Source of the DNA: Schmidtea polychroa
Lineage: Eukaryota
Assembly: GCA_044892525.1 (NCBI GenBank)
Contig: CM097885.1
Location: forward strand, 28,584,001-28,648,000
Direction of reading: 5' to 3'
Length of the DNA stretch: 64,000 nt
Part shown: positions 1-64,000 of the stretch, piece after piece
Layout of the letters: every line of letters begins with the position of its first letter
Position numbering within the stretch: position 1 is the first letter of the stretch
Notes under the pieces: model-generated
The model's input: only the letters and a program-made list of their open reading frames with translations
Told to the model about the DNA's origin: nothing
Database searches by the model: none
Translations under genes and position numbers: made by a program

Positions 1-313
1 TAATCTTGCCTTTGACTACTTTAAGTATAATATCGAGTAAATCATCGACAACATAATTTGGAAAAGATTGCAAAATACTGTTTCTTTTCATACTTGGTGC
101 CTTTAACAATGTATTGAAAAACGGGAAACTCCGATGATTTTTAACAACTTTTACTTTCTTAGTGGTTTTACTTTTAGGTTTAGGTTTAGGATTTTTCGAA
201 ATAAGATTCATTGCAGGAAAATTTTCTGTAATAAGTTCTTTAGATGGAGTATAACTAGTTGTTGGTGGAACTTTTGGTTGTTTTTTACTCGATATCCTTG
301 TTTTTGAAAACAT
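1..313 (-). CDS. Small basic Polinton-type protein (runs off window edge)
   Basis: ATG at 313, open to base 1: MFSKTRISSKKQPKV...FFNTLLKAPSMKRNSILQSFPNYVVDDLLDIILKVVKGKI. Resembles the conserved small protein found next to Polinton ATPases (from memory, not searched). Confidence 0.5.
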   Translation of the reverse strand, partial: MFSKTRISSKKQPKVPPTTSYTPSKELITENFPAMNLISKNPKPKPKSKTTKKVKVVKNHRSFPFFNTLLKAPSMKRNSILQSFPNYVVDDLLDIILKVVKGKI

Positions 314-326
314 TATTTATGTGTTT

Positions 327-957
327 TCAAATTTGTTTTGAACTTTGTTTATAAACCATGGCACCTTTTGGGTTGAAAATATCTGTTTTTACCCGTATAT
401 CATCAGGACATTGTTGTGTGAAATCGAGAAATATATACCCATGAGGTACTTTCGTAGCATCTTGAAATGGATTGATAAGAAAATTACGGTTATTACGGTC
501 GTCCAAGAAAATCAATGACAGTTGCATCTCTAGGATTCTTGAAAATAACTAGATATTGTACATTTAAATTACGTGTTCGATGTGCCCCACCTTGATGAAA
601 TAGATTTTGTGTTATGAAAATAACTGTTACACCAACATGTTTGCTGATTGTTGTGAATAAATTATTAAAATCCTTTTATTTATTGGCTTCTTGATACAAA
701 TCATCGATAATGATGACATCATCTTTCTTCAAACGACTTGACCAGTTTTTATCAAAACCCTTTACTATTTTCATGTTTTTCAATTGACAGAAACTTGATT
801 GTGTCAATCCATGTTCTTCATCGGCGCCCCTATGCCAATAAATATTGTTGAATTTTGTTTTGAACAAATTAGATTTTAGTAATTTACAAACAAATAATGT
901 TTTTCCACTACCACTCGGACCAACGATTTGGTATACTGCATCATTTCGTAATTCCAT
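327..957 (-). pseudogene. Polinton DNA-packaging ATPase (A32/FtsK-HerA family), disrupted
   Basis: Walker A GPSGSGKT and Walker B IIIDD. After a stop at 676 the frame continues ..SKHVGVTVIFITQNLF..RTRNLNVQYLVIFKNPRD; after a frameshift it ends PHGYIFLDFTQQCPDDIRVKTDIF. Confidence 0.88.
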
Positions 958-1294
958 TTTTTAAATTTAAACTATATAATTATTGTTTATATTGATAATT
1001 TAAATGAACTCCTTTTAAAATAACTATATATAACAGAGTTTTTATAATTATTTCATTAAAATGCTTTCAAATATAAATTACAGGGCAAAAGCTGATGTAT
1101 CAAAAATGATATTTCCAATGAGGAAACCACAACAACTCATCAATAGAAGTAAAAAATATCCAATAATATATTTCAAAACTGGTAAATGTAGAATTATGGG
1201 GTGTAAGGAAATAATCAAAGCTAGTGAATATAATGTTTATGATTTAGAAATACAATCGATAACCGTAACTTCCGATATAGGTTTTTCTTGTAAT

Positions 1295-2398
1295 TGTTGG
1301 ATGACAGAGGAAGAAGAATCGAAGAGTTTGAATTAACACATTACTATAGAACGGGCAGCAACAAGTTCAGAATCAATATATACGTGGAGCCCAGATAACT
1401 CAAGCCGGACAAATCAAAACAATTATCATTACAATTTGACTACTGACTTATGTACATTAGTGATTTATCGGACTATTATTTTATGACAATTATTATTTAC
1501 GGTGTTTTATATTATTTTATCAATGTATCTTATTTATTTTATGGAGTTATATGTATTTTATGTTGATATTTCATATAAATAAAACATAGTATGGGGATTA
1601 ATTAAATAATTAATATCAGTATAATTACAAAATACATAATATTGAAAATAATAAGTGGACATTTTAAATAATTGAAAAACATATGTTGAAAATAATGAAA
1701 ATAATAAGTGGACATTTTAAATTGAAAAACATATGTTGAAAATAATGAAAATAATAAGTGGACATTTTAAATAATTGAAAAACATATGTTAGGAGCATGA
1801 GTGGTTCTCGAGTCGTGGGAACATAATTTTAACAATAATTAACAGCAATAATAATAATTTTAGCAATAATAATAATTTTAATTTTTATCACAAATTTTTA
1901 GCAATCATAAATAATTTTAATATTTTAACAATAATCAATTTTGTAGCAGTTATTTAACACTTTAAGAAGCATGTATATAAAAATATATTAATTTCTTAAT
2001 TATATTTCTTAAGTACACTTGAAAATTATAACAATTTAATTTCATATACGAAAAAAGTATAAATAGCGAGTCAAAATTCATTTTTTTCGCCCCAAAATTT
2101 TAACCGCGTTAACATACTAAAAAGGTTAATCCTTATTAGTGCTAAAACTCGAACAGACAAACAGAAACGTTCAAAAGCCTACACGCAACACAGCAAGAGA
2201 ATACATAACATTCACACAATACACACAAGCATATTCGATTGGATATTTAAAGGATTTTTGGATTTTTGTAGCAAAAAAATTCATATTGGTAAATTTTTAT
2301 TTATAATAAAAGTTTTATAACTCACTTCGTCTTTTGATATATTTGTACATATATAAGAACCAGTAAGTTGAGTGTTCCCGAATATCGAGACCTCAACA
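1295..2398 (+). repeat. 5' LTR (1104 bp)
   Basis: Direct repeat of 9136-10270. Contains three ~50-bp tandem units (~1644-1790), TATAAATA at ~2058 and AATAAA at ~2305. Confidence 0.95.
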
Positions 2399-2400
2399 TT

Positions 2401-2418
2401 TGGTGCCGCGAACCGGGA
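2401..2418 (+). promoter_or_regulatory. Primer-binding site (tRNA-Phe- or His-like)
   Basis: TGGTGCCGCGAACCGGGA, 2 nt after the LTR end, complementary to a tRNA 3' CCA end. Confidence 0.8.
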
Positions 2419-2638
2419 CTTTAAAATTAATTATTGTTATTCACAATTTGGGGGATAGGAATTGAGATCAGAGGGTATAGTATTTTATATTGGGAAAATA
2501 TATTTATAAAAATAATATCATTGATCAATTTTTTAAATAAATAAATTCAGTTTTGAAAATTATTAAATAATTCAAAAAGATAAAATAGATAATCAACCCG
2601 AAATAGTTTATAATCTCAGAAATAGAATAGTCTATAGG

Positions 2639-3634
2639 ATGAATAATAATAATAATAATTACATAAAAATTTTACCAGTAGAACCATATAGAGGAGAGCC
2701 CGAAAAGTTCGACGATTTTTTCACTGAGATCGCTCAGTATGCAGAAGCTTGTGGTTGGACACCTGATGAATTAAAAATGAGAATCCCATTATACTTAAAA
2801 GGCTATGCGTTACAGGCATACAATAACTTAGAATGTAAAGGGAATAATTTTGATCAACTCGTAAGATATCTGAGAGCAGAAATAGTAATCGATAGCGATT
2901 TACAAAAGATAAATGTTCAAAAATTTAGAAACAGATATCAAGGTACTAGAGAATCAGTTGGTGAATATGTATATACGATTACGGAGTTAGCGAAAAAGGC
3001 ATTTGGTGCAGGCGAGCACACAGCAAAATTAATTGAGGATCAGTTTTGGAATGGTATACAAAAATATTTATATAAAGCATTAATTATGGTAGAATATGGT
3101 AATTTAAATGAATTAGTTCATAAAGCTAAACGCATAGAAGCAATACAACGAGATAGATTTAGCTCACATGTAGATGCAATGGAAATTCAAAAACCCATCG
3201 AGGTAAAATCTGAGTTGGGTAAGTCAGATGACAACATTCCCTGGGAGGAGATGAAGCAACTATATTTAAACTTTGTAAAAAATAGACGAAGGGTAAGCCC
3301 GAGTCCGGATAGAAGTCAATCGCCTGAAAACAGGAGGAGGTTTGATAATGTGAGAAACAGAAACTTTGAGAATAGAAACAATAGAAACACTTTTGATAGA
3401 GATAATCGATACGAATACAATAGAAATAATTATACGAGAGATAATCGAGTCGATTTTAGTAGAAATAATTTGAGAAATAATAAATATGATAGAAGTAATA
3501 GATATGATAATAGAGATAATACAAATGATTTGAGACGTAGACAGACAAGTCCATATAGACAGAATTCATATAGAGAAAGGCGAGGAAGCCCTTATAATAA
3601 TGATGGTAGAGATAAAGTAAATTTTAATGGATAG
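2639..3634 (+). CDS. gag: Gag (capsid-like domain plus R/N/S-rich tail)
   Basis: Retrotransposon gag motifs (PYRGEPEKFDDFF, YLKGYALQAY, RYQGTRESVGEYV, QFWNGI). Ends at TAG with the frame staying open downstream. Confidence 0.9.
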   Translation: MNNNNNNYIKILPVEPYRGEPEKFDDFFTEIAQYAEACGWTPDELKMRIPLYLKGYALQAYNNLECKGNNFDQLVRYLRAEIVIDSDLQKINVQKFRNRYQGTRESVGEYVYTITELAKKAFGAGEHTAKLIEDQFWNGIQKYLYKALIMVEYGNLNELVHKAKRIEAIQRDRFSSHVDAMEIQKPIEVKSELGKSDDNIPWEEMKQLYLNFVKNRRRVSPSPDRSQSPENRRRFDNVRNRNFENRNNRNTFDRDNRYEYNRNNYTRDNRVDFSRNNLRNNKYDRSNRYDNRDNTNDLRRRQTSPYRQNSYRERRGSPYNNDGRDKVNFNG

Positions 3635-6600
3635 ATCAAATGTTATAATTGCCAAAAATATGGTCACTTAGCTAAAGTATGTAATAATGCGCGAAGCGAA
3701 TCGCCTAATAGAGTGAGATTTAAAAATGAGCCTGAGATAAAACAAATTAATAGTGCTGAGTTGATATCAGCTAATGAGGAAATAAACAGTTTGAGAGAGG
3801 AATTAAAAGAATTTAAAACTCAATATGGGAGACTTATTGAGAGAAAGTTAGAAATGTCATTAAATGAGTTTCAGTGTTTTACTAATGATGTAGATATAGA
3901 TAATGATGAGTTTCGCGAAGCAAGAGAAGCGGATGAGAAATTTCTTGCAGAAGCAAATAGATGTAAAGAATTAAAAGAGGAATTGAAAGAGACATTAGAG
4001 AAATGGCCTTATGATGACAATAAGACATTGCGTATAATAAATAGAGTTCAAGTCGAAGGAATTGACTTAGAATATTTGAGAAATTTGATACCACTAATGG
4101 TAAAGAGGCAAAATATGACAAGAGTATTTGAATTAGAAATAGAATTGAAAGAAATGATAAAGTGTTATGGTGAATTTGTGAGAAAAAATCAGAAATTACA
4201 TGAGTCATTGAATATAACTATTGAGGCAAAGGACCTTTCGAGAATACTTATGCGTAGTACAGGGGTACATGTTTGCACAAAAGTGAATAAAGTGAAACAG
4301 ATGGCCAGAGCAAATTGGCCCGAGAAATTGGGAGATAATGATAAAGTGAAACTGTATTTTAACGGCGTAGAAATGATGAATAATGAATATATAATTGACT
4401 ATGGAGTAAACGTCATTGATAACAATATTATTTCTGCAGTAATAGAAAGGCAAGAAAGTAAAGAAATTGATACACCAACTCCATCAGTAGAATTGAGTAT
4501 AAACGACGAAAATGACTATGATAAATTATTTAGATTGTGGGATGCTTCTTCAGGAGGGGCAATGAGGTCACCAACAGCTAGCGAGGAAATCTTTAAACCT
4601 ATTGATACTAAATATGATAATTTACATGAGACAATAGAAAAAATTGCGAAACAAGCAAATATGCAGGATGCAGAGACAATGAGACGAGGTAGAGGAAGGC
4701 CTCGAAAATCGGAAATAGCCGAAAAGTCAGATGACAGAAAGGCAGCAGAGCGTCTAAGAAATATTGCAAATAATATGAGACAGGAAGCCCCAAAAAATCA
4801 GGATAATGACAAAGATATAAAGATGATAACGGAGTTAGCTAAAGCAATGAATAGGAGACGATTTCCGGAAGCAAAACCATCAGCGTTAATAGAAAATATA
4901 GTTAAAAAGATTAAATTAATGGAAAAAGAGATTAGAGAATTGAGTGCAGAGGAAGCAAATGAAGAGACAGTGTTAAAGATATTATTTACAACAGGAGTTA
5001 ATCGAGATAAAGTAATTACGGCAATGGCATATTTAATAACAAGATATAAGAAACTTTTGCGATTGAATCCAAAGAATCAAATAGAAAATATCGCTAAAAT
5101 GATATATAATAAATTAAAGATAGATGCTATGCCATGGATAAAATTAAAGGGAGGATGGAAAATACTGTATGATGAGAGTCTAATCGAAAGTGCTCAGGAA
5201 AGCGTAGAAGATAATATTAATGTAGAAATAGATGATACGGAGGATTTTAGCGGTAAACAATTAATAGTAGTACCACAAAGATTAAGACAAATTCTTCTGT
5301 TACAATATCACGATGGTGCTTTAGGAGGTCATTTATCAAGTAGGAAAACAGCAAGCAGATTGATGCAAAAATATTATTGGGACGATTTGAAAAAGGATGT
5401 CAAGAGATGGTGTAATGCATGCACAATATGCGCAACTAGAAAAAATACAGGAACAAAAACTAAAGCACCTTTACATCCAATCCCAGCTACAACATCACCA
5501 ATGGAACTGTGCGCAATGGATTTTTTGTGTAAACTACCCACAACAATTAATGGGAATAAGCACATACTAGTTTTTAGCGATTATTTTACAAAATGGGCAG
5601 AGGCATTTCCTACAAAAGATGAAACAGCAGAAACAGTAGCTAAATTACTTGTGGAAAAAATAATCTTTAAAATCGGTACACCGAGAAAATTATTAACAGA
5701 TAAAGGGAAAAATTTCACAAGTGAAACTATAAAAAGAGTAGCTAACATATTTAACATGCATAAAATCAACACAACATCATACCACCCTCAGACCGATGGT
5801 TTAGTAGAGAGATTCAATGGGACATTGCTAAGTAGATTAGCTGTGTTTGTGGGAAAAAACCAAAATGATTGGGATGAATACGTTAATCAATGCACATACA
5901 TCCATAATATCACACCAAATGAGACAACGGGATATTCACCATATTTTCTAATGTTCTTAAGAGAGCCTGCGACACCGATTGATACAATTTTTGAGCCTCG
6001 AGTATCACAATATTTAGATGCGCCAGATTATGTAACATTAATGCAAGAGAGATTACAAGAGGTATATAAGGTTGCAAATTTAAAAGTTAAATTCAGACAA
6101 GAACAATATAAGGCAGATTACGATAAAAATAGCAAACCTCATAATTTTAAAGTGGGAGATAAGGTTAGACTTATGTCTCCACAAGTAGGAAAAGGCAAAA
6201 CAACTAAATTAGCAAGACCATTTAAAGGACCATACGAAGTAGTAAAAGTAGTACATGAAAACTTGCATTTACAAAAACATAAAAATGAGGATCCGATAAT
6301 AGTACATGTTAATAGATGCAAACTAGCAGAAACAGAGTTAATAGAAAAACCACCTCACAAATATGGATTACGATCACAAAAAGCACTGGTGATGGCAGCG
6401 ATCTTTTTAACAATTATAGGGCTATGTAAATCAACTGAAGTAGAAAATGAGAGCATACACTCAGTAAAATACATGGAGGAAGATATTTTAATCAACATTT
6501 CACCGTATAAAATTAAAGTATATAACTTGAATAAATCACCTATAAGGGACTTATATCTAGAAACTGGGGATGATATACCCAAGCTTATGAAAAAAATTGA

Positions 6601-7213
6601 GAATAGATCAACTAATGAATTTGAAAGGGGAGACAATGTTGAATTCATAAATCTACAGCCTAACATTAATTACACACTTTGTGCACAATGGAATACCTTA
6701 GTTGACACATCACAAGTAAGGTGCAAAAGAATAAGTACCACTATTACAAACATATATAAGCCCATAGATAATAACATGCCAACAACCACCATAACAATAA
6801 CTACCACAAATTCGGCATCCACCCAACAGTCATTACAAACGATAACAAACACAGATAGAGAAACGACATTTAAAGTAACTAGACAAATATACAAAAAATT
6901 AATAATAAAAAATCTAAGACAGTTTGATAGGAAACTGGTAAAATTACCTACGGGAAAACCCATAATCATAAATAACTGGGATGAACTAAGAGCATTTCAA
7001 GTAAAACCTGCTAAACCACGATGGCCTTTCTATGTAATTTCATCAAGCATTTTAGCATTGAGTATTTTAGCTATTATCACCAGTGTTCAAGTGTATAAAA
7101 AATACAAATGGAAAAGGCAGCGGTATCGGCACCGACTGGTCAAAAATGTACCAGGGCATTTTCATTTGGATAAGTATAGGCCAGGACAATACACAATGTC
7201 CTCATTGGTTTAA
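3635..7213 (+). CDS. In-frame continuation of gag: CCHC knuckle, coiled coil, ubiquitin-like, AT-hook, integrase, hydrophobic segment, FN3-like, Thr-rich stalk, TM
   Basis: CYNCQKYGHLAKVC right after the TAG; KLYFNG..I.DYGV (Ubl, ~4208-4445); RRGRGRPRK (~4682); HHCC zinc finger, D..D-35-E core and GPY motif (~5260-6240); NLQPNINYTLCA; WPFYVISSSILALSILAIITSVQVY followed by a basic tail. Confidence 0.85.
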   Translation: MKCYNCQKYGHLAKVCNNARSESPNRVRFKNEPEIKQINSAELISANEEINSLREELKEFKTQYGRLIERKLEMSLNEFQCFTNDVDIDNDEFREAREADEKFLAEANRCKELKEELKETLEKWPYDDNKTLRIINRVQVEGIDLEYLRNLIPLMVKRQNMTRVFELEIELKEMIKCYGEFVRKNQKLHESLNITIEAKDLSRILMRSTGVHVCTKVNKVKQMARANWPEKLGDNDKVKLYFNGVEMMNNEYIIDYGVNVIDNNIISAVIERQESKEIDTPTPSVELSINDENDYDKLFRLWDASSGGAMRSPTASEEIFKPIDTKYDNLHETIEKIAKQANMQDAETMRRGRGRPRKSEIAEKSDDRKAAERLRNIANNMRQEAPKNQDNDKDIKMITELAKAMNRRRFPEAKPSALIENIVKKIKLMEKEIRELSAEEANEETVLKILFTTGVNRDKVITAMAYLITRYKKLLRLNPKNQIENIAKMIYNKLKIDAMPWIKLKGGWKILYDESLIESAQESVEDNINVEIDDTEDFSGKQLIVVPQRLRQILLLQYHDGALGGHLSSRKTASRLMQKYYWDDLKKDVKRWCNACTICATRKNTGTKTKAPLHPIPATTSPMELCAMDFLCKLPTTINGNKHILVFSDYFTKWAEAFPTKDETAETVAKLLVEKIIFKIGTPRKLLTDKGKNFTSETIKRVANIFNMHKINTTSYHPQTDGLVERFNGTLLSRLAVFVGKNQNDWDEYVNQCTYIHNITPNETTGYSPYFLMFLREPATPIDTIFEPRVSQYLDAPDYVTLMQERLQEVYKVANLKVKFRQEQYKADYDKNSKPHNFKVGDKVRLMSPQVGKGKTTKLARPFKGPYEVVKVVHENLHLQKHKNEDPIIVHVNRCKLAETELIEKPPHKYGLRSQKALVMAAIFLTIIGLCKSTEVENESIHSVKYMEEDILINISPYKIKVYNLNKSPIRDLYLETGDDIPKLMKKIENRSTNEFERGDNVEFINLQPNINYTLCAQWNTLVDTSQVRCKRISTTITNIYKPIDNNMPTTTITITTTNSASTQQSLQTITNTDRETTFKVTRQIYKKLIIKNLRQFDRKLVKLPTGKPIIINNWDELRAFQVKPAKPRWPFYVISSSILALSILAIITSVQVYKKYKWKRQRYRHRLVKNVPGHFHLDKYRPGQYTMSSLV

Positions 7214-7358
7214 AAATAATATAGATAATTTCAATTCCTATTGGTCAATGATAATATTTAAACTCACATATATTTATATTTTTATTTATATTGAAGCGTA
7301 TAAGGTAAAGCCTCAAATGCGCTGTAAATATGTATGTTTATATTGTTTTTTTAGAAAA

Positions 7359-9239
7359 ATGCAATCCAACAATACCAGAGTCAATCCCAAACCATTCAAT
7401 CCCATACAACGTCCAGTCCAACAATACAGCTGCTCCATTCAAAAACTATACCACAGTTTCTACAAAAATTTGCAAAATAAAATCACCTCAGACGGCTCAC
7501 CAATCACCATCAGAAGTTTCCCTAACCAGGTCTGCATACCCAATGAAATGAAGTGCGAAATCGAAGAAAGAGAAATGCACTTAGTTAAATTTAATGAAGC
7601 CCGAAGGATAAAGCTGAGAGATATAATAGGCACCTATGATATGTTCAAAAATGCAGATATCGCAGCAAATGAAGGAAGAAAAGTCCCACATAGAATACTA
7701 TTCCATATGACCAGAACGGAGGTCTCAATTTGCCAACAACGAATCCCTATTATAACAACAAGCAACTGCACGGTGGTGATCAAGACGATGAAGACAAATC
7801 GAAGCGTGCCAAACGATTTCAACAATTTGGTCATCCAAATGAACAATTTACCCTGTGTGATGGCTATCGAAATTCTATATGTCCCAACCATACCCAACCC
7901 TTTCAGAGAATTAGAGATGATACAGTCGGAAATCGTGATACATCAGGATTTCATCTCGAAACGGATGTCATTCACACATCAACAGTTGTCAATCCCCGAA
8001 CGACAAAGGGCAATCATGTTCGTCGATGTCAAAGAAGTATGCGACATCAATAACAATCTCAGACCAGTAGAGATATGCATCAGAAATTTTAGAGGAGAAA
8101 TCGTATACAATAAAAAGGTGACTCCACGCACCAAAATCCAACATTATTACCCGGAGAAGACAAGAGCAGACAGAGATTCGATAAGAGGAAACGAAGACGA
8201 ATACCAAGCGCTGATCGACATACAGAAGCTGCTACTCGGAAAAATCATTGTGGGATACGAAATAATAAAGAAACTCAAGACGCTGACATTAGATCTGTAC
8301 AATGTCATTGGAGTCAGAGAGTTAGCTGAAGATGTGTTCATGTGTTCATTCGTCAAAAATGTAGCACCACACAGAATCAAACTATCGAATCTCGCATACA
8401 AGGTAATCGCAACACACCCAAAATGGAAGAAAGACAAAGCAATCAACAACATCCTCAAAAAACCCGAACCGTTCTCAGCAGAAGATACAACACTAATCGC
8501 AAAAGTCATTTACCTCTTGGTCGAAAAGCAATGGGAAGAAGTCATAAGGTGGGACATGACAGCATTCCAAAAGGAAAATAATGGCCATCAACTCAGTCCA
8601 ATAGAAGAAAACAGCGATGAGCCAGAAGAATTTGAGGAAGATATATATATCGAACCTTCACAAAGAGAATTGAAATTCAATAAAGATGGGAGCAGACGTA
8701 CCTTTGAAGATGAACTAATGGACAGCGATGATGACATCATATTCGTCAAAGAGGACAAAAAACCACAAGCAATCACAATAAAGGAAGAACCTCAAACATC
8801 AAGAAGTTACAACTATGCTGACCCACAATGTGATTTAGACTCGGATGAAGAATATTTCTCACCTGGCGAAGCAATGCAGATAGATGACGAACTAGGACCA
8901 GAGCCAAATGTCGAGTTGGAGGAGCCAATGTTCATCATCAAAGAGGGAAGATCCACTATCTCGGAAAAAGAAATACATCAACACTTCGGCAGACGAATTA
9001 TTGATGGTGACGTGTTAAAATTGGCATTGAAGAAAGGATTCCAAAGAGCAACAATGTATATAAACGGTTGTGAAATCGAATTGGTCCTTAGCGATAAAGG
9101 TAATGAGGACATTACTTTATCGGCCCTAGGAGGAGTGTTGGATGACAGAGGAAGAAGAATCGAAGAGTTTGAATTAACACATTACTATAGAACGGGCAGC
9201 AACAAGTTCAGAATCAATATATACGTGGAGCCCAGATAA
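7359..9239 (+). CDS. ORF3 (~626 aa from ATG 7359) with degenerate DEDDh (ISG20/REXO4-like) exonuclease fold
   Basis: FVDVKEV..EICIRNFRGEIVYNKKVTP..IQKLLLGKIIVGY..KLSNLA..SAEDTTLIAKVIY parallels the REXO4/ISG20 motif order. Start codon chosen by the adjacent splice acceptor; the open frame begins at 7083. Confidence 0.7.
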   Translation: MQSNNTRVNPKPFNPIQRPVQQYSCSIQKLYHSFYKNLQNKITSDGSPITIRSFPNQVCIPNEMKCEIEEREMHLVKFNEARRIKLRDIIGTYDMFKNADIAANEGRKVPHRILFHMTRTEVSICQQRIPIITTSNCTVVIKTMKTNRSVPNDFNNLVIQMNNLPCVMAIEILYVPTIPNPFRELEMIQSEIVIHQDFISKRMSFTHQQLSIPERQRAIMFVDVKEVCDINNNLRPVEICIRNFRGEIVYNKKVTPRTKIQHYYPEKTRADRDSIRGNEDEYQALIDIQKLLLGKIIVGYEIIKKLKTLTLDLYNVIGVRELAEDVFMCSFVKNVAPHRIKLSNLAYKVIATHPKWKKDKAINNILKKPEPFSAEDTTLIAKVIYLLVEKQWEEVIRWDMTAFQKENNGHQLSPIEENSDEPEEFEEDIYIEPSQRELKFNKDGSRRTFEDELMDSDDDIIFVKEDKKPQAITIKEEPQTSRSYNYADPQCDLDSDEEYFSPGEAMQIDDELGPEPNVELEEPMFIIKEGRSTISEKEIHQHFGRRIIDGDVLKLALKKGFQRATMYINGCEIELVLSDKGNEDITLSALGGVLDDRGRRIEEFELTHYYRTGSNKFRINIYVEPR

Positions 9240-10270
9240 CTCAAGCCGGACAAATCAAAACAATTATCATTACAATTTGACTACTGACTTATGTACATTA
9301 GTGATTTATCGGACTATTATTTTATGACAATTATTATTTACGGTGTTTTATATTATTTTATCAATGTATCTTATTTATTTTATGGAGTTATATGTATTTT
9401 ATGTTGATATTTCATATAAATAAAACATAGTATGGGGATTAATTAAATAATTAATATCAGTATAATTACAAAATACATAATATTGAAAATAATAAGTGGA
9501 CATTTTAAATAATTGAAAAACATATGTTGAAAATAATGAAAATAATAAGTGGACATTTTAAATTGAAAAACATATGTTGAAAATAATGAAAATAATAAGT
9601 GGACATTTTAAATAATTGAAAAACATATGTTAGGAGCATGAGTGGTTCTCGAGTCGTGGGAACATAATTTTAACAATAATTAACAGCAATAATATTAATT
9701 TTAGCAATAATAATAATTTTAATAATAATTAATAGCAATAATAATAATTTTAATTTTTATCACAAATTTTTAGCAATCATAAATAATTTTAATATTTTAA
9801 CAATAATCAATTTTGTAGCAGTTATTTAACACTTTAAGAAGCATGTATATAAAAATATATTAATTTCTTAATTATATTTCTTAAGTACACTTGAAAATTA
9901 TAACAATTTAATTTCATATACGAAAAAAGTATAAATAGCGAGTCAAAATTCATTTTTTTCGCCCCAAAATTTTAACCGCGTTAACATACTAAAAAGGTTA
10001 ATCCTTATTAGTGCTAAAACTCGAACAGACAAACAGAAACGTTCAAAAGCCTACACGCAACACAGCAAGAGAATACATAACATTCACACAATACACACAA
10101 GCATATTCGATTGGATATTTAAAGGATTTTTGGATTTTTGTAGCAAAAAAATTCATATTGGTAAATTTTTATTTATAATAAAAGTTTTATAACTCACTTC
10201 GTCTTTTGATATATTTGTACATATATAAGAACCAGTAAGTTGAGTGTTCCCGAATATCGAGACCTCAACA
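9136..10270 (+). repeat. 3' LTR (1135 bp)
   Basis: Copy of 1295-2398; by eye it differs only by an extra 31-bp AAT-rich unit (~9721-9751) and one substitution nearby. Confidence 0.95.
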
Positions 10271-10625
10271 TAATTTAAATAAATTGGCTAAATTAATACC
10301 ATGCTTTTACGAACCAGAATTATTTCCAGCTTTGAGATATATAAAATATAACCCTATGTGTGTAAATATATTCGCTAGCGGTAAGATAGTAATTCTTGGA
10401 ATAAAAAATATTGATTACAAGTGTATAGTTGATAATATCATATCTGAAATTAAATCAATAATTGAAGGAAATGAATTTTTAGATTTTTTTTTATTATCAC
10501 TTAATTAATTATTTATCATTGCAAATTCAATGCAATTGAAATGCATGATTCTGATTGGACGAAATCTAATTGGCTGATGATTATTTATAACAAAAAGTTT
10601 TCGGTTTAGTTGTCATTTTTAAACC

Positions 10626-11033
10626 ATGTACAACATACAAAGTTCCGCAATCACCTCAATGAAAGAGCATGCAAATTATGGTAATTTCAAATTTTTATTA
10701 TTACATTAATATATATTTTTTACAGATGAATATCAATCAATTATCCTGCAAAGATTATGCTTCTATTATCCAGAATTAAATGAAATTCTACAAGATAGAG
10801 ATCCAGCTATCATTCCGGATTTGGTATACAACCAAACACGAATCTGGATATTCGATATAATAAACACCTTTCTATGGGATATCAAGATAGGAAGGGTGAT
10901 GAAAGAAATGAAAGCAGAGGCTCCTTGCATTTTCGGATGTAGCTGTTGCAATTTCCGTTATCAACAATATGTTGAATGGTGTTTGGTGAAGACTCAGAGA
11001 AATCATCACTCGAGTCAGATAGTATCAAAATAA
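10626..11033 (+). CDS. Two-exon hypothetical Polinton gene (exons 10626-10680, 10726-11033)
   Basis: 45-nt GT..AG intron joins ATG 10626 in frame to the 10821-11033 ORF; Cys cluster CIFGCSCC near the C-terminus. Confidence 0.55.
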
Positions 11034-11286
11034 ATTTTTATGTTGAATTGTTTTGTTTTTGTAAATCGAAATAATAGAAATAGAAATAATAGTAATAGAA
11101 ATAGTAATAATATAAGTAATAATAGTAATAATAATAAAAAACATTAATGCAACATTAATGCAAATGACATGCAATTTAAACAAAGACATGCAATTTAAAC
11201 AAAGTCATACAGCAATCTGATTGGTTGATAAACAATAGTCATAGGTATAAAAACCCTGTACCATTTCATTTTAATCATAATTCACG

Positions 11287-11706
11287 ATGACAAAGAAAAT
11301 TTCAAGCAGTGAAAAGCCAAAAGTTGTTCCAGAACTTGTACAACCTGTTCAAATGTTCCACAACTATAAAATGTATTTTTTAAAAGAAGAAATCAATATG
11401 AAATTGGCGTCACCGATCAAGCTAATTCCAACTAAATTTCAATTCTTATCCGGCACGCTTTCAATGATAGATGTTAAATCTATTGATGAGGTTTTCAAAC
11501 GGTTGAATACGAATCTATCTTGTAATCAACATGCCTGGTTCAACAACAGATATGCAAGATTTTATGATTCCTTTGATGAAATCGCTTTCAAAGAAAACGA
11601 AAATTGGTATATAACAATTGCAATCCAAGGATATAAAGTTGATAATAATGATGTATATTCTCCTATTTGGAAAATTATGTCTGCTAGACTTTCAGAACTA
11701 TTTTAA
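11287..11706 (+). CDS. Hypothetical 139-aa Polinton protein
   Basis: Intact ORF with upstream TATAAAA (~11246). A diverged second copy of its promoter and 5' half lies at ~51826-52097. Confidence 0.65.
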   Translation: MTKKISSSEKPKVVPELVQPVQMFHNYKMYFLKEEINMKLASPIKLIPTKFQFLSGTLSMIDVKSIDEVFKRLNTNLSCNQHAWFNNRYARFYDSFDEIAFKENENWYITIAIQGYKVDNNDVYSPIWKIMSARLSELF

Positions 11707-11833
11707 TGTTATATTTAATAAATGTATTAGTCATATTTGTTTTTTCTCTTTATTAATTGCAACATTAATGCAAATGACATGCAAATTTAACAAAGAAAAT
11801 CTATAAACAAACTTATAATATAGTTTTAAAGTG

Positions 11834-12081
11834 ATGAAAATGACTTCAGAAAAAGGTTAACATGATTAATTAAATACCGAATTATTTATTATTTAGAATT
11901 ATTAATCAACTTTTTGTTGGAAAAATTAGCAGAAATATCTGGTGTAAAAATTGAGGATATATTATCTGTTACAAATGCATTAAATATCGGCTGGGTAGTT
12001 GAGAGTCAAGATTCAGGATTTGACGATCAGGAAGAAACTCAAGAAATTGATGACGTATTGATCGTGTCGTTGAAAATATAA
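11834..12081 (+). CDS. Putative small two-exon acidic protein (exons 11834-11855, 11897-12081)
   Basis: 41-nt GT..AG intron gives MKMTSEKELLINFLLEKLAEISG...ESQDSGFDDQEETQEIDD. Confidence 0.35.
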
Positions 12082-12169
12082 TGAAATGTGGAGATGACGA
12101 TTGCGAATGTGTTAATAAATTTTAAAATTGAATTATTTTCATTTAAATATACTATTAAAAACAATAACA

Positions 12170-12698
12170 TTAATTTTTATTCATATATCTACAGAAAATA
12201 TACATTATAACAACTCCAGTTGTAAGTTTTATATAGTTTTTCATTTTTCTTTTGATTTCATCAGTTTCTTTAAAATTGCAGGCCAGTTTATTTAATACAC
12301 CCCATCCGCCATTGGCTTCTATCCATGGGGTAAACTTGGACTTGATTATCTAGAAATGAATATTATTAAAATATAAATTATAAAAGAAATCTTACTTCTA
12401 AAGACCACTGATAATAATGTTCTGAGTCATGTTGACCTTTTACAATGATTATCTTCATGTAGGTGAATCCTACAATTATCCTTGTCCATTTCATGTCTTC
12501 ATCGAAAAGACACTGAAATATTCTATTGAAGTAATACTTCTTGGTTTCCAGGGATTCCGTCTCCATCATCTGCTGATAATCGATATGTTCACCTTCAATG
12601 ATTTGTTCAGTTCGATTGATCAGGAAATTGAGGCTGTCGACTATATTCGCGGTGACAATTCCGTTTAGAACATTTTCCATAAAATTTGGTTGCGACAT
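12170..12698 (-). CDS. Bcl-2 family-like protein, two exons (12698-12396, 12349-12170), ~160 aa
   Basis: BH1-like LFDEDMKWTRIIVGFTY; GTAAG..TTCTAG intron 12395-12350; BH2-like PWIEANGGW; C-terminal hydrophobic tail YIKLTTGVVIMYIFCRY. Confidence 0.8.
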
Positions 12699-12908
12699 TT
12701 CTAAAATAATTTAAAATATAATGTTTCATTTATACTAATACCATATGATTTTGATTGGTTGATAGACTATAAATGTAAAAGAAATGTTTTGATTTGATAC
12801 ACCATAAAAACTATATTACTAATTATTATAACGAGTGTGTGCTAACACAATACCTTAATTTCATAATATTCGACTATGTTTTTGTTCACCATGATTTGTG
12901 ATAGAAAT

Positions 12909-12911
<3 letters not shown>

Positions 12912-12970
<59 letters not shown>

Positions 12971-12977
12971 CATAATC

Positions 12978-13035
<58 letters not shown>
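12912..13035. repeat. (AAT)n microsatellite
   Basis: Directly visible. Confidence 0.95.
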
Positions 13036-13037
<2 letters not shown>

Positions 13038-13329
13038 TTAGAAAATATGTGTTTTATTACATTGTTTAATAATATCATTGTACCCTTGCGAGTTGTTGAG
13101 CGTGACCAGTACCCTTGTGAGCAGTACCCATAAGGGGACAGAATATTTTGTCGGATAGACTCGGAGTATATAGATTAATAATAATATATCAATAGCTATC
13201 GATGAGAACACTAACTTGTTGCATGTGTGGACACTAATAATATTTTTTATACCTTGTGTGTGTGACAGAATATCTTGTCTGATAGACTATATTGTGTGTA
13301 ATAATAATTTTGTCAACTTTTTCGTCAAA

Positions 13330-13619
13330 ATAAGTTTTTAAAATACCGCAACGTAATATATTTAATAATTAAAATATAATAAATTTTAAAATACCGCAAC
13401 GTAATATAAATTAAAAAAAAACCGCAGCGTAATATATTTTAAAAAAAGTACCCCCCCTCCCCGGGGGGGTGGGGGATATGACGCCATATGTCTTTGTGAC
13501 GTCATCGATGACGTCATATGTCTTTGTTCCCGGGTCCACACAATACCCTACTATAATTGAAATTTGTATTGCCGCAACCCCTCTTCGGCTGGAGGGGGTC
13601 ATTGTTGCAGAGGACTACT
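13330..13619. repeat. Probable Polinton terminal-inverted-repeat region
   Basis: Three ACCGCA(A/G)CGTAATATA repeats, C/G tracts, a 20-bp palindrome and terminal ACTACT. The partner TIR is not in the window. Confidence 0.6.
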
Positions 13620-14784
13620 AATTACCTACTTTTATATTTACTATGATTAATTTTATTTGTTGGGTTATTGGGTTGGTGACAATATTTGTAATGTCAAACC
13701 TTTATTCTGACTCCAAAGCGTGTTTTGATAATTCACAACTTAACAATCTCGATCACGATAAGCTTTATCATTATTCACACTAGATCGTACAAATTCCAAT
13801 TACAACCAATTAACTCTAAACCAAATAATCACACAGAGCGTATTGCGACACTACGTGAAGAACAGCCCTTTCTTTTGTTTAGGTCTCGTTATACGAAAAC
13901 CCCAACCTTACTGGTTTTTATATATATAAACAAATAGAACTAGTTGTTTAAATTATTTATTTATAATCAAAAATTACCAAGAAAAATGTAACAATTTTTT
14001 CCAATTTCAAATCAAATATAAAATAATGATAGTATGTGCTTCTATGCTTCCTCTTAATACCAAATTTAAATTATTATATTTCCTATCTGTGTTCAAGTAT
14101 GGTTAATTGATATTAAAAATGTGTTAATTACCATTGTTATGTTGCAATATACTGCTTAGATTTTCAAATATCTCACCTCAAAATATTTTTCTTGTCAGCC
14201 GACGGGTGACAAGAAACATTTTAAAGGCAGCTCATCGGCCTATTGGCCGATTCGCTTTTCTAACATTTATATTTAGTTTCAAGTGAGGAAAAATGTATTT
14301 AATGTGCAGGACCCCCTGCGGAATACCCGACACCCAGCAAAACCACTCTACTGCCTGGCTTTTCATCAAACACTATCACTTAAAAACAAGGCCTGTTGGA
14401 GCTCCTAAAACAGTACCTATGGTCCAACACTCATAATAATTAGAAGGCACCCAACATGAAAAAACCAATACCCCATTCCAATTAAAGACCATGAAACGCC
14501 AAAACCAATCAACCAATACAATCTAACTAACGAAGCCCATCTCAAACAATCCCATCAAATATTTCTTCACTTTTTATGAAACACTCAATCTATGGAAGCC
14601 CAACCCAATCACCCAAACCAATCCAACCAATCCAACCGGAAAGCCAATGTACCTTATCTTGTGTACCTTATCATGTGTCACCTATCTTTTTTCGTTGTGT
14701 TGCCTTATTTGTATATATCTTATAGTAATTTTTAGTAACTCCACCACCGCACTGGTTTACAACCTTTCTACCAACCAATACCTT

Positions 14785-15485
14785 TTCTACCTTCCATCAT
14801 ACTCTACCTTCCATCATTCTCTACCTTCCATCATACTCTACCTTCCATCATACTCTACCTCCATCATACTCCACCTTCCATCATACTCTACCTTCCATCA
14901 TACTCTACCTTCCATCATACTCTACCTTCCAACATACTCTACCTTCCATCATACTCTACCTTCCATCATACTCTACCTTCCATCATACTCTACCACTACC
15001 TTCTATCATGCTCTACCACTACCTTCTATCATACTCTACCACTACTTTCCATCATTCTCTACCTTCCATCATGCTCTACCACTACCTTCCATCATACTCT
15101 ACCACTACTTTCCATCATTCTCTACCTTCCATCATACTCTACCTTCCATCATACTCTACCTTCCAACATACTCTACCTTCCATCATACTCTACCTTCCAT
15201 CATACTCTACCTTCCATCATACTCTACCTTCCATCATACTCTACCTTCCATCATACTCTACCTTCCATCATACTCTACCTTCCATCATACTCTACCTTCC
15301 ATCATACTCTACCACTACCTTCCATCATGCTCTACCACTACCTTCCATCATGCTCTACCACTACCTTCCATCATACTCTACCACTACTTTCCATCATTCT
15401 CTACCTTCCATCATGCTCTACCACTACCTTCCATCATACTCTACCACTACCTTCCATCATACTCTACCACTACCAAACTCTACCA
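14785..15485. repeat. Minisatellite, ~17-bp unit CTACCTTCCATCATACT with 23-bp variants
   Basis: Directly visible tandem array; explains ORFs 14647-15562. Confidence 0.95.
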
Positions 15486-16489
15486 ATACCGATCATCAAT
15501 CAAACAACCAGCTGAATTTCAATTTTTTTTTTGTTAATAAATGTGTCGTTCTGAATTCTTAATTATTTTTATTATAAAACATATCTGATTTTTTTAAGTA
15601 TTTTTTGCTTATTAATTTTGGGTATTGGGAAAAATGTGTTTCGTTATTTTAATTGCCACTTCGAAAAATGTGTCAGAATTTAATTGCTATTTTACTTTAA
15701 TGAACTACCTAATAATTAATTAAATTCCCAAATATATATTTATATTAAAATGTATAAGAATAGTATTAAAGATGTACATACAGGAATACACATAAGCCAA
15801 AAATAATGCACATAAATCAAATGAAATGTCAATGATAATTATAATAATAAGTCAAATTATATATCAGACTGAATCACAAAGATTTTAACAGCTATATTTA
15901 TAATATAGTCACTACTAGATTGAAAAGGAAATCCTTCAAAGGGCCGCCAAACTAGTTCTAAAAATATCAAATGTGGTTTTTCTTATATAAAATTAAAAAA
16001 GAAAATTTTTTTTCAAATAAAAAAATTTCATAAAACACACTGTTTACATAATATTAGCTAAAAACTAAAATAAATCAAACTATAATGAAAATCACATTTC
16101 TGTGTGTATTTTTATAAAACTAAACAAAACGAATGATTTTTTTCAAGAAATTTTTTTTCTAAAAACTACGAATCAATATGTAAAAATAAGAAAAGACAAA
16201 AAATTCAATCGAGAAATAAACTATTTTATTTTTATCAATAAATATGGTTATTATAAATATTATTATAAAATATATTATAAAATATTGATATTCATGTAAA
16301 TAAATTTTATTTTAAAAATTTTAAAAATTATAAAATTAATTTTTTTTTCCAGTTTTTAATGAAATAAATAAAATATTTATAAAAAAAATAAAATTAAAAT
16401 ATTTAAATAAATTTTAAAAAAAGCCGGTCCTCATACAATTTGATAAAAATAGTAATTTCCGTATAAATATTTTTTATGTAATTATTGAT

Positions 16490-17153
16490 AAACTTTTGGC
16501 AGAAATAAAAAAACGGAAATCTGCATATGATCGCATTGCCACTAAATTTGGAATTTTAATGAATTTAAAACATTTCGACGAAAATATGAATCGAGAAAAA
16601 GCAACTATTTTATATAAAGAATACCCAGATGATCTTGAAAATGGTCTAATCGAGGTTTAATATCGGATAACTTAACAGCATTATCTAAATCTGAGCAAAT
16701 TTTAAGAACAATAATTGAATCGCAAATTGAATGCACTTTTCCGAATATAACAACAGCTCTACGAATATATTTAAGTATCGCCTGTACAAATTGTAGCGGA
16801 CAAAGGTCGTTTTCAACTCTCAAGAAAATAAAAAATCATCTAAGATCATCTTTAGGACAATACAGATAAAATAATTTAAGTATTTTGTCAATAGAATCGG
16901 ATGTCCTTGAGAAACTGGATCACAAGAAAATTATAGATATATTTTCTAAAAATAAATGCCGCAAAAGACATATTTAAATTTAAAATTAATATTTAATTCA
17001 CATATTTATATAAATTTTTTGAATTTTGTTTTGCGTAAATACATATTTAAGTTTTGAATTTTTGAAAATAAAATTGAAATTTTATAATAAAAGTATGTAG
17101 GGGTGCAAAATTTTATTTAGCCTAGGGCGCTCAAACTTATTAATACGGCCATG
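16490..17153 (+). mobile_element. hAT transposon 3' relic (hATC dimerisation domain and terminal sequence)
   Basis: FPNITTALRIYLSIACTNCSGQRSFSTLKKIKNHLRSSLGQ..NNLSILSIES at ~16738-16900; GC-rich end ..TACGGCCATG. Confidence 0.75.
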
Positions 17154-20100
17154 ATAGTCACTATTAGATTGAATTGGATTGCCAAACTCTCTGGGTTGAA
17201 TTGGGTTAGATTGAAAAGTGTGGATTATGAAATCTCTATATAAACATTTACTTCGTATTTATTTGGGCCCACTTCATAATATTTTGTGAGCTCGAACTCC
17301 CTCATTGCTCGGCCCCTGTCATCCAACACTTTATTCACAACAATAATCACTCGCCGTCAACCACTCAATTACAGGGTACGTTGATCGATTGTTCTATTTG
17401 CTTTGACCACAGATTTATTCACTTTACTTCCAATTTATTACTAAGTGTCTACAAAGGATTCTCCTCACTCTCCAAATCAATTATTTATTTTTAACAGTTC
17501 TCTTCTGTCCTTTTAACTCTTTTTAACTCTTTTGTCTCAAATTTTGTCTGATTCTAACTTCTGTGCCTTCTCTTTTGCGGTACTTGAGATAATTTTGTTT
17601 TACATTTTCTTTTTTCCTCTGTATTCCCCGCTACTTCAGCCTTATCTCTGACATATGTCGATATATGTCCTGTTTTCCTCTTTTCGTGTTGTGCCGACTT
17701 TTCCTGCCATTTCGCTATCTTTGACAATCTGTCAAGATACGGCTTTTCCCATATTTTTGTTTTTCTGCAATTTGAAATTCCACCTTCGTTTGTACTTTTT
17801 AATTAACAATTACCTCTGTTTTAATTTTTTGTTTGTTTTCTTTTATTTGATTTATCTTTCTCATTTTTCGTTTCTTTTTAATTCGTTTTCTTTTCTGAGT
17901 TCATTCGATCGTCCCTTTTGTCATGACTATCTTTCCCAGGTAATTTACATATTTATTATGCTATTTATCATTTAGGTATCCTCAACATATATATGAAACA
18001 ATGAAATCTATGATACAAGATGATGAAACGATTCAGAAAAATAGTGATGAAAGTTTTTTGGATGAAGAAAATTAATCTCAGAATACGGCAGAAGAACAAA
18101 GTAGACTGATTATATTTGATGAAATGATAAAATGTGATGATAAATGGTTATACTTATCAACGATAAATGTAATATATAACAATAAAATTGATTTATCAAT
18201 CAAATACAATATTTCAAATTACAAAAAATACTTGATACACTAAAAATTAATTTAATTAAATGAATCACGATTTCTTCAGTTCTCCGAGCGTCTTCAGGTT
18301 TCTTTTTGAGCTCCAGCAATTTTTGCTATGACCCGTTCTTGTGCATCCAAGGTAACATTACATTTTTGATGATTTAAATTCGAATATTATTTTTATATTA
18401 ATTACATAGTTATATGTCTACTGAAATTAGTTTCACCATCAAATAATATGTCAAAGATAATTTTAACCCTTTCGTTACGGAGTATTTTAAGATTACAATG
18501 TCCCCAAATGAATTTAAATGAATTTCGTATCCATACGTTCTTTGTATTTAAATCGAATTTAAGAACGTATTGATACGTTTTTCGGTATCAACATTTGGTG
18601 TTAGGTACTGTTGGGCTAAATAGTGAGACTTAAAACTAAAAGTAAAATAATACAACAGTAAGAAATAGAGGCAATCAATAAATAATCAAAAAAACCGTAA
18701 AAACAAAATGAGTAAATTCGTTAAAAAAAATAAAATAGACATAGCAGGAAAACAAATAATAAAAATATATAATAGAATTAAAAATAGGATTAAAACAATA
18801 AGGAAAAACATGTATATTAGGATTCTCATCCGTGAGAACATCCGTTTTCAAATCACTAAATAATTCCATAAATTTTATTTAATAAATGATATACTCTAAA
18901 ACTTGTTTCTTCTTATTTTTGTTATTTAAACAAATTTCAGTTTTCCTTAAAATATTTTTTGATAAAAATATTTTTTAAAAATGATAAATTTCTTTCTTCT
19001 TTTTAAAATATTTTCAATAAAAACATATTTTAAATTTTTACAAAATTTCTAATTAATCTTTAAGAATCTTTCAACTTCCTCATAATGTAAATACAGGCAA
19101 AAGCGTAAAATAACATCAAATTTATACAAAGATTTAGAAAATTAATAAAATGGAAACAAAAACACAAAAAACCAGACCAAACTAACAAAAATACATTAAT
19201 TTAATTAAATGAATTAATTTTGCGACACCTTGATTTGGATTGGTCCGCAAATTTGACAATAGACTTTATAAGTAAGGCATTGAAATGAAAATTCCAATGT
19301 TCAATTTACAAAATTTAGGTAAGCCACAATACATGAATGAAATGTTTAATTTACAAATATTGACACATTCAATCACTATATTTCATTTTACTCTGAGACC
19401 ATTGAGGGGAAAACAATTGATAAACTTCGAAAATATTAACACTGATAGAACGCAATTAAATTTCGGACAACAGAATCACTCTGGAAACCCAACTTATATT
19501 CAGGAACAACAAATATCAACCAAGGAAACGAATCGAAGGAAATTTCGGTAAATATTAAAAAAAAATCAAATTTTTGTTTTAATTACAAAGAGGCCACTCC
19601 GGCATAAGGGGAGATGTTCTCGACCCTTCAAATTTCTACAGCTGTTGTGTTGATTTCTGCGAACCCTGTGCCGTGGCTCAAGCGTTAAAAGTGTGATTCG
19701 AGAGACAATTGAGGTTGCTGAGAATGGTTACTGAGGACAATCGATGTTTGGGATGTAGTAAGAATATGAAATATAAATACGGTAATGCACTGAATACTCT
19801 ATGTATATATAAGGTGATTGAAAGGTAGTAGTGGTGGTGATTGAAAAGTAATAGTAAAGATAATAGAAATGGGTTAGGTAAATTTTAATAATTAAATATT
19901 GTAGAATACAAACCAAATATAAAGAGGCAATAAAAAGAAAAAGAAACACAAAGACAAAAACACTTAAGGCTACATGGCGTATTGGTTGGATTGGTTGAAT
20001 TGATTGGGTGATTTGGATGATTTGTCTGAATGATATTTGGGATGTTTGTCATTCATATATGGGAGGGTCTGTATTTGGATTGGTACGTTGAGTTTGGATC

Positions 20101-20849
20101 ATACAGGACTTTTGATCACGATCTGCTTCCCAGTGTTGCCAGGTAGTTGTTGTCAACCGAGTCAGGAGTTACGGATGAGGATGTTTGAGCAAAAGTGTGT
20201 GATGTAGAGTCGGCACGTCTGAGTGTATTAGTGTCAAACTTGTTGTTTGAATAGCGGTGGTGCTTGGATTTTTGAGTGAATATGGTTTGATGTTGAAGTG
20301 GTTGTGCCGGGAGGATTTCACAAATTCATGTATTGAAAATTGGTCGGTGAAGTATATGGATAAAATACATCGGTTGCCCGAACAGGTGTATAGGTGTAGG
20401 TTATTATTATTATTATTCTTTTTAGTATAGACTTCAATTTAATCATTAATATAATACGTTTTAATTAACATATGTTATTATTGTTATTATATCCCTTATA
20501 AATAAAATTACGTTATTATTATTTTTATTATTAAAAAGACAGATTATTATTGTTATTATTACTATTATTATTATTTTTATTTTTTTTTATTTATTATAAT
20601 TATTATTATCATTATCATTATTATTACTATTATTATTATTGTTATTAATATTATTATTATTGTTATTATTAGTATCATTACTGTTGATTATTATGACTGA
20701 TATTATAACTGTTGAGAGTTTGTAGAGAAATTACATATGCACGCGTTTACATACGTAGATATTTATCATAAAGGTGTAGGTAGTATTTGTTGATTATAAT
20801 AGTATATAGTTGACAATTAAATAAGGTGATTGTTTAAATGTCGACCGAT

Positions 20850-21245
20850 TTATAGTTCTATTGTTCGAATATATAGAAATTCATATTTGAATAATAGATC
20901 AACTGTCCGCTTAAAGTCAATCATTTCTGAACATTCAACTGATTTGAATTTATTAAACTTCATTTGATCAAGATTTAATTTCCATACGATTACATAATCA
21001 CATAAATCCACACTTTCAAGGAATGAGTTAGTTTCGTTGATTAATTTCGTTATTGATTCTGAATGTCCATATAATATATCACTCTGTTTGCCATCTTCTA
21101 AACTCCATACAATTATAATATCATCCATTCTACCAGTGAATGCAACTCTCGATTTATTGTCACAAACTTCTGACAAAACAACATTTGAATGACCACTCAA
21201 AACAAATTCATCATATTCATTATCCTTAGCATTTTTAAAATCCAT
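20850..21245 (-). CDS. Intronless short WD40-repeat-like ORF
   Basis: Two GH...W repeats: LSGHSNVV..FTGRMDDIIIVWSL and LYGHSESI..DYVIVWKL. Confidence 0.6.
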   Translation of the reverse strand: MDFKNAKDNEYDEFVLSGHSNVVLSEVCDNKSRVAFTGRMDDIIIVWSLEDGKQSDILYGHSESITKLINETNSFLESVDLCDYVIVWKLNLDQMKFNKFKSVECSEMIDFKRTVDLLFKYEFLYIRTIEL

Positions 21246-21435
21246 TTAATTTTCCATTTCGAAATTAATTAAACGAATTTAAAAAATTTTATTTTCAAAA
21301 AATCACAACTTACCAAATTTTTAAACAACTTCCAAATTCACATAAATAATCCAAAGATTTTATCACCCAACAAAATCCAAAAAACACAGATATCTCCAAA
21401 ACTTCGATAAAAACTCGACAATAAATCTCCAAAAT

Positions 21436-23800
21436 TACATCTAATTCTCATCACACATAGTTTTCTTTCTTCTCCAGGAATCGCTTCGATTGCCCTCCCC
21501 ATTGGCCGCTGCAACTGCCCATTATGTCGCATTTTCAGGAGTTTATTGATTCGCTCATTTCCCGTGTCAGTTTATCCCTTTCCCCCTTCATTTCCTGCAT
21601 TTCCTTCGCCATCCTATCACTGTCAGCCTTCACCTGGTGAATGATTTGCACATTTCCATTCAATTCTTGGCATTTTCTGTCGACAATTTTTATTTGTGGT
21701 TCCGATTCAAATTGATTGATAGATTCAATTTGCTGACTGTATCATTTCTGCACCTGTCATTGAACTGAGGTTCTTCCAACACATGTCCAGCCAAGTGGAG
21801 TTAAACGGGCAATCGGTTCATCCAACTTACCATCGATTTCTTTGAGTGCTCGTTGAAGCGTTAAATAATCAGCCCCAATTAAAACTTCAACTGCCTGTCT
21901 TTCGTCTAGCATCGGAAAATTGATGCCCTTAAGATGAGTTCACTTATGTTTTTCTCACGCCCAATTTATTACCCTCGTTTCTCCCTTGATATTTATGACG
22001 GCGAGTACATTGAAGTTCTTAGTCAATAGGCCGTCGTTATTAATTAACTTCATGGTCACTGGAGTAGCCATCATTTGTTGTATTTTACCGCCGATAACAC
22101 CTATTGGTGTCCTCTTTTCAACCCCTTTTAGACCAAGCTCCTTTAAAATTCTTAGATTGATATAGCTTACTGAGCTTGCATCATCTAACAATGCATTGAC
22201 TTTTATTTTCTTGTTCCCATTTTCCAGGTAGATTGGAATTGTTCTTAAACTAAGGTAAGGTCATAGGTTTTTCTCGTTCATCCCTTTCTGGGTCAACATA
22301 GTGTTGTTACCTTTTTCACTCGTCATTTAACATTTCAGTTACCGCAAAATAACTCTGGACCGTCCTCATTGATGTGTTTTCATTTAAAAATTCGTTGTGT
22401 CTTTGCTTACATCCGGTAAACTTGCAGAAAGATTTTTTACGACATTCATTGGCCATGTGATTTCTTTTGAAGCAATTCCTGGACAGTTTCTTTTCTTCGT
22501 TGACTTTCTTCCTTTTTGAAATTGGGAGTTGCTTGAACTTGTCACATCGGTCTAGGTAATGTTGACCACCACATTGTACACACTCTAATCTATAGAGGTT
22601 AGAGTTATTCACCTGTATGACCGTTCCACTTTTAACTCTGCCATCTGGTTGCCTCGTAAAATGAGTCCGACCTCCTGGATTGAAGCTTTCTCTTCCTCTA
22701 GACACACCTTCTACTTTTGGCTCATCATAAGTCCTGGTGTTTGGTTGAATCCCATACACGACCTCGTTAGTAGATCTTAGGATCTCCGCTTCTTGTTGTA
22801 TCCATCTTCTCAAATCCTCTATCGTCTCCCGAAATTCCTTTTATATTTTGTCTTTCTTCCATTTATAAACAAAATTTGTAGTTAACTTGCCCAAACACTT
22901 TTGAAAAAGACATCCAGTCTTTAACTCGGATTCTTTCCCAGTGGATTTAAATTGTTTCTAATAATCCAACAAATAAGTCTAAATCTTTCAAATCTCCTTC
23001 TCGAATTGGCCTGAACTTGTCCATCTTCTCTAACATTGATAGATATATCCTTTCATCCCTCTACCGAATATCCTAGATTTTCAATTAATTTTAATGGCTC
23101 CCCGTGAAGGTACTTGTGCAGGTGAAACATATTTTCAGCCTCGTCACCTTCCGCTTCATCAACACACACTGTAAAAGCTGATTTCCATGGTTCGTACTCT
23201 TTCATCGTGCCTTCAAAGACAGGTATTGTAATTTTTTGTAGACTTTCGAGTTTTCTTTTAAGCACTGAATTATTTTTCTTGATTGTTTCATCATTCTCAT
23301 TTCCCTTCTCTTCCTTAAAAGATTGATTTGCTTATCTTTCCATCAGTGCCCCAATCATTTGATGATTTTCCTCGATCTCCTGCAGGCCATTATCTAATAT
23401 TGCAGTGATATACAATCTTTGCAATTTTTTACTAATAGTTCTTAGATCCCCTAATTCTTCATCTAGACTCTCCTTTTCATTTTCATATTCATCCAACCAT
23501 TGTGACTTCCTTCCCATTTATATCACTGAGAATCTTGTTTCTCAATCTCGTTAATTTTCCTTTTTTCATTCTCTTTTTCCACAGTCATTCTTCGAAAATC
23601 TCTTCGCCATTGCCACCGCACAGCTTGAGTGACAAATGAAGTGTCGAACCTACTTGTATGCAATCATCGTTCAATATTCTTTTATTTTCTAATTGCTTTC
23701 CCGCATAGACTAACATTAGATAATTTTCCGGAATTCCATCTTTGTTTTGAATTTTTTCTTGAACATTTTCAATCGTGTCATTCTGAAAAAAAAAGTCTGA
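21436..23800 (-). mobile_element. BEL/Pao LTR retrotransposon relic, internally deleted, with N-terminal ubiquitin
   Basis: KGKLTRLRNKI, LQKITIPVFEG..WKSAF (BEL gag), three Cys/His knuckles, protease ALLDDASSVSYI, then a jump to the C-terminal integrase tail. Many stops and frameshifts. Confidence 0.85.
23585..23785 (-). pseudogene. Ubiquitin-like domain (N-terminally truncated)
   Basis: [56 protein letters not shown] aligns to ubiquitin residues ~21-76. Confidence 0.9.
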
Positions 23801-24070
23801 ACGTGTCACATTGGTCTAGGTAATGTTGACCACCACATTGTACACACTCTAATCTATAGAGGTTAGAGTTATTCGCTTATCATTTTTCGTTTATTTAAAG
23901 TGTCCAAAGATTAATGTTGTCAATAATGCGAGTCCTCGTGTGCTGGAACGGGTAAGGGACATGATTTTCCCCTTTTATCTTTTTTTTCTTTCGACGAACA
24001 TGGGGAGTGGGAAAATACTCCAAAGCATAGTCATACACTCATTCATGTTTTATAGATTGTCGTCATTTAC

Positions 24071-24797
24071 TTGTCTATTATAGTAATGTTAAAGAACCCA
24101 GCAACTACGACGCCTCTTCTGCCATGCTTTTCTTGTGCCGACAAAAATGCAATCATCAAAACCCTACAGATCAAAATTAATTTGCTGAAGAAGAAGATAG
24201 ATCATCTTGAAGACACGTGGTTCGCGCCCACTCAAATGAAAGAGATTCGCGTGAAGTTATCGCGAATCGAACTCTGCCGCGACAGTCTTATTGAAGAGAG
24301 TCGCACTCAGCGACTACTCATCAAAGAGCAATCAGAGGCCTTGCACAAGGTCTATGTGCAAGCAAACCTCACCAAGAAGATCAAGCAAGAGGACAATGTA
24401 TATCCGTTACATCATCAGGCAACGACGACCAGTCAGTCTTCTAGGAAATCCTGTATCAGCTGTGTAGATACCTTGCTGTCACTTTCCACTTCAGAGATTT
24501 GCATCTGTTACTATCGATGGAATAAGGCACACCTCCGGTGCCACCGATTAAATTCAAATGCCGGCAACCAACCCGAGCAGAAAGAACAAGAAGCGGAAGA
24601 CTCTACAAGCCGATCGGGAAGCGAAATTATTTGGAGAAGCCATACTAGTCAATCAGCAAGCGCCAACCGAAATTTCAACTTTGTCTCATCTTTCCTTCCG
24701 AGTTATCCAGCCATCCAGTACTCCTTGGGAATACAATACGAGAGATTTCTTTGAATTGGACGAAATTTTCGCCGGAGCTTCTCCATCCACGTTATAA
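24071..24797 (+). CDS. Hypothetical coiled-coil protein, probably frameshifted; homolog of 48988-49461
   Basis: Shared motif LE(D/G)TWF(A/S)PxxMK and a basic C-terminal tract. Confidence 0.45.
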
Positions 24798-25459
24798 GCC
24801 AAACAAGGATCCGGAAGTTGTAAATATGACAAATTGCAAGGGATATCGTCCTCGATATTATCCATATCTGATTGTGTTTTCTTGATGTACTGTAGACTCG
24901 TCAAATGTTTTGTTTCCTTTAGATATGTATCGAGTATTATAATAAAGGTTTTGTGTTTATGTGGGGTTGTGACTCAAAGTTTCCACCATATGACTGAATG
25001 AAGTGAGAATGGTGTGAGGTTGATTTATAAATGGGGGAAACGATAGAGCATAGATCAAAGTTTCGATAAGTGAGATAAGACGTTAGTCGTTCTATCGGCA
25101 GTCGGGAGAGGGATAAGCCGAGATATGGCGGAGGAGTAGTCATAAGGCAGAGGCTCACCTGCTTCACCATATCTCGCCATCATGGCACAGTACCAACATG
25201 ATGTGAATCATGGGTGTCATATTGCGGAAAAAGTCATGGGGGTCTTGGCTAGTGGTCAACGAATAGTGCTTGTATATTTCGAAAGACCTTCATCCCTAAT
25301 AGCGAGCGAACGAATGTTGACCTAGTCGACGATCCAACAGTACTAGCACAAAGAAAAACAATTTTATTCTGAAGAAAACTTTTTTATTTTTTATTTTCAT
25401 AGAATACAAATAAAATACAAATATAAAGTACAAATTGAATTATTAGAGTTTAGTTTAAT

Positions 25460-26640
25460 TTATAGTTGTTTTGTGTTATATATTTCAAAACAGTTCAAAA
25501 CACACAATGGTACATTGCAGTCTTTACAGTAACATGTAGTTTCTTTTCTTTTATTATTTTTCGAACATACTACGCTTCTTCTTACGGTTATTCTTTCCTC
25601 TTCTTAAGTAGTTATTTTCTTCATGTAATGCCTACCGGTAAGTCTGGTTGGATTTTCGATATGGACCATTCTCGTGCTACTTGTTGGAGCTTAATTGTAT
25701 TTATCAAAGATTTCTTTGATTAATTGAAGTTGAAAATGTGCTAGAGATGTTTTTTTATTGAGGGAGCTGTATAATATGTGCCCAGCAAATGAAAAACTAC
25801 TTTTTTATATACCATTTTAAACTTTTTCGAATAGATTTTACGCTGCTTAGAACCATGTCTGACTTGTCTACTGCTTCCATAAATTTATTATACTCACAAA
25901 CTGCAGTTGTTTTATAAACATTTTCGCCGCTGTTTCTATCTTCTTTTGCTGTTTCAGTCATTCCTACTTCTTGCATATCATTAATTATTAGGACTTCTTT
26001 TCTATCGCACCATATAATACACAAAGTGATGTTCAATAATTAATGTTTATTAATTATAGTTGTTTTAATAATAGAAAGGACACGTTGGATTATTTAAATA
26101 TTTAGAATATACTTTATTACTTCTCTTTTCTTTAGCTTCTGTGAAGGAAAAACACGCATACATTTTAGTTTTTTTTAACTGTTCTACAAGCATTGGTTTT
26201 ATGTTTATGCAAATATGTAAATAATAAAGGACTCGTGTACCAATTATCTACAAATAACGAATGTCCTTTTTCCAAACAAATGTCCGTCAATGTTATTACA
26301 ATTTGACCAAATTTTCCAAGTTCCGGTTTATTTTTAACGATTTCAGTTGTTGAACCAGTATATATAATAACATTTAAAATGTATTCAGTCACATAACAGA
26401 AATAATTTTACATCGAATCGATTACATTTCGAAGATATATATTGTTTAAATGTAACCCTACCTTTAAAATGCATAACGCTCTTATCGATACAAAGATTTT
26501 GAAATGGAACAAAATTATTCTGGAATGAGCTCTTCAGTGCGCCGACAGGTAATTTTCACTTTTTTCGTCATTTTACAAAAATACAAAATTTTCATAATAA
26601 AAAACCACCTGTCTCTTCATTATTGTGCTTAATATTGGTG
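25460..26640 (-). mobile_element. piggyBac (PGBD4-like) transposase relic
   Basis: GHSLFVDNWYTSPLLF, NACRTVKKN, WCDRKEV, EYNKFMEAVDKSD..KSLKWY; fragmented. Confidence 0.88.
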
Positions 26641-29600
26641 TTTTCAGCAATTGATGAGTTGACAAATACTCTCCCTCTTTAAGGTTTTTTTTCTAGCTGT
26701 TGGTTACTTAGGGGTGGGTTTACATTTTAAAATACGTTAGGGGTAATCATAATCGTTCGACTCTTTCCTAAGCACCTCCATGACTATTGCAATTTAAACC
26801 ATTTGTGTACCCATGGCGACGACCATGTTGGTACTGTACACAAAGGTGAAAAAACAATGAGCAGGTGAGCTCTATTACTAAAACTACTCCCCATTGGATT
26901 TTCTTTTCGGGTTCTAGACTGCCGATAGAAGGTCTTACGTCATTATTCACTATGTATGCTATTTTTGGAGCGTTGTTGGTCCTCAATTACGGGTATTTCT
27001 AATTGTTCTTTTATAAAATTTTGAGCAGGGATCCGTCCTTATTTCCCAGTTAGTAATTATTGTTCTACACTTCCTACAATATTTAAATTATCCTTTGAAA
27101 AATTTGCGCAGGGATTGGCCCTTATTTTCAAGTTAATCCACACTTGCCATAATATTTAAATTGTTCTTCAAAGATTTTGAGCAGGGATCTGCCTGTGTTT
27201 CTAATCCTGAGCTGTCGGAAAAATTACATAAATCTAACTTTATCCATCTTCAACTGGTCTCAACTATTCCGTCTTTACTCCTAACTCACTTATGTCTATA
27301 AAACATAAAGGTGACTAAGCCACCTACATTATCTAAATCTAAATAAAATCCTAAACGACATAAAATGACATTACACTCCCTAATCATTCCTATCACTATC
27401 ACTGTCCTCTAACTCGATGGACTCAACCGGCGAAATATCTGCCGACCAACAGCACGTAGTGCCGCCCGTCCACAAACTTTTCCCCAGCCCAGACCATCGA
27501 CACAATCAACAAATAATATAATTGAATTCAATAAAACTATGATTTGGAATAAATGAATTTAAACCATTAAAAAGGATCACTAAAGAAAATTTAACCGAGA
27601 CATTTATTAATTAAATTTATTAATTAAAATACTTCATAAAAATTACAGAAAACAATAACAAATAAATTACCACATCCACGTTGGCATAAAATCGAAACTG
27701 AGAGTTCTGCAAATTAAGTGGCTATGTTGAAAAAAAAGAGTGAGTTGAGTTGAGTTGAGTTGAGTTTTTCAATTGAATTTGTGATCAGTATTTATACTGA
27801 TTTTGAATGCGTACGCTATCCAATCAGAGTGCGAGAATTATTGAATCGATTTTGCACACATGCATGAATGTGTGTAATTATTTATTTGTTTTAATTTCAT
27901 AAGTTTAATTAATTTCTTATTTAATTTTTATTAATTTTAATTTTACAAATTTTATAATTTAACTAATTTGAGTTATATTAATTTTTATTAATTTAACCAT
28001 TTTTATTCTTTAATTTTAATAAGTTACATAACCATTTCATTCTATAAACTTTACAATTTACATAATGCTAATTACTTTTATTATTTTTGACGATTTAATT
28101 TTTATATTGTTTAAATAATTTTCAACTAATTCCATTTTATATTTTATTATTTTTCTATTTAAATTTTTAAGTGTTGAATTTTCTGTTAAATTTATTTATC
28201 TCTTTATTCTATTATACGGGGTTTATTGATTCTTAATGTGTGATGTAGTTTATTTTATTTATTTTAAATTAAACCTTGGTCATAAATTTTTTCAACTTTG
28301 CGGTTTATGTGTTAGGTATTTTCGATCGATTAAAACAAACTCTCAGTTCTCGTTTTCAGCCCAACATAGCCATCAGTAAAGGTAACCCAATAAAGCACTT
28401 AAACTTATTTTTTATTCATTTGTGGCTTTTGAGAATTGCTTATTATTTTTCAAAAATTGAAAATATTTGTTCGATTCTTCCTCTAACTTCTCTAATAAAA
28501 TCGTTATGATTAAACAGCTCTTCAAAATCTACTAAATGCGTAGAATTTATAATAATATTTGCATTTGTTATCCCACTGTTATTAATTTCAGTAAAATCAT
28601 GATAATTAGGGACCCAATTAGGATTGTATCCCCAAAGTCTGAGACTATCAGATAATCCTTCTGCATTCTCTTCTTCACTACCTAGTTCTTCAATTTCACA
28701 ATCCATCTATCATATTCATCATCACTTTTCACGCTAGACAGAAAATGCTCAATACCCAAAAGTCGTGAATATCAAAAACATCGATATATTTAGTAATTCA
28801 TATACAAGCTTTTTAATATATTTAATCATTAAAAAATATAATTAATAGTAGTTATTCAATGTTATTATTTCTAAGTTGAGTATTGAAACATAACCAAAAA
28901 GAAGGGAAAGAAAAGAAAAGAAATAATTGTCAGTCAAAATAGACATTTATTTTAATTAGGATTTGAGAGACAGTTTGTGAGTCAATTCGTGAGACAATTT
29001 GAGAAAAAATTTCAGAGACAATTTGAGAGATAAAATTATTAGAGAAAAATTAGACAACGTCGAACGAAACGTTATTGGAGAAACAATTTGTGGAATAGAA
29101 TTGTAAAGAAAATAATTGTGAAGATTAATTATTGGAGAAGATTTGAAGAAAAGAATTTGTTGAAAATTAAACGAAAAGAAGTTATTTGAGTATTTGAATA
29201 AATTTGTGAAGAAAGTCAAAGAAAACAACCAGCTCAAAGTCCCAGTTGATAAACCAATCAGTAATTTGTGATCTTTAAATCCGGTGTTATACGCAAGTTC
29301 AATTCCTCACTGAGTGTTGTAATAAGCATGGTATAGTCACCAAGCAGAGTGTTGAATTGGTTATCAGTGTAAAGTGAAAGTTTATTTGTGATTATCAATA
29401 AAGATTTCTGTTGTCAAGTGTTATTTGTGGATCGTATAAAGAGACGTTTGGAGTTATTGTAACATTTAAATTTATCACCAACTCAATAACCCAACAAACG
29501 TGTGAATTATTAACTTTAATTTATAAAATAAGGAAAGCAATTAGATCGATTTCTAAATTTAGAAGAGTTGTAATAAGCACTCAATTACTTCGGTTGCAAT

Positions 29601-32522
29601 ACTGAATCATGTTTTGTCGTAAATTGTTAATTAATTGTACTAGCCAATAAAATTCATATTGTCTGGAATTTTTCATTATTGTATACCAGGTACGATATGG
29701 AGTCATCAATAATTGTAAATGTCACATTTCACTGATACCTCATCAGAATAATAAAGATAATAATGAAATAATAATAGCAGTTAAATACAAATTTAAATAT
29801 ATTATCGTTAAATAAAATGGTAAAAATACAAATAATAACAAAATGATTGTGATTTGTTAGCTAATGGTAATGTTGGGCTAGAACCGATTGAGAGTTTGTT
29901 TTCATGAATCGAAAATACATAACATAAAAACCAAAACAAGTTGAATTAAAATTCATGATCATACACCAAATAATACAAAATAAAGTACAAAACACATTTA
30001 GAATAAATAGAACATGTATAATAAAATCAAGAAACGCAAAAAGTTACAATCACCAACACAGTTAAGAGAAATATCGCAACTAGAAAATAAAAAAATAATA
30101 AATAAAATAATTGATAATAAATTAATTAATAATATGAAAAGCAATTTTAAGAAGGATTAATGGTCATATTGACATACAAAGGACCATAATTGAAATAATT
30201 AGGGATGTTATGGCTCGGATTTACATAAGAAGGAGCTATGACAATGAGTGCTTACTTTAAGAAAAGGAGCAGGAAAAATTTATTTAAAAAGTAAATGAAA
30301 TAAAATAAAGAAATAAATACATTTAAAAATTGAAACAAAAGAAACTTCAGTAGAACTGATGGAATAATGAAAATTAAAATAAAATTAGTTGGAATTAAGT
30401 AGATTATAAAATTAAATTGTTAAAAATACTAATAATTAAAATAAAATTAGTTAACATTATTTAAATTATAAAATGAACAAAATTAAATTAAATAATTAAA
30501 CCAATTAAATTAAAAATAAATAATTACACACAATCATGCATGCATACAAAAGTAATTCAAATGTTATTGCATTCTGATTGTATCTAATGGCAGAAAATGC
30601 ATGGATGCACAGTCAAAATCAGTATAAATACTGATTGAAATTTCAGAATAATTTTAATATTATGGAAAGTATGGAGCAACATTTTTTAACAACAAAAATG
30701 ATTGTGATTTGTTAGCTAATGGTTTTTTAAATTTTTTTAAGGATAATTTACATATTCACAAATATTACAGAAAACACAGAGCAACATCTACTAACAGAAA
30801 AATAAGAGCGGATCCCTGCGTAAAACATTTGAATTAACATTAGAAAACATCCAGAATGAGGACCACAGGTAAATTAAGACAACGATAATGTGACACTAGA
30901 ATAGATAATGAGGTAAGACTTTCTAGAAACTTTCATGGGTACACAGATGGTATAAGCACAATAATCATGAAGGTGTTTAGGAAGGAGTCGATTCAACATC
31001 TATAAGTACCCCGAACACCTGTAAAAATAAAATGGCACACCCCTAAAGGTCAACTGTAATAACAAAAATTACGCTATTGGCGACATTACTGCATTCATCT
31101 TTCCTATTAGTATTATGAATCTGTCTATGTTAAAGGAATGAGCTCTAGTTTTGTTCGAACTTGAGACAGAAATCGTATGTACTCCCAATTTTTATCCTTA
31201 AGATTTATGTTTTGATCTATGTGAATAAATGGATCTGAAATTAATTAGTTAAAGTCCATTATTGTAAAAGTCCATATTTGTTTTGGAAAGAATATTGAAA
31301 AAAATAGTTAATTTTATTTTATATCTACTGAAGAGTCTGATTTCACTAAAGCTGGCAGACTTACATTACCATAATCAATCACCTTCATTTTTTTAGGTGA
31401 AACAGGGGGATCCACTTTCATAGGCTCTGTTGAACAATGTCACTGATCTGACCATTCCAAAAGTATATAATTCTGGATTTAACTATCAAACTGGGGACTA
31501 ACTTATCCAATTCGGTCTGCAACCGCTGCTTACCTCTGTTTTCGAACAACTACAAATAAGTGTACATCCATTATGTGGCAAAAATAGAGGAAACTTAAAA
31601 AATGAATGGTCACGAGAGAATCAATAAATGCTGATAGGGAAAAGATGTCAACTGACGACCACTATAAGTATTTGGAGCCTTTGGAATACACCACAAATAA
31701 GTTAACGAATCCCTATAGCACGCGTATTAATAACATGACCATTGTTTCAGTTAATTATCATTCTGAACACCTTCATTAACTGCGGTGAATATTTAACCAT
31801 TTGAGTGCTGACTGGTTTTGCTAAATACTATTCAATTTTTGCTGAACAAAAACATTGAATTATTTTTCTAAATATTTAATATCTTTCATAATTTTTAACA
31901 TATTTTAATAAAAATTTCACACACAAATACATTTTTAATGTATTGATTAAGTCTAATTAAAATTTATAAGATATTTTTTGCAAATAATTTCGAAGTTTGT
32001 ACTATCACATAGCCTACGAAAAGCCAATCAGTATAAGATTAATTAAATTTATTTCTTCAATACATCTATTTTGTATAATTCAAAAACTGCGATAATAACT
32101 TCACCGTAAAAAAGCTTCATAATCTATATTTCAATGATAATTAAAAAACGCAACTAATAAATACTGCATAGAAAATGAAAATGATCCTCTTTATCAGAAA
32201 TGATTCAAGTAAATTTCATGTCATTATTAAACAGTTTCAACAATGAGAAAATATTTTTAAAAAAACCAAAAAAAAACAATTATTAATTATTTAGTCATAA
32301 TTAATATAAAAAATTATATTATTATTCACATTTAATGAAAATAAGTCTACACAAAAATGAAGTGCATCTGTATAAATTTAAATTCATTATTAAAATTTAT
32401 TGATCCAACTGTACTGCATGCTTATATACAATTTATATTTTATGTAACACTATACAGTTTAACGCTGGCCTCAACTGATGTGCACGCGCGTCTACTCACT
32501 CACTCACTCACTCATAGTTTTG

Positions 32523-35500
32523 TCAGATAGCTTGTGACATCGATGTGAATCCGTAATCCTGAAAGGTAATAACGCAATAATAATGATAATAATAATAATA
32601 GCAGTAATAATAATAATAATAACATCTGCTCCACATAGCTAGCAAATAAATACACAAAATATTGATATAAATCTCGATTGTTACAGTTATGTGCTGTGGA
32701 TAAATTACTACATTATTTATCTTAAATATGTTTGTTTAGAGCCTAAATTGAAAATTTGCCAAAGCTGCAAAGTAAAGAGATTTTTTCGATACCTTGATAT
32801 AAAGTACAACATTTATTTTATCGTAAATGATAATAATTTGACGTTACTGTTGGGGTTAGCACAAAAACCGAAAATTCATATATAAAACGAAAACATAATA
32901 AAAAAGGGTAAAATCAATAAAAGTGCAAAATTAATTAAAATTTACTAATAATCAAAAATCAATATTGAACGGGGTATGGTTGAACGCCAAATTGATAGAC
33001 GAGTTCAGAAATTATAATGAAAAGTTAATAAGGTGTTCAGAGGGAAAGTTAATTTGAAAAAAAATAAATTAATTAATGATGATTTTTTATAATTTTTCAT
33101 ATAATTTTTCAGATATTTCATATAATTTTTCATATAATTTGTCAAATATTTTTCATATAATTTTTCATATAAATTTTCAGATATTTTTTCATATAATTTT
33201 TCATATAATTTTTCATATAATTTTGCAGATAATTTTTCAAATAAGTTCTCAGATAATTTTTCATGATAACTTAAATTTTGAAGCATAGTAGAATTGTTTT
33301 AACTAAAAATTAATTAAAATTTACTAAAAATCAAAAATAAATATTGAACGGGTTATCAGGTATAGTTGAATGCCAAATTGATGTACGAGTTCAGAAATTA
33401 TAATGCAAATTTAATAAAGTGTTCAGAGGGCAAGTTTATGCGAAAAAAAACAAATTAAATAATCTGAAATGGAAAGCCCGAGCCAATGAGAAGCCCGATG
33501 CGCGGTGAGACTCTAGCTACAAGATAAGAGGGAATATTTTGAGGAATATGGCTAATTCTATATATAAATGTCAATGGCTGTGTAAATAATTAATTACAAT
33601 TTCAGACTTTTAAACAATTTCCATAGAATGAAGGATAGTGGTGATTAGTTGGTTTTAAAGGTTTACAAAACTTTGCCGTTCTTAATATCAATGCCGTTCT
33701 CGCCACAGAAAGTTATTTATGCTTGCTACTCGGAGAAAACTATTGTACTAAAATCTAATTGATTTCATATTTTGATCGGTAAGATTGAACAAAGTAGCTC
33801 TTAAAATTATAATTATAACTGTTCTAGCACGTCTCTCTTTCACTTTTCAATCTACATTTCTTTTCGAAAACTATTTTTATTTTACTGCTGCGTCACTATG
33901 AGTTATGGCGCACTTTTTCCCATAATCCAGAACTATTCAATAATTTCTTAAAATATATCGATTTTTCAGATATTTTTCAGGTATTTTTTCAGATATTTTT
34001 CAAATAATTTTTTCAAATAATTTTTCAAATAATTTTTCATATAATTTTTCAAATAATTTTTCAGGTAATTTTTCAAATAATTTTTCAAATAATTTTTCAA
34101 ATAATTTTTCATATAATTTTTCAAATAATTTTTCAGGTAATTTTTCAAATAATTTTTCAAATAATTTTTCAAATAATTTTTCAAATAATTTTTCAAATAA
34201 TTTTTCAAATAATTTTTCAAATAATTTTTCAAATAATTTTTCAAATAATTTTTCAAATAATTTTTCAAATAATTTTTCAAATAATTTTTCAAATAATTTT
34301 TCAAATAATTTTTCAGATAATTTTTCAGAAAATTTTTCAAATAATTTATATTGTTGCCATAACTTACCAACTATCAAGCCATCCAGTTTTAAGTGCCATA
34401 TAAACTGTGGTCATAGCAATGAAATGAAAAGTTCTATATTAAATCAACGATCAACAAATAATACGGCAAAAAAAATCGATTTTCATACGATTTTTATAAG
34501 TCGTATGAATTGTGGCATCCCTATCAAATCCGATTTAAGCGGGCACGACTGTATATACAGCAGTGTTTCCCAACCTGTGTGCCGCGACAAATTATCAAAA
34601 TTGATAGGGTTTATCAACTGTGAATTTTTTTATAACTTATCAATTACTTCAAAATTGCGCTATATCAATTCTGGCAACGTATTGTGCTTTTTAATAACTG
34701 CTCGTATTTTTTGCAGTTGTTTCAAGTGGCGTTATATATGAATGCCTCTCTCATTTAAATTCGTTTCCAAGCTTAATATATATTCTGAAAATATTCCTTC
34801 TTCATAATTTCCTGGAAATATTTGGACAAATAATAGCAGTGGAAAATAATTATTGAATCGCAACAATAGGTGCAAACTTCTTAAAGTTTCTTTAAAATAA
34901 TGCAGTAAACACAGGCAGTGAGCACTGGGTAAATAATTCCACTGAAGGTATTCGATTGGTTGAAACAAATGTTAGAAATGCATATCAATAATACACCACA
35001 GATTAAAATATCGATATTAATAAATAAAAATGATAAAAACACCTATAAAATCACGATTTAATAGCATAAACTTTATTTTATAGATACTAATGATAAACAA
35101 TCATTAGAATAAGTTTTACCAATGATGCTAGATTGACATTTAGAAATTAACAGGAAATGTATAGTGAAAACTTACTGGGAATTGAGGACTGGCGTTAATA
35201 GAACCTCCTTGGTGAGATATAAACTGTGCAGAATTGGACGGTCCTCCTGGCATGGATTGCATATTCAGCGATGCATGATGTGAACCGATTCCTTGATGCA
35301 TCATATGGAGCTGTGAAATAGGCTGAACACCCATTGATACTGATGACTGACTAACTCTCATTGCATGCTCTGAAAATGAAGGACCGTTTGGAGGCATCGG
35401 GTTACAATAATCGGCGATATTATTTCCCATAGTTGCAATGACTTCCATATTTGGATTATGTAACTGGGGTGAATGCTTCATTGAGACTGGCGGCTCGAAA

Positions 35501-38500
35501 TTCATTCCTGAAGACGGCATATATTCCATAGTATGAGACTGATGTTGTGAGAACTGAGGCATTTGTGGTCCACCGTTTCCACCATTCATCATACCAGATG
35601 GATTTTGTTGATCTGAATTGCTCTCTGAAGCTGGTGGTGGAGGAAATGCTGGAGCAGGTTGAGAAATTACATGAGATGGGCTCCTAGATGAACCATTGGG
35701 TCCAAATGGATCTTGACCAGGATTGTTTTGCTGTAACTCATTTTGTAAACTATCATTGGGACTAGCCATTATCTGAGGACCTGCTTGGGGAGTTCCAGAA
35801 GGACCTGGACTATGAACTATTCCAAGTGAAGAAGCTGGATTTCCCATAAACCTATGTCTAGGCATTGCCCCCGCAGGATGATAATTAGGCATTAACGCAC
35901 CTTGTGGAAATCGAATAGAATAAGGAACACTTCTGTTTCTCATTAGATCTATAGGCTGTCCACTGATGTTAGGCATAGGATGACCAGGCTATAAATTTAT
36001 TGTTTCAAATTTTTGTTTAACTATTACAATCAAATTAAACGTCGCATTGCCGTACCATCAAAAGATATTTGTAATGATATGGAGAAATACAAGCTATTCT
36101 CAATTGTTTTATCATTGATGCAATAAGAGCAGAAAGATACACTTTATTCGTAGTAATTTAAAGTGGTTTCCATCGGAAATGAGTCCATTAGAATATTAAT
36201 ACAGGTCGCTGTGAAATATTATGCACCATTACTATTGCACTCTCCAAAGCTAATATAACAGAAAATCAATGAAACTCTATTTCTTGACATCATCAATATT
36301 GACTAGTAACAGTAGGATTACACCAATTCCTCGCCTAACGAATTAATTTGTTGCCAAAAAATTCAACGTAAATCGAAATTTCGTTAAGCGAATTTTTATT
36401 TTAATTATCGGTAATATAAACCAAGAATTCTGATTAAAAACGGTAATTTATAAATTTAAAAAATCTAATCAATTTAAATATTATTGAAGAAAACATTCGT
36501 AATTCTTATATTAATGTTCTACCTATAATAATCACATTAAATACATAATTCGTTTGTTTTATTTTGTATTCTGTTTCTATATTTTCGTACAGCGTGATTT
36601 CCGTAATTAAATGCAAATCGAATTTTTTCTAAATTACGTTATAGCGAAACTTCGTAAAAAGATTCAATAAAGCGAGAGATTGGTTTATTGAATCGATTCC
36701 CATTTTTAAAGTAAAACAACTGCCTATTTCAATTCAGTATGGTTAACATTGAAAAATCAAATTTTTAGTGATTACCTTCTCCAAATTTACCGTATTATCC
36801 CGCATATGCCCACATACGCAGATAACCCGCGGGTTTTGAAATTTTTTAACCAATACGTGTATGTAAAATTCGATATAACCCGCTGGTTATAGTCGGGAAA
36901 ATACATCTTATATAAGTTGAAGATCAAAAAACCTAATTATGGGAAATTATATAAAATATTGTTTACTAATCCAAATAAATCCTAAAAAAATATCGATCTC
37001 TAATCTACAGAACTTGCCGATTCGTTTCCATAGTTAATGTTGGGATTGTTAAATTTTAAATGATATAATTTAAAATGTAATATTGGAAAATTCAAAATCA
37101 AGAGATCAACAAATTATCGAATTTGAAAAATGGGTCAGGTGCAAATGAGAGGATGAGAAAGATCATGGCGAGAAAGGATTCATTAGAATATGTTCAGAAA
37201 GGATCGAAATGCAAAAAGAAAACTTCAAAAACAGAAAATCGTTAATTAAGGAAAATACGAGCAAGTAAACAGAAAGAAAAGTAAACAAATTGGATTTTTG
37301 AAAACCATTATCATGACAACATGAGTAATGGGAAAACGGGAAAGGAGACGCATGGGTGAACAATTAATTATTTCTTTCAAAATATTAAAAAGCCACGAGG
37401 CAAAACTTGTCAAAAGGAAGCGATTTAGTTGAAAGCTCAAATTCAAATCGACATTTTGCTTCAGGTATGGAAGAGGCGAAAAAGAAAAATTAAGGATAGA
37501 AATAACTGAAAGGGAAATAAAAGAATCAAGTTATGTCAAAGTAGATAAAAGAGGTGTTTATTGTTGCAGGACGTGCAGAAGCAGAGCGGTTACAGCAAAA
37601 CTTATTGAATAGTCATAATTGGCGATATTTCAGAGTTTTGTAAATTGTAGATTATACTAATTTTATTCCAAATACACCTAAACATCGAATTACGTCGTTA
37701 ATTGGGACCTTAGAAAGACGACGCCAATCTAAATTATTTATCGTATATGTTTATACCAGTTTTCCATTCTTTGATATCTTGTAGTAAATTTCATGAAAAC
37801 CAAAAATTATTAATAAACACATAAGTATATGAATATCAACAAAAACTTTAATTGATTATAAATTAAAAAAAAAAAAAGTGTCCCAATGAGAAATTGTCAT
37901 ATCGACTTAACTGCAGCATTATTTTTCCTACTGCCGCATGTCCGAAACTTCCCATACTCTTCATCCAATTCTTTGAGGACGTCAATTCGAAGAACAAAGG
38001 CAAAGCGCATAGGGTTTGTTTAGCCATAACTATGACAACCGAAATTACTGATAAATTTCGACAGCTTCTGAATTTAGAACAATGACTTAAGATAAATTAT
38101 GTTCCCTCAGTCTCATTCGAGGATGTCCTCAGTGACTTTGCACAAGCAAAGGCAAGAAAGAAAATATTTTAGTTTAATATAATTCCTTAATTCTCATATC
38201 ACGAATCAAGAGATTAGATAATAAGCCTTTGTAAATTGCTTTTTTTAAAAGATCTTTTGCTTCTTTTTATCAGAGTTTGCATTTTTAAGTTTGTTATGAA
38301 TAAAAATGATTTTAAATTAAAGATTTATTATTTCACTATTTATACTTCTTAATTGTATTTCAGTTTATCCCTCTAGGTATCCGAAAATCATATTTGGCGC
38401 TGAGATATGATATCTGGTCTTATAAAGGGCCCCATATTTCAAACTGTACACCAGATATACATTATTACCTAAATGTAGCAGAGCAAATAATGTTAAAGCG

Positions 38501-41500
38501 CCTCTAACAATGAATTTGTCATATATAATTGCTAATTTCCTGATTTGTCTATAATTGCAAATAATTTCCTTTGGATAAATACTTCAAATTTACAATGATA
38601 TCGATTCATATAGAATTCGCGATTATAGTTTGATTGTATATTGTGATTATAAATATCAAAAACACTAACAGGGAAAAATGAGCTTCCTGGAACTAGCATC
38701 GGACCACCTTGGATAGATACTGGAGTATGAATATTATTATCTGGTGGTATTATACCTTGTGATGACGGAGGCCTTCCGCCAGTAGGCGGCATTCCACCGC
38801 TAATTGGACTGGGTATTGATGGATTCTACAAATAAATTAGTTTAGAAACTCGTGTAGAATTTATATTCTTTAAAATTGTGTTATAAATCGATATTATCGT
38901 CAACTTCCTGTTACATATTTTTTTGAAAACATAAAAATAAAGTTTAATCAAATTATTATACAAGAGGACAAAATATTTTATCTTCTCTTTCATATAGGTT
39001 CCGCATTCGGTGTATGAAACCCGCCTATCTGGTCAATAGAGTTCTTTAAAATATCCTTCGATTTAGATTTTGGAGGGAATTGTGAAATAGATCAATTTGA
39101 ATGTCTAATAATCTCCTATGATGAAACAATTTTTAACAAATGTAGGAAATAACCAAATCTTATTGGCACTGTCACATAAGTTCCACATTCGGTTTAAGAA
39201 AACCCGCCAATCTGGTCAATAAAGTTCTTTAAAATATCATTCGATTTAGATTGAAAGATAAAGAATAAGTACAAGGAGTGAATTGTGAAATAGATCAATT
39301 TGAATGTCTAATAATCTCCTATGACGAAAAAATTTACAACAAATGTAAGAAATAACCAATTCTTTATTTGTGTATGTAGAACTGACATCATTTGAATGCA
39401 TTATTGAAAAATTATATGATTATTATATGATTATAATGCGATAAATAACTGTAACTATTTCAACCTTTTGCATGAAGAATATCCATTTTATAACAATTAT
39501 AAAATGCATATCATCACATATTATGTCATATTTTCCAGAGATAAATATAAACGCTAAACTAGAGAGTTTTAATTCTACCTTATATAGTAGCATAGAAATT
39601 TCAGCAAAATTATATATACACAATAGGTGACAAGGCGATATTAGGAACTAGATGGTTATTTAATATGTTAAAGAAATTCCAATATTAGTATTTTAAATTA
39701 GTATTTTAGTACAGGCTGAATTAACTAAATTTATCAAATGTTTCAAAAAACAATCGTGTTAATTTTCTCAGATCATTAAATTAAATACTGTATATTGAAA
39801 CGCAAAATTCGGTTAGTGTAAACATATTTCGTAGGTCTTTTGAAATTCGTGTTAAATGTGTTAGATTTGGTTTAACTATTTAAAAAATATTCTGTACTTA
39901 TATTGAACTTTATTGCTTAATAGAGAAAAATATTATTAAAAATATTATTAATTAGCCGTGCATATTTTAGAGTTAGCCGAAATCAAAGTTGATGAATTAA
40001 AAGTTATTTGTGGGAATTTTTGTGAATTAAAAAAAATTCTAAGTAAGATAAATGGATTGGTTTTGGTTTGCAGCATTCAAAAAGAAAGTGGCAAACATTA
40101 TTTCAAAAAAATCAACCATAAAAATCATGGTTTCAGCTCAATTCGACCACGGAAAGTAGGTTAGGTTAATTTGACAAAATTTGCGTGATACAATCAACAA
40201 ATCAAACGCGAAGTTTATATTGAGAGAGTAAAAAGGTATCACAATAGGAAGTTTCTTTGAAAAGGAGTTTTGAAACACCAGTAAGTGTGTAATAATGTAC
40301 GTAATAAAACTATAATTCAATGGTATTGTTAATTTCTTGATGTGTGTTCCCATCGGTTACTTTTAAACCCTCTTATATTTGGAAGGTTAAACAAGATCCG
40401 TTCGGTATCTGGGATAATGACAACTAGAATTCGTGACAACTAGAACTCGTGCATAATAGAAAAATGAGTACAGAATATCCAATATTACAAAGATTTGTTG
40501 TTGTGGGGACTACAATATGGTCTAATGAGTATTCAACTTGAATTGATTCACCATTGGGTCTTGTTGTTCCTTTTAATCACTGTGTTGTTCCCTAAATTTT
40601 AAAAATCCAGATACCAATAATGTTGAAGCAGCTTGGAATTGGGGATATTATTTTAATTTATTTATTGATTTTTTTTAAATTAATTTAATTAATTAAAATT
40701 TAATTATAAAAATTCATTTTCGCTTTTTATTTGAAATTTAATAAAGATTTGAATTTTTTTCACTATAAAAATAAATTTTCATAATTCACTAAATATATTT
40801 TAACTTTTAACCATAAAAATCAATCGATTTTAAAATTTTTATTTTTATTATGTTCATTAAAAAAATCTTCAAAATGAATAAATAGTAAAGTGAAACAAAT
40901 CAATTTTAAAATATTAGTTATATTTGAATTTGTTAGTTTAGAAAATATTTAAATCGAAGAAAAAATGCAAAAAAATAAATCTATACTCATTAAATAGCAA
41001 AATAAAATCTATCCCATCAATATTGCTGAGAAATGAGTTTCAAAATCAACCAGCAAATTATCCAACAAAACTTGTCTGTGTGTGTGAGCGATATCTACCC
41101 GCAAATTATATTTATTGCCATTGAATAAAGACAGTACGAATAAAAAAATCACAAAAATATTTCATTATCATTGAAACAAGAAAAAATATTTCAATAAAAA
41201 TAATTTCTAACTGCGAGCAAAAAAAATCGGTTATAATTAATCACCAGTTGTCGATGGAATTTTATTATAGAAAATAACCGAAAGAGAGAAAATAAAAACC
41301 AAATTACAATTTTATCCAATTAAATCCACTGAATAGATATAAAATGATTTATGTTTGGTTTAAAATCCATTTCTCCAGCATATATGGGGAAAATAACAAG
41401 TGAGATCCACTGACAAAATTAAGATACAGCTAAAAAATTTAAATTCAAGCAAAAACAAACAAGTTAAGGAAATTATAATCGTTTCAGTGTTTTCAATTAA

Positions 41501-42271
41501 AAAAACAACACTACAATGATGCGCATGCATTCAATGAGGAAAAGCCGTTAATTTAAAGTCAGTTGCAGACACACACGCGTTTTAGAGTAATAGGATACAA
41601 ATAACAATTTAGTTGACTTTCGTTAAAGCAATACACTAATAATTATCATATATAGTAACAATTTATTTGAAAATTAATTAAAATTATAATATTTAAATTC
41701 CAAAACATATAATGTAAAAATTAATGCTTAAAAAATCGTATTAAAATTAACATTCAACTCACTCTTGGTAATCCATTTGGATATCCAGAATTAACAAATC
41801 CCTGTTTTTCAAAAATTCGAATCAATAATATCTTATAATCAATTTCAAATTACATAATCATGAAATGCTTTAGCTTCACTTGAATGCTCAAAGGTTTCTC
41901 GTCTTTCTGGGGCTGCGCTGTATAAATCATAAAAAACACTAAAATATAATCATTTGAAATTATAGATTGAAATAAAATGAAGCTCACCACCACCATTGAT
42001 TTAAAAATCCTGGAGATTCACCAATTTGCCATGGTTTTTCCCAATGCATCTAAAATTAATTTTGAATTTAAAACTATTTTTTATGAACGAATAATAACTT
42101 CTTGTAAAAATGTTTGTGCAGCTTTAGTTGCACCAATATGTATTAGATATTCGTAAACATGACTTGCTAATCTATGTCAATAATAAAAATCAATGTCAAT
42201 GGATAAATTTTTAACTTTTCTTTAGCTTGTGAATCGGATGGCACTGATGGGGCTTTACCTTTCGGAAACAT
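32523..42271 (-). CDS. ssdp: Single-stranded DNA-binding protein SSDP (SSBP2/3/4 family, LUFS/LisH domain). Exons 42271-42216, 42171-42099, 42049-41988, 41938-41854, 41801-41763, 38825-38670, 35988-35176, 32558-32523
   Basis: Spliced product [92 protein letters not shown], then a P/G/M-rich region. All introns are GT-AG and frame-preserving. The last exon ([11 protein letters not shown]) is less certain. Confidence 0.93.
33080..33270. repeat. Degenerate 12-bp tandem repeat (ATAATTTTTCAT) flanked by a ~140-bp direct duplication
   Basis: Visible array; 32930-33075 is repeated at ~33310-33465. Confidence 0.85.
33960..34346. repeat. 12-bp tandem repeat (AATAATTTTTCA)n in SSDP intron
   Basis: Directly visible; explains the KNYL/EKLF ORFs. 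Confidence 0.95.
37890..38172 (+). mobile_element. hAT transposase C-terminal relic in SSDP intron
   Basis: Ends [19 protein letters not shown], typical of hAT C-termini; degraded. Confidence 0.55.
38998..39360. repeat. Diverged tandem duplication of ~180 bp
   Basis: GTTCC(G/A)CATTCGGT...GAAATAACCAA occurs twice (~38998 and ~39180). Confidence 0.8.
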
Positions 42272-42646
42272 AGTACGTTTGAATAATATTTTTAAAAAAC
42301 TTATAGAAATAAATGTTGATAAATAATTCAAAATATTAAAACACCATATTTGGAATATATTTTAAACTTAAACAAAGTAATTTAACTATTAATTGTAAAA
42401 ATTGAAATTACAATTTATTGATTTTTTTTTACAATTGCATAGGTTCAGTTAGACATCTTTTTGTTTAAATAATTTGGAATTGGCGGTTTTTGTGAATTAA
42501 TTAAAACTTGTTATTTATAAATTCTTTGAATAAATATATATTGTTAGTTTCAAGATTTTTCTGCGAAATTTAAAGATGGAATTAACTGGCGACCACGCCG
42601 AAAATCAAAATATCAACGCCATTTCGAAATCGACAAAATCACTAAT

Positions 42647-43870
42647 GGAATGCCTACCGAAATCATGCCAAGACATGCTCATACTGAACATCAGACGAAA
42701 TGATGGAAGAGGTTTAAAGAAGCCGAAGAATGGATCAGGGATATAGAAGAATGGTTGCTGACAAATGGACAGCGATTGACAAGTACTTTCGATGTGTTAT
42801 TAGTGGCAGAAGCAAAGACATTGTGGGGAAACGTCAGAGAAACAGAAAAAACAGATGTAAAAGCCAAAGCGTGGTTCTTAAATACGTTCACAATTACAAA
42901 ATCAATAACTGACAAAATCGGAGAATTGGCAGCTATGGAACAGGAAGATGATGAAAGGTTTGCAGCTTTTGAGATACGGCTAAGAAAAGCTTTAGCTGAA
43001 GTTGTAAATTCAGGACGATCAGAAGAAGATATTGTTCAAGACCTCATCGCATATAAAGCACGCGATGCGAGACTGAGGGAGATACTATTGACGAAACCAG
43101 AAACAAAAATTGAAGAAACGAGATCATTGGCGAAAATTTTTGAAAGTAACAAAAATGGAAACCATAAAACAGAATTTATTAAAGCAATCGGTCAAAGAAC
43201 ATACGCTAGCGTGACTGAGGGAGGGGAGATGAGAATTCAAAAGAATATCCAAGATCCCATGTCTACATCACCACAAAGAAGACTATCAGAAGATCCATTT
43301 AGTCACCACAAATCAAGAAGAGACGAACATCCTATACGCGGACCAATACAATACGAAGGAAATAATCATGGTCGTCGAGAACAATCTCCAAGAGAACAAT
43401 TCTTGAGAAATACGAGAATCCCGAATAGCTCAGAAAGGAAGCCGCCAACAATATCCATGAAGAATATTGCAAGGAGGCTGTACAACGAAAGTAGGGGACT
43501 ACCACAAGCATCGGTCTCAAAATTAACGGTAGGTGATTGTTTTTGCTGTGGCGAAAAGGGACATAGAAGGTTTGAGTGTCCACTGGGAAATAAATGCCTG
43601 ATATGTGGCAAGGAAGGACACGGGTTCCGAGATTGTTTTACGTTACGGAAAAATGTTCCACACCAATATCAAAGAATAGCGTGCATAGAAGAAGAAGATT
43701 CAAAATCTGAAAGAAGAGATTACGCCGAGAACAGCCAGGATTTCAGAATGGATCACAGCAATATGGAAGATAGATACAATGTCCCTGAGAAATATACTAT
43801 ATTGAGAGAAGACGGGAAAAAAATCAGCGACTCCATGGGTTTCATTTCGTCAGTGGAGTCAAGACAATAA
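42647..43870 (+). pseudogene. gag: Gypsy gag with two CCHC knuckles (5' end disrupted)
   Basis: CFCCGEKGHRRFEC and CLICGKEGHGFRDC. Confidence 0.85.
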
Positions 43871-43914
43871 ATTGAGAAATAAGAAATGAACGACGAAGAG
43901 ACGAGGCAGAAGAA

Positions 43915-46900
43915 ATGTACCAGACGAAAGATGGAAGAAATTGGAGTAAAATAATGTTGAATAATTCCGAAACAGAGATGTTATGGGATTCTGGAGCATC
44001 AGTAACAGTCATGAGCAAGAATTTGTGGGAGAAAATAGGCAAACCAGAACTTAAACGTAGTCTGATATTATTGTGCGGAGTTTTTTCAACTGGAGGTGAA
44101 GAAGCAATGGGGTACATGACTATACCGGCCACATTGAATCAGAAGACCAAAATAATCACAGTAGTAGTGGTAAAAGAGATCAAACCCGAATTCATAGGGG
44201 GCATTGATACAATGAAAGAGTTTGGAGTAAAGTTAATGAAAATCAATAATATAGAAACGTCTGTTAGACGCAACAACGTCGAATTCATTTTCAATCTCCA
44301 TAATTAATAAATTAACCAAATAAAATTACTAAATTTATTTTATTCAAAAAACTGCCCTTTTTTGTAATATTCAAACAATCTGTTCGAGGCTTTTTTTTAT
44401 TTTAATTTTGATGCTGATTTCAATGATGGTTTAATTTATTTTAATATTTAATATATTTTAATTTATTTTTATATTTTAAACTTACTTTAATTTATTAATT
44501 TAAATATTTATATAAAAATTTATGTAATCTGATAAATACAATTTAAAGGTTTATTAGCAATATTCAGTTTTAGCTTACACGTTAATTCTACCCTTTCATC
44601 GTCATTGATAAACAAATTTTACACTGATGAAGAAAGAATAAATAAAGCACTAGTGGCGATGGCAGGTGAGAATAGTAAAGATATTGAAGGAATGATCAGG
44701 GAATACGGCGGAATTTTTATGGCATCGAAATTCGATCTGGGATTTACAAACTTAGTTCGACATGAGATGCGGATAACAGGAGGCCCAATAATGCAACATC
44801 CTCGACGTCAACCAATGCACATGGAGAAAAGGATTGAAGAACTGATAAAAGAGTTAATGAAAGCAAATGTTATTCGGTGTTGCAAGAGTCCTTGGAATGC
44901 CCCGTTAGTGATAGAAGGGAAGAAAGATAGATCTATCAGGATGTGTGTAGATTATCGTGGATTAAATTCAATAACAGAAAAAGAGTCATTTCCTATGCCT
45001 AACACCAAATTCTTACTAGACAGTCTCGCGAATGCAAAAATATTTTCGTCAATCGATTTAGGTTAGGCGTATTATCAAGTGGAGTTGGCTCCAGAAATTC
45101 AAGAAATGACTGCATTCAGTCCAAGAGAAGGACAATTTTGCTTCAATAGACTACCGTTTGGCTTAGCAACAGCTCCTACGACATTCCAGAGAATGATGCA
45201 CACAGTGCTAGAAGGAATGCTATTCAAGGGAGTAGTAGTTTATATAGATGATATCTTGGTATATGGTAAAAGTCAAAAAGACCACGATGAGCTATTATGG
45301 GAAATATTCAGAAGAATTCAAGTTGCAGGACTGAAGATAAATCCAGCAAAATGCAAATTCAATAAAACAGAATTGTGTTTCCTTGGTCACACAATTAACG
45401 AGAAGGGTATCCAGACAAACAGGAAGAAAGTGGAAGAAATCGAGAAAGTAGAAGTGCCAAAATGTTCAAAACAATTGAGATCGTTTCTCGGATTAAGGAA
45501 CTACTATAGAGGATTCATCAAAGAGTATGCCAAAATCGCCGAAACATTATACGCTGCAACATCTGGATGCGATAAAGATATAAATTGGACTAAAGAATGC
45601 AACGAGAGCTTCCAAACTCTGAAGAGACGGTTGTGCGAAGCACCTATCCTCGATTTTCCAAGAGAAGATAGGACTTTTATCTTAGACACAGCCGTTGGTG
45701 CAGTTTTGAGTCAAATTACAGAAGATGGAGAAGAATCTGTCATAGCTTATGACTCGAGACATATGTCATCACATGAAAAGGGATACTGTGTAACCAGGAA
45801 AGAACTGCTCGCCGTACATGAATACGTTATGCATTTTAGAGAATATCTGAACGTGAAAAAATTCATAATTCGCACCAACCACAAGGCATTGGTTTTCATG
45901 AACACTACAGAAACGCCAATCAGTCCACAGTTCCAAACATGGTTAGCTAACCTGTCGGAATATGATTTTGAACTAAAATATCGGAAAGGCGAAGAACACT
46001 CGAATGCAGATGGACAATCAAGATTAAAAAGTATGATTTGCACCCAGTGTCAAACAAGACATGAAGAAGCTAAGCAAGGAAAATCAAAGATTAGATATAT
46101 ATATATATATATATATATATACTATCCAAAGAACAGAAGCTATGGAAAAAGTATGGGAACAACAACAAAAGGACATTCGGTTTCGAGAGCTGCGAGAGAT
46201 ATTGGAAAATGGATGTACACGGGAGAAAAAGAATTGCTTCCCCTTTAACGTAAAAAATACACAAATTGATGGAGGATTAATAACAGTAGAAAAGAACAAA
46301 ATTATCTTAATGTTAGTCCCAGAAACATTTGCAGGCCTGTTAACAACAACGCTACATGAAGAACTATGTCACATTGGAGTTGAGAAATTTTTTCATTATA
46401 TGGAAAAGATATTTTATTGGCCGAAAATGCAAGAAACAATCCAACTCTGTTTACGATGTTGCGAGATCTGCGCTAAGAGAAAGATCGATCAGACAAGAGC
46501 CAAGGAAACATTTATTCCTAGATATAGCTCTGAATTCCTAGAACAGATTGTTATAGACGTGGCTTACATGGAAATAAACGCCATAAAAAATATATGGTAG
46601 TAATGGTGGAACGTTTTAACAAACTGATTTCTTTAACTGCAATCACAAAGCAAGACGAAGGGACCATTTTCAAAACAATACTTAATAGTTGGATCTATCG
46701 ATTTGGAAAACCGAAGAGTATTTTAACAGATAGAGGCCGAAATTTCAAAGGGAATTTCCTAAGACAGAAGCTACAGAAACTTGGAATCAAACAAGAATTC
46801 AGCTTACCTTACCAGCACCAATCAAATGGTTTAGCCGAAAGAGCCATACGAACGATAAGAGATCTTATTACAGCAACATTGGCAGGCGGATGTGAAGAGA

Positions 46901-47316
46901 GAAACTGGCACGAACTTCTACCCAGAATAGAGTTCACTATAAATAACAGTCGACAAAGTGCTACAGGTTTATCACCATTTGAGATAATTTATGGACGGAG
47001 TGTTAACCTACACTCTAACCTGAAACAAGCCGATATATCAAGAAGCGAAAGAATCGAAGACGCGAGATTTAACTCGAGTAAAGCCGCAGACATTGTGAGA
47101 GTTATGGATAAGACAAAGTGGGGCACTCGTGTTTTCGAGGTGGGGGAGGAGGTACTCGTACGTAAAGAGCCGCAGAACAGGCACAAGGATGGTATGCAAT
47201 ACGATGGCCCATATAAAATCGCCAGATTTCTATCACCTCATCGAGTCGAACTACATTCACAAGAAGGAACAAAAGAAAGAAGAATCGAGTGGCTGAAGAA
47301 GTGTAAAAAGTCTTAA
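43915..47316 (+). pseudogene. pol: Gypsy pol (PR-RT-RH-IN) with stops, frameshifts and an AT-rich insert
   Basis: LWDSGAS protease; SPWNAP, RMCVDYRGLN and YIDD RT; RKELLAV RNase H; integrase LTDRG..SNGLAER and GPY. Insert at ~44255-44605 and a (TA)n expansion at ~46096-46120. Confidence 0.93.
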
Positions 47317-48987
47317 GAAGGGGAGAGTTAGATATCTTTTTGTTTAAATAATTTGGAATTGGCGGTTTTTGTGAATTAAAACTTTTATTTATAAATTCTT
47401 TGATTAAATATATATTGTTAGTTTCAAGATTTTTCTGCGAAATTGAAAAATGGATCTAAAGATAGATTTAACTGGTTCATTTTAAAAAATTTTATAAATT
47501 ATTACATGGATTTAAATCTATTAATAAAATGTTGTAAATCACAGGACAATTAGTGTTTGGTTCAAGTGCTATATTATAAAACGTGATAAAAACAAATTTT
47601 GTATCATTTGTTAATTATGAGTTTTGAACTTTCTAGTGAAATATTACAATCAACGTATCCTTTGAGCTGCGCGCGTGCATGAGCACGCAGTAAACGTGAA
47701 TTCATGAATTTCTGTGCAGTTACCACACAAAAGAGGCCTGGAAAATTGTCAATGTAAATTTATTCACCATTAGCGGGAAACCGACTACCTATTTCAATGT
47801 TGCCGATATATGTTGTTATAAACAACTGCTCACGACAATCTACGATACACTAACTGCCAGCTGCTTGCTGATATTATCTTTTTCGTCGCGGTCTCAAGTA
47901 AAATTAAACACACATGGCTACATCATTAAACTAGAGTGGTTTCTTAATAGCTTGATAGTATCAAGTCAAAGTCGGTCTATCCACTGCGGCCCTGCCTGCC
48001 TTCCTCTATATTATCATCGAATGTTACTGTTAAATATATATCATGGAACCGATACGATGCCTACTTGACTGGAAGACTAGAATACCTCTGATACTTAGAT
48101 GGTGTCGTCTCATAGATATCATAAAGCTCATTCTCATGCCTCTTTCACGTCCTGTAGGCATTGGTTAATGTATTTCAAGGTGATTGTTGTATTTTAAATC
48201 CAAGATGTATTCACCCAATGTCAACAACATTTCTACAGTGGAGTTGGCTTGCTCAGACTCCAGTCTAGAGTAGTAGAGTCTAGACCAATTAAAAAAGAAC
48301 CGATAATGAGTTTAGGTTTCATTGTGTTTGGTTGACTCGACATCATTCTGTTATTCACTATTTTATAATCCCCATAAAATAAAATGTCAAAAAGAAAATT
48401 AAACGAAGATAAAAAAGTTGCTATAGAACCTCCTCGGATAAAATCTGTGGTTACGTTTAAACTGTCCTGGTTAAATGAATTAATTGAAACAGATACTGTT
48501 GAATTGAAATTTCCTAAATGCGTTGAATTTGGGAGAATTTTTAGCTTTTCTTTGGAGGAGGGTGTCATATGCAAAATATGATCGAAGCAAAACCTACGGT
48601 GGGTTACAGGTGGTCGAATGTTTGCTATTTAGTGCTGTTTCCAGCGTAACCCCAAGATACAACATTAGTTACCGCTTGATACCCGTTGAGTAATCAACGT
48701 TGGTACTGTATCAAGTGGGTGAGTACTCGCAAAAAGTCAGCGCACTAAGAGCACTATAATTGTCGAGTACTCTATGGGTTCACGGACGGCCGTTAGAAGG
48801 CATGTGTCCGATTTACTTCGGTCCCTTATCGCAATTGCTCTCCCAAACACTCCTATGTCAACCACATTATTATCAACAATCACAAGATTCAACCTCATAC
48901 ACATCCGATGATGATAATTATTTATTTAGACATCACAATTTACAATATATGTTCTACCCCAAAAGGGTTCGGACACTCCATCACACC

Positions 48988-49461
48988 TCAGGGTCGTGGA
49001 GCTGCCTCGGACTCTTTTAACTTTTCCTGTTCGGCCAGCCAGGCCCTTTTCAATTTCTCTCGGGTATTCCGCCCTAGCCGTTTACGTTTCGACTTGCTAG
49101 CCTGGGCCGGTGGATATATCTTGGCCAGCTCCACGGGTAAGGGGCGAATCTGCTCTTGGAGAGTATCCTGAATGAACTTTTCGTTCAGCTTGACCTCGAG
49201 CGTGCGCACTTGTAACTTCAGTGCCCGTATTTCAATTTGATCCTGCTCCTCCTGGGTCTGGAGTTGCAGGATGTGTGTTGTTTGTTTTTTCATCTCGGCC
49301 GGGCTGAACCAAGTGCCCTCGAGTTCTCGGCACTTCACTTTGAGTTTCTCAACTCGGCCTCGGAGGTCCTCGGCCTGCTGCTGAGCCTGCTCGCGGTCCT
49401 TGCGTAGATTTTCGAATAATTTGAACACTAGAACATAAAAGAATTTATTACCCGCATCCAT
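48988..49461 (-). CDS. Hypothetical coiled-coil/basic protein; homolog of 24071 ORF
   Basis: GC-rich ORF with LEGTWFSPAEMKK and KSKRKRLGR. Confidence 0.5.
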   Translation of the reverse strand: MDAGNKFFYVLVFKLFENLRKDREQAQQQAEDLRGRVEKLKVKCRELEGTWFSPAEMKKQTTHILQLQTQEEQDQIEIRALKLQVRTLEVKLNEKFIQDTLQEQIRPLPVELAKIYPPAQASKSKRKRLGRNTREKLKRAWLAEQEKLKESEAAPRP

Positions 49462-49652
49462 ACAAAAGGAAATTAATTTAATCGTATAGCAAGATCCTTA
49501 ATTAACGTCGGTCGCCTGACCACTAAGGTGTACTATAATCGCTAGAACCCGCAACTCGACAACAAAATAATTTATCACATGAGGTACAAAAGGAAAATTA
49601 TAACTAGTTAATTTATTGTATGAGATACAAAAGAAAAACTGGTTAAAACAAG

Positions 49653-50066
49653 TCAAATATCATTCGTCAAAATGCAAAGTGTAACTGAAAAAAGGTTCGT
49701 CAATAGTGGGTACTTGCGGGGCCTTCCTCTCTTTCGTGGGGGCGCCTCGGCATCTTCCAACTCTTCCAAGGCCACTCCTTCCCTTTTGGCCCGGAGCTGG
49801 AGCTCGATCTTCTTCAGCCGCGTTTGGGCAGCCTCCACTTCGATGGCCGCTCGATCGCGGGCCTCCTGCAATAACTCGTTTGTGGGTTCCGTCTTCACCC
49901 ACGCCGGGGCGTCAGGTTCTGGGCTACTTCGGATAACTGGGCCAAAATTATCCAGATCCAGACCGCGGTTCCAGTCATGGATCTTATACCAGACGTATCT
50001 GGTCCGGAGTCGTGTGATTAGTTGCCTGTCGGTTTCCCCATCGTTGTAATCGTCAGAGTGAGACAT
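49653..50066 (-). CDS. Hypothetical protein with coiled coil and AT-hook
   Basis: GC-rich ORF with PPRKRGRPRK. Confidence 0.5.
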   Translation of the reverse strand: MSHSDDYNDGETDRQLITRLRTRYVWYKIHDWNRGLDLDNFGPVIRSSPEPDAPAWVKTEPTNELLQEARDRAAIEVEAAQTRLKKIELQLRAKREGVALEELEDAEAPPRKRGRPRKYPLLTNLFSVTLCILTNDI

Positions 50067-51216
50067 TTCTACAATGCAAATCTAAATCAGGACACTTTAT
50101 ACAGATTGAGATGAGTCCTACTAATTCGCTCTGCCCTCGTTCAACCCTAAGAATTCTAAAATACCCGACGAAAACATAGACGGGCGGGCGAAAACAGAGG
50201 TGGTACTAAGGTATTGCCCGAGTTTTAATTATAGCCTGAAATTTATATAATTTGTATCTATAAAATGATGATCAAGACGTACGGAGAAAAGACATCGGCA
50301 ACGGGTTCATATTTAAAACGTTGTCTTCTAAGTTAATCATTTTTGATATTTGTAACTTAGTTAACGAATTTTGATGAAGTAATATGACTAGCGAAACGAC
50401 TACAATTATAACTTAGAATTCTGTAATTAAATTTTTCCCTTTTTTAATTGAAAAGAAATTTAATAGTCCTAAGTATTAATGTAATAAATCTTACACTTTA
50501 TCTAATTATATCTTAAAATTTATCAACAATTAACTTTGTTTAATTTAATCATTTAAATTTTCAGAATCTTGTTTACCACTAGATGATAATTCAAAATTCC
50601 ATTTACTAATTTTCCACATTTTTATGAACTCGAATCATTTTGGCATTTTCCCTCGAAATTCGGGCACACTGGGGCGATAAGTATTAGTGACGAGCCTAGT
50701 TTCTCGTTTACTTACTTCTCCATTGGTTGTGCTCGTCATGAGTGGTATAATCCTCTTTGGCTAGCTTGGAGGTAATTTATTCATTAACCATAAGTTTTCA
50801 TTTTTAGGTACATTTGGTGGGAATCTTTTACTCGGACGGAATGGCCGGGTTTAATTTTCTTTTTGGAATTTTCATATGACTCCCCGTTAGTACTTTTACT
50901 TTGATTTACATCGAAATATACGTTGATAATTTGTTGATAATTTATAAAGTTGGTTTTTCTTTTTGATAATGTTTTTGATTTTTAAATAACGTATACATTT
51001 GTAATTTATTAATAACTCATCAAGTTGGTTTCGTGGATTTCAGTAGTTGGTATCAGTTGTCTCAATGCGTTTCCCGTGATCTTGATGAACTGGTTTAAGT
51101 TATCCATGTAGGTTTTATATGGCTTTTAATTTCTGGGGCCGTTAAGTCAACTAAGATGTGTCCGTCACTGCTAAGCTTGGGTTAAATTAAATTATTAAAC
51201 AACATTTACACATATA

Positions 51217-51352
<136 letters not shown>

Positions 51353-51529
51353 CGCCCATATTCTTAATTAAAATTAATAGCCCTAACACTTTCTCCGGGG
51401 GGGGTGTTACTAAAAATAGATTTTAGGAATTGTGACGATTATTATTGGAGCAAAGGGTGTTGATTCTAATTTTAGTTGTGGGGGGAAATCCTAAATCGAT
51501 AATTCAATCAAATTTTGATTTTTTGGAAG

Positions 51530-51569
51530 ATAATAATATAATAATAGTAATAATAATAATAATAATAAC

Positions 51570-51631
<62 letters not shown>

Positions 51632-51677
51632 GAAGAAGAAGAAGAAGAAGAAGAATCTATAACTAATAATAACAATG

Positions 51678-51776
<99 letters not shown>

Positions 51777-51815
51777 TAATAATAATAATTATAATAATAA
51801 TAAAATAATAATAAT
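51530..51815. repeat. (AAT)n/(AAG)n compound microsatellite
   Basis: Directly visible. Confidence 0.95.
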
Positions 51816-51825
51816 CACACATGTG

Positions 51826-52093
51826 CAACATTAATGCAATTTAAACTTTAATATGATTGGTTGTTCCATTTATTTTGAAGGTATAAAACTCTACCATTTT
51901 ATTTTAATCATAATTCACGATGGTCAAGAAAAGCACTGAAAAACCGAAAGATGAACTTGTTCAGCCTGCTCAAATGTTCCACAACTACAAAATGTATTTG
52001 TTAAAAGAACAAATCAATATGAAATTGGTTGCACCGGTCAAGATAATTCCAACTAAATTTCAATTCTTATCCGACACGCTTTCAATGGTAGAT

Positions 52094-52097
<4 letters not shown>
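51826..52097 (+). pseudogene. Fragment of the Polinton 139-aa gene with its promoter, truncated by (AAT)n
   Basis: ELVQPAQMFHNYKMYLLKEQINMKLVAPVKIIPTKFQFLSDTLSMVDV matches the 11287 ORF; upstream sequence also matches. Confidence 0.85.
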
Positions 52098-52185
<88 letters not shown>

Positions 52186-52379
52186 GAATTATATTTCCTA
52201 GTTTAATTTGTGTGCATTTATAAGTTATAATTCAAGTTTAACATAAAATTATATTTTATATTCTTGGCATAGGATCATATTTTTAAATGTAAACTAAGAT
52301 TATACGTTATAATTCAGGCAGGTTTGACGTTTATGAATTAGGTATTTAATATTAAATTCTATTTTATACTTTAGTCATC

Positions 52380-53050
52380 AGATTTATAATTTACATTTCT
52401 ATACATTATAGTTTTTATATAGCTATTTATAATTTACATTTTACTAATCAAAATCCATTCTTAATTTATATTTAACTATTTATACTTTATATTTTTATAA
52501 TCAAAATTGATATATAACTATTTATAATTTATTTTTCATAACCAACCTACATTTATAATTTATATATAACTATTTATAACTTGTATTTTATAATCAAATT
52601 ATATTTATAATTTATATATAACTATCTCTAATTTATATTTTTATAATCAAAATTTATATATAACTATCTATAATTTATATTTTTAGAATCAAGATACTTT
52701 TATAATTTATATATAACTATTTATAATTTATATTTTATAATCAAAATTTATATATAACTATTTATAATTTATATTTTCGTAGTCAAAATTTATCTATAAC
52801 TATTTATATTTTATATTTTTATAATCAAGATACATGTATAATTTATATATAACTATTTATAATTTATATTTTTATAACCAAAATTTTGCATATAACTATT
52901 TATAGTTTGTATTTTATAACCCAGATACATTTATAATTTATATATAACTATTTATAATTTATATTTTGATAATCGAAATATAGTTATAATTTATATGTCG
53001 TTATTTTGGATTTAGAAATTATATTTTATTATCATCATAAATTTATAATC
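52380..53050. repeat. Degenerate AT-rich minisatellite (ATATAACTATTTATAATTTATATTTT-type units)
   Basis: Recurrent ~40-50-bp units. Confidence 0.75.
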
Positions 53051-54799
53051 TACAATTTACAGTCAGTATAAATCCGTAATTTATACTTCTAGGAAATACA
53101 ATTTACAATTCCATAACTAAATGTAATTTATATTTTTAGGAAATTAGGATTATGATTTATACATTATATTTAACATAGGGTTATATTTTATAATTTTTAT
53201 CGTCAATATAAATTTGTAATTTATAATTTTAAGAAATCAAATTTATAATTTATACTTTTATAACTAATCCTAATTTATTTTAAGAAGAAATTAGATCTTT
53301 AAGTATAATTCCTAATTTTATGAAATTGAGATGATATTTTATACTTTTATGGGTTTACGATTTGTATTTTTATAGTCAGTTTAGAGTCTATTCAATTTAA
53401 AATCCAAATCTTGCCGATACGCATGTCGAACACTTTTATGAATGTCATCACTACTAAATCAATCATTAAAGAAAAATCTTTACTTTACTAGAAAATTTAT
53501 TTGGGACATTTCCAAATCTAGGTTCGACAACGTATAGGCAGAGTCGGTTCTTGATGATATTCAACCGTCTACATTAAGTGTGAATTGTAGAATTGTGATT
53601 AATTTAGGTCTGAGATCTACTCTGTTTATTAACCTTAGTGCATTGTATTGTGATGATTTTGGATGTAGATTTTAATTATGTAAGTTATTCATGTGTTGAG
53701 AGTCGGGAAGAGCGCTTGCTTTCGCGGCCCCACTGTGACCACTACGACAAGCCTTACTGTTGTGTTGGGTTGAAACCTACCGTGGTCGACCGTTAATAAA
53801 TAATTAGAGCCATAACAGAGGGGTTTTATCGACACAACTCCGTGGCAGAACCATTGAAGTGGACGACCTCCGATGACTGAACAAAAAAAAATAATATAAT
53901 AGAGAGAGTGCGTGTCTGCATGTGAATATAGATTTTGTCACTGGTTGAATGTAGGACTGAACAGAGACGCAGGTGCATCAATACGCCGCTGATCACTCGT
54001 ACATTCAATAAAAAAAAATAAAAAGGGTTAAGTTGAAAAACAAATAATAATATTATTAAACATCAATAAATAAAATACCAAAGCTTACTATTGAATGAAA
54101 TTGAAAAGTTTCTCAAGAAAATAATTTGGCATAAAGAGTGTTTTTGTGACTAAAATGCGTCGGTATATATACCTATTTTTGTGTGTGCAAGTACACGTGT
54201 ATGTATTGATGCATTAAAACAAACTCGAATTCTTTTTATTCTAGAATTTTCTATTTTCTATTTTTGATATTTTTAATGGCAATTTTAGTGCCATAATTTT
54301 TGTTTTTATTTTTAAATTTTTATTTTTTAATTATTTTTTTGCTAAATTTACCTCCATGATGGATTTGGAACGGTTCCAGAACATTCCATATTAATTTTAA
54401 TTTAATTTTTATTTTAATGATTTTTTCCCTAACTTCTTTTTAAGAATTTTTATTTTTATGACGAATTTATTTATTTTTGTCAACTTTTATTGCTTTATGT
54501 GGCTTTTATGATGGTTATCGCCATTCTTATGAAATGTTCTGGGATTTTCTAGAATTTTTTACTGTTTTTACCATCTTCTAAGTTATTCGAGTCTGTTTTT
54601 TGTAATTCTATGTTTCTTTGCTATTTTTGAGTTAGATTCTTGCACAACTTCTTGCATTTGTATTATTTTATTTTATTTCTGTGTTTATATTTTTTGTTGT
54701 TTTCCCTCTTAATTAATATTGTTTACTTGATGTATTTTTTTATATTTAACTGTACTTTTTGCTTTTTGCGTGCTGTGTACTTACGCATTCTAGTCACAA

Positions 54800-56645
54800 A
54801 TTAGAGTTTTTGGGTCTAGAAATCAGTTCTAGCCCAACACCTATTTGTGATTTTGCTACCGGTAAATCATGGGAGCAATGGAAAATGGATTATGTGAAAA
54901 GATATCTTACTCATAAGATTCATTTGGATTCGTTGGCAAAATTGAAAAAACTGAATTCTGGAACTGGCGTATATCCATCATTGATAGGCAGCTGTGAATG
55001 GAACTCAATGATCGTCAGCGTACAGATAAGCAAGATAAAATTCAAATAGACAATGTGTTGCTAGCTATTTCAATGCATTTTTCAATGCTTTGGCACAAGA
55101 AATCCATGATCACATGGCGAAGTACGTTATCATTCCAGAAAGCTGAAGAAGCAAAAATTATGCGTTTGAATTTTGGGAATGCATCAATGCTTTTGTACAA
55201 GAAACCGTAATGTCTGAAATCCTTAAATCTGTTTTTCATACACTGATTGTGGATGAAAGCAGAGCTATATCAGTAACTAAAATGGTAATTATTTACACAA
55301 AATATCGCCCTGTAGCAACGACGACACACAAAACGCACTTTTCTGGAATTGTTAAACTAAATGCTTTCGATAGCAAGTCAATCTTTGCAACAATCAAACA
55401 GTTTTAGCTTGAAAACAATTTGGACTTAAAGAAGATGGTCATGTTTACTTCAGATGGAGCATCAGTTTTGCTCAGCAAGCGAAATGGAGTTGCTGCTTTG
55501 CTCCGTGCTAAATTCTCTCATTTATCCGAGCAGCACTGCGTTGCACATCGAGAAGACTTAGACATAAACTATGCCTGGAAAAAAATGACATTGATGAAGG
55601 ACTTTGAATTATTGTTTCGAACAATTCATACAATGTTCAGTCGATCAAGTCGAAAAAATCTGATTTCCAAGAATTAGCTAATGTTTCCGATTTGGATATT
55701 GTTTCGTTTAGGCCGCTGAATGAAGTTCAACAGTTGTCGTGGCATTTTGCAGTGAAAGCTTTGGTTCGTAATTATTCGGCTTCAATTGAATATTTTACAA
55801 AACATGTGAAGGCTGAGAACAATTCAATATCCAGCTTCTGTCTGAAGAAGCTGAGAAATCCTCCAGTTCAAGTGGCAATTCTAGTTTTGAATGAGGTCTG
55901 ACGGAACTTGTGGATTTGTTTTGTGTTTTTCAGACGAGCTGCATTACCACAATTGAAGCGGTCCAGTTTGCTAGAGCAAAGATAAACAAATTGAAATCGC
56001 AATATTTAGAAGAATAAATATACTGGAGCAAGGAGGTTGCCGATTTACTTTTGAAAGACGGATATAAAAATGTTAACAATTCGACAATATTGAGATTTAT
56101 CGAACAGATTTGCAATCATTTGCAGGATAGATTTCCAGAAGGAGAATTGAAGGAATGGGTAGCATTTTACACGCAAACAATAAAACCACATGCCAAATTT
56201 GAATTTGGAAATCATGATGTTCTAAAATTAGCGGCAAAGTATGAATATTTTCTACCAGAAATAAACGATGAGAAAACTGAGAAGAAAGATGTAAAAGACG
56301 TAATCAGAGCAGAATACATTGAATTTAAATTTGTTTTGACTGAGAAATTGAAAACAGGAACACTCAAACCTTTTCAGACGTTGTTACTTATGTGCTGTCG
56401 GAAGAGAAATTGGTGATACCGGCGAATTAGTTGACATTTATGGCACTTTTCAAGCTTCTAGTGCAGACCCCGAACGTAGATTCAGGTTAATGAACAACAT
56501 TAAAACTAAATTGCGTAACAGACTGCAAGAGGATCATCTGGATTTGCTGTTGACGATTAAATTTTATCTCATAAGTACACAAAATGTTAATTTTGATTCA
56601 GTTTATAAATTTGGGAAGGATGGGAAAATCAGAAGGCAGAAGTAA
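54800..56645 (+). mobile_element. hAT transposase pseudogene (ZNF862-like)
   Basis: LIVDES, FTSDGASV, QHCVAHR and SSADPERRFRLMNNIKTKLRNRL motifs across broken frames. Confidence 0.85.
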
Positions 56646-56842
56646 GACATCATTTCAAATTCATTTTTCTGAATGTACTGTGTACTGTGTATTATTTCAT
56701 TATTGTATATTTTCTCTTGTCACTTGCCAATTTCGAGACATTTAGTATCACATTAAAATATTGCGATCATCATAATTATTATAAAATTTGAATTCTTTAA
56801 ATTTCATTAGTACGCAAAAAATGTATACTATCAGTATATACC

Positions 56843-57106
56843 CAGGCCCGGCGTGAGGCGGGTACGATGCGTGATTTTCACGCAGGCGCCACGGCGGAAA
56901 AATACAAAAGGCGGCAAAATTGTACAGAAATTTGTTATTTTCATAAGATTTTTATGTTTTTATAATAAATATGAATTAAATTAAAAGTAATAAAGTTATA
57001 TTGTTTTGTTATGTATGCATTTATCGTTTTTTTACTCTTATTATGGAATGCGAAGGCGCTAATATGCAATTTTCACACATCATCTGAAACTCTAGCGCCG
57101 GTGCTG
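56843..57106. mobile_element. hAT-type MITE
   Basis: Imperfect TIRs CAGGCCCGGCG / CGCCGGTGCTG; 8-bp flanks TATATACC / TATATACT. Confidence 0.75.
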
Positions 57107-58750
57107 TATATACTTATAGTAGATCGTTTTTATCTTTTAAAATCACATAATTGTATTTTTGATGCTAACTTGATTTTAAACGCTGCTCAGCACAGGTGGC
57201 TTGCGCGCACTGCTGCTCATGGCTTAAAGGAACGTTAATTACGCTTTTGTTATAGCATCATTCTCTGAAATCAGAAAACTTTAAATGATTTTATTTTTCC
57301 AAGTTACACTCCGGTTACTTAAAACATGTTTGTACTACGTAGTGTGAGAGGAAACTGGTTGAAAGGTTAACTCCTTTGAAAAAAAACTAATCGTTTCCAA
57401 TTCTTCTTGCAGGGTTTCAAGAATACTGTTAGAATGATTTGAACTTTGATTAACTTCTCGAACTACCAGAGTCCTTTACTATTTTACATTTTACATTATA
57501 GAACTAGAAGACATATTTGTTGGGATAAAAAAAACTATTAAAAAAAACTATTATATCCAAAAACTTTCCCGGATCATTTATGAAACATAAAAAGAAATCT
57601 TTATCACTGTTTATTTCTTCACTCGCTCGCATCCTTTATTTCCACAACTAGAAATGAAAAATAACGAAAAACTGATTAAAACATGAGATTAATCGAATAG
57701 ATATTAGAAATTTATAATGATGGTTTCGCGACATATGTTTTTACCGATCTCCAGACTCATTTCGATAAACTAAATTTATATCTCTCAGGGTCGACACAAA
57801 CGGTTTTGGAGCTTTATGTAGCATTGAAGTTACTTATATATAAGGTATGGTGCTCCAACGTTTTGAGAGAAATAGAGAAATAAAAAGGAAATGGTAAAGA
57901 ATCGATGAAATTAAACAATGGAATACGATAAAGTCGTTCTCAATTAATAAATAAGATTTGAAAATGAAGACAAAAACAAAAAACTATTTAGAAAATGGAA
58001 TGGCTTTATCTCGACAACATCTCCAAGATAACGAATGGACTACTGGGGAAGTTGAAAAAAATTATTAGGAAAAAAGTCAAATAATATCGGAGATTGAAAA
58101 AAAAAGCGAAAATAAAATTGGACTATCTACAAGTGACAGCAAATGAAAACTCATAAAATGCAGATAATTAATTGAATCTCACACAAATCGAGACTCAGAA
58201 TTTGTGGAAAATCAGAATCGAAGAAGTTGAAAATTAAATTCAAAAGAAAGTTTTGTCTTCTAACTTAATATCAACAGTGAATCAAATTAATTATGAAGAG
58301 TGATTAGGCATTTGAATCGAAGCAGGAAGACAACGAGATCAATTTACCAATTACCAGTTCAGCATCGGTTATTAAGTGGCAGTTTATTCAAACTTGTTAT
58401 CGAAAGTGCTATTCTTCAATATTCGTTGTAATAAGCCTTCGACAGCAATTGGTTTATGTCCTGAGTATGTGGTGTCATTGTAATTGGAATTGCCATTTAT
58501 ACTAATCATTAAAGGTTTGTATTGTTTGGAATTCATTGTTGTTGTTATCAGTAAAACACGCTTATTTTTCAATCCAACCGTAACAATGTTATGTTAGTTT
58601 TATCTTTCCATTTGAGTATCATTATCTTGTTTTTTCTAAAACTTATAGTTTTCATTTTTTTAGTTTTTTACTTTTAAATTCATTTGGTAATCCTTTCTAT
58701 TTTTGTCTTATGGTGCCATATGTGTCTGTTTTCCATTTTATCAATATATC

Positions 58751-60625
58751 TGGTTAATTATGAGGTTAATTGGCGTCTGTGTGCGCTTTTTACTTTTTTT
58801 GTATTTGGGTTGTGTGCGCACACAGACGCGGACAATTGTCGCATTATTAGTTTATCTCACGTCTGTGTGCGCTTTTTACTTTGTAGATTTGAATTGTGTG
58901 CGCACACAGACGCGGACAATTGTGGAATTTAGTCAAAGTTATTATTGTTGGAGTTATGTTTTCTGGAATTGTAGTTTTATAGAATTGATTTATAATTTTG
59001 ATTTGAATTTTCGGACTTAGTGAAATATGGAAGATAATGAGCAAAGACACAACGAATTATTAAATGAAAACACATCAATGAGGACGGTTCAGAGTTATTT
59101 TGCGGTAACTGAAATGTTAAATGACGAGTTACGTGCATTTTGGGGAATTGAGGACACGCAGGAGTAAGGAATCTATTGAAGAGCAAGGAGCTCATTTAGA
59201 TAGGCAAATATTCAATTCTGGAGGAACTAATAAATTAGTTAACGTCATTACAATCACACAAAATATTCAAGAAAAAAGGAATACAGCAAGCAAGATGAGG
59301 CTTGCCGGGCTGGTGAGATCATAAAATTATCCGAAGATAAAATTGTGGAACCGAAGACAACGGAAGTGTTTAGTAATTAGGAAAAAGACAGAGGATCTAA
59401 CCCCCCTGGCGGCGGTTAATGATATTCAGGTCGACGAAGGGCAATTTAATCGACTAAAAGAAGAACGTGATAATGCTCAAGGGGCCAAAGAAGTTTTGGA
59501 TTTAACAGAAAAATTGAACGAATCGACGAACAGTTTCAAACAACACGTATCACTGGAACTCGTTTGCACGTCTCTAAAGATGAACATGAAAGACAAGGTG
59601 TCGATTGTGGAATTTAAACACGAAGCAATCAAAGAACGACTTTGTCGGATGCTTATAAGAACATTAAGTGAAAACTGGTCACTAAATGAAATGCAACAGG
59701 GAAAAGTGTGAAATATTGAATTGGCGAAAAATGGAGAAAGAATAATGGAGATATTACACTTAAACAAACTGAACAGGGACAGCTGCTTGGCCGAGTATGG
59801 CGATAGTGGGTGGAGAATCCACAATGATGTGTCATAAAAGGTGCGTGGTGCGGCGGCTTATATAATACAAAGATGGGTGTGTGAGGGTTATTGGAGATTG
59901 AGCCATTATGCAGTAACGCAACACGTCTTAAGTGTGTTGAACGAAAAATATTGGATTTTGAAGGCCAAAGTAATGATCAAATAACGTGTCGACAGAAAAT
60001 GCCAAGAATGGAATGGAAGTATGCAAATCATTCACCAGGTGAAGGCTGAAAGTGATAGGATGGCGAGGGAAATGCAGGAAATGAAGGGGGAAGGAATAAA
60101 CTGACACGGGGGATAGAGCGAATCAATAAATTTTTGAAAATTCGGCGTAATGGGCAGTTGCAGAGACCAATGGGGAGGGTAATCGAATCGATTCCTGGAG
60201 AAGAAAGAAAACTATGTGCAATGATAATAAGATGTAAAGGAGAGGAGATATTGAGATGTATCTCCAAATTATGCTTGATTATAAAAGAAGAAGCTAATGG
60301 GGATTTGAGAATGACACTAAGGTGTCAAGGGGAGGGTGGTTAATTATGAGGTTAATTCGCGTCTGTTTGCGCTTTTTACTTTTTTTGTATTTGGGTTGTG
60401 TGCGCACACAGACGCGGACAATTGTCGCATTATTAGTTTATCTCGCGTCTGTGTGCGCTTTTTACTTTGTAGATTTGAATTGTGTGCGCACACAGACGCG
60501 GACAATTGTGGAATTTAGTCAAAGTTATTATTGTTGGAGTTATGTTTTCTGGAATTGTAGCTTTATAGAATTGATTTATAATTTTGATTTGAATTTTCGG
60601 CTGTAGTGAAATATGGAAGATAATG
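58751..60625 (+). mobile_element. BEL/Pao relic between ~290-bp direct repeats (probable LTR 5' ends)
   Basis: 58751-59040 is repeated at 60337-60625, the second copy preceded by AAGGGGAGGG. Internal pieces match 21436-21690 and 22318-22406 in reverse. Confidence 0.75.
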
Positions 60626-61062
60626 AATGTTTGATATGTCGTATTTCAATGAGCAATATGGCGAAGAGATGTCTTTTCAGCAGTGAAACTTGTCCATGTG
60701 ATCGTGGCTCAGCAAGATCGTTGCAAATTATTAATGGAAGTTTTTCAAAACGATTGGAAATCAACGATTTCATTTCTGTAAATCGTGAAAGGACAGAAGT
60801 GGAATTCCAAGATATGATTATGAAATTTCCCCAAAAATTTAAAGATATTCGTAAATTATCTGAAACCATTTATGACATTAACGATAAAAAGATAAACTTG
60901 CTAACTTATGAATATGATATTCTATTTAATCGAGCTCTTAAAAGGATCAACACAATTCAAATGTTTATTAGCCAAAGTGTTGAACAATTATCCAATGTTT
61001 CAAATTCAATCATGGTTCAATCTCAAGAGATTGGACACGTTAAATGGTTTAACAAACAATGA
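60613..61062 (+). CDS. Hypothetical 149-aa protein with N-terminal Cys cluster
   Basis: Intact ORF (CLIC..C..CPCD) starting inside the repeat. Confidence 0.35.
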   Translation: MEDNECLICRISMSNMAKRCLFSSETCPCDRGSARSLQIINGSFSKRLEINDFISVNRERTEVEFQDMIMKFPQKFKDIRKLSETIYDINDKKINLLTYEYDILFNRALKRINTIQMFISQSVEQLSNVSNSIMVQSQEIGHVKWFNKQ

Positions 61063-62917
61063 TTTTGTACAAATAAAGCTTGTGATGCGATTAATTACAA
61101 AGAAATTCTTCTTATGTGTCTTAGAGGTAAACAATATCTTTAATTGAGAACGTATGTAAATATTATCCGTTGTAAGGTAATATAATTGGGTGAGAAATGA
61201 TTCTAATAAAGTTACAACTATTTGCGAAGTTATATGTAGACATGTTTATTGGTAATTGAGGAAAGTTCTTTGTCCCATATTAAAATTAGAATACACATAT
61301 CCATATCTAGATTCGCATAAGTTATAAAATTTTACACCAAATATTGATCTGTTAGAAGGAATATATTGTTTTTATGATAGATTACCTTTGTAGAGTATAA
61401 GATATATATTTTGTAGGGTAACTATTTGCAACAAAATGAATGTTTATCATATCTCTCTTTCATAGATGTCTTCAACCGGGTTTGACAATGCCTCATCTTC
61501 AGAACTGGGTTCTTATTAATGGAGTATGGAATTGTTGGTTTTTTAGCATACCTATTAATTTACCAACAATCAAGTTGCAAGTAAAATCATCAAAAAATAA
61601 ATTGAAATATGCATTTAAAGTAAAGTGACCAGATATATTTTATTAGAATCCGGGATATGTTTTAATCAAAACCTCATAATAAAGGACTTCTGATCACTAT
61701 ATACTAGAAGTCTGTAGGAATACAGACTTATAATGAATGCATTATGGACTACTATGACAAAAAATCTATTTTTATTTTCTAACTAGAAGAGTGTGTAAAT
61801 TGCATATTTACATTTTTAAAAATACTGTATATTAATTATTTAACCCAGATTATCATACTGTACACAACTTACAATGTACAATATTGTATTATACAACTAT
61901 ACATATAATGAAAAAAAAGAAGAAAAAATAGAAACAGAAAAAAAGCAAAAAAACAATTTTATTTTTTCTCTGCTTTCTTTTTTGAAAATGTTAAAAGTTT
62001 TACATGTCTAATGCGGGACACTTCCCGGGAGGAGGACAAACAACTCAAATCCAGGACAGTCCGGCATAATCCGGTCGCTTTAATTTAAACAGATAATAAA
62101 ACATATAAATGTACCAATTTTACCGCTATTATCAGTTTTGGTAAACCCGTAAATATACGGAATAGACAGTTAAGGTGTTATTAGTTATTTATTTGGACAT
62201 TTCACAAGTTTAATAATCATTGAATTAAATAACTCGTAAATAATTTGTTAATAATGTATTAAATAATTATTGAAAAAACAAGCATTTATAAATTCAGTGT
62301 AAAAGTATCCGAACAAGAAGTTTGATTGAGAGAAAATATTATTTGTTTGCTTTTAACTGTAGCTACCATTCTACCTTGAAGAGCTAAAGAAAATATATTC
62401 ATTAATTATATAATAAAAATATTTTATGAAGTAATAATAATAGCAGGAGTAAAAATATTTGAATATAGATGAATTTGGTAAATAACGGACAAGAGCATTG
62501 AATATAGTTGTTCTTATTAGACACATCAATCACACAAAGTAGTTAACACAAAACATTAACACGTTCACGCCAGCGCGGACCACCGATGGGACGTATTTGA
62601 TTGTGTTATTAGACTTATTATTAGAAAATTTAATGTATATTCATCAAAAACATTTATTTTTAATTACAATTATAATTAATAACTTATTATAAACAGATGC
62701 GCAGCAAGAAAATCGGCGCCGGGGTGAACGTGTAAAATCATTAAAAATTGTAGAAATATAGGAATATAGATGTCAATTTTTTATGTTGAAACATAACTAT
62801 GGCGACCATGTGGCAATTGAACAACCACCTGAAAACGCTATTTTAGGAATCACGACAAAACCATGTCATTTCTATAGAAATAATTCATCATCACATTGTT
62901 CGAAATATCACATACAT

Positions 62918-63355
62918 TCAATTCATGGCTCCAATCACTTCTCGATATGTCGGAGCAAATTCGTTTGGGTCATCTCCTTCCACCGATCGTTCGCACTCAT
63001 CTCCGAAGGCAGCCATGTACCGAGAACTATGCAACTTTATTTGTGAATTAACTTCATAACACTGGTGTTTGAAGTGTCCATTCTTGTGACAATGATTGCA
63101 TTTGACAATTGGGCATTCTGACCTTAGATGACATTCTTCTCTACAATCCCAACATCTTCGCATGCGGTTATCTTGGTTTGGATAAACATTTCTCCTAATC
63201 GATCCGTTAAAATGTTTAGTGGGCATTGTTGTCCTTCTCGGAATTGTCCTTGATTTCTGGTCTTTTTCCACTCATTTCGATTTCTTGATATTTGAACATT
63301 TGTTTCCGGTCGTCCCACATTCCTACTTTGTTCGATTTGTTCGATGAAGATGAAT
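62918..63355 (-). pseudogene. Retrotransposon gag fragment with two zinc knuckles
   Basis: CWDCREECHLRSEC and CNHCHKNGHFKHQC. Confidence 0.75.
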
Positions 63356-63361
63356 CTTTAC

Positions 63362-63800
63362 TTATTTCAAAAACAACAATTTCTTTGGATTTGATAGGTT
63401 AAAAATCGTATGTTGTAAAATAAGGCCAATCTGATGACCTGCCAGCAATGATGACTCAACTCGCACTCGTCGAATCATTAATTTTACATCAACCAACTGA
63501 TATTTCGGTGATACACGAACAACAGCTGAATCCAAACCAAATTTTGAATCTAATATCGTCATATGAATATGTACATTAACTCCTGGGAGTGAATATATTT
63601 CAGTTGGTCCATAAAATCAAGTTGTAATGAGTAACACAATGAAAACTATCTCGATTTGGCAATCCATGTTTTCCTAAATTCTTTAGTTCCATAACCCATT
63701 GATGGAAGATACACACTCTTTGTATTTCCATTAAAGTTTAAAATCGTCTCAATTAAAGCTTTGTGTGCATATGTATTGTTGAAGATAAGAATTGGATGCA
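63362..63800 (-). pseudogene. Polinton major capsid protein fragment
   Basis: NNTYAHKALIETILNF and YQLVDVKLMIRRVRVESSLLAGHQIGL resemble conserved Polinton MCP segments; broken frames. Confidence 0.65.
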
Positions 63801-64000
63801 AGATTTGGCTTTTTTGACGGACATGATGTTCCATCTTAACCAGCTCAATACCAAACTTCAAGGTTCCAACCAGCTTGTACACATTTTGTTTGAGGCTGTG
63901 AAGGCCTTTGAGTTGAAACTTCAAATTTTGATGACACATTTACATCAACACAAATTGGATCACTTTCCGACGTGCAAGAAAATACTCAATGCGGGAGACA

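Follow-up and report, generated by a model that had tools for sequence, protein, structure and literature searches.

The Polinton arm and its nested retroelement

The window is a 64,000-nucleotide stretch of the Schmidtea polychroa genome (GCA_044892525.1 CM097885.1:28584001-28648000), and the interval described here, positions 1 to 13619, is the right arm of a Polinton/Maverick copy from a high-copy family in this species. The right part of the copy covers positions 1-13552, and its left end lies 7,119 nt before the window, at 28576881. The right terminal inverted repeat (TIR, 12954-13552) ends in ...CCCTACT, its inner part is 98.8% identical to the left repeat over 407 nt, and it is followed by the target site duplication (TSD) ATAATT (13553-13558), an identical hexamer preceding the left end. 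An ACTACT motif at 13619, which an earlier note on this DNA had taken for the terminus, sits in single-copy flank (1 match), and the true end is at 13552. The termini read AGTAGGG...CCCTACT, beginning with AG and closing with CT. Inverted repeats were present in all six copies examined, a matching hexamer TSD in four of the six read (the ends of the remaining two being damaged), and a 14-nt end motif, then differing flanks, in 25 of 30 copies. Leftward extension, as that note had proposed, recovered the matching TIR, the TSD and the core genes of the same copy: a protein-primed family B polymerase (pPolB; PF03175, E 3.8e-29), a retrovirus-like integrase with a chromodomain (rve, E 7e-7; its 29.8 bits are just below the cut-off, and it contains an in-frame repeat insertion) and, at the customary position, a conserved 408-aa ORF that is a capsid-type candidate. 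This ORF found no sequence match in Pfam or PDB, and gave a weak profile match (278 columns, E 0.003, probability 10%) to a DJR-domain protein of family G, a TBP-less family in the same genome. An adenain-like protease candidate is presumed from its location and His/Cys motifs. With these genes, the left TIR and the 6-bp TSD in place, and the cargo genes linked to other Polinton copies, the Polinton identity originally suggested is confirmed.

The window copy is dead. A deletion of ~3.3 kb reaches from the 3' end of the capsid-type gene across the protease to the 5' part of the polymerase, and within the window the packaging ATPase is broken, the TBP-like gene split and the small gene u3 frameshifted. 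At least 150 TBP-like frames are intact across the family. The split is due to a Burro-like gypsy LTR retroelement (1295-10270, plus strand; 8,976 bp, TSD TAAT, LTRs at 1295-2398 and 9136-10270) that lies inside the TBP-like gene and makes up 66% of the interval 1-13619; both the retroelement and the split had been overlooked. The insertion is young. It encodes gag, a Bcl-2-like domain, integrase and an extra 722-aa ORF, while the env-like, protease, RT and RNase H regions, ~4.5 kb in all, are missing in frame relative to full copies, which have a single ORF of ~3,050 aa for gag, Bcl-2-like domain, fusion-glycoprotein env, PR, RT, RH and IN (profile matches to Bcl-2, E 2e-5, and Monjiviricetes fusion, E 2e-87, then RVP, RVT_1, RNase H and rve). 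With the Burro gypsy elements of planarians, as described in excerpts of PMC6431247, the full copies share a Bcl-2-like motif and an env that lies in frame after gag and before pol. The nested element differs in its further ORF of ~700 aa, which had no Pfam match, and at ~13.5 kb (8,976 nt plus the ~4.5 kb deleted) it is well short of the giant size of Burro (>30 kb).

Genes of the arm and their conservation

On the minus strand lie gene X (1-313), a small, basic ORF that extends beyond the window, has homologues in relatives and probably encodes a virion core protein, and an A32/FtsK-like packaging ATPase (327-957). The ATPase noted earlier is confirmed; a frameshift and a stop codon in frame break it in this copy, and it is intact in others; it has a Walker A motif and matches Pox_A32 (E 0.005 on a 94-aa piece), and its profile also retrieves the Pox_A32 protein of family G (E 3e-4).

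The TBP-like gene, on the plus strand behind a TATATAA box at 1027, is divided by the retroelement into a 5' part encoding the N-terminal lobe (1061-1294) and a 3' part encoding the C-terminal lobe with an EPELF stirrup (10271-10508; Pfam TBP, PF00352, E 7.1e-9, above the cut-off), and is uninterrupted in five of five other copies. Its identification is borne out by this match to the 3' half and by the predicted fold of both halves: the 154-aa protein is entirely TBP fold (pLDDT 95), and the model aligns with human TBP 164-337 over both lobes of the saddle (Z 12.6, rmsd 2.5, 142 aligned). In an alignment of 66 homologues, which were collected by shared words so that invariance is inflated, E91, E93, F38, F95 and F111 are invariant, and E91 and E93 are the TFIIB-binding glutamates of the C-terminal lobe; the EPE motif varies among more distant representatives. 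Three of the four intercalating phenylalanines are thus invariant, the first position, located by its spacing from a conserved proline, being Phe in 8 of 66 rows. DNA-facing positions of the same alignment are fixed to non-canonical residues (N6 66/66, S66 65/66, T68 64/66, C107 66/66, N109 66/66). The N-terminal lobe is shorter by ~10 plus 13 residues, with a spacing of 27-32 in 63 of 66 rows as against 42, and the model has no helix of at least four residues ahead of residue 79, where H1 and H2 would stand. According to model and alignment, helix H2 is lost and DNA-facing residues are changed, with the TFIIB-binding glutamates kept. In a tree, 11 Polinton-linked rows were separated from the six TBP-family loci of the host genome by a branch with support 100/99, and a Polinton core gene was found at 24 of 56 fetched loci (14 of 21 among loci of at least 3 kb).

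The three small genes noted beside the TBP-like and Bcl-2-like genes are all present, and for one of them a kind can be predicted. Gene u1 (10626-11033, plus strand; predicted exons 10626-10680 and 10726-11033, 45-nt intron, ~120 aa) has a Cys-rich end and no usable match in Pfam or Atlas. The intronless u2 (11287-11706, plus strand, 139 aa) is flanked by ATTGG (11220-11224), TATAAAA (11246) and AATAAA (11717), and poly-A was seen from ~11733. Its model (pLDDT 90) was searched against 48,161 chains, and the best four, ASFV CP312R, DUF2815, Enc34 SSB and T7 gp2.5, gave middling Z of 6.9-7.3 with 101-125 residues aligned, the next row standing at 6.0; the arrangement is of the T7 gp2.5 type. CP312R and DUF2815 we take to be SSBs. 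Foldseek returned 16 rows with E below 1e-3, many of them uncharacterised giant-virus proteins. The OB fold is shared with the T7 gp2.5, Enc34 and ASFV CP312R SSBs at an identity of 5-11% over a 139-aa protein, and we predict that u2 is an ssDNA-binding replication protein of the T7/NCLDV type. Gene u3 (11834-12081, plus strand; predicted exons 11834-11855 and from 11897, 41-nt intron) has an acidic middle and a Cys/His end, and its frameshift in the window copy is due to a deletion near 12055.

The Bcl-2-like gene (12170-12698, minus strand; predicted coding exons 12698-12396 and 12349-12170, 46-nt intron, 160 aa) has TATAAAT at 12734 and CCAAT at 12758, and its product combines a hydrophobic tail with motifs resembling BH1 and BH2. 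Taken by itself, the first coding exon stays below the Pfam Bcl-2 cut-off (E 5e-4); sister-subfamily copies, read through one TAG, pass it (PF00452, 32-34.5 bits against 31.4, profile positions 6-100), which upholds the gene as genuine. Among 27 weak PDB matches, with a best E of 0.08, 17 chains have Bcl-2-family names. Like u1 and u3, the gene had no match in the 56 outside loci; it is real but lineage-restricted. The tiny introns of the earlier description hold as predictions: all three have GT-AG ends, measure 45, 41 and 46 nt and are conserved across copies; no splice junction was seen in RNA-like runs.

The order of this cassette is kept across copies, and dN/dS in a single contrast between two subfamilies is below 1, as had been anticipated: 0.24 for the TBP-like gene, 0.25 for u1 and 0.13 and 0.39 for the Bcl-2-like gene, all three with dS near saturation, 0.16 for u2 and 0.35 for u3, the last not significant (P 0.14). 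The TBP-like gene represents an old lineage that is linked to Polintons and on which purifying selection acts. Gene X stands at 0.29, and the capsid-type gene (0.20), protease (0.07) and ATPase (0.12) are likewise, by one subfamily contrast, under purifying selection. These values bear on whether the family spreads within the genome alone, its capsid-module genes serving intracellular movement or being recent relics, with no extracellular virus. A genome search with the TBP-like query gave thousands of candidate sites (4,121), and nested insertions and many broken copies were found among the members read, as such spread would predict. Selection on the virion genes speaks against it, as do their dedicated promoter class, described below, and the uneven dS, which ranges between 0.19 and 1.7 over the element and points to recombination between lineages. 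We regard purely intragenomic spread as a serious possibility that falls short of an even chance, and it is compatible with the reading of the TBP-like gene that we prefer. The real viral life cycle proposed in the earlier note is made likelier by the conserved virion genes together with their separate promoter class.

A promoter-like box on virion genes and its putative reader

The octamer TATAAACA precedes X (346-353, minus strand; 40 nt before its start and within the ATPase 3' end), the ATPase (984-991, minus strand; 34 nt before its start, non-coding) and u3 (11802-11809, plus strand; 32 nt before its start, and in five of five subfamilies examined). In 11 virion-module segments (44 kb) of TBP-carrying elements it is the top-ranked 8-mer, occurring 51 times in sense and never in antisense orientation, where codon permutation gives an expectation of 3.7 and a maximum of 10 in 200; 15 of the boxes lie between genes, and 16 and 20 in two reading frames. 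An ATG-opened frame begins 25-55 nt downstream of 32 of the 51, against a background of 21%, and the other 19 are without one at that distance. Exact TATAAAC[AG] stands ahead of 16 of 19 ATPase genes and is missing from three. In a polymerase control of 26 kb the box was observed 4 times against 2.0 expected; in family G it occurs 3 plus 3 times in 15 kb with no strand bias, and never within 80 nt upstream of 11 genes. The TBP-like, SSB and Bcl-2-like genes carry ordinary TATA-like boxes, the latter two with an additional CCAAT/ATTGG box. The description of the cassette as an early region is therefore fair; the small gene u3 itself is behind the late-type box.

The explanation that we favour, with somewhat more confidence than doubt, is that the minimal TBP encoded by the family serves it as a late transcription factor, alongside a predicted SSB and a Bcl-2-like protein. 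Host Pol II would first act at the ordinary TATA-type promoters of the genes for the TBP-like protein, the SSB and the Bcl-2-like protein, and the protein-primed polymerase and the predicted SSB would then replicate the linear genome. The TBP-like protein would next bind TATAAACA, ~33-45 nt before the starts of the ATPase, core, capsid-module and u3 genes, and would be expected to favour it over TATAAAAG; its conserved EPE stirrup would bring in TFIIB and Pol II of the host, and loss of H2, judging from known TBP interfaces, would free it from host regulators of the N-terminal lobe. The Bcl-2-like gene is a lineage-restricted gain whose protein would in the meantime prevent apoptosis and likely keep the host cell alive. 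TATAAACA is likely an early-to-late switch read by the TBP-like protein.

A host factor, whether a forkhead protein, host TBP or a TBP paralogue, might read the box instead, with the TBP-like protein acting otherwise, for example by repressing or tuning early promoters. ATAAACA also fits the forkhead consensus. The title of PDB entry 1qn3 gives wild-type TBP crystallised on a C(-25) TATA variant, which we take to be TATAAAC, and with six host TBP-family loci a host protein could therefore read TATAAACA. The control for the link between box and gene is moreover the single, distant TBP-less family G, so that shared ancestry rather than function could tie the two. The 51 to 0 strand bias and fixed start-codon distance, on the other hand, are more in keeping with a core-promoter element than with an upstream site that works in either orientation. 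Relatives in many unrelated metagenome records retain the box as well, and the TBP-like protein has non-canonical residues fixed at its DNA-facing positions. We consider a host reader unlikely, though worth weighing. A still less probable proposal, close to the host-manipulation cassette of the earlier note, has the TBP-like protein act on the genes of the host, for instance by damping their transcription as a decoy for TFIIB, beside Bcl-2-like anti-apoptosis. The invariant TFIIB-contact glutamates and missing N-lobe regulatory surface would suit a decoy, and related arms vary in the host-type cargo that they bear (E2 ubiquitin-conjugating enzyme, dual-specificity phosphatase, RING finger). 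DNA binding, however, looks retained, since the three intercalating phenylalanines and the first Asn are kept; the private box is on the element's virion genes and absent from the TBP-less family, and an SSB is predicted for one of the genes listed as unknown. The TBP-like gene accompanies a box that the element carries on its virion genes, so its role is more likely in transcribing the element than in altering transcription of the host. The label of host-manipulation cassette suits the Bcl-2-like gene alone; the predicted SSB is probably a replication gene, and the TBP-like gene fits better with a late factor of the element's own.

Comparison with known viral systems

The element shares with the Polintons/adintoviruses of Starrett et al. 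2021 (PMC8502044, in the portions used here) TIRs, a length of ~15-17 kb, pPolB, a retrovirus-like integrase, a packaging ATPase and candidate capsid- and protease-type genes. Adintovirus accessory genes already include Bcl2 and IAP homologues in that account, so that the Bcl-2-like gene is of a kind already reported. Adintovirus Oncoid genes are defined by LxCxE, in contrast to u1 and u3, whose alignments, read by eye, have no LxCxE and hence no LxCxE beside paired CxxC. In the main text 'TBP' appears once, as a figure-legend label for MELD viruses, and in the supplement text covered not at all; the portions used describe no promoter box and no late factor.

The TBPs of large dsDNA viruses, in the excerpted account of PMC7221094, have the two-lobed fold in common with the Polinton protein (Foldseek matches), and also the loss of the N-lobe regulatory signature. 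TFIIB contacts are made by the two glutamates, which most viral TBPs have lost, pairing with a viral TFIIB; in the Polinton protein, by contrast, both are invariant within the word-selected alignment, and the arm ORFs scanned had no Pfam match to a TFIIB-like gene. A functional parallel is with the beta- and gammaherpesvirus mimics ORF24, BcRF1 and UL87 (PMC6541308, in extract), likewise TBP-like proteins, encoded by viruses that have no RNA polymerase of their own; they read a modified TATA (TATT) ~30 bp before the start site of late promoters. A variant TATA box also stands before the Polinton virion genes, 'late' here following from gene type. The herpesvirus mimic binds Pol II directly and works in a six-protein complex, whereas the Polinton protein is a bare 154-aa saddle, with no separate Pol II-binding domain, that keeps the TFIIB stirrup and would read TATAAACA; by analogy the two systems may work alike, and the Polinton is not a member of the herpesvirus type. 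Whether a widespread animal Polinton lineage has two-stage transcription, in which a TBP of ~150 aa, without its regulatory helix and retuned where it reads DNA, recognises TATAAACA and borrows host TFIIB and Pol II, we judge to be evenly balanced. If so, the protein would be the smallest kind of viral initiation factor, and the system would parallel late-gene control in herpesviruses independently and directly mark cells in which endogenous Polintons make virions.

The Polinton copy, its family and the elements around it

The window (G000:C1:28584001-28648000) holds the right arm of a Polinton/Maverick, as the earlier note had proposed. When the adjoining sequence to the left and five further copies are read alongside it, the element is seen to begin 7,119 nt outside the left edge of the window and to end at 13552. 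The ends read AGTAGGG...CCCTACT, matching on the left and right and flanked on both sides by the hexamer ATAATT as a 6-bp TSD, and the part left of the window encodes pPolB (PF03175, E 3.8e-29) and an rve/chromo integrase and has capsid-type genes. The terminus had been put at ACTACT, position 13619, and has to be moved 67 nt leftwards, since the 14-nt end motif at 13552 is present in 25 of 30 copies, followed by differing flanks, and 13553-13625 occurs only once in the genome. What remains of the end of another element may lie at 13559-13619; this single-copy flank contains a short hairpin-like stretch rich in GC and has ACTACT at its end. The window copy is dead. About 3.3 kb, covering the 3' end of the capsid gene, the protease and the 5' part of the polymerase, is deleted; the ATPase has one stop and one frameshift, u3 is frameshifted, and the TBP-like gene is interrupted by an LTR retroelement of 8,976 bp (1295-10270, TSD TAAT).

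The TBP-carrying family to which this copy belongs is abundant and largely intact. For the Bcl-2-like region, the best-scoring 40 of 1,708 candidates are all 99-100% identical, and the best-scoring 150 of 4,121 for the TBP-like protein all have unbroken frames at 96-100%, tallies that overstate intactness because the sites scored are the best-scoring ones. ATPase, TBP-like, u1, u2, u3 and Bcl-2-like genes follow one another in this order in all five further copies of subfamily A, in 5/6 copies of subfamily B (the sixth being truncated) and in subfamilies C and H. The conserved cassette order that the earlier note had proposed as a check holds across genomic copies, as does dN/dS below 1 for the cassette genes (0.13-0.39). 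Among 30 A loci, u2 was found in 28, always at full length (139 aa in 27, 143 aa in one), and u3 exon 2 also in 28, of which 26 extend to its usual end; the Bcl-2-like coding exons are open in 30 (first) and 28 (second). In one lineage contrast, A against B, with dS near saturation for three genes, NG86 dN/dS was 0.24 for the TBP-like gene, 0.25 for u1, 0.16 for u2, 0.35 for u3 (P 0.14), 0.13 and 0.39 for the two Bcl-2-like exons, 0.20 for the capsid, 0.12 for the ATPase, 0.07 for the protease, and 0.32 and 0.39 for the integrase. The range of dS along the element, from 0.19 to 1.7, suggests recombination. A 146-nt fragment at 51953-52098, 40 kb downstream, has 91% identity to the SSB gene (11332-11477); a copy nested in a same-family copy, with TSD GTTTAT, lies at G000:C3:91751201-91781200 of the host assembly (L046-L048); and some 640-706 nt left of the window (L033) the integrase gene has an in-frame (ATT)n stretch, absent from relatives, that is probably an intron.

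The retroelement makes up 66% of the interval described in the earlier note, from which the insertion was missing. It is very young, since its two LTRs are separated by a single mismatch and one 31-nt indel. In full copies an ORF about 3,050 aa long encodes gag, a Bcl-2-like domain, a fusion-type env, PR, RT, RH and IN; the window copy has lost env to RH. An additional ORF of about 700 aa lies 3' of the integrase (7071-9239, + strand; L148:2348-4447), with no Pfam match in the window copy and only a chance-level match in the full copy; part of it resembles a degenerate DEDD exonuclease. The Bcl-2-like protein of this family sits inside gag-pol (4856-5260, + strand; about 150 scored sites in the genome), and the locus thus has two mobile elements that are unrelated yet both encode a Bcl-2-like protein; BLASTP gave no alignment between the two proteins, and kinship was set aside. 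Elsewhere in the window a second gag-pol, degenerate and with stops (42704-47316, + strand), is presumably gypsy-type on its motifs, and a Pro/Gln/Met-rich frame (35140-35988, - strand) and a WD40-like frame (20850-21245, - strand), both named by reading alone, are probable host exons.

Small genes of the arm and their predicted introns

Of the three small genes that the earlier note had left as unknown, one can now be given a predicted function. The u2 model (pLDDT 90) has as its best four of 48,161 chains ASFV CP312R, DUF2815, Enc34 SSB and T7 gp2.5 (Z 6.9-7.3), many giant-virus proteins were matched in BFVD, and on this structural likeness u2 is a predicted SSB; a search of Atlas gave no match to it. 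The other two, u1 and u3, gave no usable assignment; Atlas matches to u1 were all below 0.9, and profile comparison put the probability that u1 and u3 are paralogues at 1%. The Bcl-2-like protein of sister copies scores above the Pfam cut-off, its first exon has only three close database relatives, and the gene is absent from the 56 loci with TBP-like genes collected outside this genome. Related arms bear different cargo, namely a RING finger (zf-C3HC4_3) beside a truncated Bcl-2-like frame (L160:8287-9062), an E2 ubiquitin-conjugating enzyme (L055:225-722) or a dual-specificity phosphatase (L050:3975-4316), and the arm is therefore best described as a conserved core of TBP-like protein and SSB with variable cargo.

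Three of these genes have predicted GT-AG introns. That of u1 (10681-10725, 45 nt) is kept in 5/5 long A and 5/5 long B copies, that of u3 (11856-11896, 41 nt) in 29/29 A and 19/20 B-search loci, and that of the Bcl-2-like gene (12350-12395, 46 nt) in 28/30 A and 20/20 B-search loci, one of which (L105) has an A-type intron; the positions are kept in further subfamilies, and the Pfam Bcl-2 match of sister copies spans one TAG at the predicted Bcl-2-like intron. Contigs of 4 of 12 sequencing runs, three of them RNA by guess, were compared with a natural unbroken copy. The joints listed all came from run X3 and none confirmed a predicted junction, which is neutral for the introns, and one X1 contig that runs through the u1 intron region without skipping counts neither way. 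From RNA the sole usable hint is a loose poly-A end, 16 nt 3' of the u2 AATAAA, in two contigs of run X2, which is presumed to be RNA. Another loose end, with a T-run near 172, has no AATAAA close by and was not counted as a transcript end. A 5' intron of the Bcl-2-like gene at about 12702-12742 was rejected, and this stretch is read as promoter, because subfamily B does not keep the ATG upstream and the TATA box lies inside the stretch.

The TBP-like protein and the box at virion genes

The TBP-like protein has 98 database matches at 33-95% identity, one of them a cellular TBP, besides many further 50% clusters. Its model (pLDDT 95) aligns to both TBP lobes (Z 12.6, rmsd 2.5, 142 residues). 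Across 66 homologues it is shorter by about 10 and 13 residues at the sites of helices H1 and H2. E91, E93 and three Phe are retained, and N6, S66, T68, C107 and N109 are fixed at DNA-facing positions where human TBP has V169, N257, V259, V301 and L303, the numbering being anchored on the structural alignment. The host genome has at least six separate TBP-family loci (L172-L177), three of which are very divergent (33-40% to canonical TBP). In a tree of 43 rows, with the root placed for drawing only, all 11 Polinton-linked rows stand apart from the six host loci (100/99), so the gene was not captured recently from this host. The 56 outside loci, 55 metagenomic and one a viral contig grouping with cellular TBPs, include a Polinton core gene in 24 and a u2 homologue in 17; of the 21 loci at least 3 kb long, 14 have a core gene and 18 a core gene or u2 homologue. 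The TBP-like gene has one of two placements: it adjoins the ATPase, or it lies between the genes for protease and polymerase. It has been reported (PMC7221094) that the two glutamates of TBP are TFIIB contacts, that they are lost in most viral TBPs, which bring their own TFIIB, and that viral TBP N-lobes are without the surface used by BTAF1/Mot1. This is in contrast to the Polinton protein, which keeps both glutamates, and no TFIIB-like gene was detected among the arm ORFs scanned with Pfam. It is quite improbable that the protein is a decoy acting on host transcription.

In the upstream regions read, the genes for ATPase, X and capsid are preceded by TATAAACA. Three further genes of this family have different boxes, TATATAA for the TBP-like gene, TATAAAA for u2 and TATAAAT for the Bcl-2-like gene, with an additional CCAAT/ATTGG box at the latter two. 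After exclusion of five near-relatives from 16 virion-module segments, TATAAACA was the top 8-mer in the remaining 11, present in 11/11, with 51 occurrences on the coding strand and none on the opposite strand, where 4.4 (Markov model) or 3.7 (codon permutation, maximum 10 of 200) were expected. Fifteen sites lie between genes, and 16 and 20 in two different frames, so that the constraint acts on DNA. An ATG frame lies 25-55 nt downstream of 32/51 boxes, mostly at 33-42 (chance 21%). Before ATPase genes the exact TATAAACA occurs in 16/19 and ATAAAC in 18/19, u3 is preceded by TATAAACA in 5/5 subfamilies, and the polymerase-gene control had 4 against 2.0 expected.

Family G (G000:C4:86020708-86035845, L153-L155), a very young second Polinton family unrelated to the TBP-carrying one, serves as the single independent TBP-less control, ATPase and capsid queries having found no further such controls in viral_contigs. 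It has 2,192 candidates (top 40 matches 100% identical), a DJR capsid and an integrase with a fused PLA2-like domain; a profile search of two copies found no TBP-like frame. The copy counted has 3 plus 3 TATAAACA, none before its 11 genes, whose starts are preceded by AAA. It is unlikely that a host factor, rather than the element's own TBP-like protein, reads TATAAACA.

Two further motifs, the octamer-like ATGCAAAT (4 in the arm, present in 8/11 arms counted) and AACAAAG, lie before the SSB and u3 promoters (11140-11200 and 11760-11800); they resemble POU and Sox sites, and cell-type control through them is possible.

A proposed early-to-late switch and known systems

From the genes, predicted folds, conservation and box placement established here, we favour, with somewhat better than even confidence, an early-to-late switch. 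The TBP-like protein would bind TATAAACA at virion genes and would recruit host TFIIB and Pol II, virion genes would be switched on late, and the Bcl-2-like protein may act against apoptosis. It has long been asked whether the Polintons of animals are still viruses, and a virion-gene promoter class with a candidate element-encoded reader makes their viral status testable: 5' ends at TATAAACA boxes, dependent on the TBP-like gene, would mark a productive stage. With its altered DNA-facing residues and missing H2 helix, this natural TBP can also serve as a compact probe for TATA specificity.

Polintons, Bcl-2 cargo (including the Bcl-2-like gene of the window), viral TBPs and Burro-type LTR elements are already known kinds. 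A search of the open literature, mostly at the level of titles and abstracts, found no published account in which a TBP of a Polinton goes together with a late-type box. Adintoviruses have been reported to carry Bcl2 and IAP homologues (PMC8502044), and the gag-Bcl-2-env-PR-RT-RH-IN order of the nested retroelement's full copies matches that reported for Burro elements (PMC6431247). This Burro-type insertion suggests that the host is an animal and probably a planarian. The closest likeness to the proposed switch is with herpesvirus TBP mimics, which read TATT late promoters (PMC6541308); the Polinton scheme would work alike, yet is no member of their system.

Follow-up and report, generated by a model that had tools for sequence, protein, structure and literature searches.

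A reduced TBP gene of Maverick elements in Schmidtea polychroa and its putative role at late promoters

Mavericks, Polintons and adintoviruses are characterized (PMC8502044, PMC6431247) by terminal inverted repeats (TIRs), a 6-bp target-site duplication (TSD), protein-primed PolB (pPolB), integrase, ATPase, and protease-like and capsid-type genes; Bcl-2 homologues have also been reported in Mavericks and adintoviruses. A viral TBP-like factor, vTBP, is known from beta- and gammaherpesviruses (ORF24 of KSHV) and serves late virion genes with a TATA variant, TATTWAA, and host RNA polymerase II (Pol II) (PMC12529657). According to PMC7221094, the TBPs of large DNA viruses have a diverged regulator surface on the N-lobe; the two C-lobe glutamates of TBP make contact with TFIIB, and TFIIA, Mot1, Brf1 and TAF1 dock on the N-lobe/H2 patch. 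The locus described here lies in an element with TIRs, a 6-bp TSD, pPolB, integrase and ATPase, as well as putative capsid-type and protease-like genes, and encodes a TBP whose N-lobe regulator surface is likewise diverged. A viral TBP-like gene and a non-canonical TATA word before virion genes are both present in these Mavericks, a resemblance to herpesviruses by analogy only. A search of the literature as text, as opposed to picture-only figures and supplements, turned up neither a description of this TBP family nor a survey of it in animal Mavericks nor a promoter motif belonging to it.

The window, i.e., the whole stretch of DNA analysed, comprises 64,000 nucleotides of Schmidtea polychroa contig CM097885.1 (positions 28,584,001 to 28,648,000) and contains the following features:

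327..957, minus strand: Maverick packaging ATPase of the A32 type, disrupted by a frameshift as well as in-frame stops (open 212-aa frames in other copies)
1061..1294, plus strand: 5' piece of the mini-TBP gene, reduced N-lobe, equal to residues 1–78 of natural copies
1291..1294, plus strand: target-site duplication TAAT, left copy
1295..10270, plus strand: LTR retrotransposon, recent, internally deleted; LTRs at 1295–2398 (5') and 9136–10270 (3'), primer-binding-site-like sequence after 2398
2639..7213, plus strand: gag-like ORF of the LTR element (2639–3634, ending in TAG), followed in frame by an ORF that holds Bcl-2-like and integrase domains
10271..10274, plus strand: target-site duplication TAAT, right copy
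10275..10508, plus strand: 3' part of the mini-TBP gene, encoding the C-lobe and its YEPELF stirrup; Pfam PF00352 2e-08, 34.4 bits (cut-off 22.9), and matches to TBP in PDB
11287..11706, plus strand: 139-aa Maverick ORF, no function assigned; CCAAT-type box (11220) and TATAAAA (11246) upstream
12170..12698, minus strand: Maverick Bcl-2-like gene, two frames split by a stop; Pfam PF00452 5e-04, below the curated cut-off
12910..13552, strand not applicable: right TIR of the Maverick, with an approximate start, followed by the 6-bp duplication ATAATT (13553–13558)

The earlier note had taken the ORFs at 1061–1336 and 10284–10508 for halves of one TBP-family gene with a TAAT duplication at the break, and comparison with a natural uninterrupted copy confirms this: the left piece is identical to residues 1–77 at 76 of 77 positions, and the right piece agrees with residues 79–148 over its first 70 residues (70/70). 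The two-piece structure stands with corrected bounds, namely, the first piece ends at 1294, as positions 1295–1336 are read from the LTR, and the second starts at 10275, not 10284. The two LTRs differ by one mismatch and one 31-nt indel, and a protease or RT was looked for in this copy of the LTR element and not found. The insertion junction in mini-TBP is unique in the genome, and all 39 of the 39 other scored copies of the LTR element part from the window's copy after ~5244. A Bcl-2-like domain in the polyprotein is shared with the Burro giant gypsy elements of planarians (PMC6431247), from which the window's copy differs in its 9-kb length and in having neither protease nor RT. The TBP copy of the window is in itself nothing unusual, sitting in a dead Maverick/Polinton struck by a retrotransposon.

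Excision of the LTR element is not the only way to recover the gene, contrary to what had been supposed, as uninterrupted natural copies are abundant in the genome. The search for them showed that the flanks abut without insertion in 29/29 other genomic loci, with the reading frame open through the insertion site in 24 of these, and the scored genome matches (150/150) are mostly open frames of ~160 aa. The dN/dS ratio is ~0.2 (0.046/0.207 for L142 vs L150; 0.319/1.476 for L011 vs L150). Mini-TBP belongs to the fixed gene set of a Maverick lineage and evolves under purifying selection. No intron was found in the genome copies examined, as would be expected of a recent processed copy of host TBP; identity to host TBP genes is, however, ~25–30% over 100–140 residues vs 40–59% to the family. 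In a quick tree, whose group labels (archaeal, eukaryotic, other) are our own reading of the sequences and which included neither TRF2 nor a large-DNA-virus TBP of known origin, a single branch (SH-aLRT 99) divides 62 family rows from 47 of cellular type, which places mini-TBP outside the host TBP genes and within a widespread Maverick-linked family. A recent processed copy or a decaying passenger is contradicted by the separate branch, the low identity and the dN/dS value; either origin is hardly conceivable.

The surroundings of the gene bear out the proposal that it is element-encoded, with TIRs, 6-bp TSDs, pPolB, integrase, ATPase and capsid-type ORFs found around TBP. The left end of the Maverick lies at contig position 28576881, and TIRs are present, with the 6-bp TSD at both ends in five of the six copies inspected, the window's included. 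Among the element ORFs, Pfam recognized protein-primed PolB (PF03175, 2.9e-29) and ATPase (PF04665, 2e-07), and the integrase domain rve (PF00665, 1e-06) was detected below the cut-off. Frames of 407 aa and 355 aa and a protease-like frame, without Pfam match, are conserved across elements at the expected places; from motifs and gene order, they are tentatively taken to be capsid-type and protease genes. TBP adjoins ATPase in 17/18 further genome loci, chosen by ATPase or TBP, and a neighbour matching a Maverick gene is present in 37/71 metagenome loci (20/25 among loci of at least 3 kb). The two genes lie head to head (ATPase ATG at 957, minus strand; TBP ATG at 1061, plus strand), the divergent arrangement described earlier being one of orientation. 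Presumed-RNA contigs of three runs span the ATPase–TBP stretch wholly (X1) or partly (X8, X9), with strand and level not readable. Scans of viral contigs gave no match to the alignments of TBP, capsid and ATPase or to a single distant capsid, and a phage collection gave none to ATPase.

Profile search of the whole protein, using the natural copy L011 (154 aa), matched the TBP family (PF00352, 5e-15, 55.6 bits vs the cut-off of 22.9). The predicted model of the natural copy (pLDDT 97.4; Foldseek E 1.5e-9) has the two-lobed saddle fold over both lobes, with a VIA Z of 12.7 for residues 1–145 and a best non-TBP Z of 6.6; the protein is TBP core throughout its 154 aa. Both TBP repeats had been reported from the sequence; the N-terminal one is visible by alignment and predicted fold, and Pfam recognizes the C-terminal repeat only. 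The linker over H2 has a median of 21 residues in the family vs 33–34 in most cellular TBPs; the modelled copy has an 18-residue linker and a four-residue helix where N-lobe H2 would be, and some deeper family members retain 28–32 linker residues.

Compared with host TBP, the first Phe is replaced by P23, Val by R44, Thr by M46, Asn by S66 and Leu by N109, and, according to the predicted model and alignment, substitutions on the DNA-facing N-lobe are family-wide. In 124 homologues, F95, F111, N109 and M46 are invariant (124/124), R44 is found in 123, E93 and P23 in 122 each and E91 in 117. Three of the four intercalating phenylalanines are kept, the first N-lobe Phe being Pro in 122/124, and the TFIIB-contact glutamates, E91 and E93, are retained. 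With one intercalating Phe and two helices gone, the protein may bend DNA weakly or not at all. A protein which retains the TFIIB-contact glutamates and has lost the remaining regulatory surface and one Phe might act as a decoy or inhibitor, soaking up host TFIIB or blocking host TATA boxes and so damping host transcription or defence, and the element also holds a Bcl-2-like host-control gene; we consider this unlikely, as a pure decoy leaves unexplained the invariant new DNA-face residues (N109, M46 and R44) and the co-occurring promoter word. Between the basal factor and the decoy offered by the earlier note, the former is the better supported, since the gene is accompanied by a TATA variant that is strand-specific.

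This variant is TATAAAC, and the window contains the following candidate promoter words:

347..353, minus strand: TATAAAC upstream of a 164-aa ORF, within the 3' end of the ATPase
985..991, minus strand: TATAAAC ahead of the ATPase gene, candidate late promoter
1025..1031, plus strand: TATATAA, canonical-type TATA ahead of the TBP gene, candidate early promoter

On the sense strand, TATAAAC was found before 21/23 ATPase, 9/10 major capsid and 5/5 core genes (shuffled means 0.8, 0.1 and 0.1), and before 1/49 of the TBP genes themselves (shuffled mean 1.0). In a larger count, the word precedes 56 of 74 virion/packaging genes of elements with mini-TBP and 1/53 TBP genes; before the virion/packaging genes it stands as TATAAAC(A), most often 30–50 nt ahead of the start codon, and its antisense form precedes 1/74 of the same set; the last base is C in 57/69 TATAAAx. 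It is lacking from the other 18/74 and, in the first count, from penton (7/10) and integrase (8/9) genes, where start codons are uncertain. In elements without mini-TBP, TATAAAC was found before 0/18 virion/packaging genes; these controls come from eight contigs of ~5 lineages, several of them partial, where absence of TBP is not proven. The 15 control genes from TBP-less contigs are richer in G+C (AT content 0.58 vs 0.69), and Fisher values on the motif counts overstate independence because of the few control lineages and the differing base composition. All Maverick families sampled in the genome carry TBP, so it provides no negative control of its own. The motif and gene might simply be inherited together. 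Some TATAAAC sites fall within the coding sequence upstream, and there codon constraint may play a part. A second Maverick lineage (L166) has a full-length TBP and no TATAAAC.

The forkhead consensus RYAAAYA overlaps TATAAAC(A), and GTAAACA is a common forkhead word. A host factor, forkhead or host TBP, might read TATAAAC(A), mini-TBP doing another job: ATAAACA occurs within 50/57 sites, and, according to the title of PDB entry 1qn3, cellular TBP was crystallised on a box with C at position 7. Set against a forkhead reader, GTAAACA was found in none of 57 xTAAACA, and the 5' T is present in 57/67 xATAAAC; a host reader of either kind agrees poorly with the strand specificity and position bias of the motif and its absence from 18/18 genes of elements without mini-TBP. 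We regard a host reader as rather unlikely. A forkhead enhancer as the main sense of TATAAAC was rejected.

Mini-TBP, a reduced TBP encoded by Mavericks, probably serves working elements as a factor for viral late promoters. Host TBP would direct early expression of mini-TBP from an ordinary TATA/CCAAT promoter, and mini-TBP would then bind TATAAAC, which has C at position 7 and is used poorly by cellular TBP. Of the two lobes of TBP, the N-lobe is the one in contact with the 3' half of the TATA box. The retained stirrup would recruit host TFIIB and Pol II, and TFIIA, TAF1, BTAF1/Mot1 and Brf1 would be escaped, since the N-lobe docking helix is gone; this would provide the capsid, ATPase and core genes with an early-to-late switch. 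As a whole, a viral TBP made early and driving late genes on the model of herpesvirus vTBP, here by way of TFIIB and Pol II of the host, appears probable to the same degree. In the yeast HIS3 TATA, C at position 7 abolishes activity, and cellular TBP can bind it through a Hoogsteen pair (PMC4457894); no publication linking TATAAAC, Hoogsteen and TBP was found in the literature search. The elements have no recognisable TFIIB, since PF00382 gave only 21 matches in the genome vs ~3,000 TBP candidates.

Mini-TBP might instead need an element-encoded partner, e.g., the 122-aa or 139-aa ORF, which would cover the helix-less N-lobe in a small viral initiation complex. A homologue of the 139-aa ORF lies near the TBP gene in 15/71 metagenome loci, and herpesvirus vTBP needs five partners (PMC12529657); however, the remaining 56 loci, many of them short, showed no such neighbour, the monomer model is confident and no partner was identified, so a partner seems very unlikely.

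Extension of the late-promoter reading to a whole animal Maverick lineage with a one-protein orthogonal switch, in which the smallest TBP, stripped and tuned to TATAAAC, works with host TFIIB and Pol II, is held with less confidence, as only just probable. If true, 15-kb elements would have a true early/late viral programme, and mini-TBP would be a natural minimal TBP separating TFIIB recruitment from TFIIA/TAF/Mot1 control, as well as half of a natural altered-specificity TBP–promoter pair. This bears on whether animal Mavericks count as genuine viruses that run a regulated lytic programme and on how their capsid genes are switched on; TBP and the candidate late-promoter word are open to binding and reporter assays, and the word may serve as a marker for late genes.

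Compared with known systems, ORF24 is large, binds Pol II directly and depends on five viral partners, and its model does not accommodate TFIIB (PMC12529657), whereas the Maverick TBP is a bare core keeping the TFIIB contacts, with only weak structural matches to herpesvirus vTBP; the Pfam scan of element ORFs found no Pol II-binding N-terminal domain or five-partner families of the herpesvirus type. In most TBPs of large DNA viruses, which are also represented among structural matches in BFVD, the TFIIB glutamates are gone (conservation of ~40% at one site), and the virus supplies a TFIIB of its own (PMC7221094); in the Maverick mini-TBP, these glutamates are 94–98% conserved, no TFIIB was found in the elements, and the element genome is ~15 kb. 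With cellular and archaeal TBP (PF00352; PDB 1mp9, 7o4i and 5fur), the predicted mini-TBP shares the saddle fold (Z 12.5–12.7, rmsd 2.4–2.6 Å over 141–143 residues), the C-lobe Phe pair and the stirrup glutamates, and differs from cellular TBP in its length of 154 aa, the absence of N-lobe H1 and H2 and its encoding by a mobile element.

The reduced TBP-family gene (mini-TBP) of the window lies in a Maverick copy and is represented by two pieces, separated by a nested LTR element:

G000:C1:28576881 to window 13552: Maverick copy, with a 6-bp duplication and inverted ends
353-347, minus strand: TATAAAC
991-985, minus strand: TATAAAC
1061-1294, plus strand: 5' piece of mini-TBP
1291-1294 and 10271-10274: target-site duplication TAAT
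1295-10270: LTR element, with LTRs 1295-2398 and 9136-10270
10275-10508, plus strand: 3' piece of mini-TBP

The LTRs differ by one substitution and one 31-nt indel; therefore, the insertion is recent. The Pfam TBP profile matched the 3' piece above the cut-off (2e-08), while no match was found in the Pfam search with the 5' piece alone. When the 3' piece was searched against the S. polychroa genome (G000, 781 Mb), all 150 scored of 3,489 candidates were matches, with 95-100% identity for nearly all. In all 29 other loci fetched, the window flanks adjoin directly, and 24 of the 29 contain an uninterrupted frame, mostly of 154 aa; the exact empty-site sequence occurs 127 times in the genome, and the filled junction once. 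Accordingly, the two pieces are one gene, as the earlier note proposed, although its claim that the gene is recoverable only by excising the LTR element does not hold, since the uninterrupted copies it suggested searching for are abundant. The natural copy L011:1267-1728 was used for all later analyses. In another family member, L104:243-714 (plus strand), two frames are separated by a 40-nt GT-AG stretch. This is likely a spliceosomal intron, as would be expected of a gene expressed in the nucleus by Pol II.

Comparison of the neighbourhoods of seven copies showed an element of ~15 kb with inverted ends and, in five of six copies inspected, a 6-bp duplication at both flanks. Its copies contain genes of protein-primed PolB, rve-chromo integrase and A32-type ATPase; frames of 407, 355 and 120 aa and a protease-like frame are, by gene order and motifs, presumably those of the major capsid, penton, core and protease. 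By its ends, duplications and genes, the element is a Maverick/Polinton. The window copy is dead, because its ATPase gene carries stops and a frameshift, ~3.3 kb is deleted and the TBP gene is split. Mini-TBP adjoins the ATPase gene in 17 of 18 further G000 loci; in metagenome loci, a neighbour matches a gene of this Maverick in 37 of 71 (20 of the 25 of at least 3 kb), and the gene order around mini-TBP differs. Among Maverick subfamilies of G000 (L142-L159), TBP is ~57-60% identical and ATPase 83-97%, which suggests module swaps beside the ATPase. Related elements contain genes for a ubiquitin-conjugating-enzyme-like protein (L076:225-719) and a phospholipase-A2-like protein (L111:771-1211). 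Part of the 139-aa Maverick ORF, 146 nt long (window 11332-11477), is found again at 51953-52098, 40 kb downstream, with 91% identity.

In the nested LTR element, gag-like, Bcl-2-like and integrase parts are present, Pfam search found no protease or RT match, and the other scored copies part from the window's sequence at about 5244 (39/39); judging by this, it arose by deletion from a larger, Burro-like element (excerpt of PMC6431247). Bcl-2-like domains, with weak Pfam matches, occur in both the Maverick (12170-12698, minus strand) and the LTR element (within 3713-7210, plus strand). The third ORF of the latter (7083-9239, plus strand, about 700 aa) has no Pfam match; a stretch noticed by eye is, from its motif, presumably DEDD-exonuclease-like. 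A single TAG (3632-3634) between the gag-like ORF and an in-frame zinc-knuckle-like motif with a long ORF is either a readthrough site or a nonsense change. A second gypsy-type element (42755-47316, plus strand), frameshifted, contains gag, protease, RT, RNase H and integrase pieces.

The natural mini-TBP matches Pfam TBP at 4.7e-15, in the C-lobe only. Its close homologues number 97, mostly of 145-160 aa; with a threshold of 1e-10, 113 representatives were found. The AlphaFold2 model (alignment of 124 sequences, pLDDT 97.4) has TBPs as all its best Foldseek matches, and VIA-align gave Z 12.5-12.7 and rmsd 2.4-2.6 A over 141-143 residues, against 6.6 for the next fold, in agreement with the proposed TBP fold; viral TBPs are less similar in structure (the best of them with E 9e-8 and 18% identity). 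In the predicted N-lobe the strands are present, H1 is absent and H2 has only 4 residues; the median length of the H2-region stretch is 21 residues (range 17-32) versus 33-34 in most cellular TBPs, and deeper family members retain more of it. F95, F111, N109 and M46 are invariant (n=124), and E91 (117/124), E93 (122/124), P23 (122/124) and R44 (123/124) are nearly so. Aligned to host TBP, P23 stands for the first intercalating Phe, and R44, M46, S66 and N109 for Val, Thr, Asn and Leu. The protein is a TBP-family member, not a canonical TBP; the feature is real, and while the window locus is an ordinary dead copy, the finding is the family.

Host TBPs of G000 (L051-L060) include a canonical one with an intron and five or more divergent paralogues; compared with the Maverick protein, they are about 25-30% identical over 100-140 residues. 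A quick tree made with IQ-TREE (109 rows, with our group labels; large-virus TBPs of known origin not among them) has the 62 family rows together, split off by a branch with SH-aLRT 99, and all host genes with eukaryotic TBPs. That mini-TBP is a retrocopy is thus highly improbable, and the recent processed copy considered in the earlier note is not indicated. Between subfamilies, dN/dS is about 0.2. A Maverick-type contig (L166:11568-12122, minus strand) encodes a TBP of another kind, full-length at 185 aa and canonical in both lobes (Pfam 1.3e-36 in two stretches), possibly a second capture or the ancestral state.

The TATA variant TATAAAC was counted on the sense strand, 16-110 nt upstream of the start, for the 158 of 213 classified genes that were retained after removal of near-duplicates. 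It precedes genes of ATPase (21/23), major capsid (9/10), core (5/5), the 164-aa type (10/13), exonuclease-like protein (15/22), penton (3/10), protease (2/6) and integrase (1/9), with shuffled means of 1 or less, most sites beginning 30-50 nt before ATG. TBP genes have it in 1 of 49, their own upstream regions containing ordinary TATA (27/49) and CCAAT boxes (11/49). Among ten control Maverick-type contigs picked by ATPase alone, mini-TBP was found in two, a canonical-type TBP in one and none was seen in seven; L160, with mini-TBP, has 11 sense and 0 antisense TATAAAC, and the enrichment is absent on L166. In a re-count, TATAAAC stands at 56/74 virion/packaging genes of mini-TBP elements (antisense 1/74; GTAAACA 0) versus 0/15 in the contigs showing no TBP and 0/3 with canonical-type TBP. 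These controls are small in number and linked by descent, and some are incomplete or G+C-rich.

The N-lobe of TBP serves the 3' end of the box. Since the N-lobe and the 3' end of the word are both altered, the changes in protein and word lie on the same side. The Phe pairs of TBP insert at T1-A2 and at positions 7-8 (excerpt of PMC1935006). That a host factor, not mini-TBP, reads TATAAAC is unlikely. The yeast HIS3 TATA loses its activity when position 7 is C, although TBP is still able to bind it via a Hoogsteen pair (both from an excerpt of PMC4457894). According to the available part of PMC7221094, the C-lobe contacts TFIIB through a glutamate pair, while TFIIA, Mot1/BTAF1, Brf1 and TAF1 bind to a basic patch of the N-lobe, on H2. 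Mini-TBP is probably a factor that would be made early, read TATAAAC, recruit host TFIIB and Pol II and escape the N-lobe regulators. A decoy, the other role named in the earlier note beside a basal factor, is slightly less likely than the host-factor reading, and action in a partner-dependent complex has a low probability. The TFIIB-family search of G000 found no TFIIB in Mavericks; thirteen weak, clustered matches with open frames of 301-310 aa lie at G000:C1:23.8-24.2 Mb and C3:38.2-39.1 Mb.

Literature search, with subscription journals and Repbase outside its scope, found no description of the family or motif; in the accessible parts of Starrett et al. (PMC8502044), the legend of a figure lists 'TBP' for MELD viruses, and the text supplement has no TBP entry. 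Most viral TBPs lack the glutamates and supply their own TFIIB (excerpt of PMC7221094), whereas mini-TBP keeps them, and its elements have no recognisable TFIIB. Mini-TBP does not belong to the herpesvirus vTBP-TATT late system, but that system, as described in the available part of PMC12529657, may be a model for how it works.

Follow-up and report, generated by a model that had tools for sequence, protein, structure and literature searches.

Envelope proteins of the gB type occur widely among the Ty3/gypsy elements of animals, including a published planarian GAG-ENV-POL (Burro-type) element, Smed_errantivirus_3 (Chary and Hayashi, PMC13524379). As herpes gB needs partners (herpes simplex virus entry also requires gD, gH, and gL), the available parts of that study leave the entry mechanism of gB-carrying errantiviruses unexplained; the other Smed env rows given there are 31-38% identical to that of Smed_errantivirus_3. 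The giant Gypsy elements Burro/GYPSM1 likewise encode one polyprotein having a CCHC motif and a BCL2-like domain, with env placed in frame after gag and before pol (PMC6431247). Neither account, in its available portions, gives a membrane protein following integrase (IN), and "fibronectin" had no matches in the text of PMC13524379, nor did "fibronectin" or "fn3" in its seven supplements. Atlas virus and the nematode belpaoviruses also use a single polyprotein (Gag-Pol-Env), with a variable attachment-type protein (GN-like) and a fusogen (GC) in frame behind Pol, but these are BEL/Pao elements having a class II fusogen and adjacent phlebovirus-type glycoproteins (PMC9094657, as far as its available text goes). 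Anakin, a Pao element with a chuvirus glycoprotein, is also BEL/Pao, and the available description gives one glycoprotein (PMC7642597). According to the accessible sections of PMC11952523, the MDG1-group sORF2 is an LTR-element accessory membrane protein tied to cell-to-cell spread, but it is short, FAST-like, and replaces env. The locus described here belongs to a known type of element, the Burro-type GAG-ENV-POL elements; for the predicted membrane module following IN, no earlier description was found among the top-ranked literature matches.

The window, a 64,000-nucleotide stretch of Schmidtea polychroa DNA, contains a Ty3/gypsy LTR element spanning 1295-10270 with a TG..CA LTR pair, a target-site duplication, a primer-binding-site-like sequence, and a polypurine tract (Table 1). 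The module (6380-7213) is the end of the long frame of this element. The empty-site joint 1290/10271 was seen in three of four sequencing runs (contig data). The family matches Smed_errantivirus_3, with which it shares gene order, a Ty3/gypsy pol, and a gB-type env; about 23 of 156 residues differ between the env row of the PMC13524379 supplement and the unbroken copy L052 when compared by eye. Burro1 proper exceeds 30 kb and carries MATH, BIR, and ankyrin sequences, as does family V of this genome (~33 kb), whereas family I, that of the window copy, is ~13.4 kb long and gave no MATH, BIR, or ankyrin matches.

Table 1 Features of the element in the window
Feature	Position	Strand	Evidence or remark
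Target-site duplication TAAT, left copy	1291..1294	+	Right copy 10271-10274; flank comparison
5' LTR (TG...CA)	1295..2398	+	Aligns to the 3' LTR with 2 gaps and no mismatches
Primer-binding-site-like sequence TGGTGCCGCGAACCGGGA	2401..2418	+	Read from the sequence
Gag part of polyprotein	2639..3634	+	Ended by premature stop 3632-3634 in the window copy
CCHC zinc knuckle	3635..3682	+	Pfam zf-CCHC E 7e-4, just below cut-off
Bcl-2-like domain (Burro hallmark)	4892..5158	+	Pfam Bcl-2 E 2.3e-6, 28.5 bits, cut-off 31.4
In-frame deletion junction, 5-nt microhomology	5240..5244	+	~4.5 kb gone
Integrase (H2C2, core, GPY/CTD)	5270..6328	+	Pfam Integrase_H2C2 E 8e-18, rve E 4e-10
Basic linker	6329..6379	+	YGLRS at 6362-6376
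Internal signal-peptide-like segment KALVMAAIFLTIIGLCKS	6380..6433	+	Hydropathy; predicted cut after C-K-S
Predicted FN3/Ig-like beta-sandwich ectodomain	6434..6757	+	LQPNINY motif, N-x-S/T sequons
Thr-rich stalk, hypervariable	6758..6853	+	Identity of A vs B
Basic membrane-proximal region	6854..7021	+	dN/dS 0.35-0.47
Predicted transmembrane helix	7022..7096	+	Hydropathy
Basic cytoplasmic tail, SSLV end	7097..7213	+	KKYKWKRQRYR from 7097; stop 7211-7213
Accessory ORF reaching into 3' LTR	7359..9239	+	Weak ISG20-type exonuclease likeness, phmmer E 0.07-0.1
Polypurine tract AGGAGGAG	9128..9135	+	Read from the sequence
3' LTR	9136..10270	+	LTR pair comparison

The window copy is defective, having a stop after gag and a unique deletion that removed signal 1, the gB-type env, TM1, PR, RT, and RNase H. 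The position of the stop (3632-3634) is read through in four other copies and the anchor was not found in a fifth; as these copies lack a stop there, programmed read-through was rejected. A non-autonomous family lacking env-PR-RT was likewise discarded because the deletion junction occurs only once in the genome. Loose ends at the junction were present in three of four sequencing runs (contig data). Given the stop after gag and the loss of env, PR, and RT, the window copy is likely to be unable to produce the module by way of the polyprotein. Neither this deletion nor the conserved S/T-x-V end of the frame had figured in the original prediction.

Unbroken family I copies have single frames of 3,053 and 3,058 residues in the order Gag-Bcl2-like-signal-gB-type fusogen (PF24664)-TM-PR-RT-RNaseH-IN-module, and at least 11 genomic matches (140 of 416 candidates scored) sit within open frames longer than 3,000 residues. 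These copies have the PR-RT-RH-IN order and a GPY/F integrase, of which the window copy retains IN only. The PF24664 fusion glycoprotein occupies residues 918-1565 of L052 (E 3e-87). Its gB-type (class III) fold is the assignment made for the matching element in the available parts of PMC13524379; a PDB sequence search with env gave no meaningful match. In full-length polyproteins the four main hydrophobic segments succeed one another as predicted (signal 1, TM1, signal 2, and TM2), although TM1 of family I falls below the threshold of the crude hydropathy scale. A BCL2-like domain precedes env in families I-III (E 1e-6 to 1e-4, below the Pfam cut-off). As the unbroken copies have the PF24664 env between Gag and PR, the true env lies in the part deleted from the window copy. 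This leaves the module as a predicted second membrane protein and not an env substitute, whereas the original prediction had placed it in the env position.

The motifs listed in the original prediction are all where it put them. GPY (6227-6235) is followed, in the integrase frame, by the signal-like, FN3-like (VEFINLQPNINYTLCAQW at 6638-6691), Thr-rich, and TM segments and KKYKWKRQRYR. By crude hydropathy and charge the module has a type I layout (short signal, one TM, positive-inside tail), the 1,192-residue ORF 3635-7213 having only two hydrophobic peaks, the signal-like segment and the TM helix, with a net charge of +8 in the flank C-terminal to the helix. The cut proposed for the signal-like segment follows the -3/-1 rule for signal-peptidase sites; the segment contains an in-frame Met at 6392 and has a dN/dS of 0.16-0.30 with a wide CI. 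At the site matching YGLRS of the family I linker, families II-IV have R-Y-P-L-R-S. The tail ends in SSLV in the window copy and in STLV and STWV in other subfamilies, an ending which we take to be a class I PDZ-binding-like motif. The ~195-residue ectodomain and the lack of any fusogen family match agree with the claim that the module is not a canonical fusogen.

An FN3-like domain had also been proposed, and an FN3/Ig-like fold is predicted for the ectodomain with moderate confidence. The AF2 model was all-beta (pLDDT 71), and structure comparison gave fibronectin FN3 as the best match (Z 7.6, rmsd 3.2 over 94), with the top seven rows and about 37 of the 50 rows being FN3-type by title. The FN3 E-F loop motif L-x-P-x-T-x-Y was matched by LQPNINY/LQPNTNY, and four profile matches (E 7e-6 to 5e-4) all aligned at LQPNINY, three of them in fn3-bearing proteins. 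The nearest named Atlas clusters were FNDC4, FNDC5, and FNDC9, with low recognition and scores of 0.84-0.90, those under 0.9 being leads only. On the other side, the best Z stays below 8, Pfam fn3 (PF00041) did not match the ectodomain, Foldseek searches of PDB and BFVD with the model gave nothing at E<=0.001, and a PDB sequence search with the ectodomain profile gave 0 matches. Module-only protein searches returned nothing at E<=0.01 among 495 near-length and 935 longer candidates, a result of little weight.

Conservation of the module as coding sequence among copies had been set beforehand as a check. Among the 83 best full-length genomic matches (143 matches; 140 of 416 candidates scored), 73 had no internal stop, and dN/dS was 0.29 (95% CI 0.18-0.43) for the module and 0.20 (95% CI 0.13-0.29) between subfamilies; hence the frame is not due to chance. 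Although purifying selection acts on the module, no other part of the polyprotein varies as much. Subfamilies A and B share 99% identity in the env ectodomain and in IN but 78% in the module, and nucleotide identity falls from 93-99% to 68-91% across the IN/module boundary. The stalk is the extreme case (48% amino acid identity of A vs B; dN/dS 0.64, CI extending over 1). The same variable-partner pattern is seen in phlebovirus-type GN vs GC (PMC9094657, available parts).

A signal-ectodomain-stalk-TM-tail arrangement follows IN in all five families examined in the genome, which form one clade (support 100/100 in IN and RT trees), and closes five of six outside polyproteins that reach IN, P0011 being the exception. 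A plain Gypsy element in the window ends after GPY with no module. The [ST]-x-[VL] end is found at 7/7 in-genome family or subfamily termini vs 30/1,029 window frames. In four of the five module-bearing outside polyproteins, IN and signal 2 are separated by a further domain that is aspartic-protease-like. The family V ectodomain is Cys-rich. At the sequence level the ectodomains are not relatable by these searches: hhalign gave a probability of 0.2% for homology of A1 and A2, and hmmsearch of the family I ectodomain against the other lineages (family III left out) gave at most 4.8 bits vs 7.3 for shuffles.

It is likely that the module helps the element to attach to or pass between cells. More specifically, we put at about even the chances that the module, as a conserved C-terminal part of the GAG-ENV-POL polyprotein, is a type-I membrane protein that is freed by host signal peptidase and works with the gB-type fusogen in attachment or cell contact. 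The polyprotein chain would thread the ER membrane in-out-in-out-in, with signal peptidase cleaving after signals 1 and 2 and signal 2 remaining attached to IN until a protease cleaves the basic linker. The freed glycoprotein would then travel to the cell surface, where its [ST]-x-[VL] tail could be bound by PDZ scaffolds at cell contacts, the variable ectodomain serving adhesion or target-cell choice and env serving fusion. Complex prediction with the env ectodomain monomer and the FN3-like domain, run with neither alignments nor folded controls, gave a score of 0.00, which carries no weight in either direction. A point against the module as a fusogen partner is that certain class III fusogens (VSV G, GP64) function without one.

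Herpesvirus gB is a class III-type fusogen, the type assigned to env, and needs separate binding proteins, but no likeness of gD or gH/gL to the module was found. Compared with Atlas virus, Pol lies between the two planarian membrane proteins, the second of which is predicted to have a cell-receptor-like fold; compared with sORF2, the module has a predicted folded ectodomain and coexists with env. Cellular FNDC4, FNDC5, and FNDC9 (signal-FN3-TM-tail) are alike in layout and size but give no sequence-level match, and the module sits inside a retroelement polyprotein. A more general proposal, which we hold to be somewhat less likely than not, is that the GAG-ENV-POL elements of flatworms represent endogenous viruses with two glycoproteins on one polyprotein, having four ER crossings, a gB-type fusogen before Pol, and after Pol an exchangeable host-derived FN3-type attachment protein that would be the missing gB entry partner and would carry a junction-aiming PDZ tail. 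A predicted second membrane protein, present clade-wide as part of one polyprotein with env, offers a concrete candidate for that partner in a model animal having RNAi and in situ tools, where smedwi-2 RNAi is a known route to derepress these elements (PMC8532177, accessible portion). The retroelement polyprotein resembles in build the polyprotein of an enveloped RNA virus, and the arrangement bears on possible traffic of such elements between somatic and stem cells.

The module could instead sit on the surface of the element-expressing cell as a receptor mimic or decoy, altering host signaling or defense or blocking the entry of competing elements, and play no part in the element's own entry. 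We regard this as unlikely, though it deserves serious attention. It is favored by the many host-modulating genes of the clade (Bcl-2-like, BIR, MATH/TRAF, and ankyrin), which gathers apoptosis and ubiquitin regulators (see also the available parts of PMC6431247), and FN3, stalk, TM, and short tail together resemble FNDC4/5/9 and cytokine-receptor chains. Rapid change and block exchange in the module would also suit an arms race. However, no module region has a dN/dS clearly above 1, and in every family examined the module is in frame with the structural polyprotein and stoichiometric with env, whereas BIR and one TRAF gene are separate ORFs. Nor was a host donor gene found, a limited single-protein genome search giving only family-type strong matches.

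An essentially internal role, in which the module anchors Pol at the assembly membrane and organizes budding or sorting, its tail recruiting scaffolds or ESCRT adaptors and its ectodomain serving trafficking, seems improbable to us. The constant tail end noted above, PPSY in the family II tail, and a tail 76-87% identical across subfamilies, exceeding the stalk, speak for it, as does the precedent of the HTLV-1 Env C-terminal ESSL, which controls the amount of Env and associates with Dlg at contacts (PMC3185783, available parts). But the ectodomain is constrained equally to the tail (dN/dS 0.09-0.20) and has grown to three domains in families II-IV, and three of the five outside modules lack the class I PDZ-like end that the other two have. 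Still less probable is production of the module from a separate message, either spliced or initiated internally (Met 6392 giving a 14-residue signal), with its fusion to IN incidental. In each of the three family I subfamilies the hydrophobic stretch begins with a Met, as does signal 1, and such a message would allow expression even from the defective window copy; yet signal 2 does not begin with Met in families II-V, 33 of 57 family I loci have no stop between IN and the module (10 unscored; 10 chosen as broken or divergent), and no splice-type joint lies near 6380 among the listed joints (contigs only). We give almost no credence to the idea that the module does nothing today, being a host exon that was captured or a passenger that has decayed: constraint on it in young copies is weaker than on IN (observed/neutral 0.50 vs 0.32), but the module dN/dS of 0.20-0.30 (CI below 0.45) argues against it and the layout persists across lineages whose IN is just 45-55% identical.

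The accessory ORF downstream of the module gave no match in a Pfam search; its relatives are present in families III and IV.

The frame of 1,192 residues that carries the integrase in the window ends with the putative membrane module, in which every motif quoted in the original prediction was found. Hydropathy of the frame gave only two peaks. Directly after the first lies a globular region of 108 residues, followed by a Thr-rich stretch, a basic region and the second hydrophobic segment, behind which the net charge is +8 over 15 residues; the basic tail terminates in SSLV. Hydropathy and charge support the predicted type-I layout of signal, ectodomain, TM and basic tail. A Y-x-L-R-S/N motif precedes the signal-like segment (signal 2); families II-IV of the same genome have it both before signal 2 and before Gag. 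This motif is reminiscent of the chromatin-binding motif of foamy-virus Gag.

Features of the window, with strand and remarks
Feature	Position	Strand	Remark
LTRs	1295-2398 and 9136-10270	+	pair differs by 0 mismatches, two gaps
Frame of 1,192 aa	3635-7213		ORF reading
Integrase GPY motif	6227-6235	+	basic linker comes next
Y-x-L-R-S/N motif	6362-6376
Module	6380-7213
Short hydrophobic segment	6380-6433	+	hydropathy
Second hydrophobic segment	7022-7096	+	hydropathy
Accessory ORF	7359-9239		weak ISG20-type exonuclease likeness
TBP-like ORF, split	1034-1294 and 10272-10505	+	Pfam TBP E 6e-9 on 3' half
Short ORFs near insertion	676-960 and 12378-12710	-	P-loop ATPase (weak A32/helicase matches); stand-alone Bcl-2-like ORF (E 5e-4)
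Unrelated broken Gypsy (control)	42704-47316		frame ends soon after GPY

The module is real and conserved. The genome searched (781 Mb, mostly four large contigs) holds many copies of the element (40 of 216 candidates scored) and 143 places matching the module; among the best full-length matches, 73 of 83 are free of stops, and 11 module match rows fall in open frames of >3,000 aa. Domain scans of two such copies gave the order CCHC, Bcl-2-like, PF24664, PR, RT, RNase H, integrase and module, and the fusogen domain (Monjiviricetes_fusion, PF24664) scored E 3e-87 in unbroken copies, the elements being ~13.4 kb long. In the window copy gag is followed by a premature stop, at a place read through in four other copies, and ~4.5 kb has been lost in frame at a microhomology of 5 nt; this junction occurs once in the genome. 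The original prediction had put the module in the env position. The layout of integrase plus module stands, but the absence of env is a deletion in this copy; env went unseen because it was lost there together with PR, RT and RNase H. As env sits elsewhere in the element, the module is less strange than first thought. In copies L063, L084, L085 and L086 the frame departs from the module behind the FN3-like domain, several sharing the ending ITNDNEY; these are possibly a recombinant or frameshifted subfamily yielding a TM-less form.

The ectodomain is probably an FN3/Ig-like sandwich. An AlphaFold2 model from a 9-row alignment was all-beta (pLDDT 71, pTM 0.64), and in a wide structural search FN3-type domains, judged by title, made up the first seven rows and ~37 of 50. 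The best match had Z 7.6 (rmsd 3.2 over 94 residues), although Z <8 may mean only a common arrangement. Independently of this, searching 1.84 billion proteins with a profile yielded four matches (E 7e-6 to 5e-4) that align around LQPNxNY, three being fn3-bearing proteins, and Atlas gave FNDC5/FNDC9-type clusters (scores 0.84-0.90) as leads only. These results favor the predicted FN3-like domain, whereas Pfam fn3 did not match the module and Foldseek gave no match at E<=0.001.

Four further PF24664-bearing families (II-V) were sampled from the same genome. The polyproteins of families II and IV have 3,334 and 3,437 aa, and family V is a giant with MATH, BIR and ankyrin. In midpoint-rooted IN and RT trees families I-V grouped as a single clade (100/100) apart from 2-3 plain Gypsy elements, and in all five the integrase is followed by a short hydrophobic segment, ectodomain, stalk, TM and tail. 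The model of the family II ectodomain was poor (pLDDT 58) and consisted of three beta-sandwich units, whose FN3/Ig-type matches had Z 6-8. All seven distinct termini (SSLV, STLV, STWV, ETRL, ETWV, ETFV and ATLV) fit [ST]-x-[VL], an ending found in 30 of 1,029 window frames; since they have common ancestry, this reflects retention rather than seven separate origins. According to PMC3185783, a PDZ-binding motif at the C-terminus of HTLV-1 Env acts at cell contacts. A separate family V ORF (L112:3056-4078) with N-terminal and late hydrophobic segments is a candidate for another membrane protein.

Outside the genome nine polyproteins matched the env region. Six extend to the integrase, five with signal, ectodomain, TM and tail; the module is absent from the sixth, P0011. 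All five outside modules contain L-x-[PG]-x-x-x-Y motifs and two end in T-x-V. Since sequence comparison gave no demonstrable homology between ectodomains of deep lineages, the layout may have been kept even as the domain itself was exchanged. An extra aspartic-protease-like stretch lies between integrase and signal 2 in five of five (P0005, P0006, P0007, P0009 and P0011), and the four polyproteins scanned have three such stretches each. P0012, labelled a bacterial MAG protein, is likely a mis-binned animal contig.

In full polyproteins the main hydrophobic segments number four, one on each side of env, one behind integrase and one close to the end. The scan used a crude scale that put family I TM1, as well as signal 2 in families IV and V, below threshold; these are visible by Kyte-Doolittle. 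From the four segments we infer an alternating topology, in which Gag-Bcl2 would be cytosolic, env lumenal, PR-RT-RH-IN cytosolic, the FN3-like domain and stalk lumenal and the tail cytosolic. The predicted cuts have small residues at -3 and -1, as suits signal peptidase, which would cleave there. Signal 2 would remain joined to integrase pending proteolysis of the linker, and in four module-bearing outside polyproteins the extra aspartic-protease-like domain lies in just this place. In copy L052 a Bcl-2-like domain (residues 797-933) directly precedes signal 1; once cleaved, this signal would stay on the domain and anchor its C-terminus in the membrane, the arrangement of cellular Bcl-2 proteins. 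A conserved fusogen that would be produced in the same amount as a stalked, receptor-like and variable protein is best read as one half of a fusion and attachment pair, like GC and GN (PMC9094657); we give an even chance that the module is the attachment partner of env. That it is instead a host-directed decoy is unlikely, a mainly intracellular anchor role is more doubtful still, and its separate expression seems very improbable.

That the module has no function is scarcely credible. Codons of natural copies (28 aligned) were compared in 6 pairs; module dN/dS was 0.29 (CI 0.18-0.43) between subfamilies A and B and 0.20 (0.13-0.29) between A and C, in keeping with predicted coding conservation, and integrase gave 0.02-0.09. 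Values were 0.09-0.20 in the globular region and reached 0.64 in the stalk; two close C copies gave 0.51 (CI 0.12-2.67), which is uninformative. In young A copies the module is less constrained than IN (0.50 vs 0.32 of neutral). Between A and B, identity is 95-100% across the polyprotein and 99% for the env ectodomain, but 78% for the module, where dS is raised (0.43 vs about 0.02-0.22). At the IN/module boundary nucleotide identity drops, and identity of the accessory ORF is 63%, suggesting that a 3' block was exchanged.

The available parts of two reports describe the same gene order, in planarian Burro elements (PMC6431247) and in GAG-ENV-POL HSV/gB-type errantiviruses (PMC13524379). The family is already known, because the env of Smed_errantivirus_3 (PMC13524379 supplement) differs by eye from that of L052 at only ~23 of 156 residues. 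Those parts contain no description of a post-integrase membrane module, and "fibronectin" had no matches in either main text or in the seven supplements of PMC13524379; the module is apparently new to the literature searched. It is a testable candidate for the question of how gB-carrying errantiviruses enter cells, which PMC13524379 leaves unanswered.

The element is flanked by a TAAT duplication, with PBS and PPT present, and an empty insertion site was seen in three of four sequencing runs compared. It splits a TBP-like ORF; the interrupted surroundings may be the decayed remains of a DNA-virus-like or Polinton-like repeat. The accessory ORF, kept in subfamilies B and C and families III and IV and not found beside families II and V, extends 104 nt into the 3' LTR. 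Tandem elements with a common LTR occur at G000:C1 near 6.36-6.44 Mb and at L102-L103.
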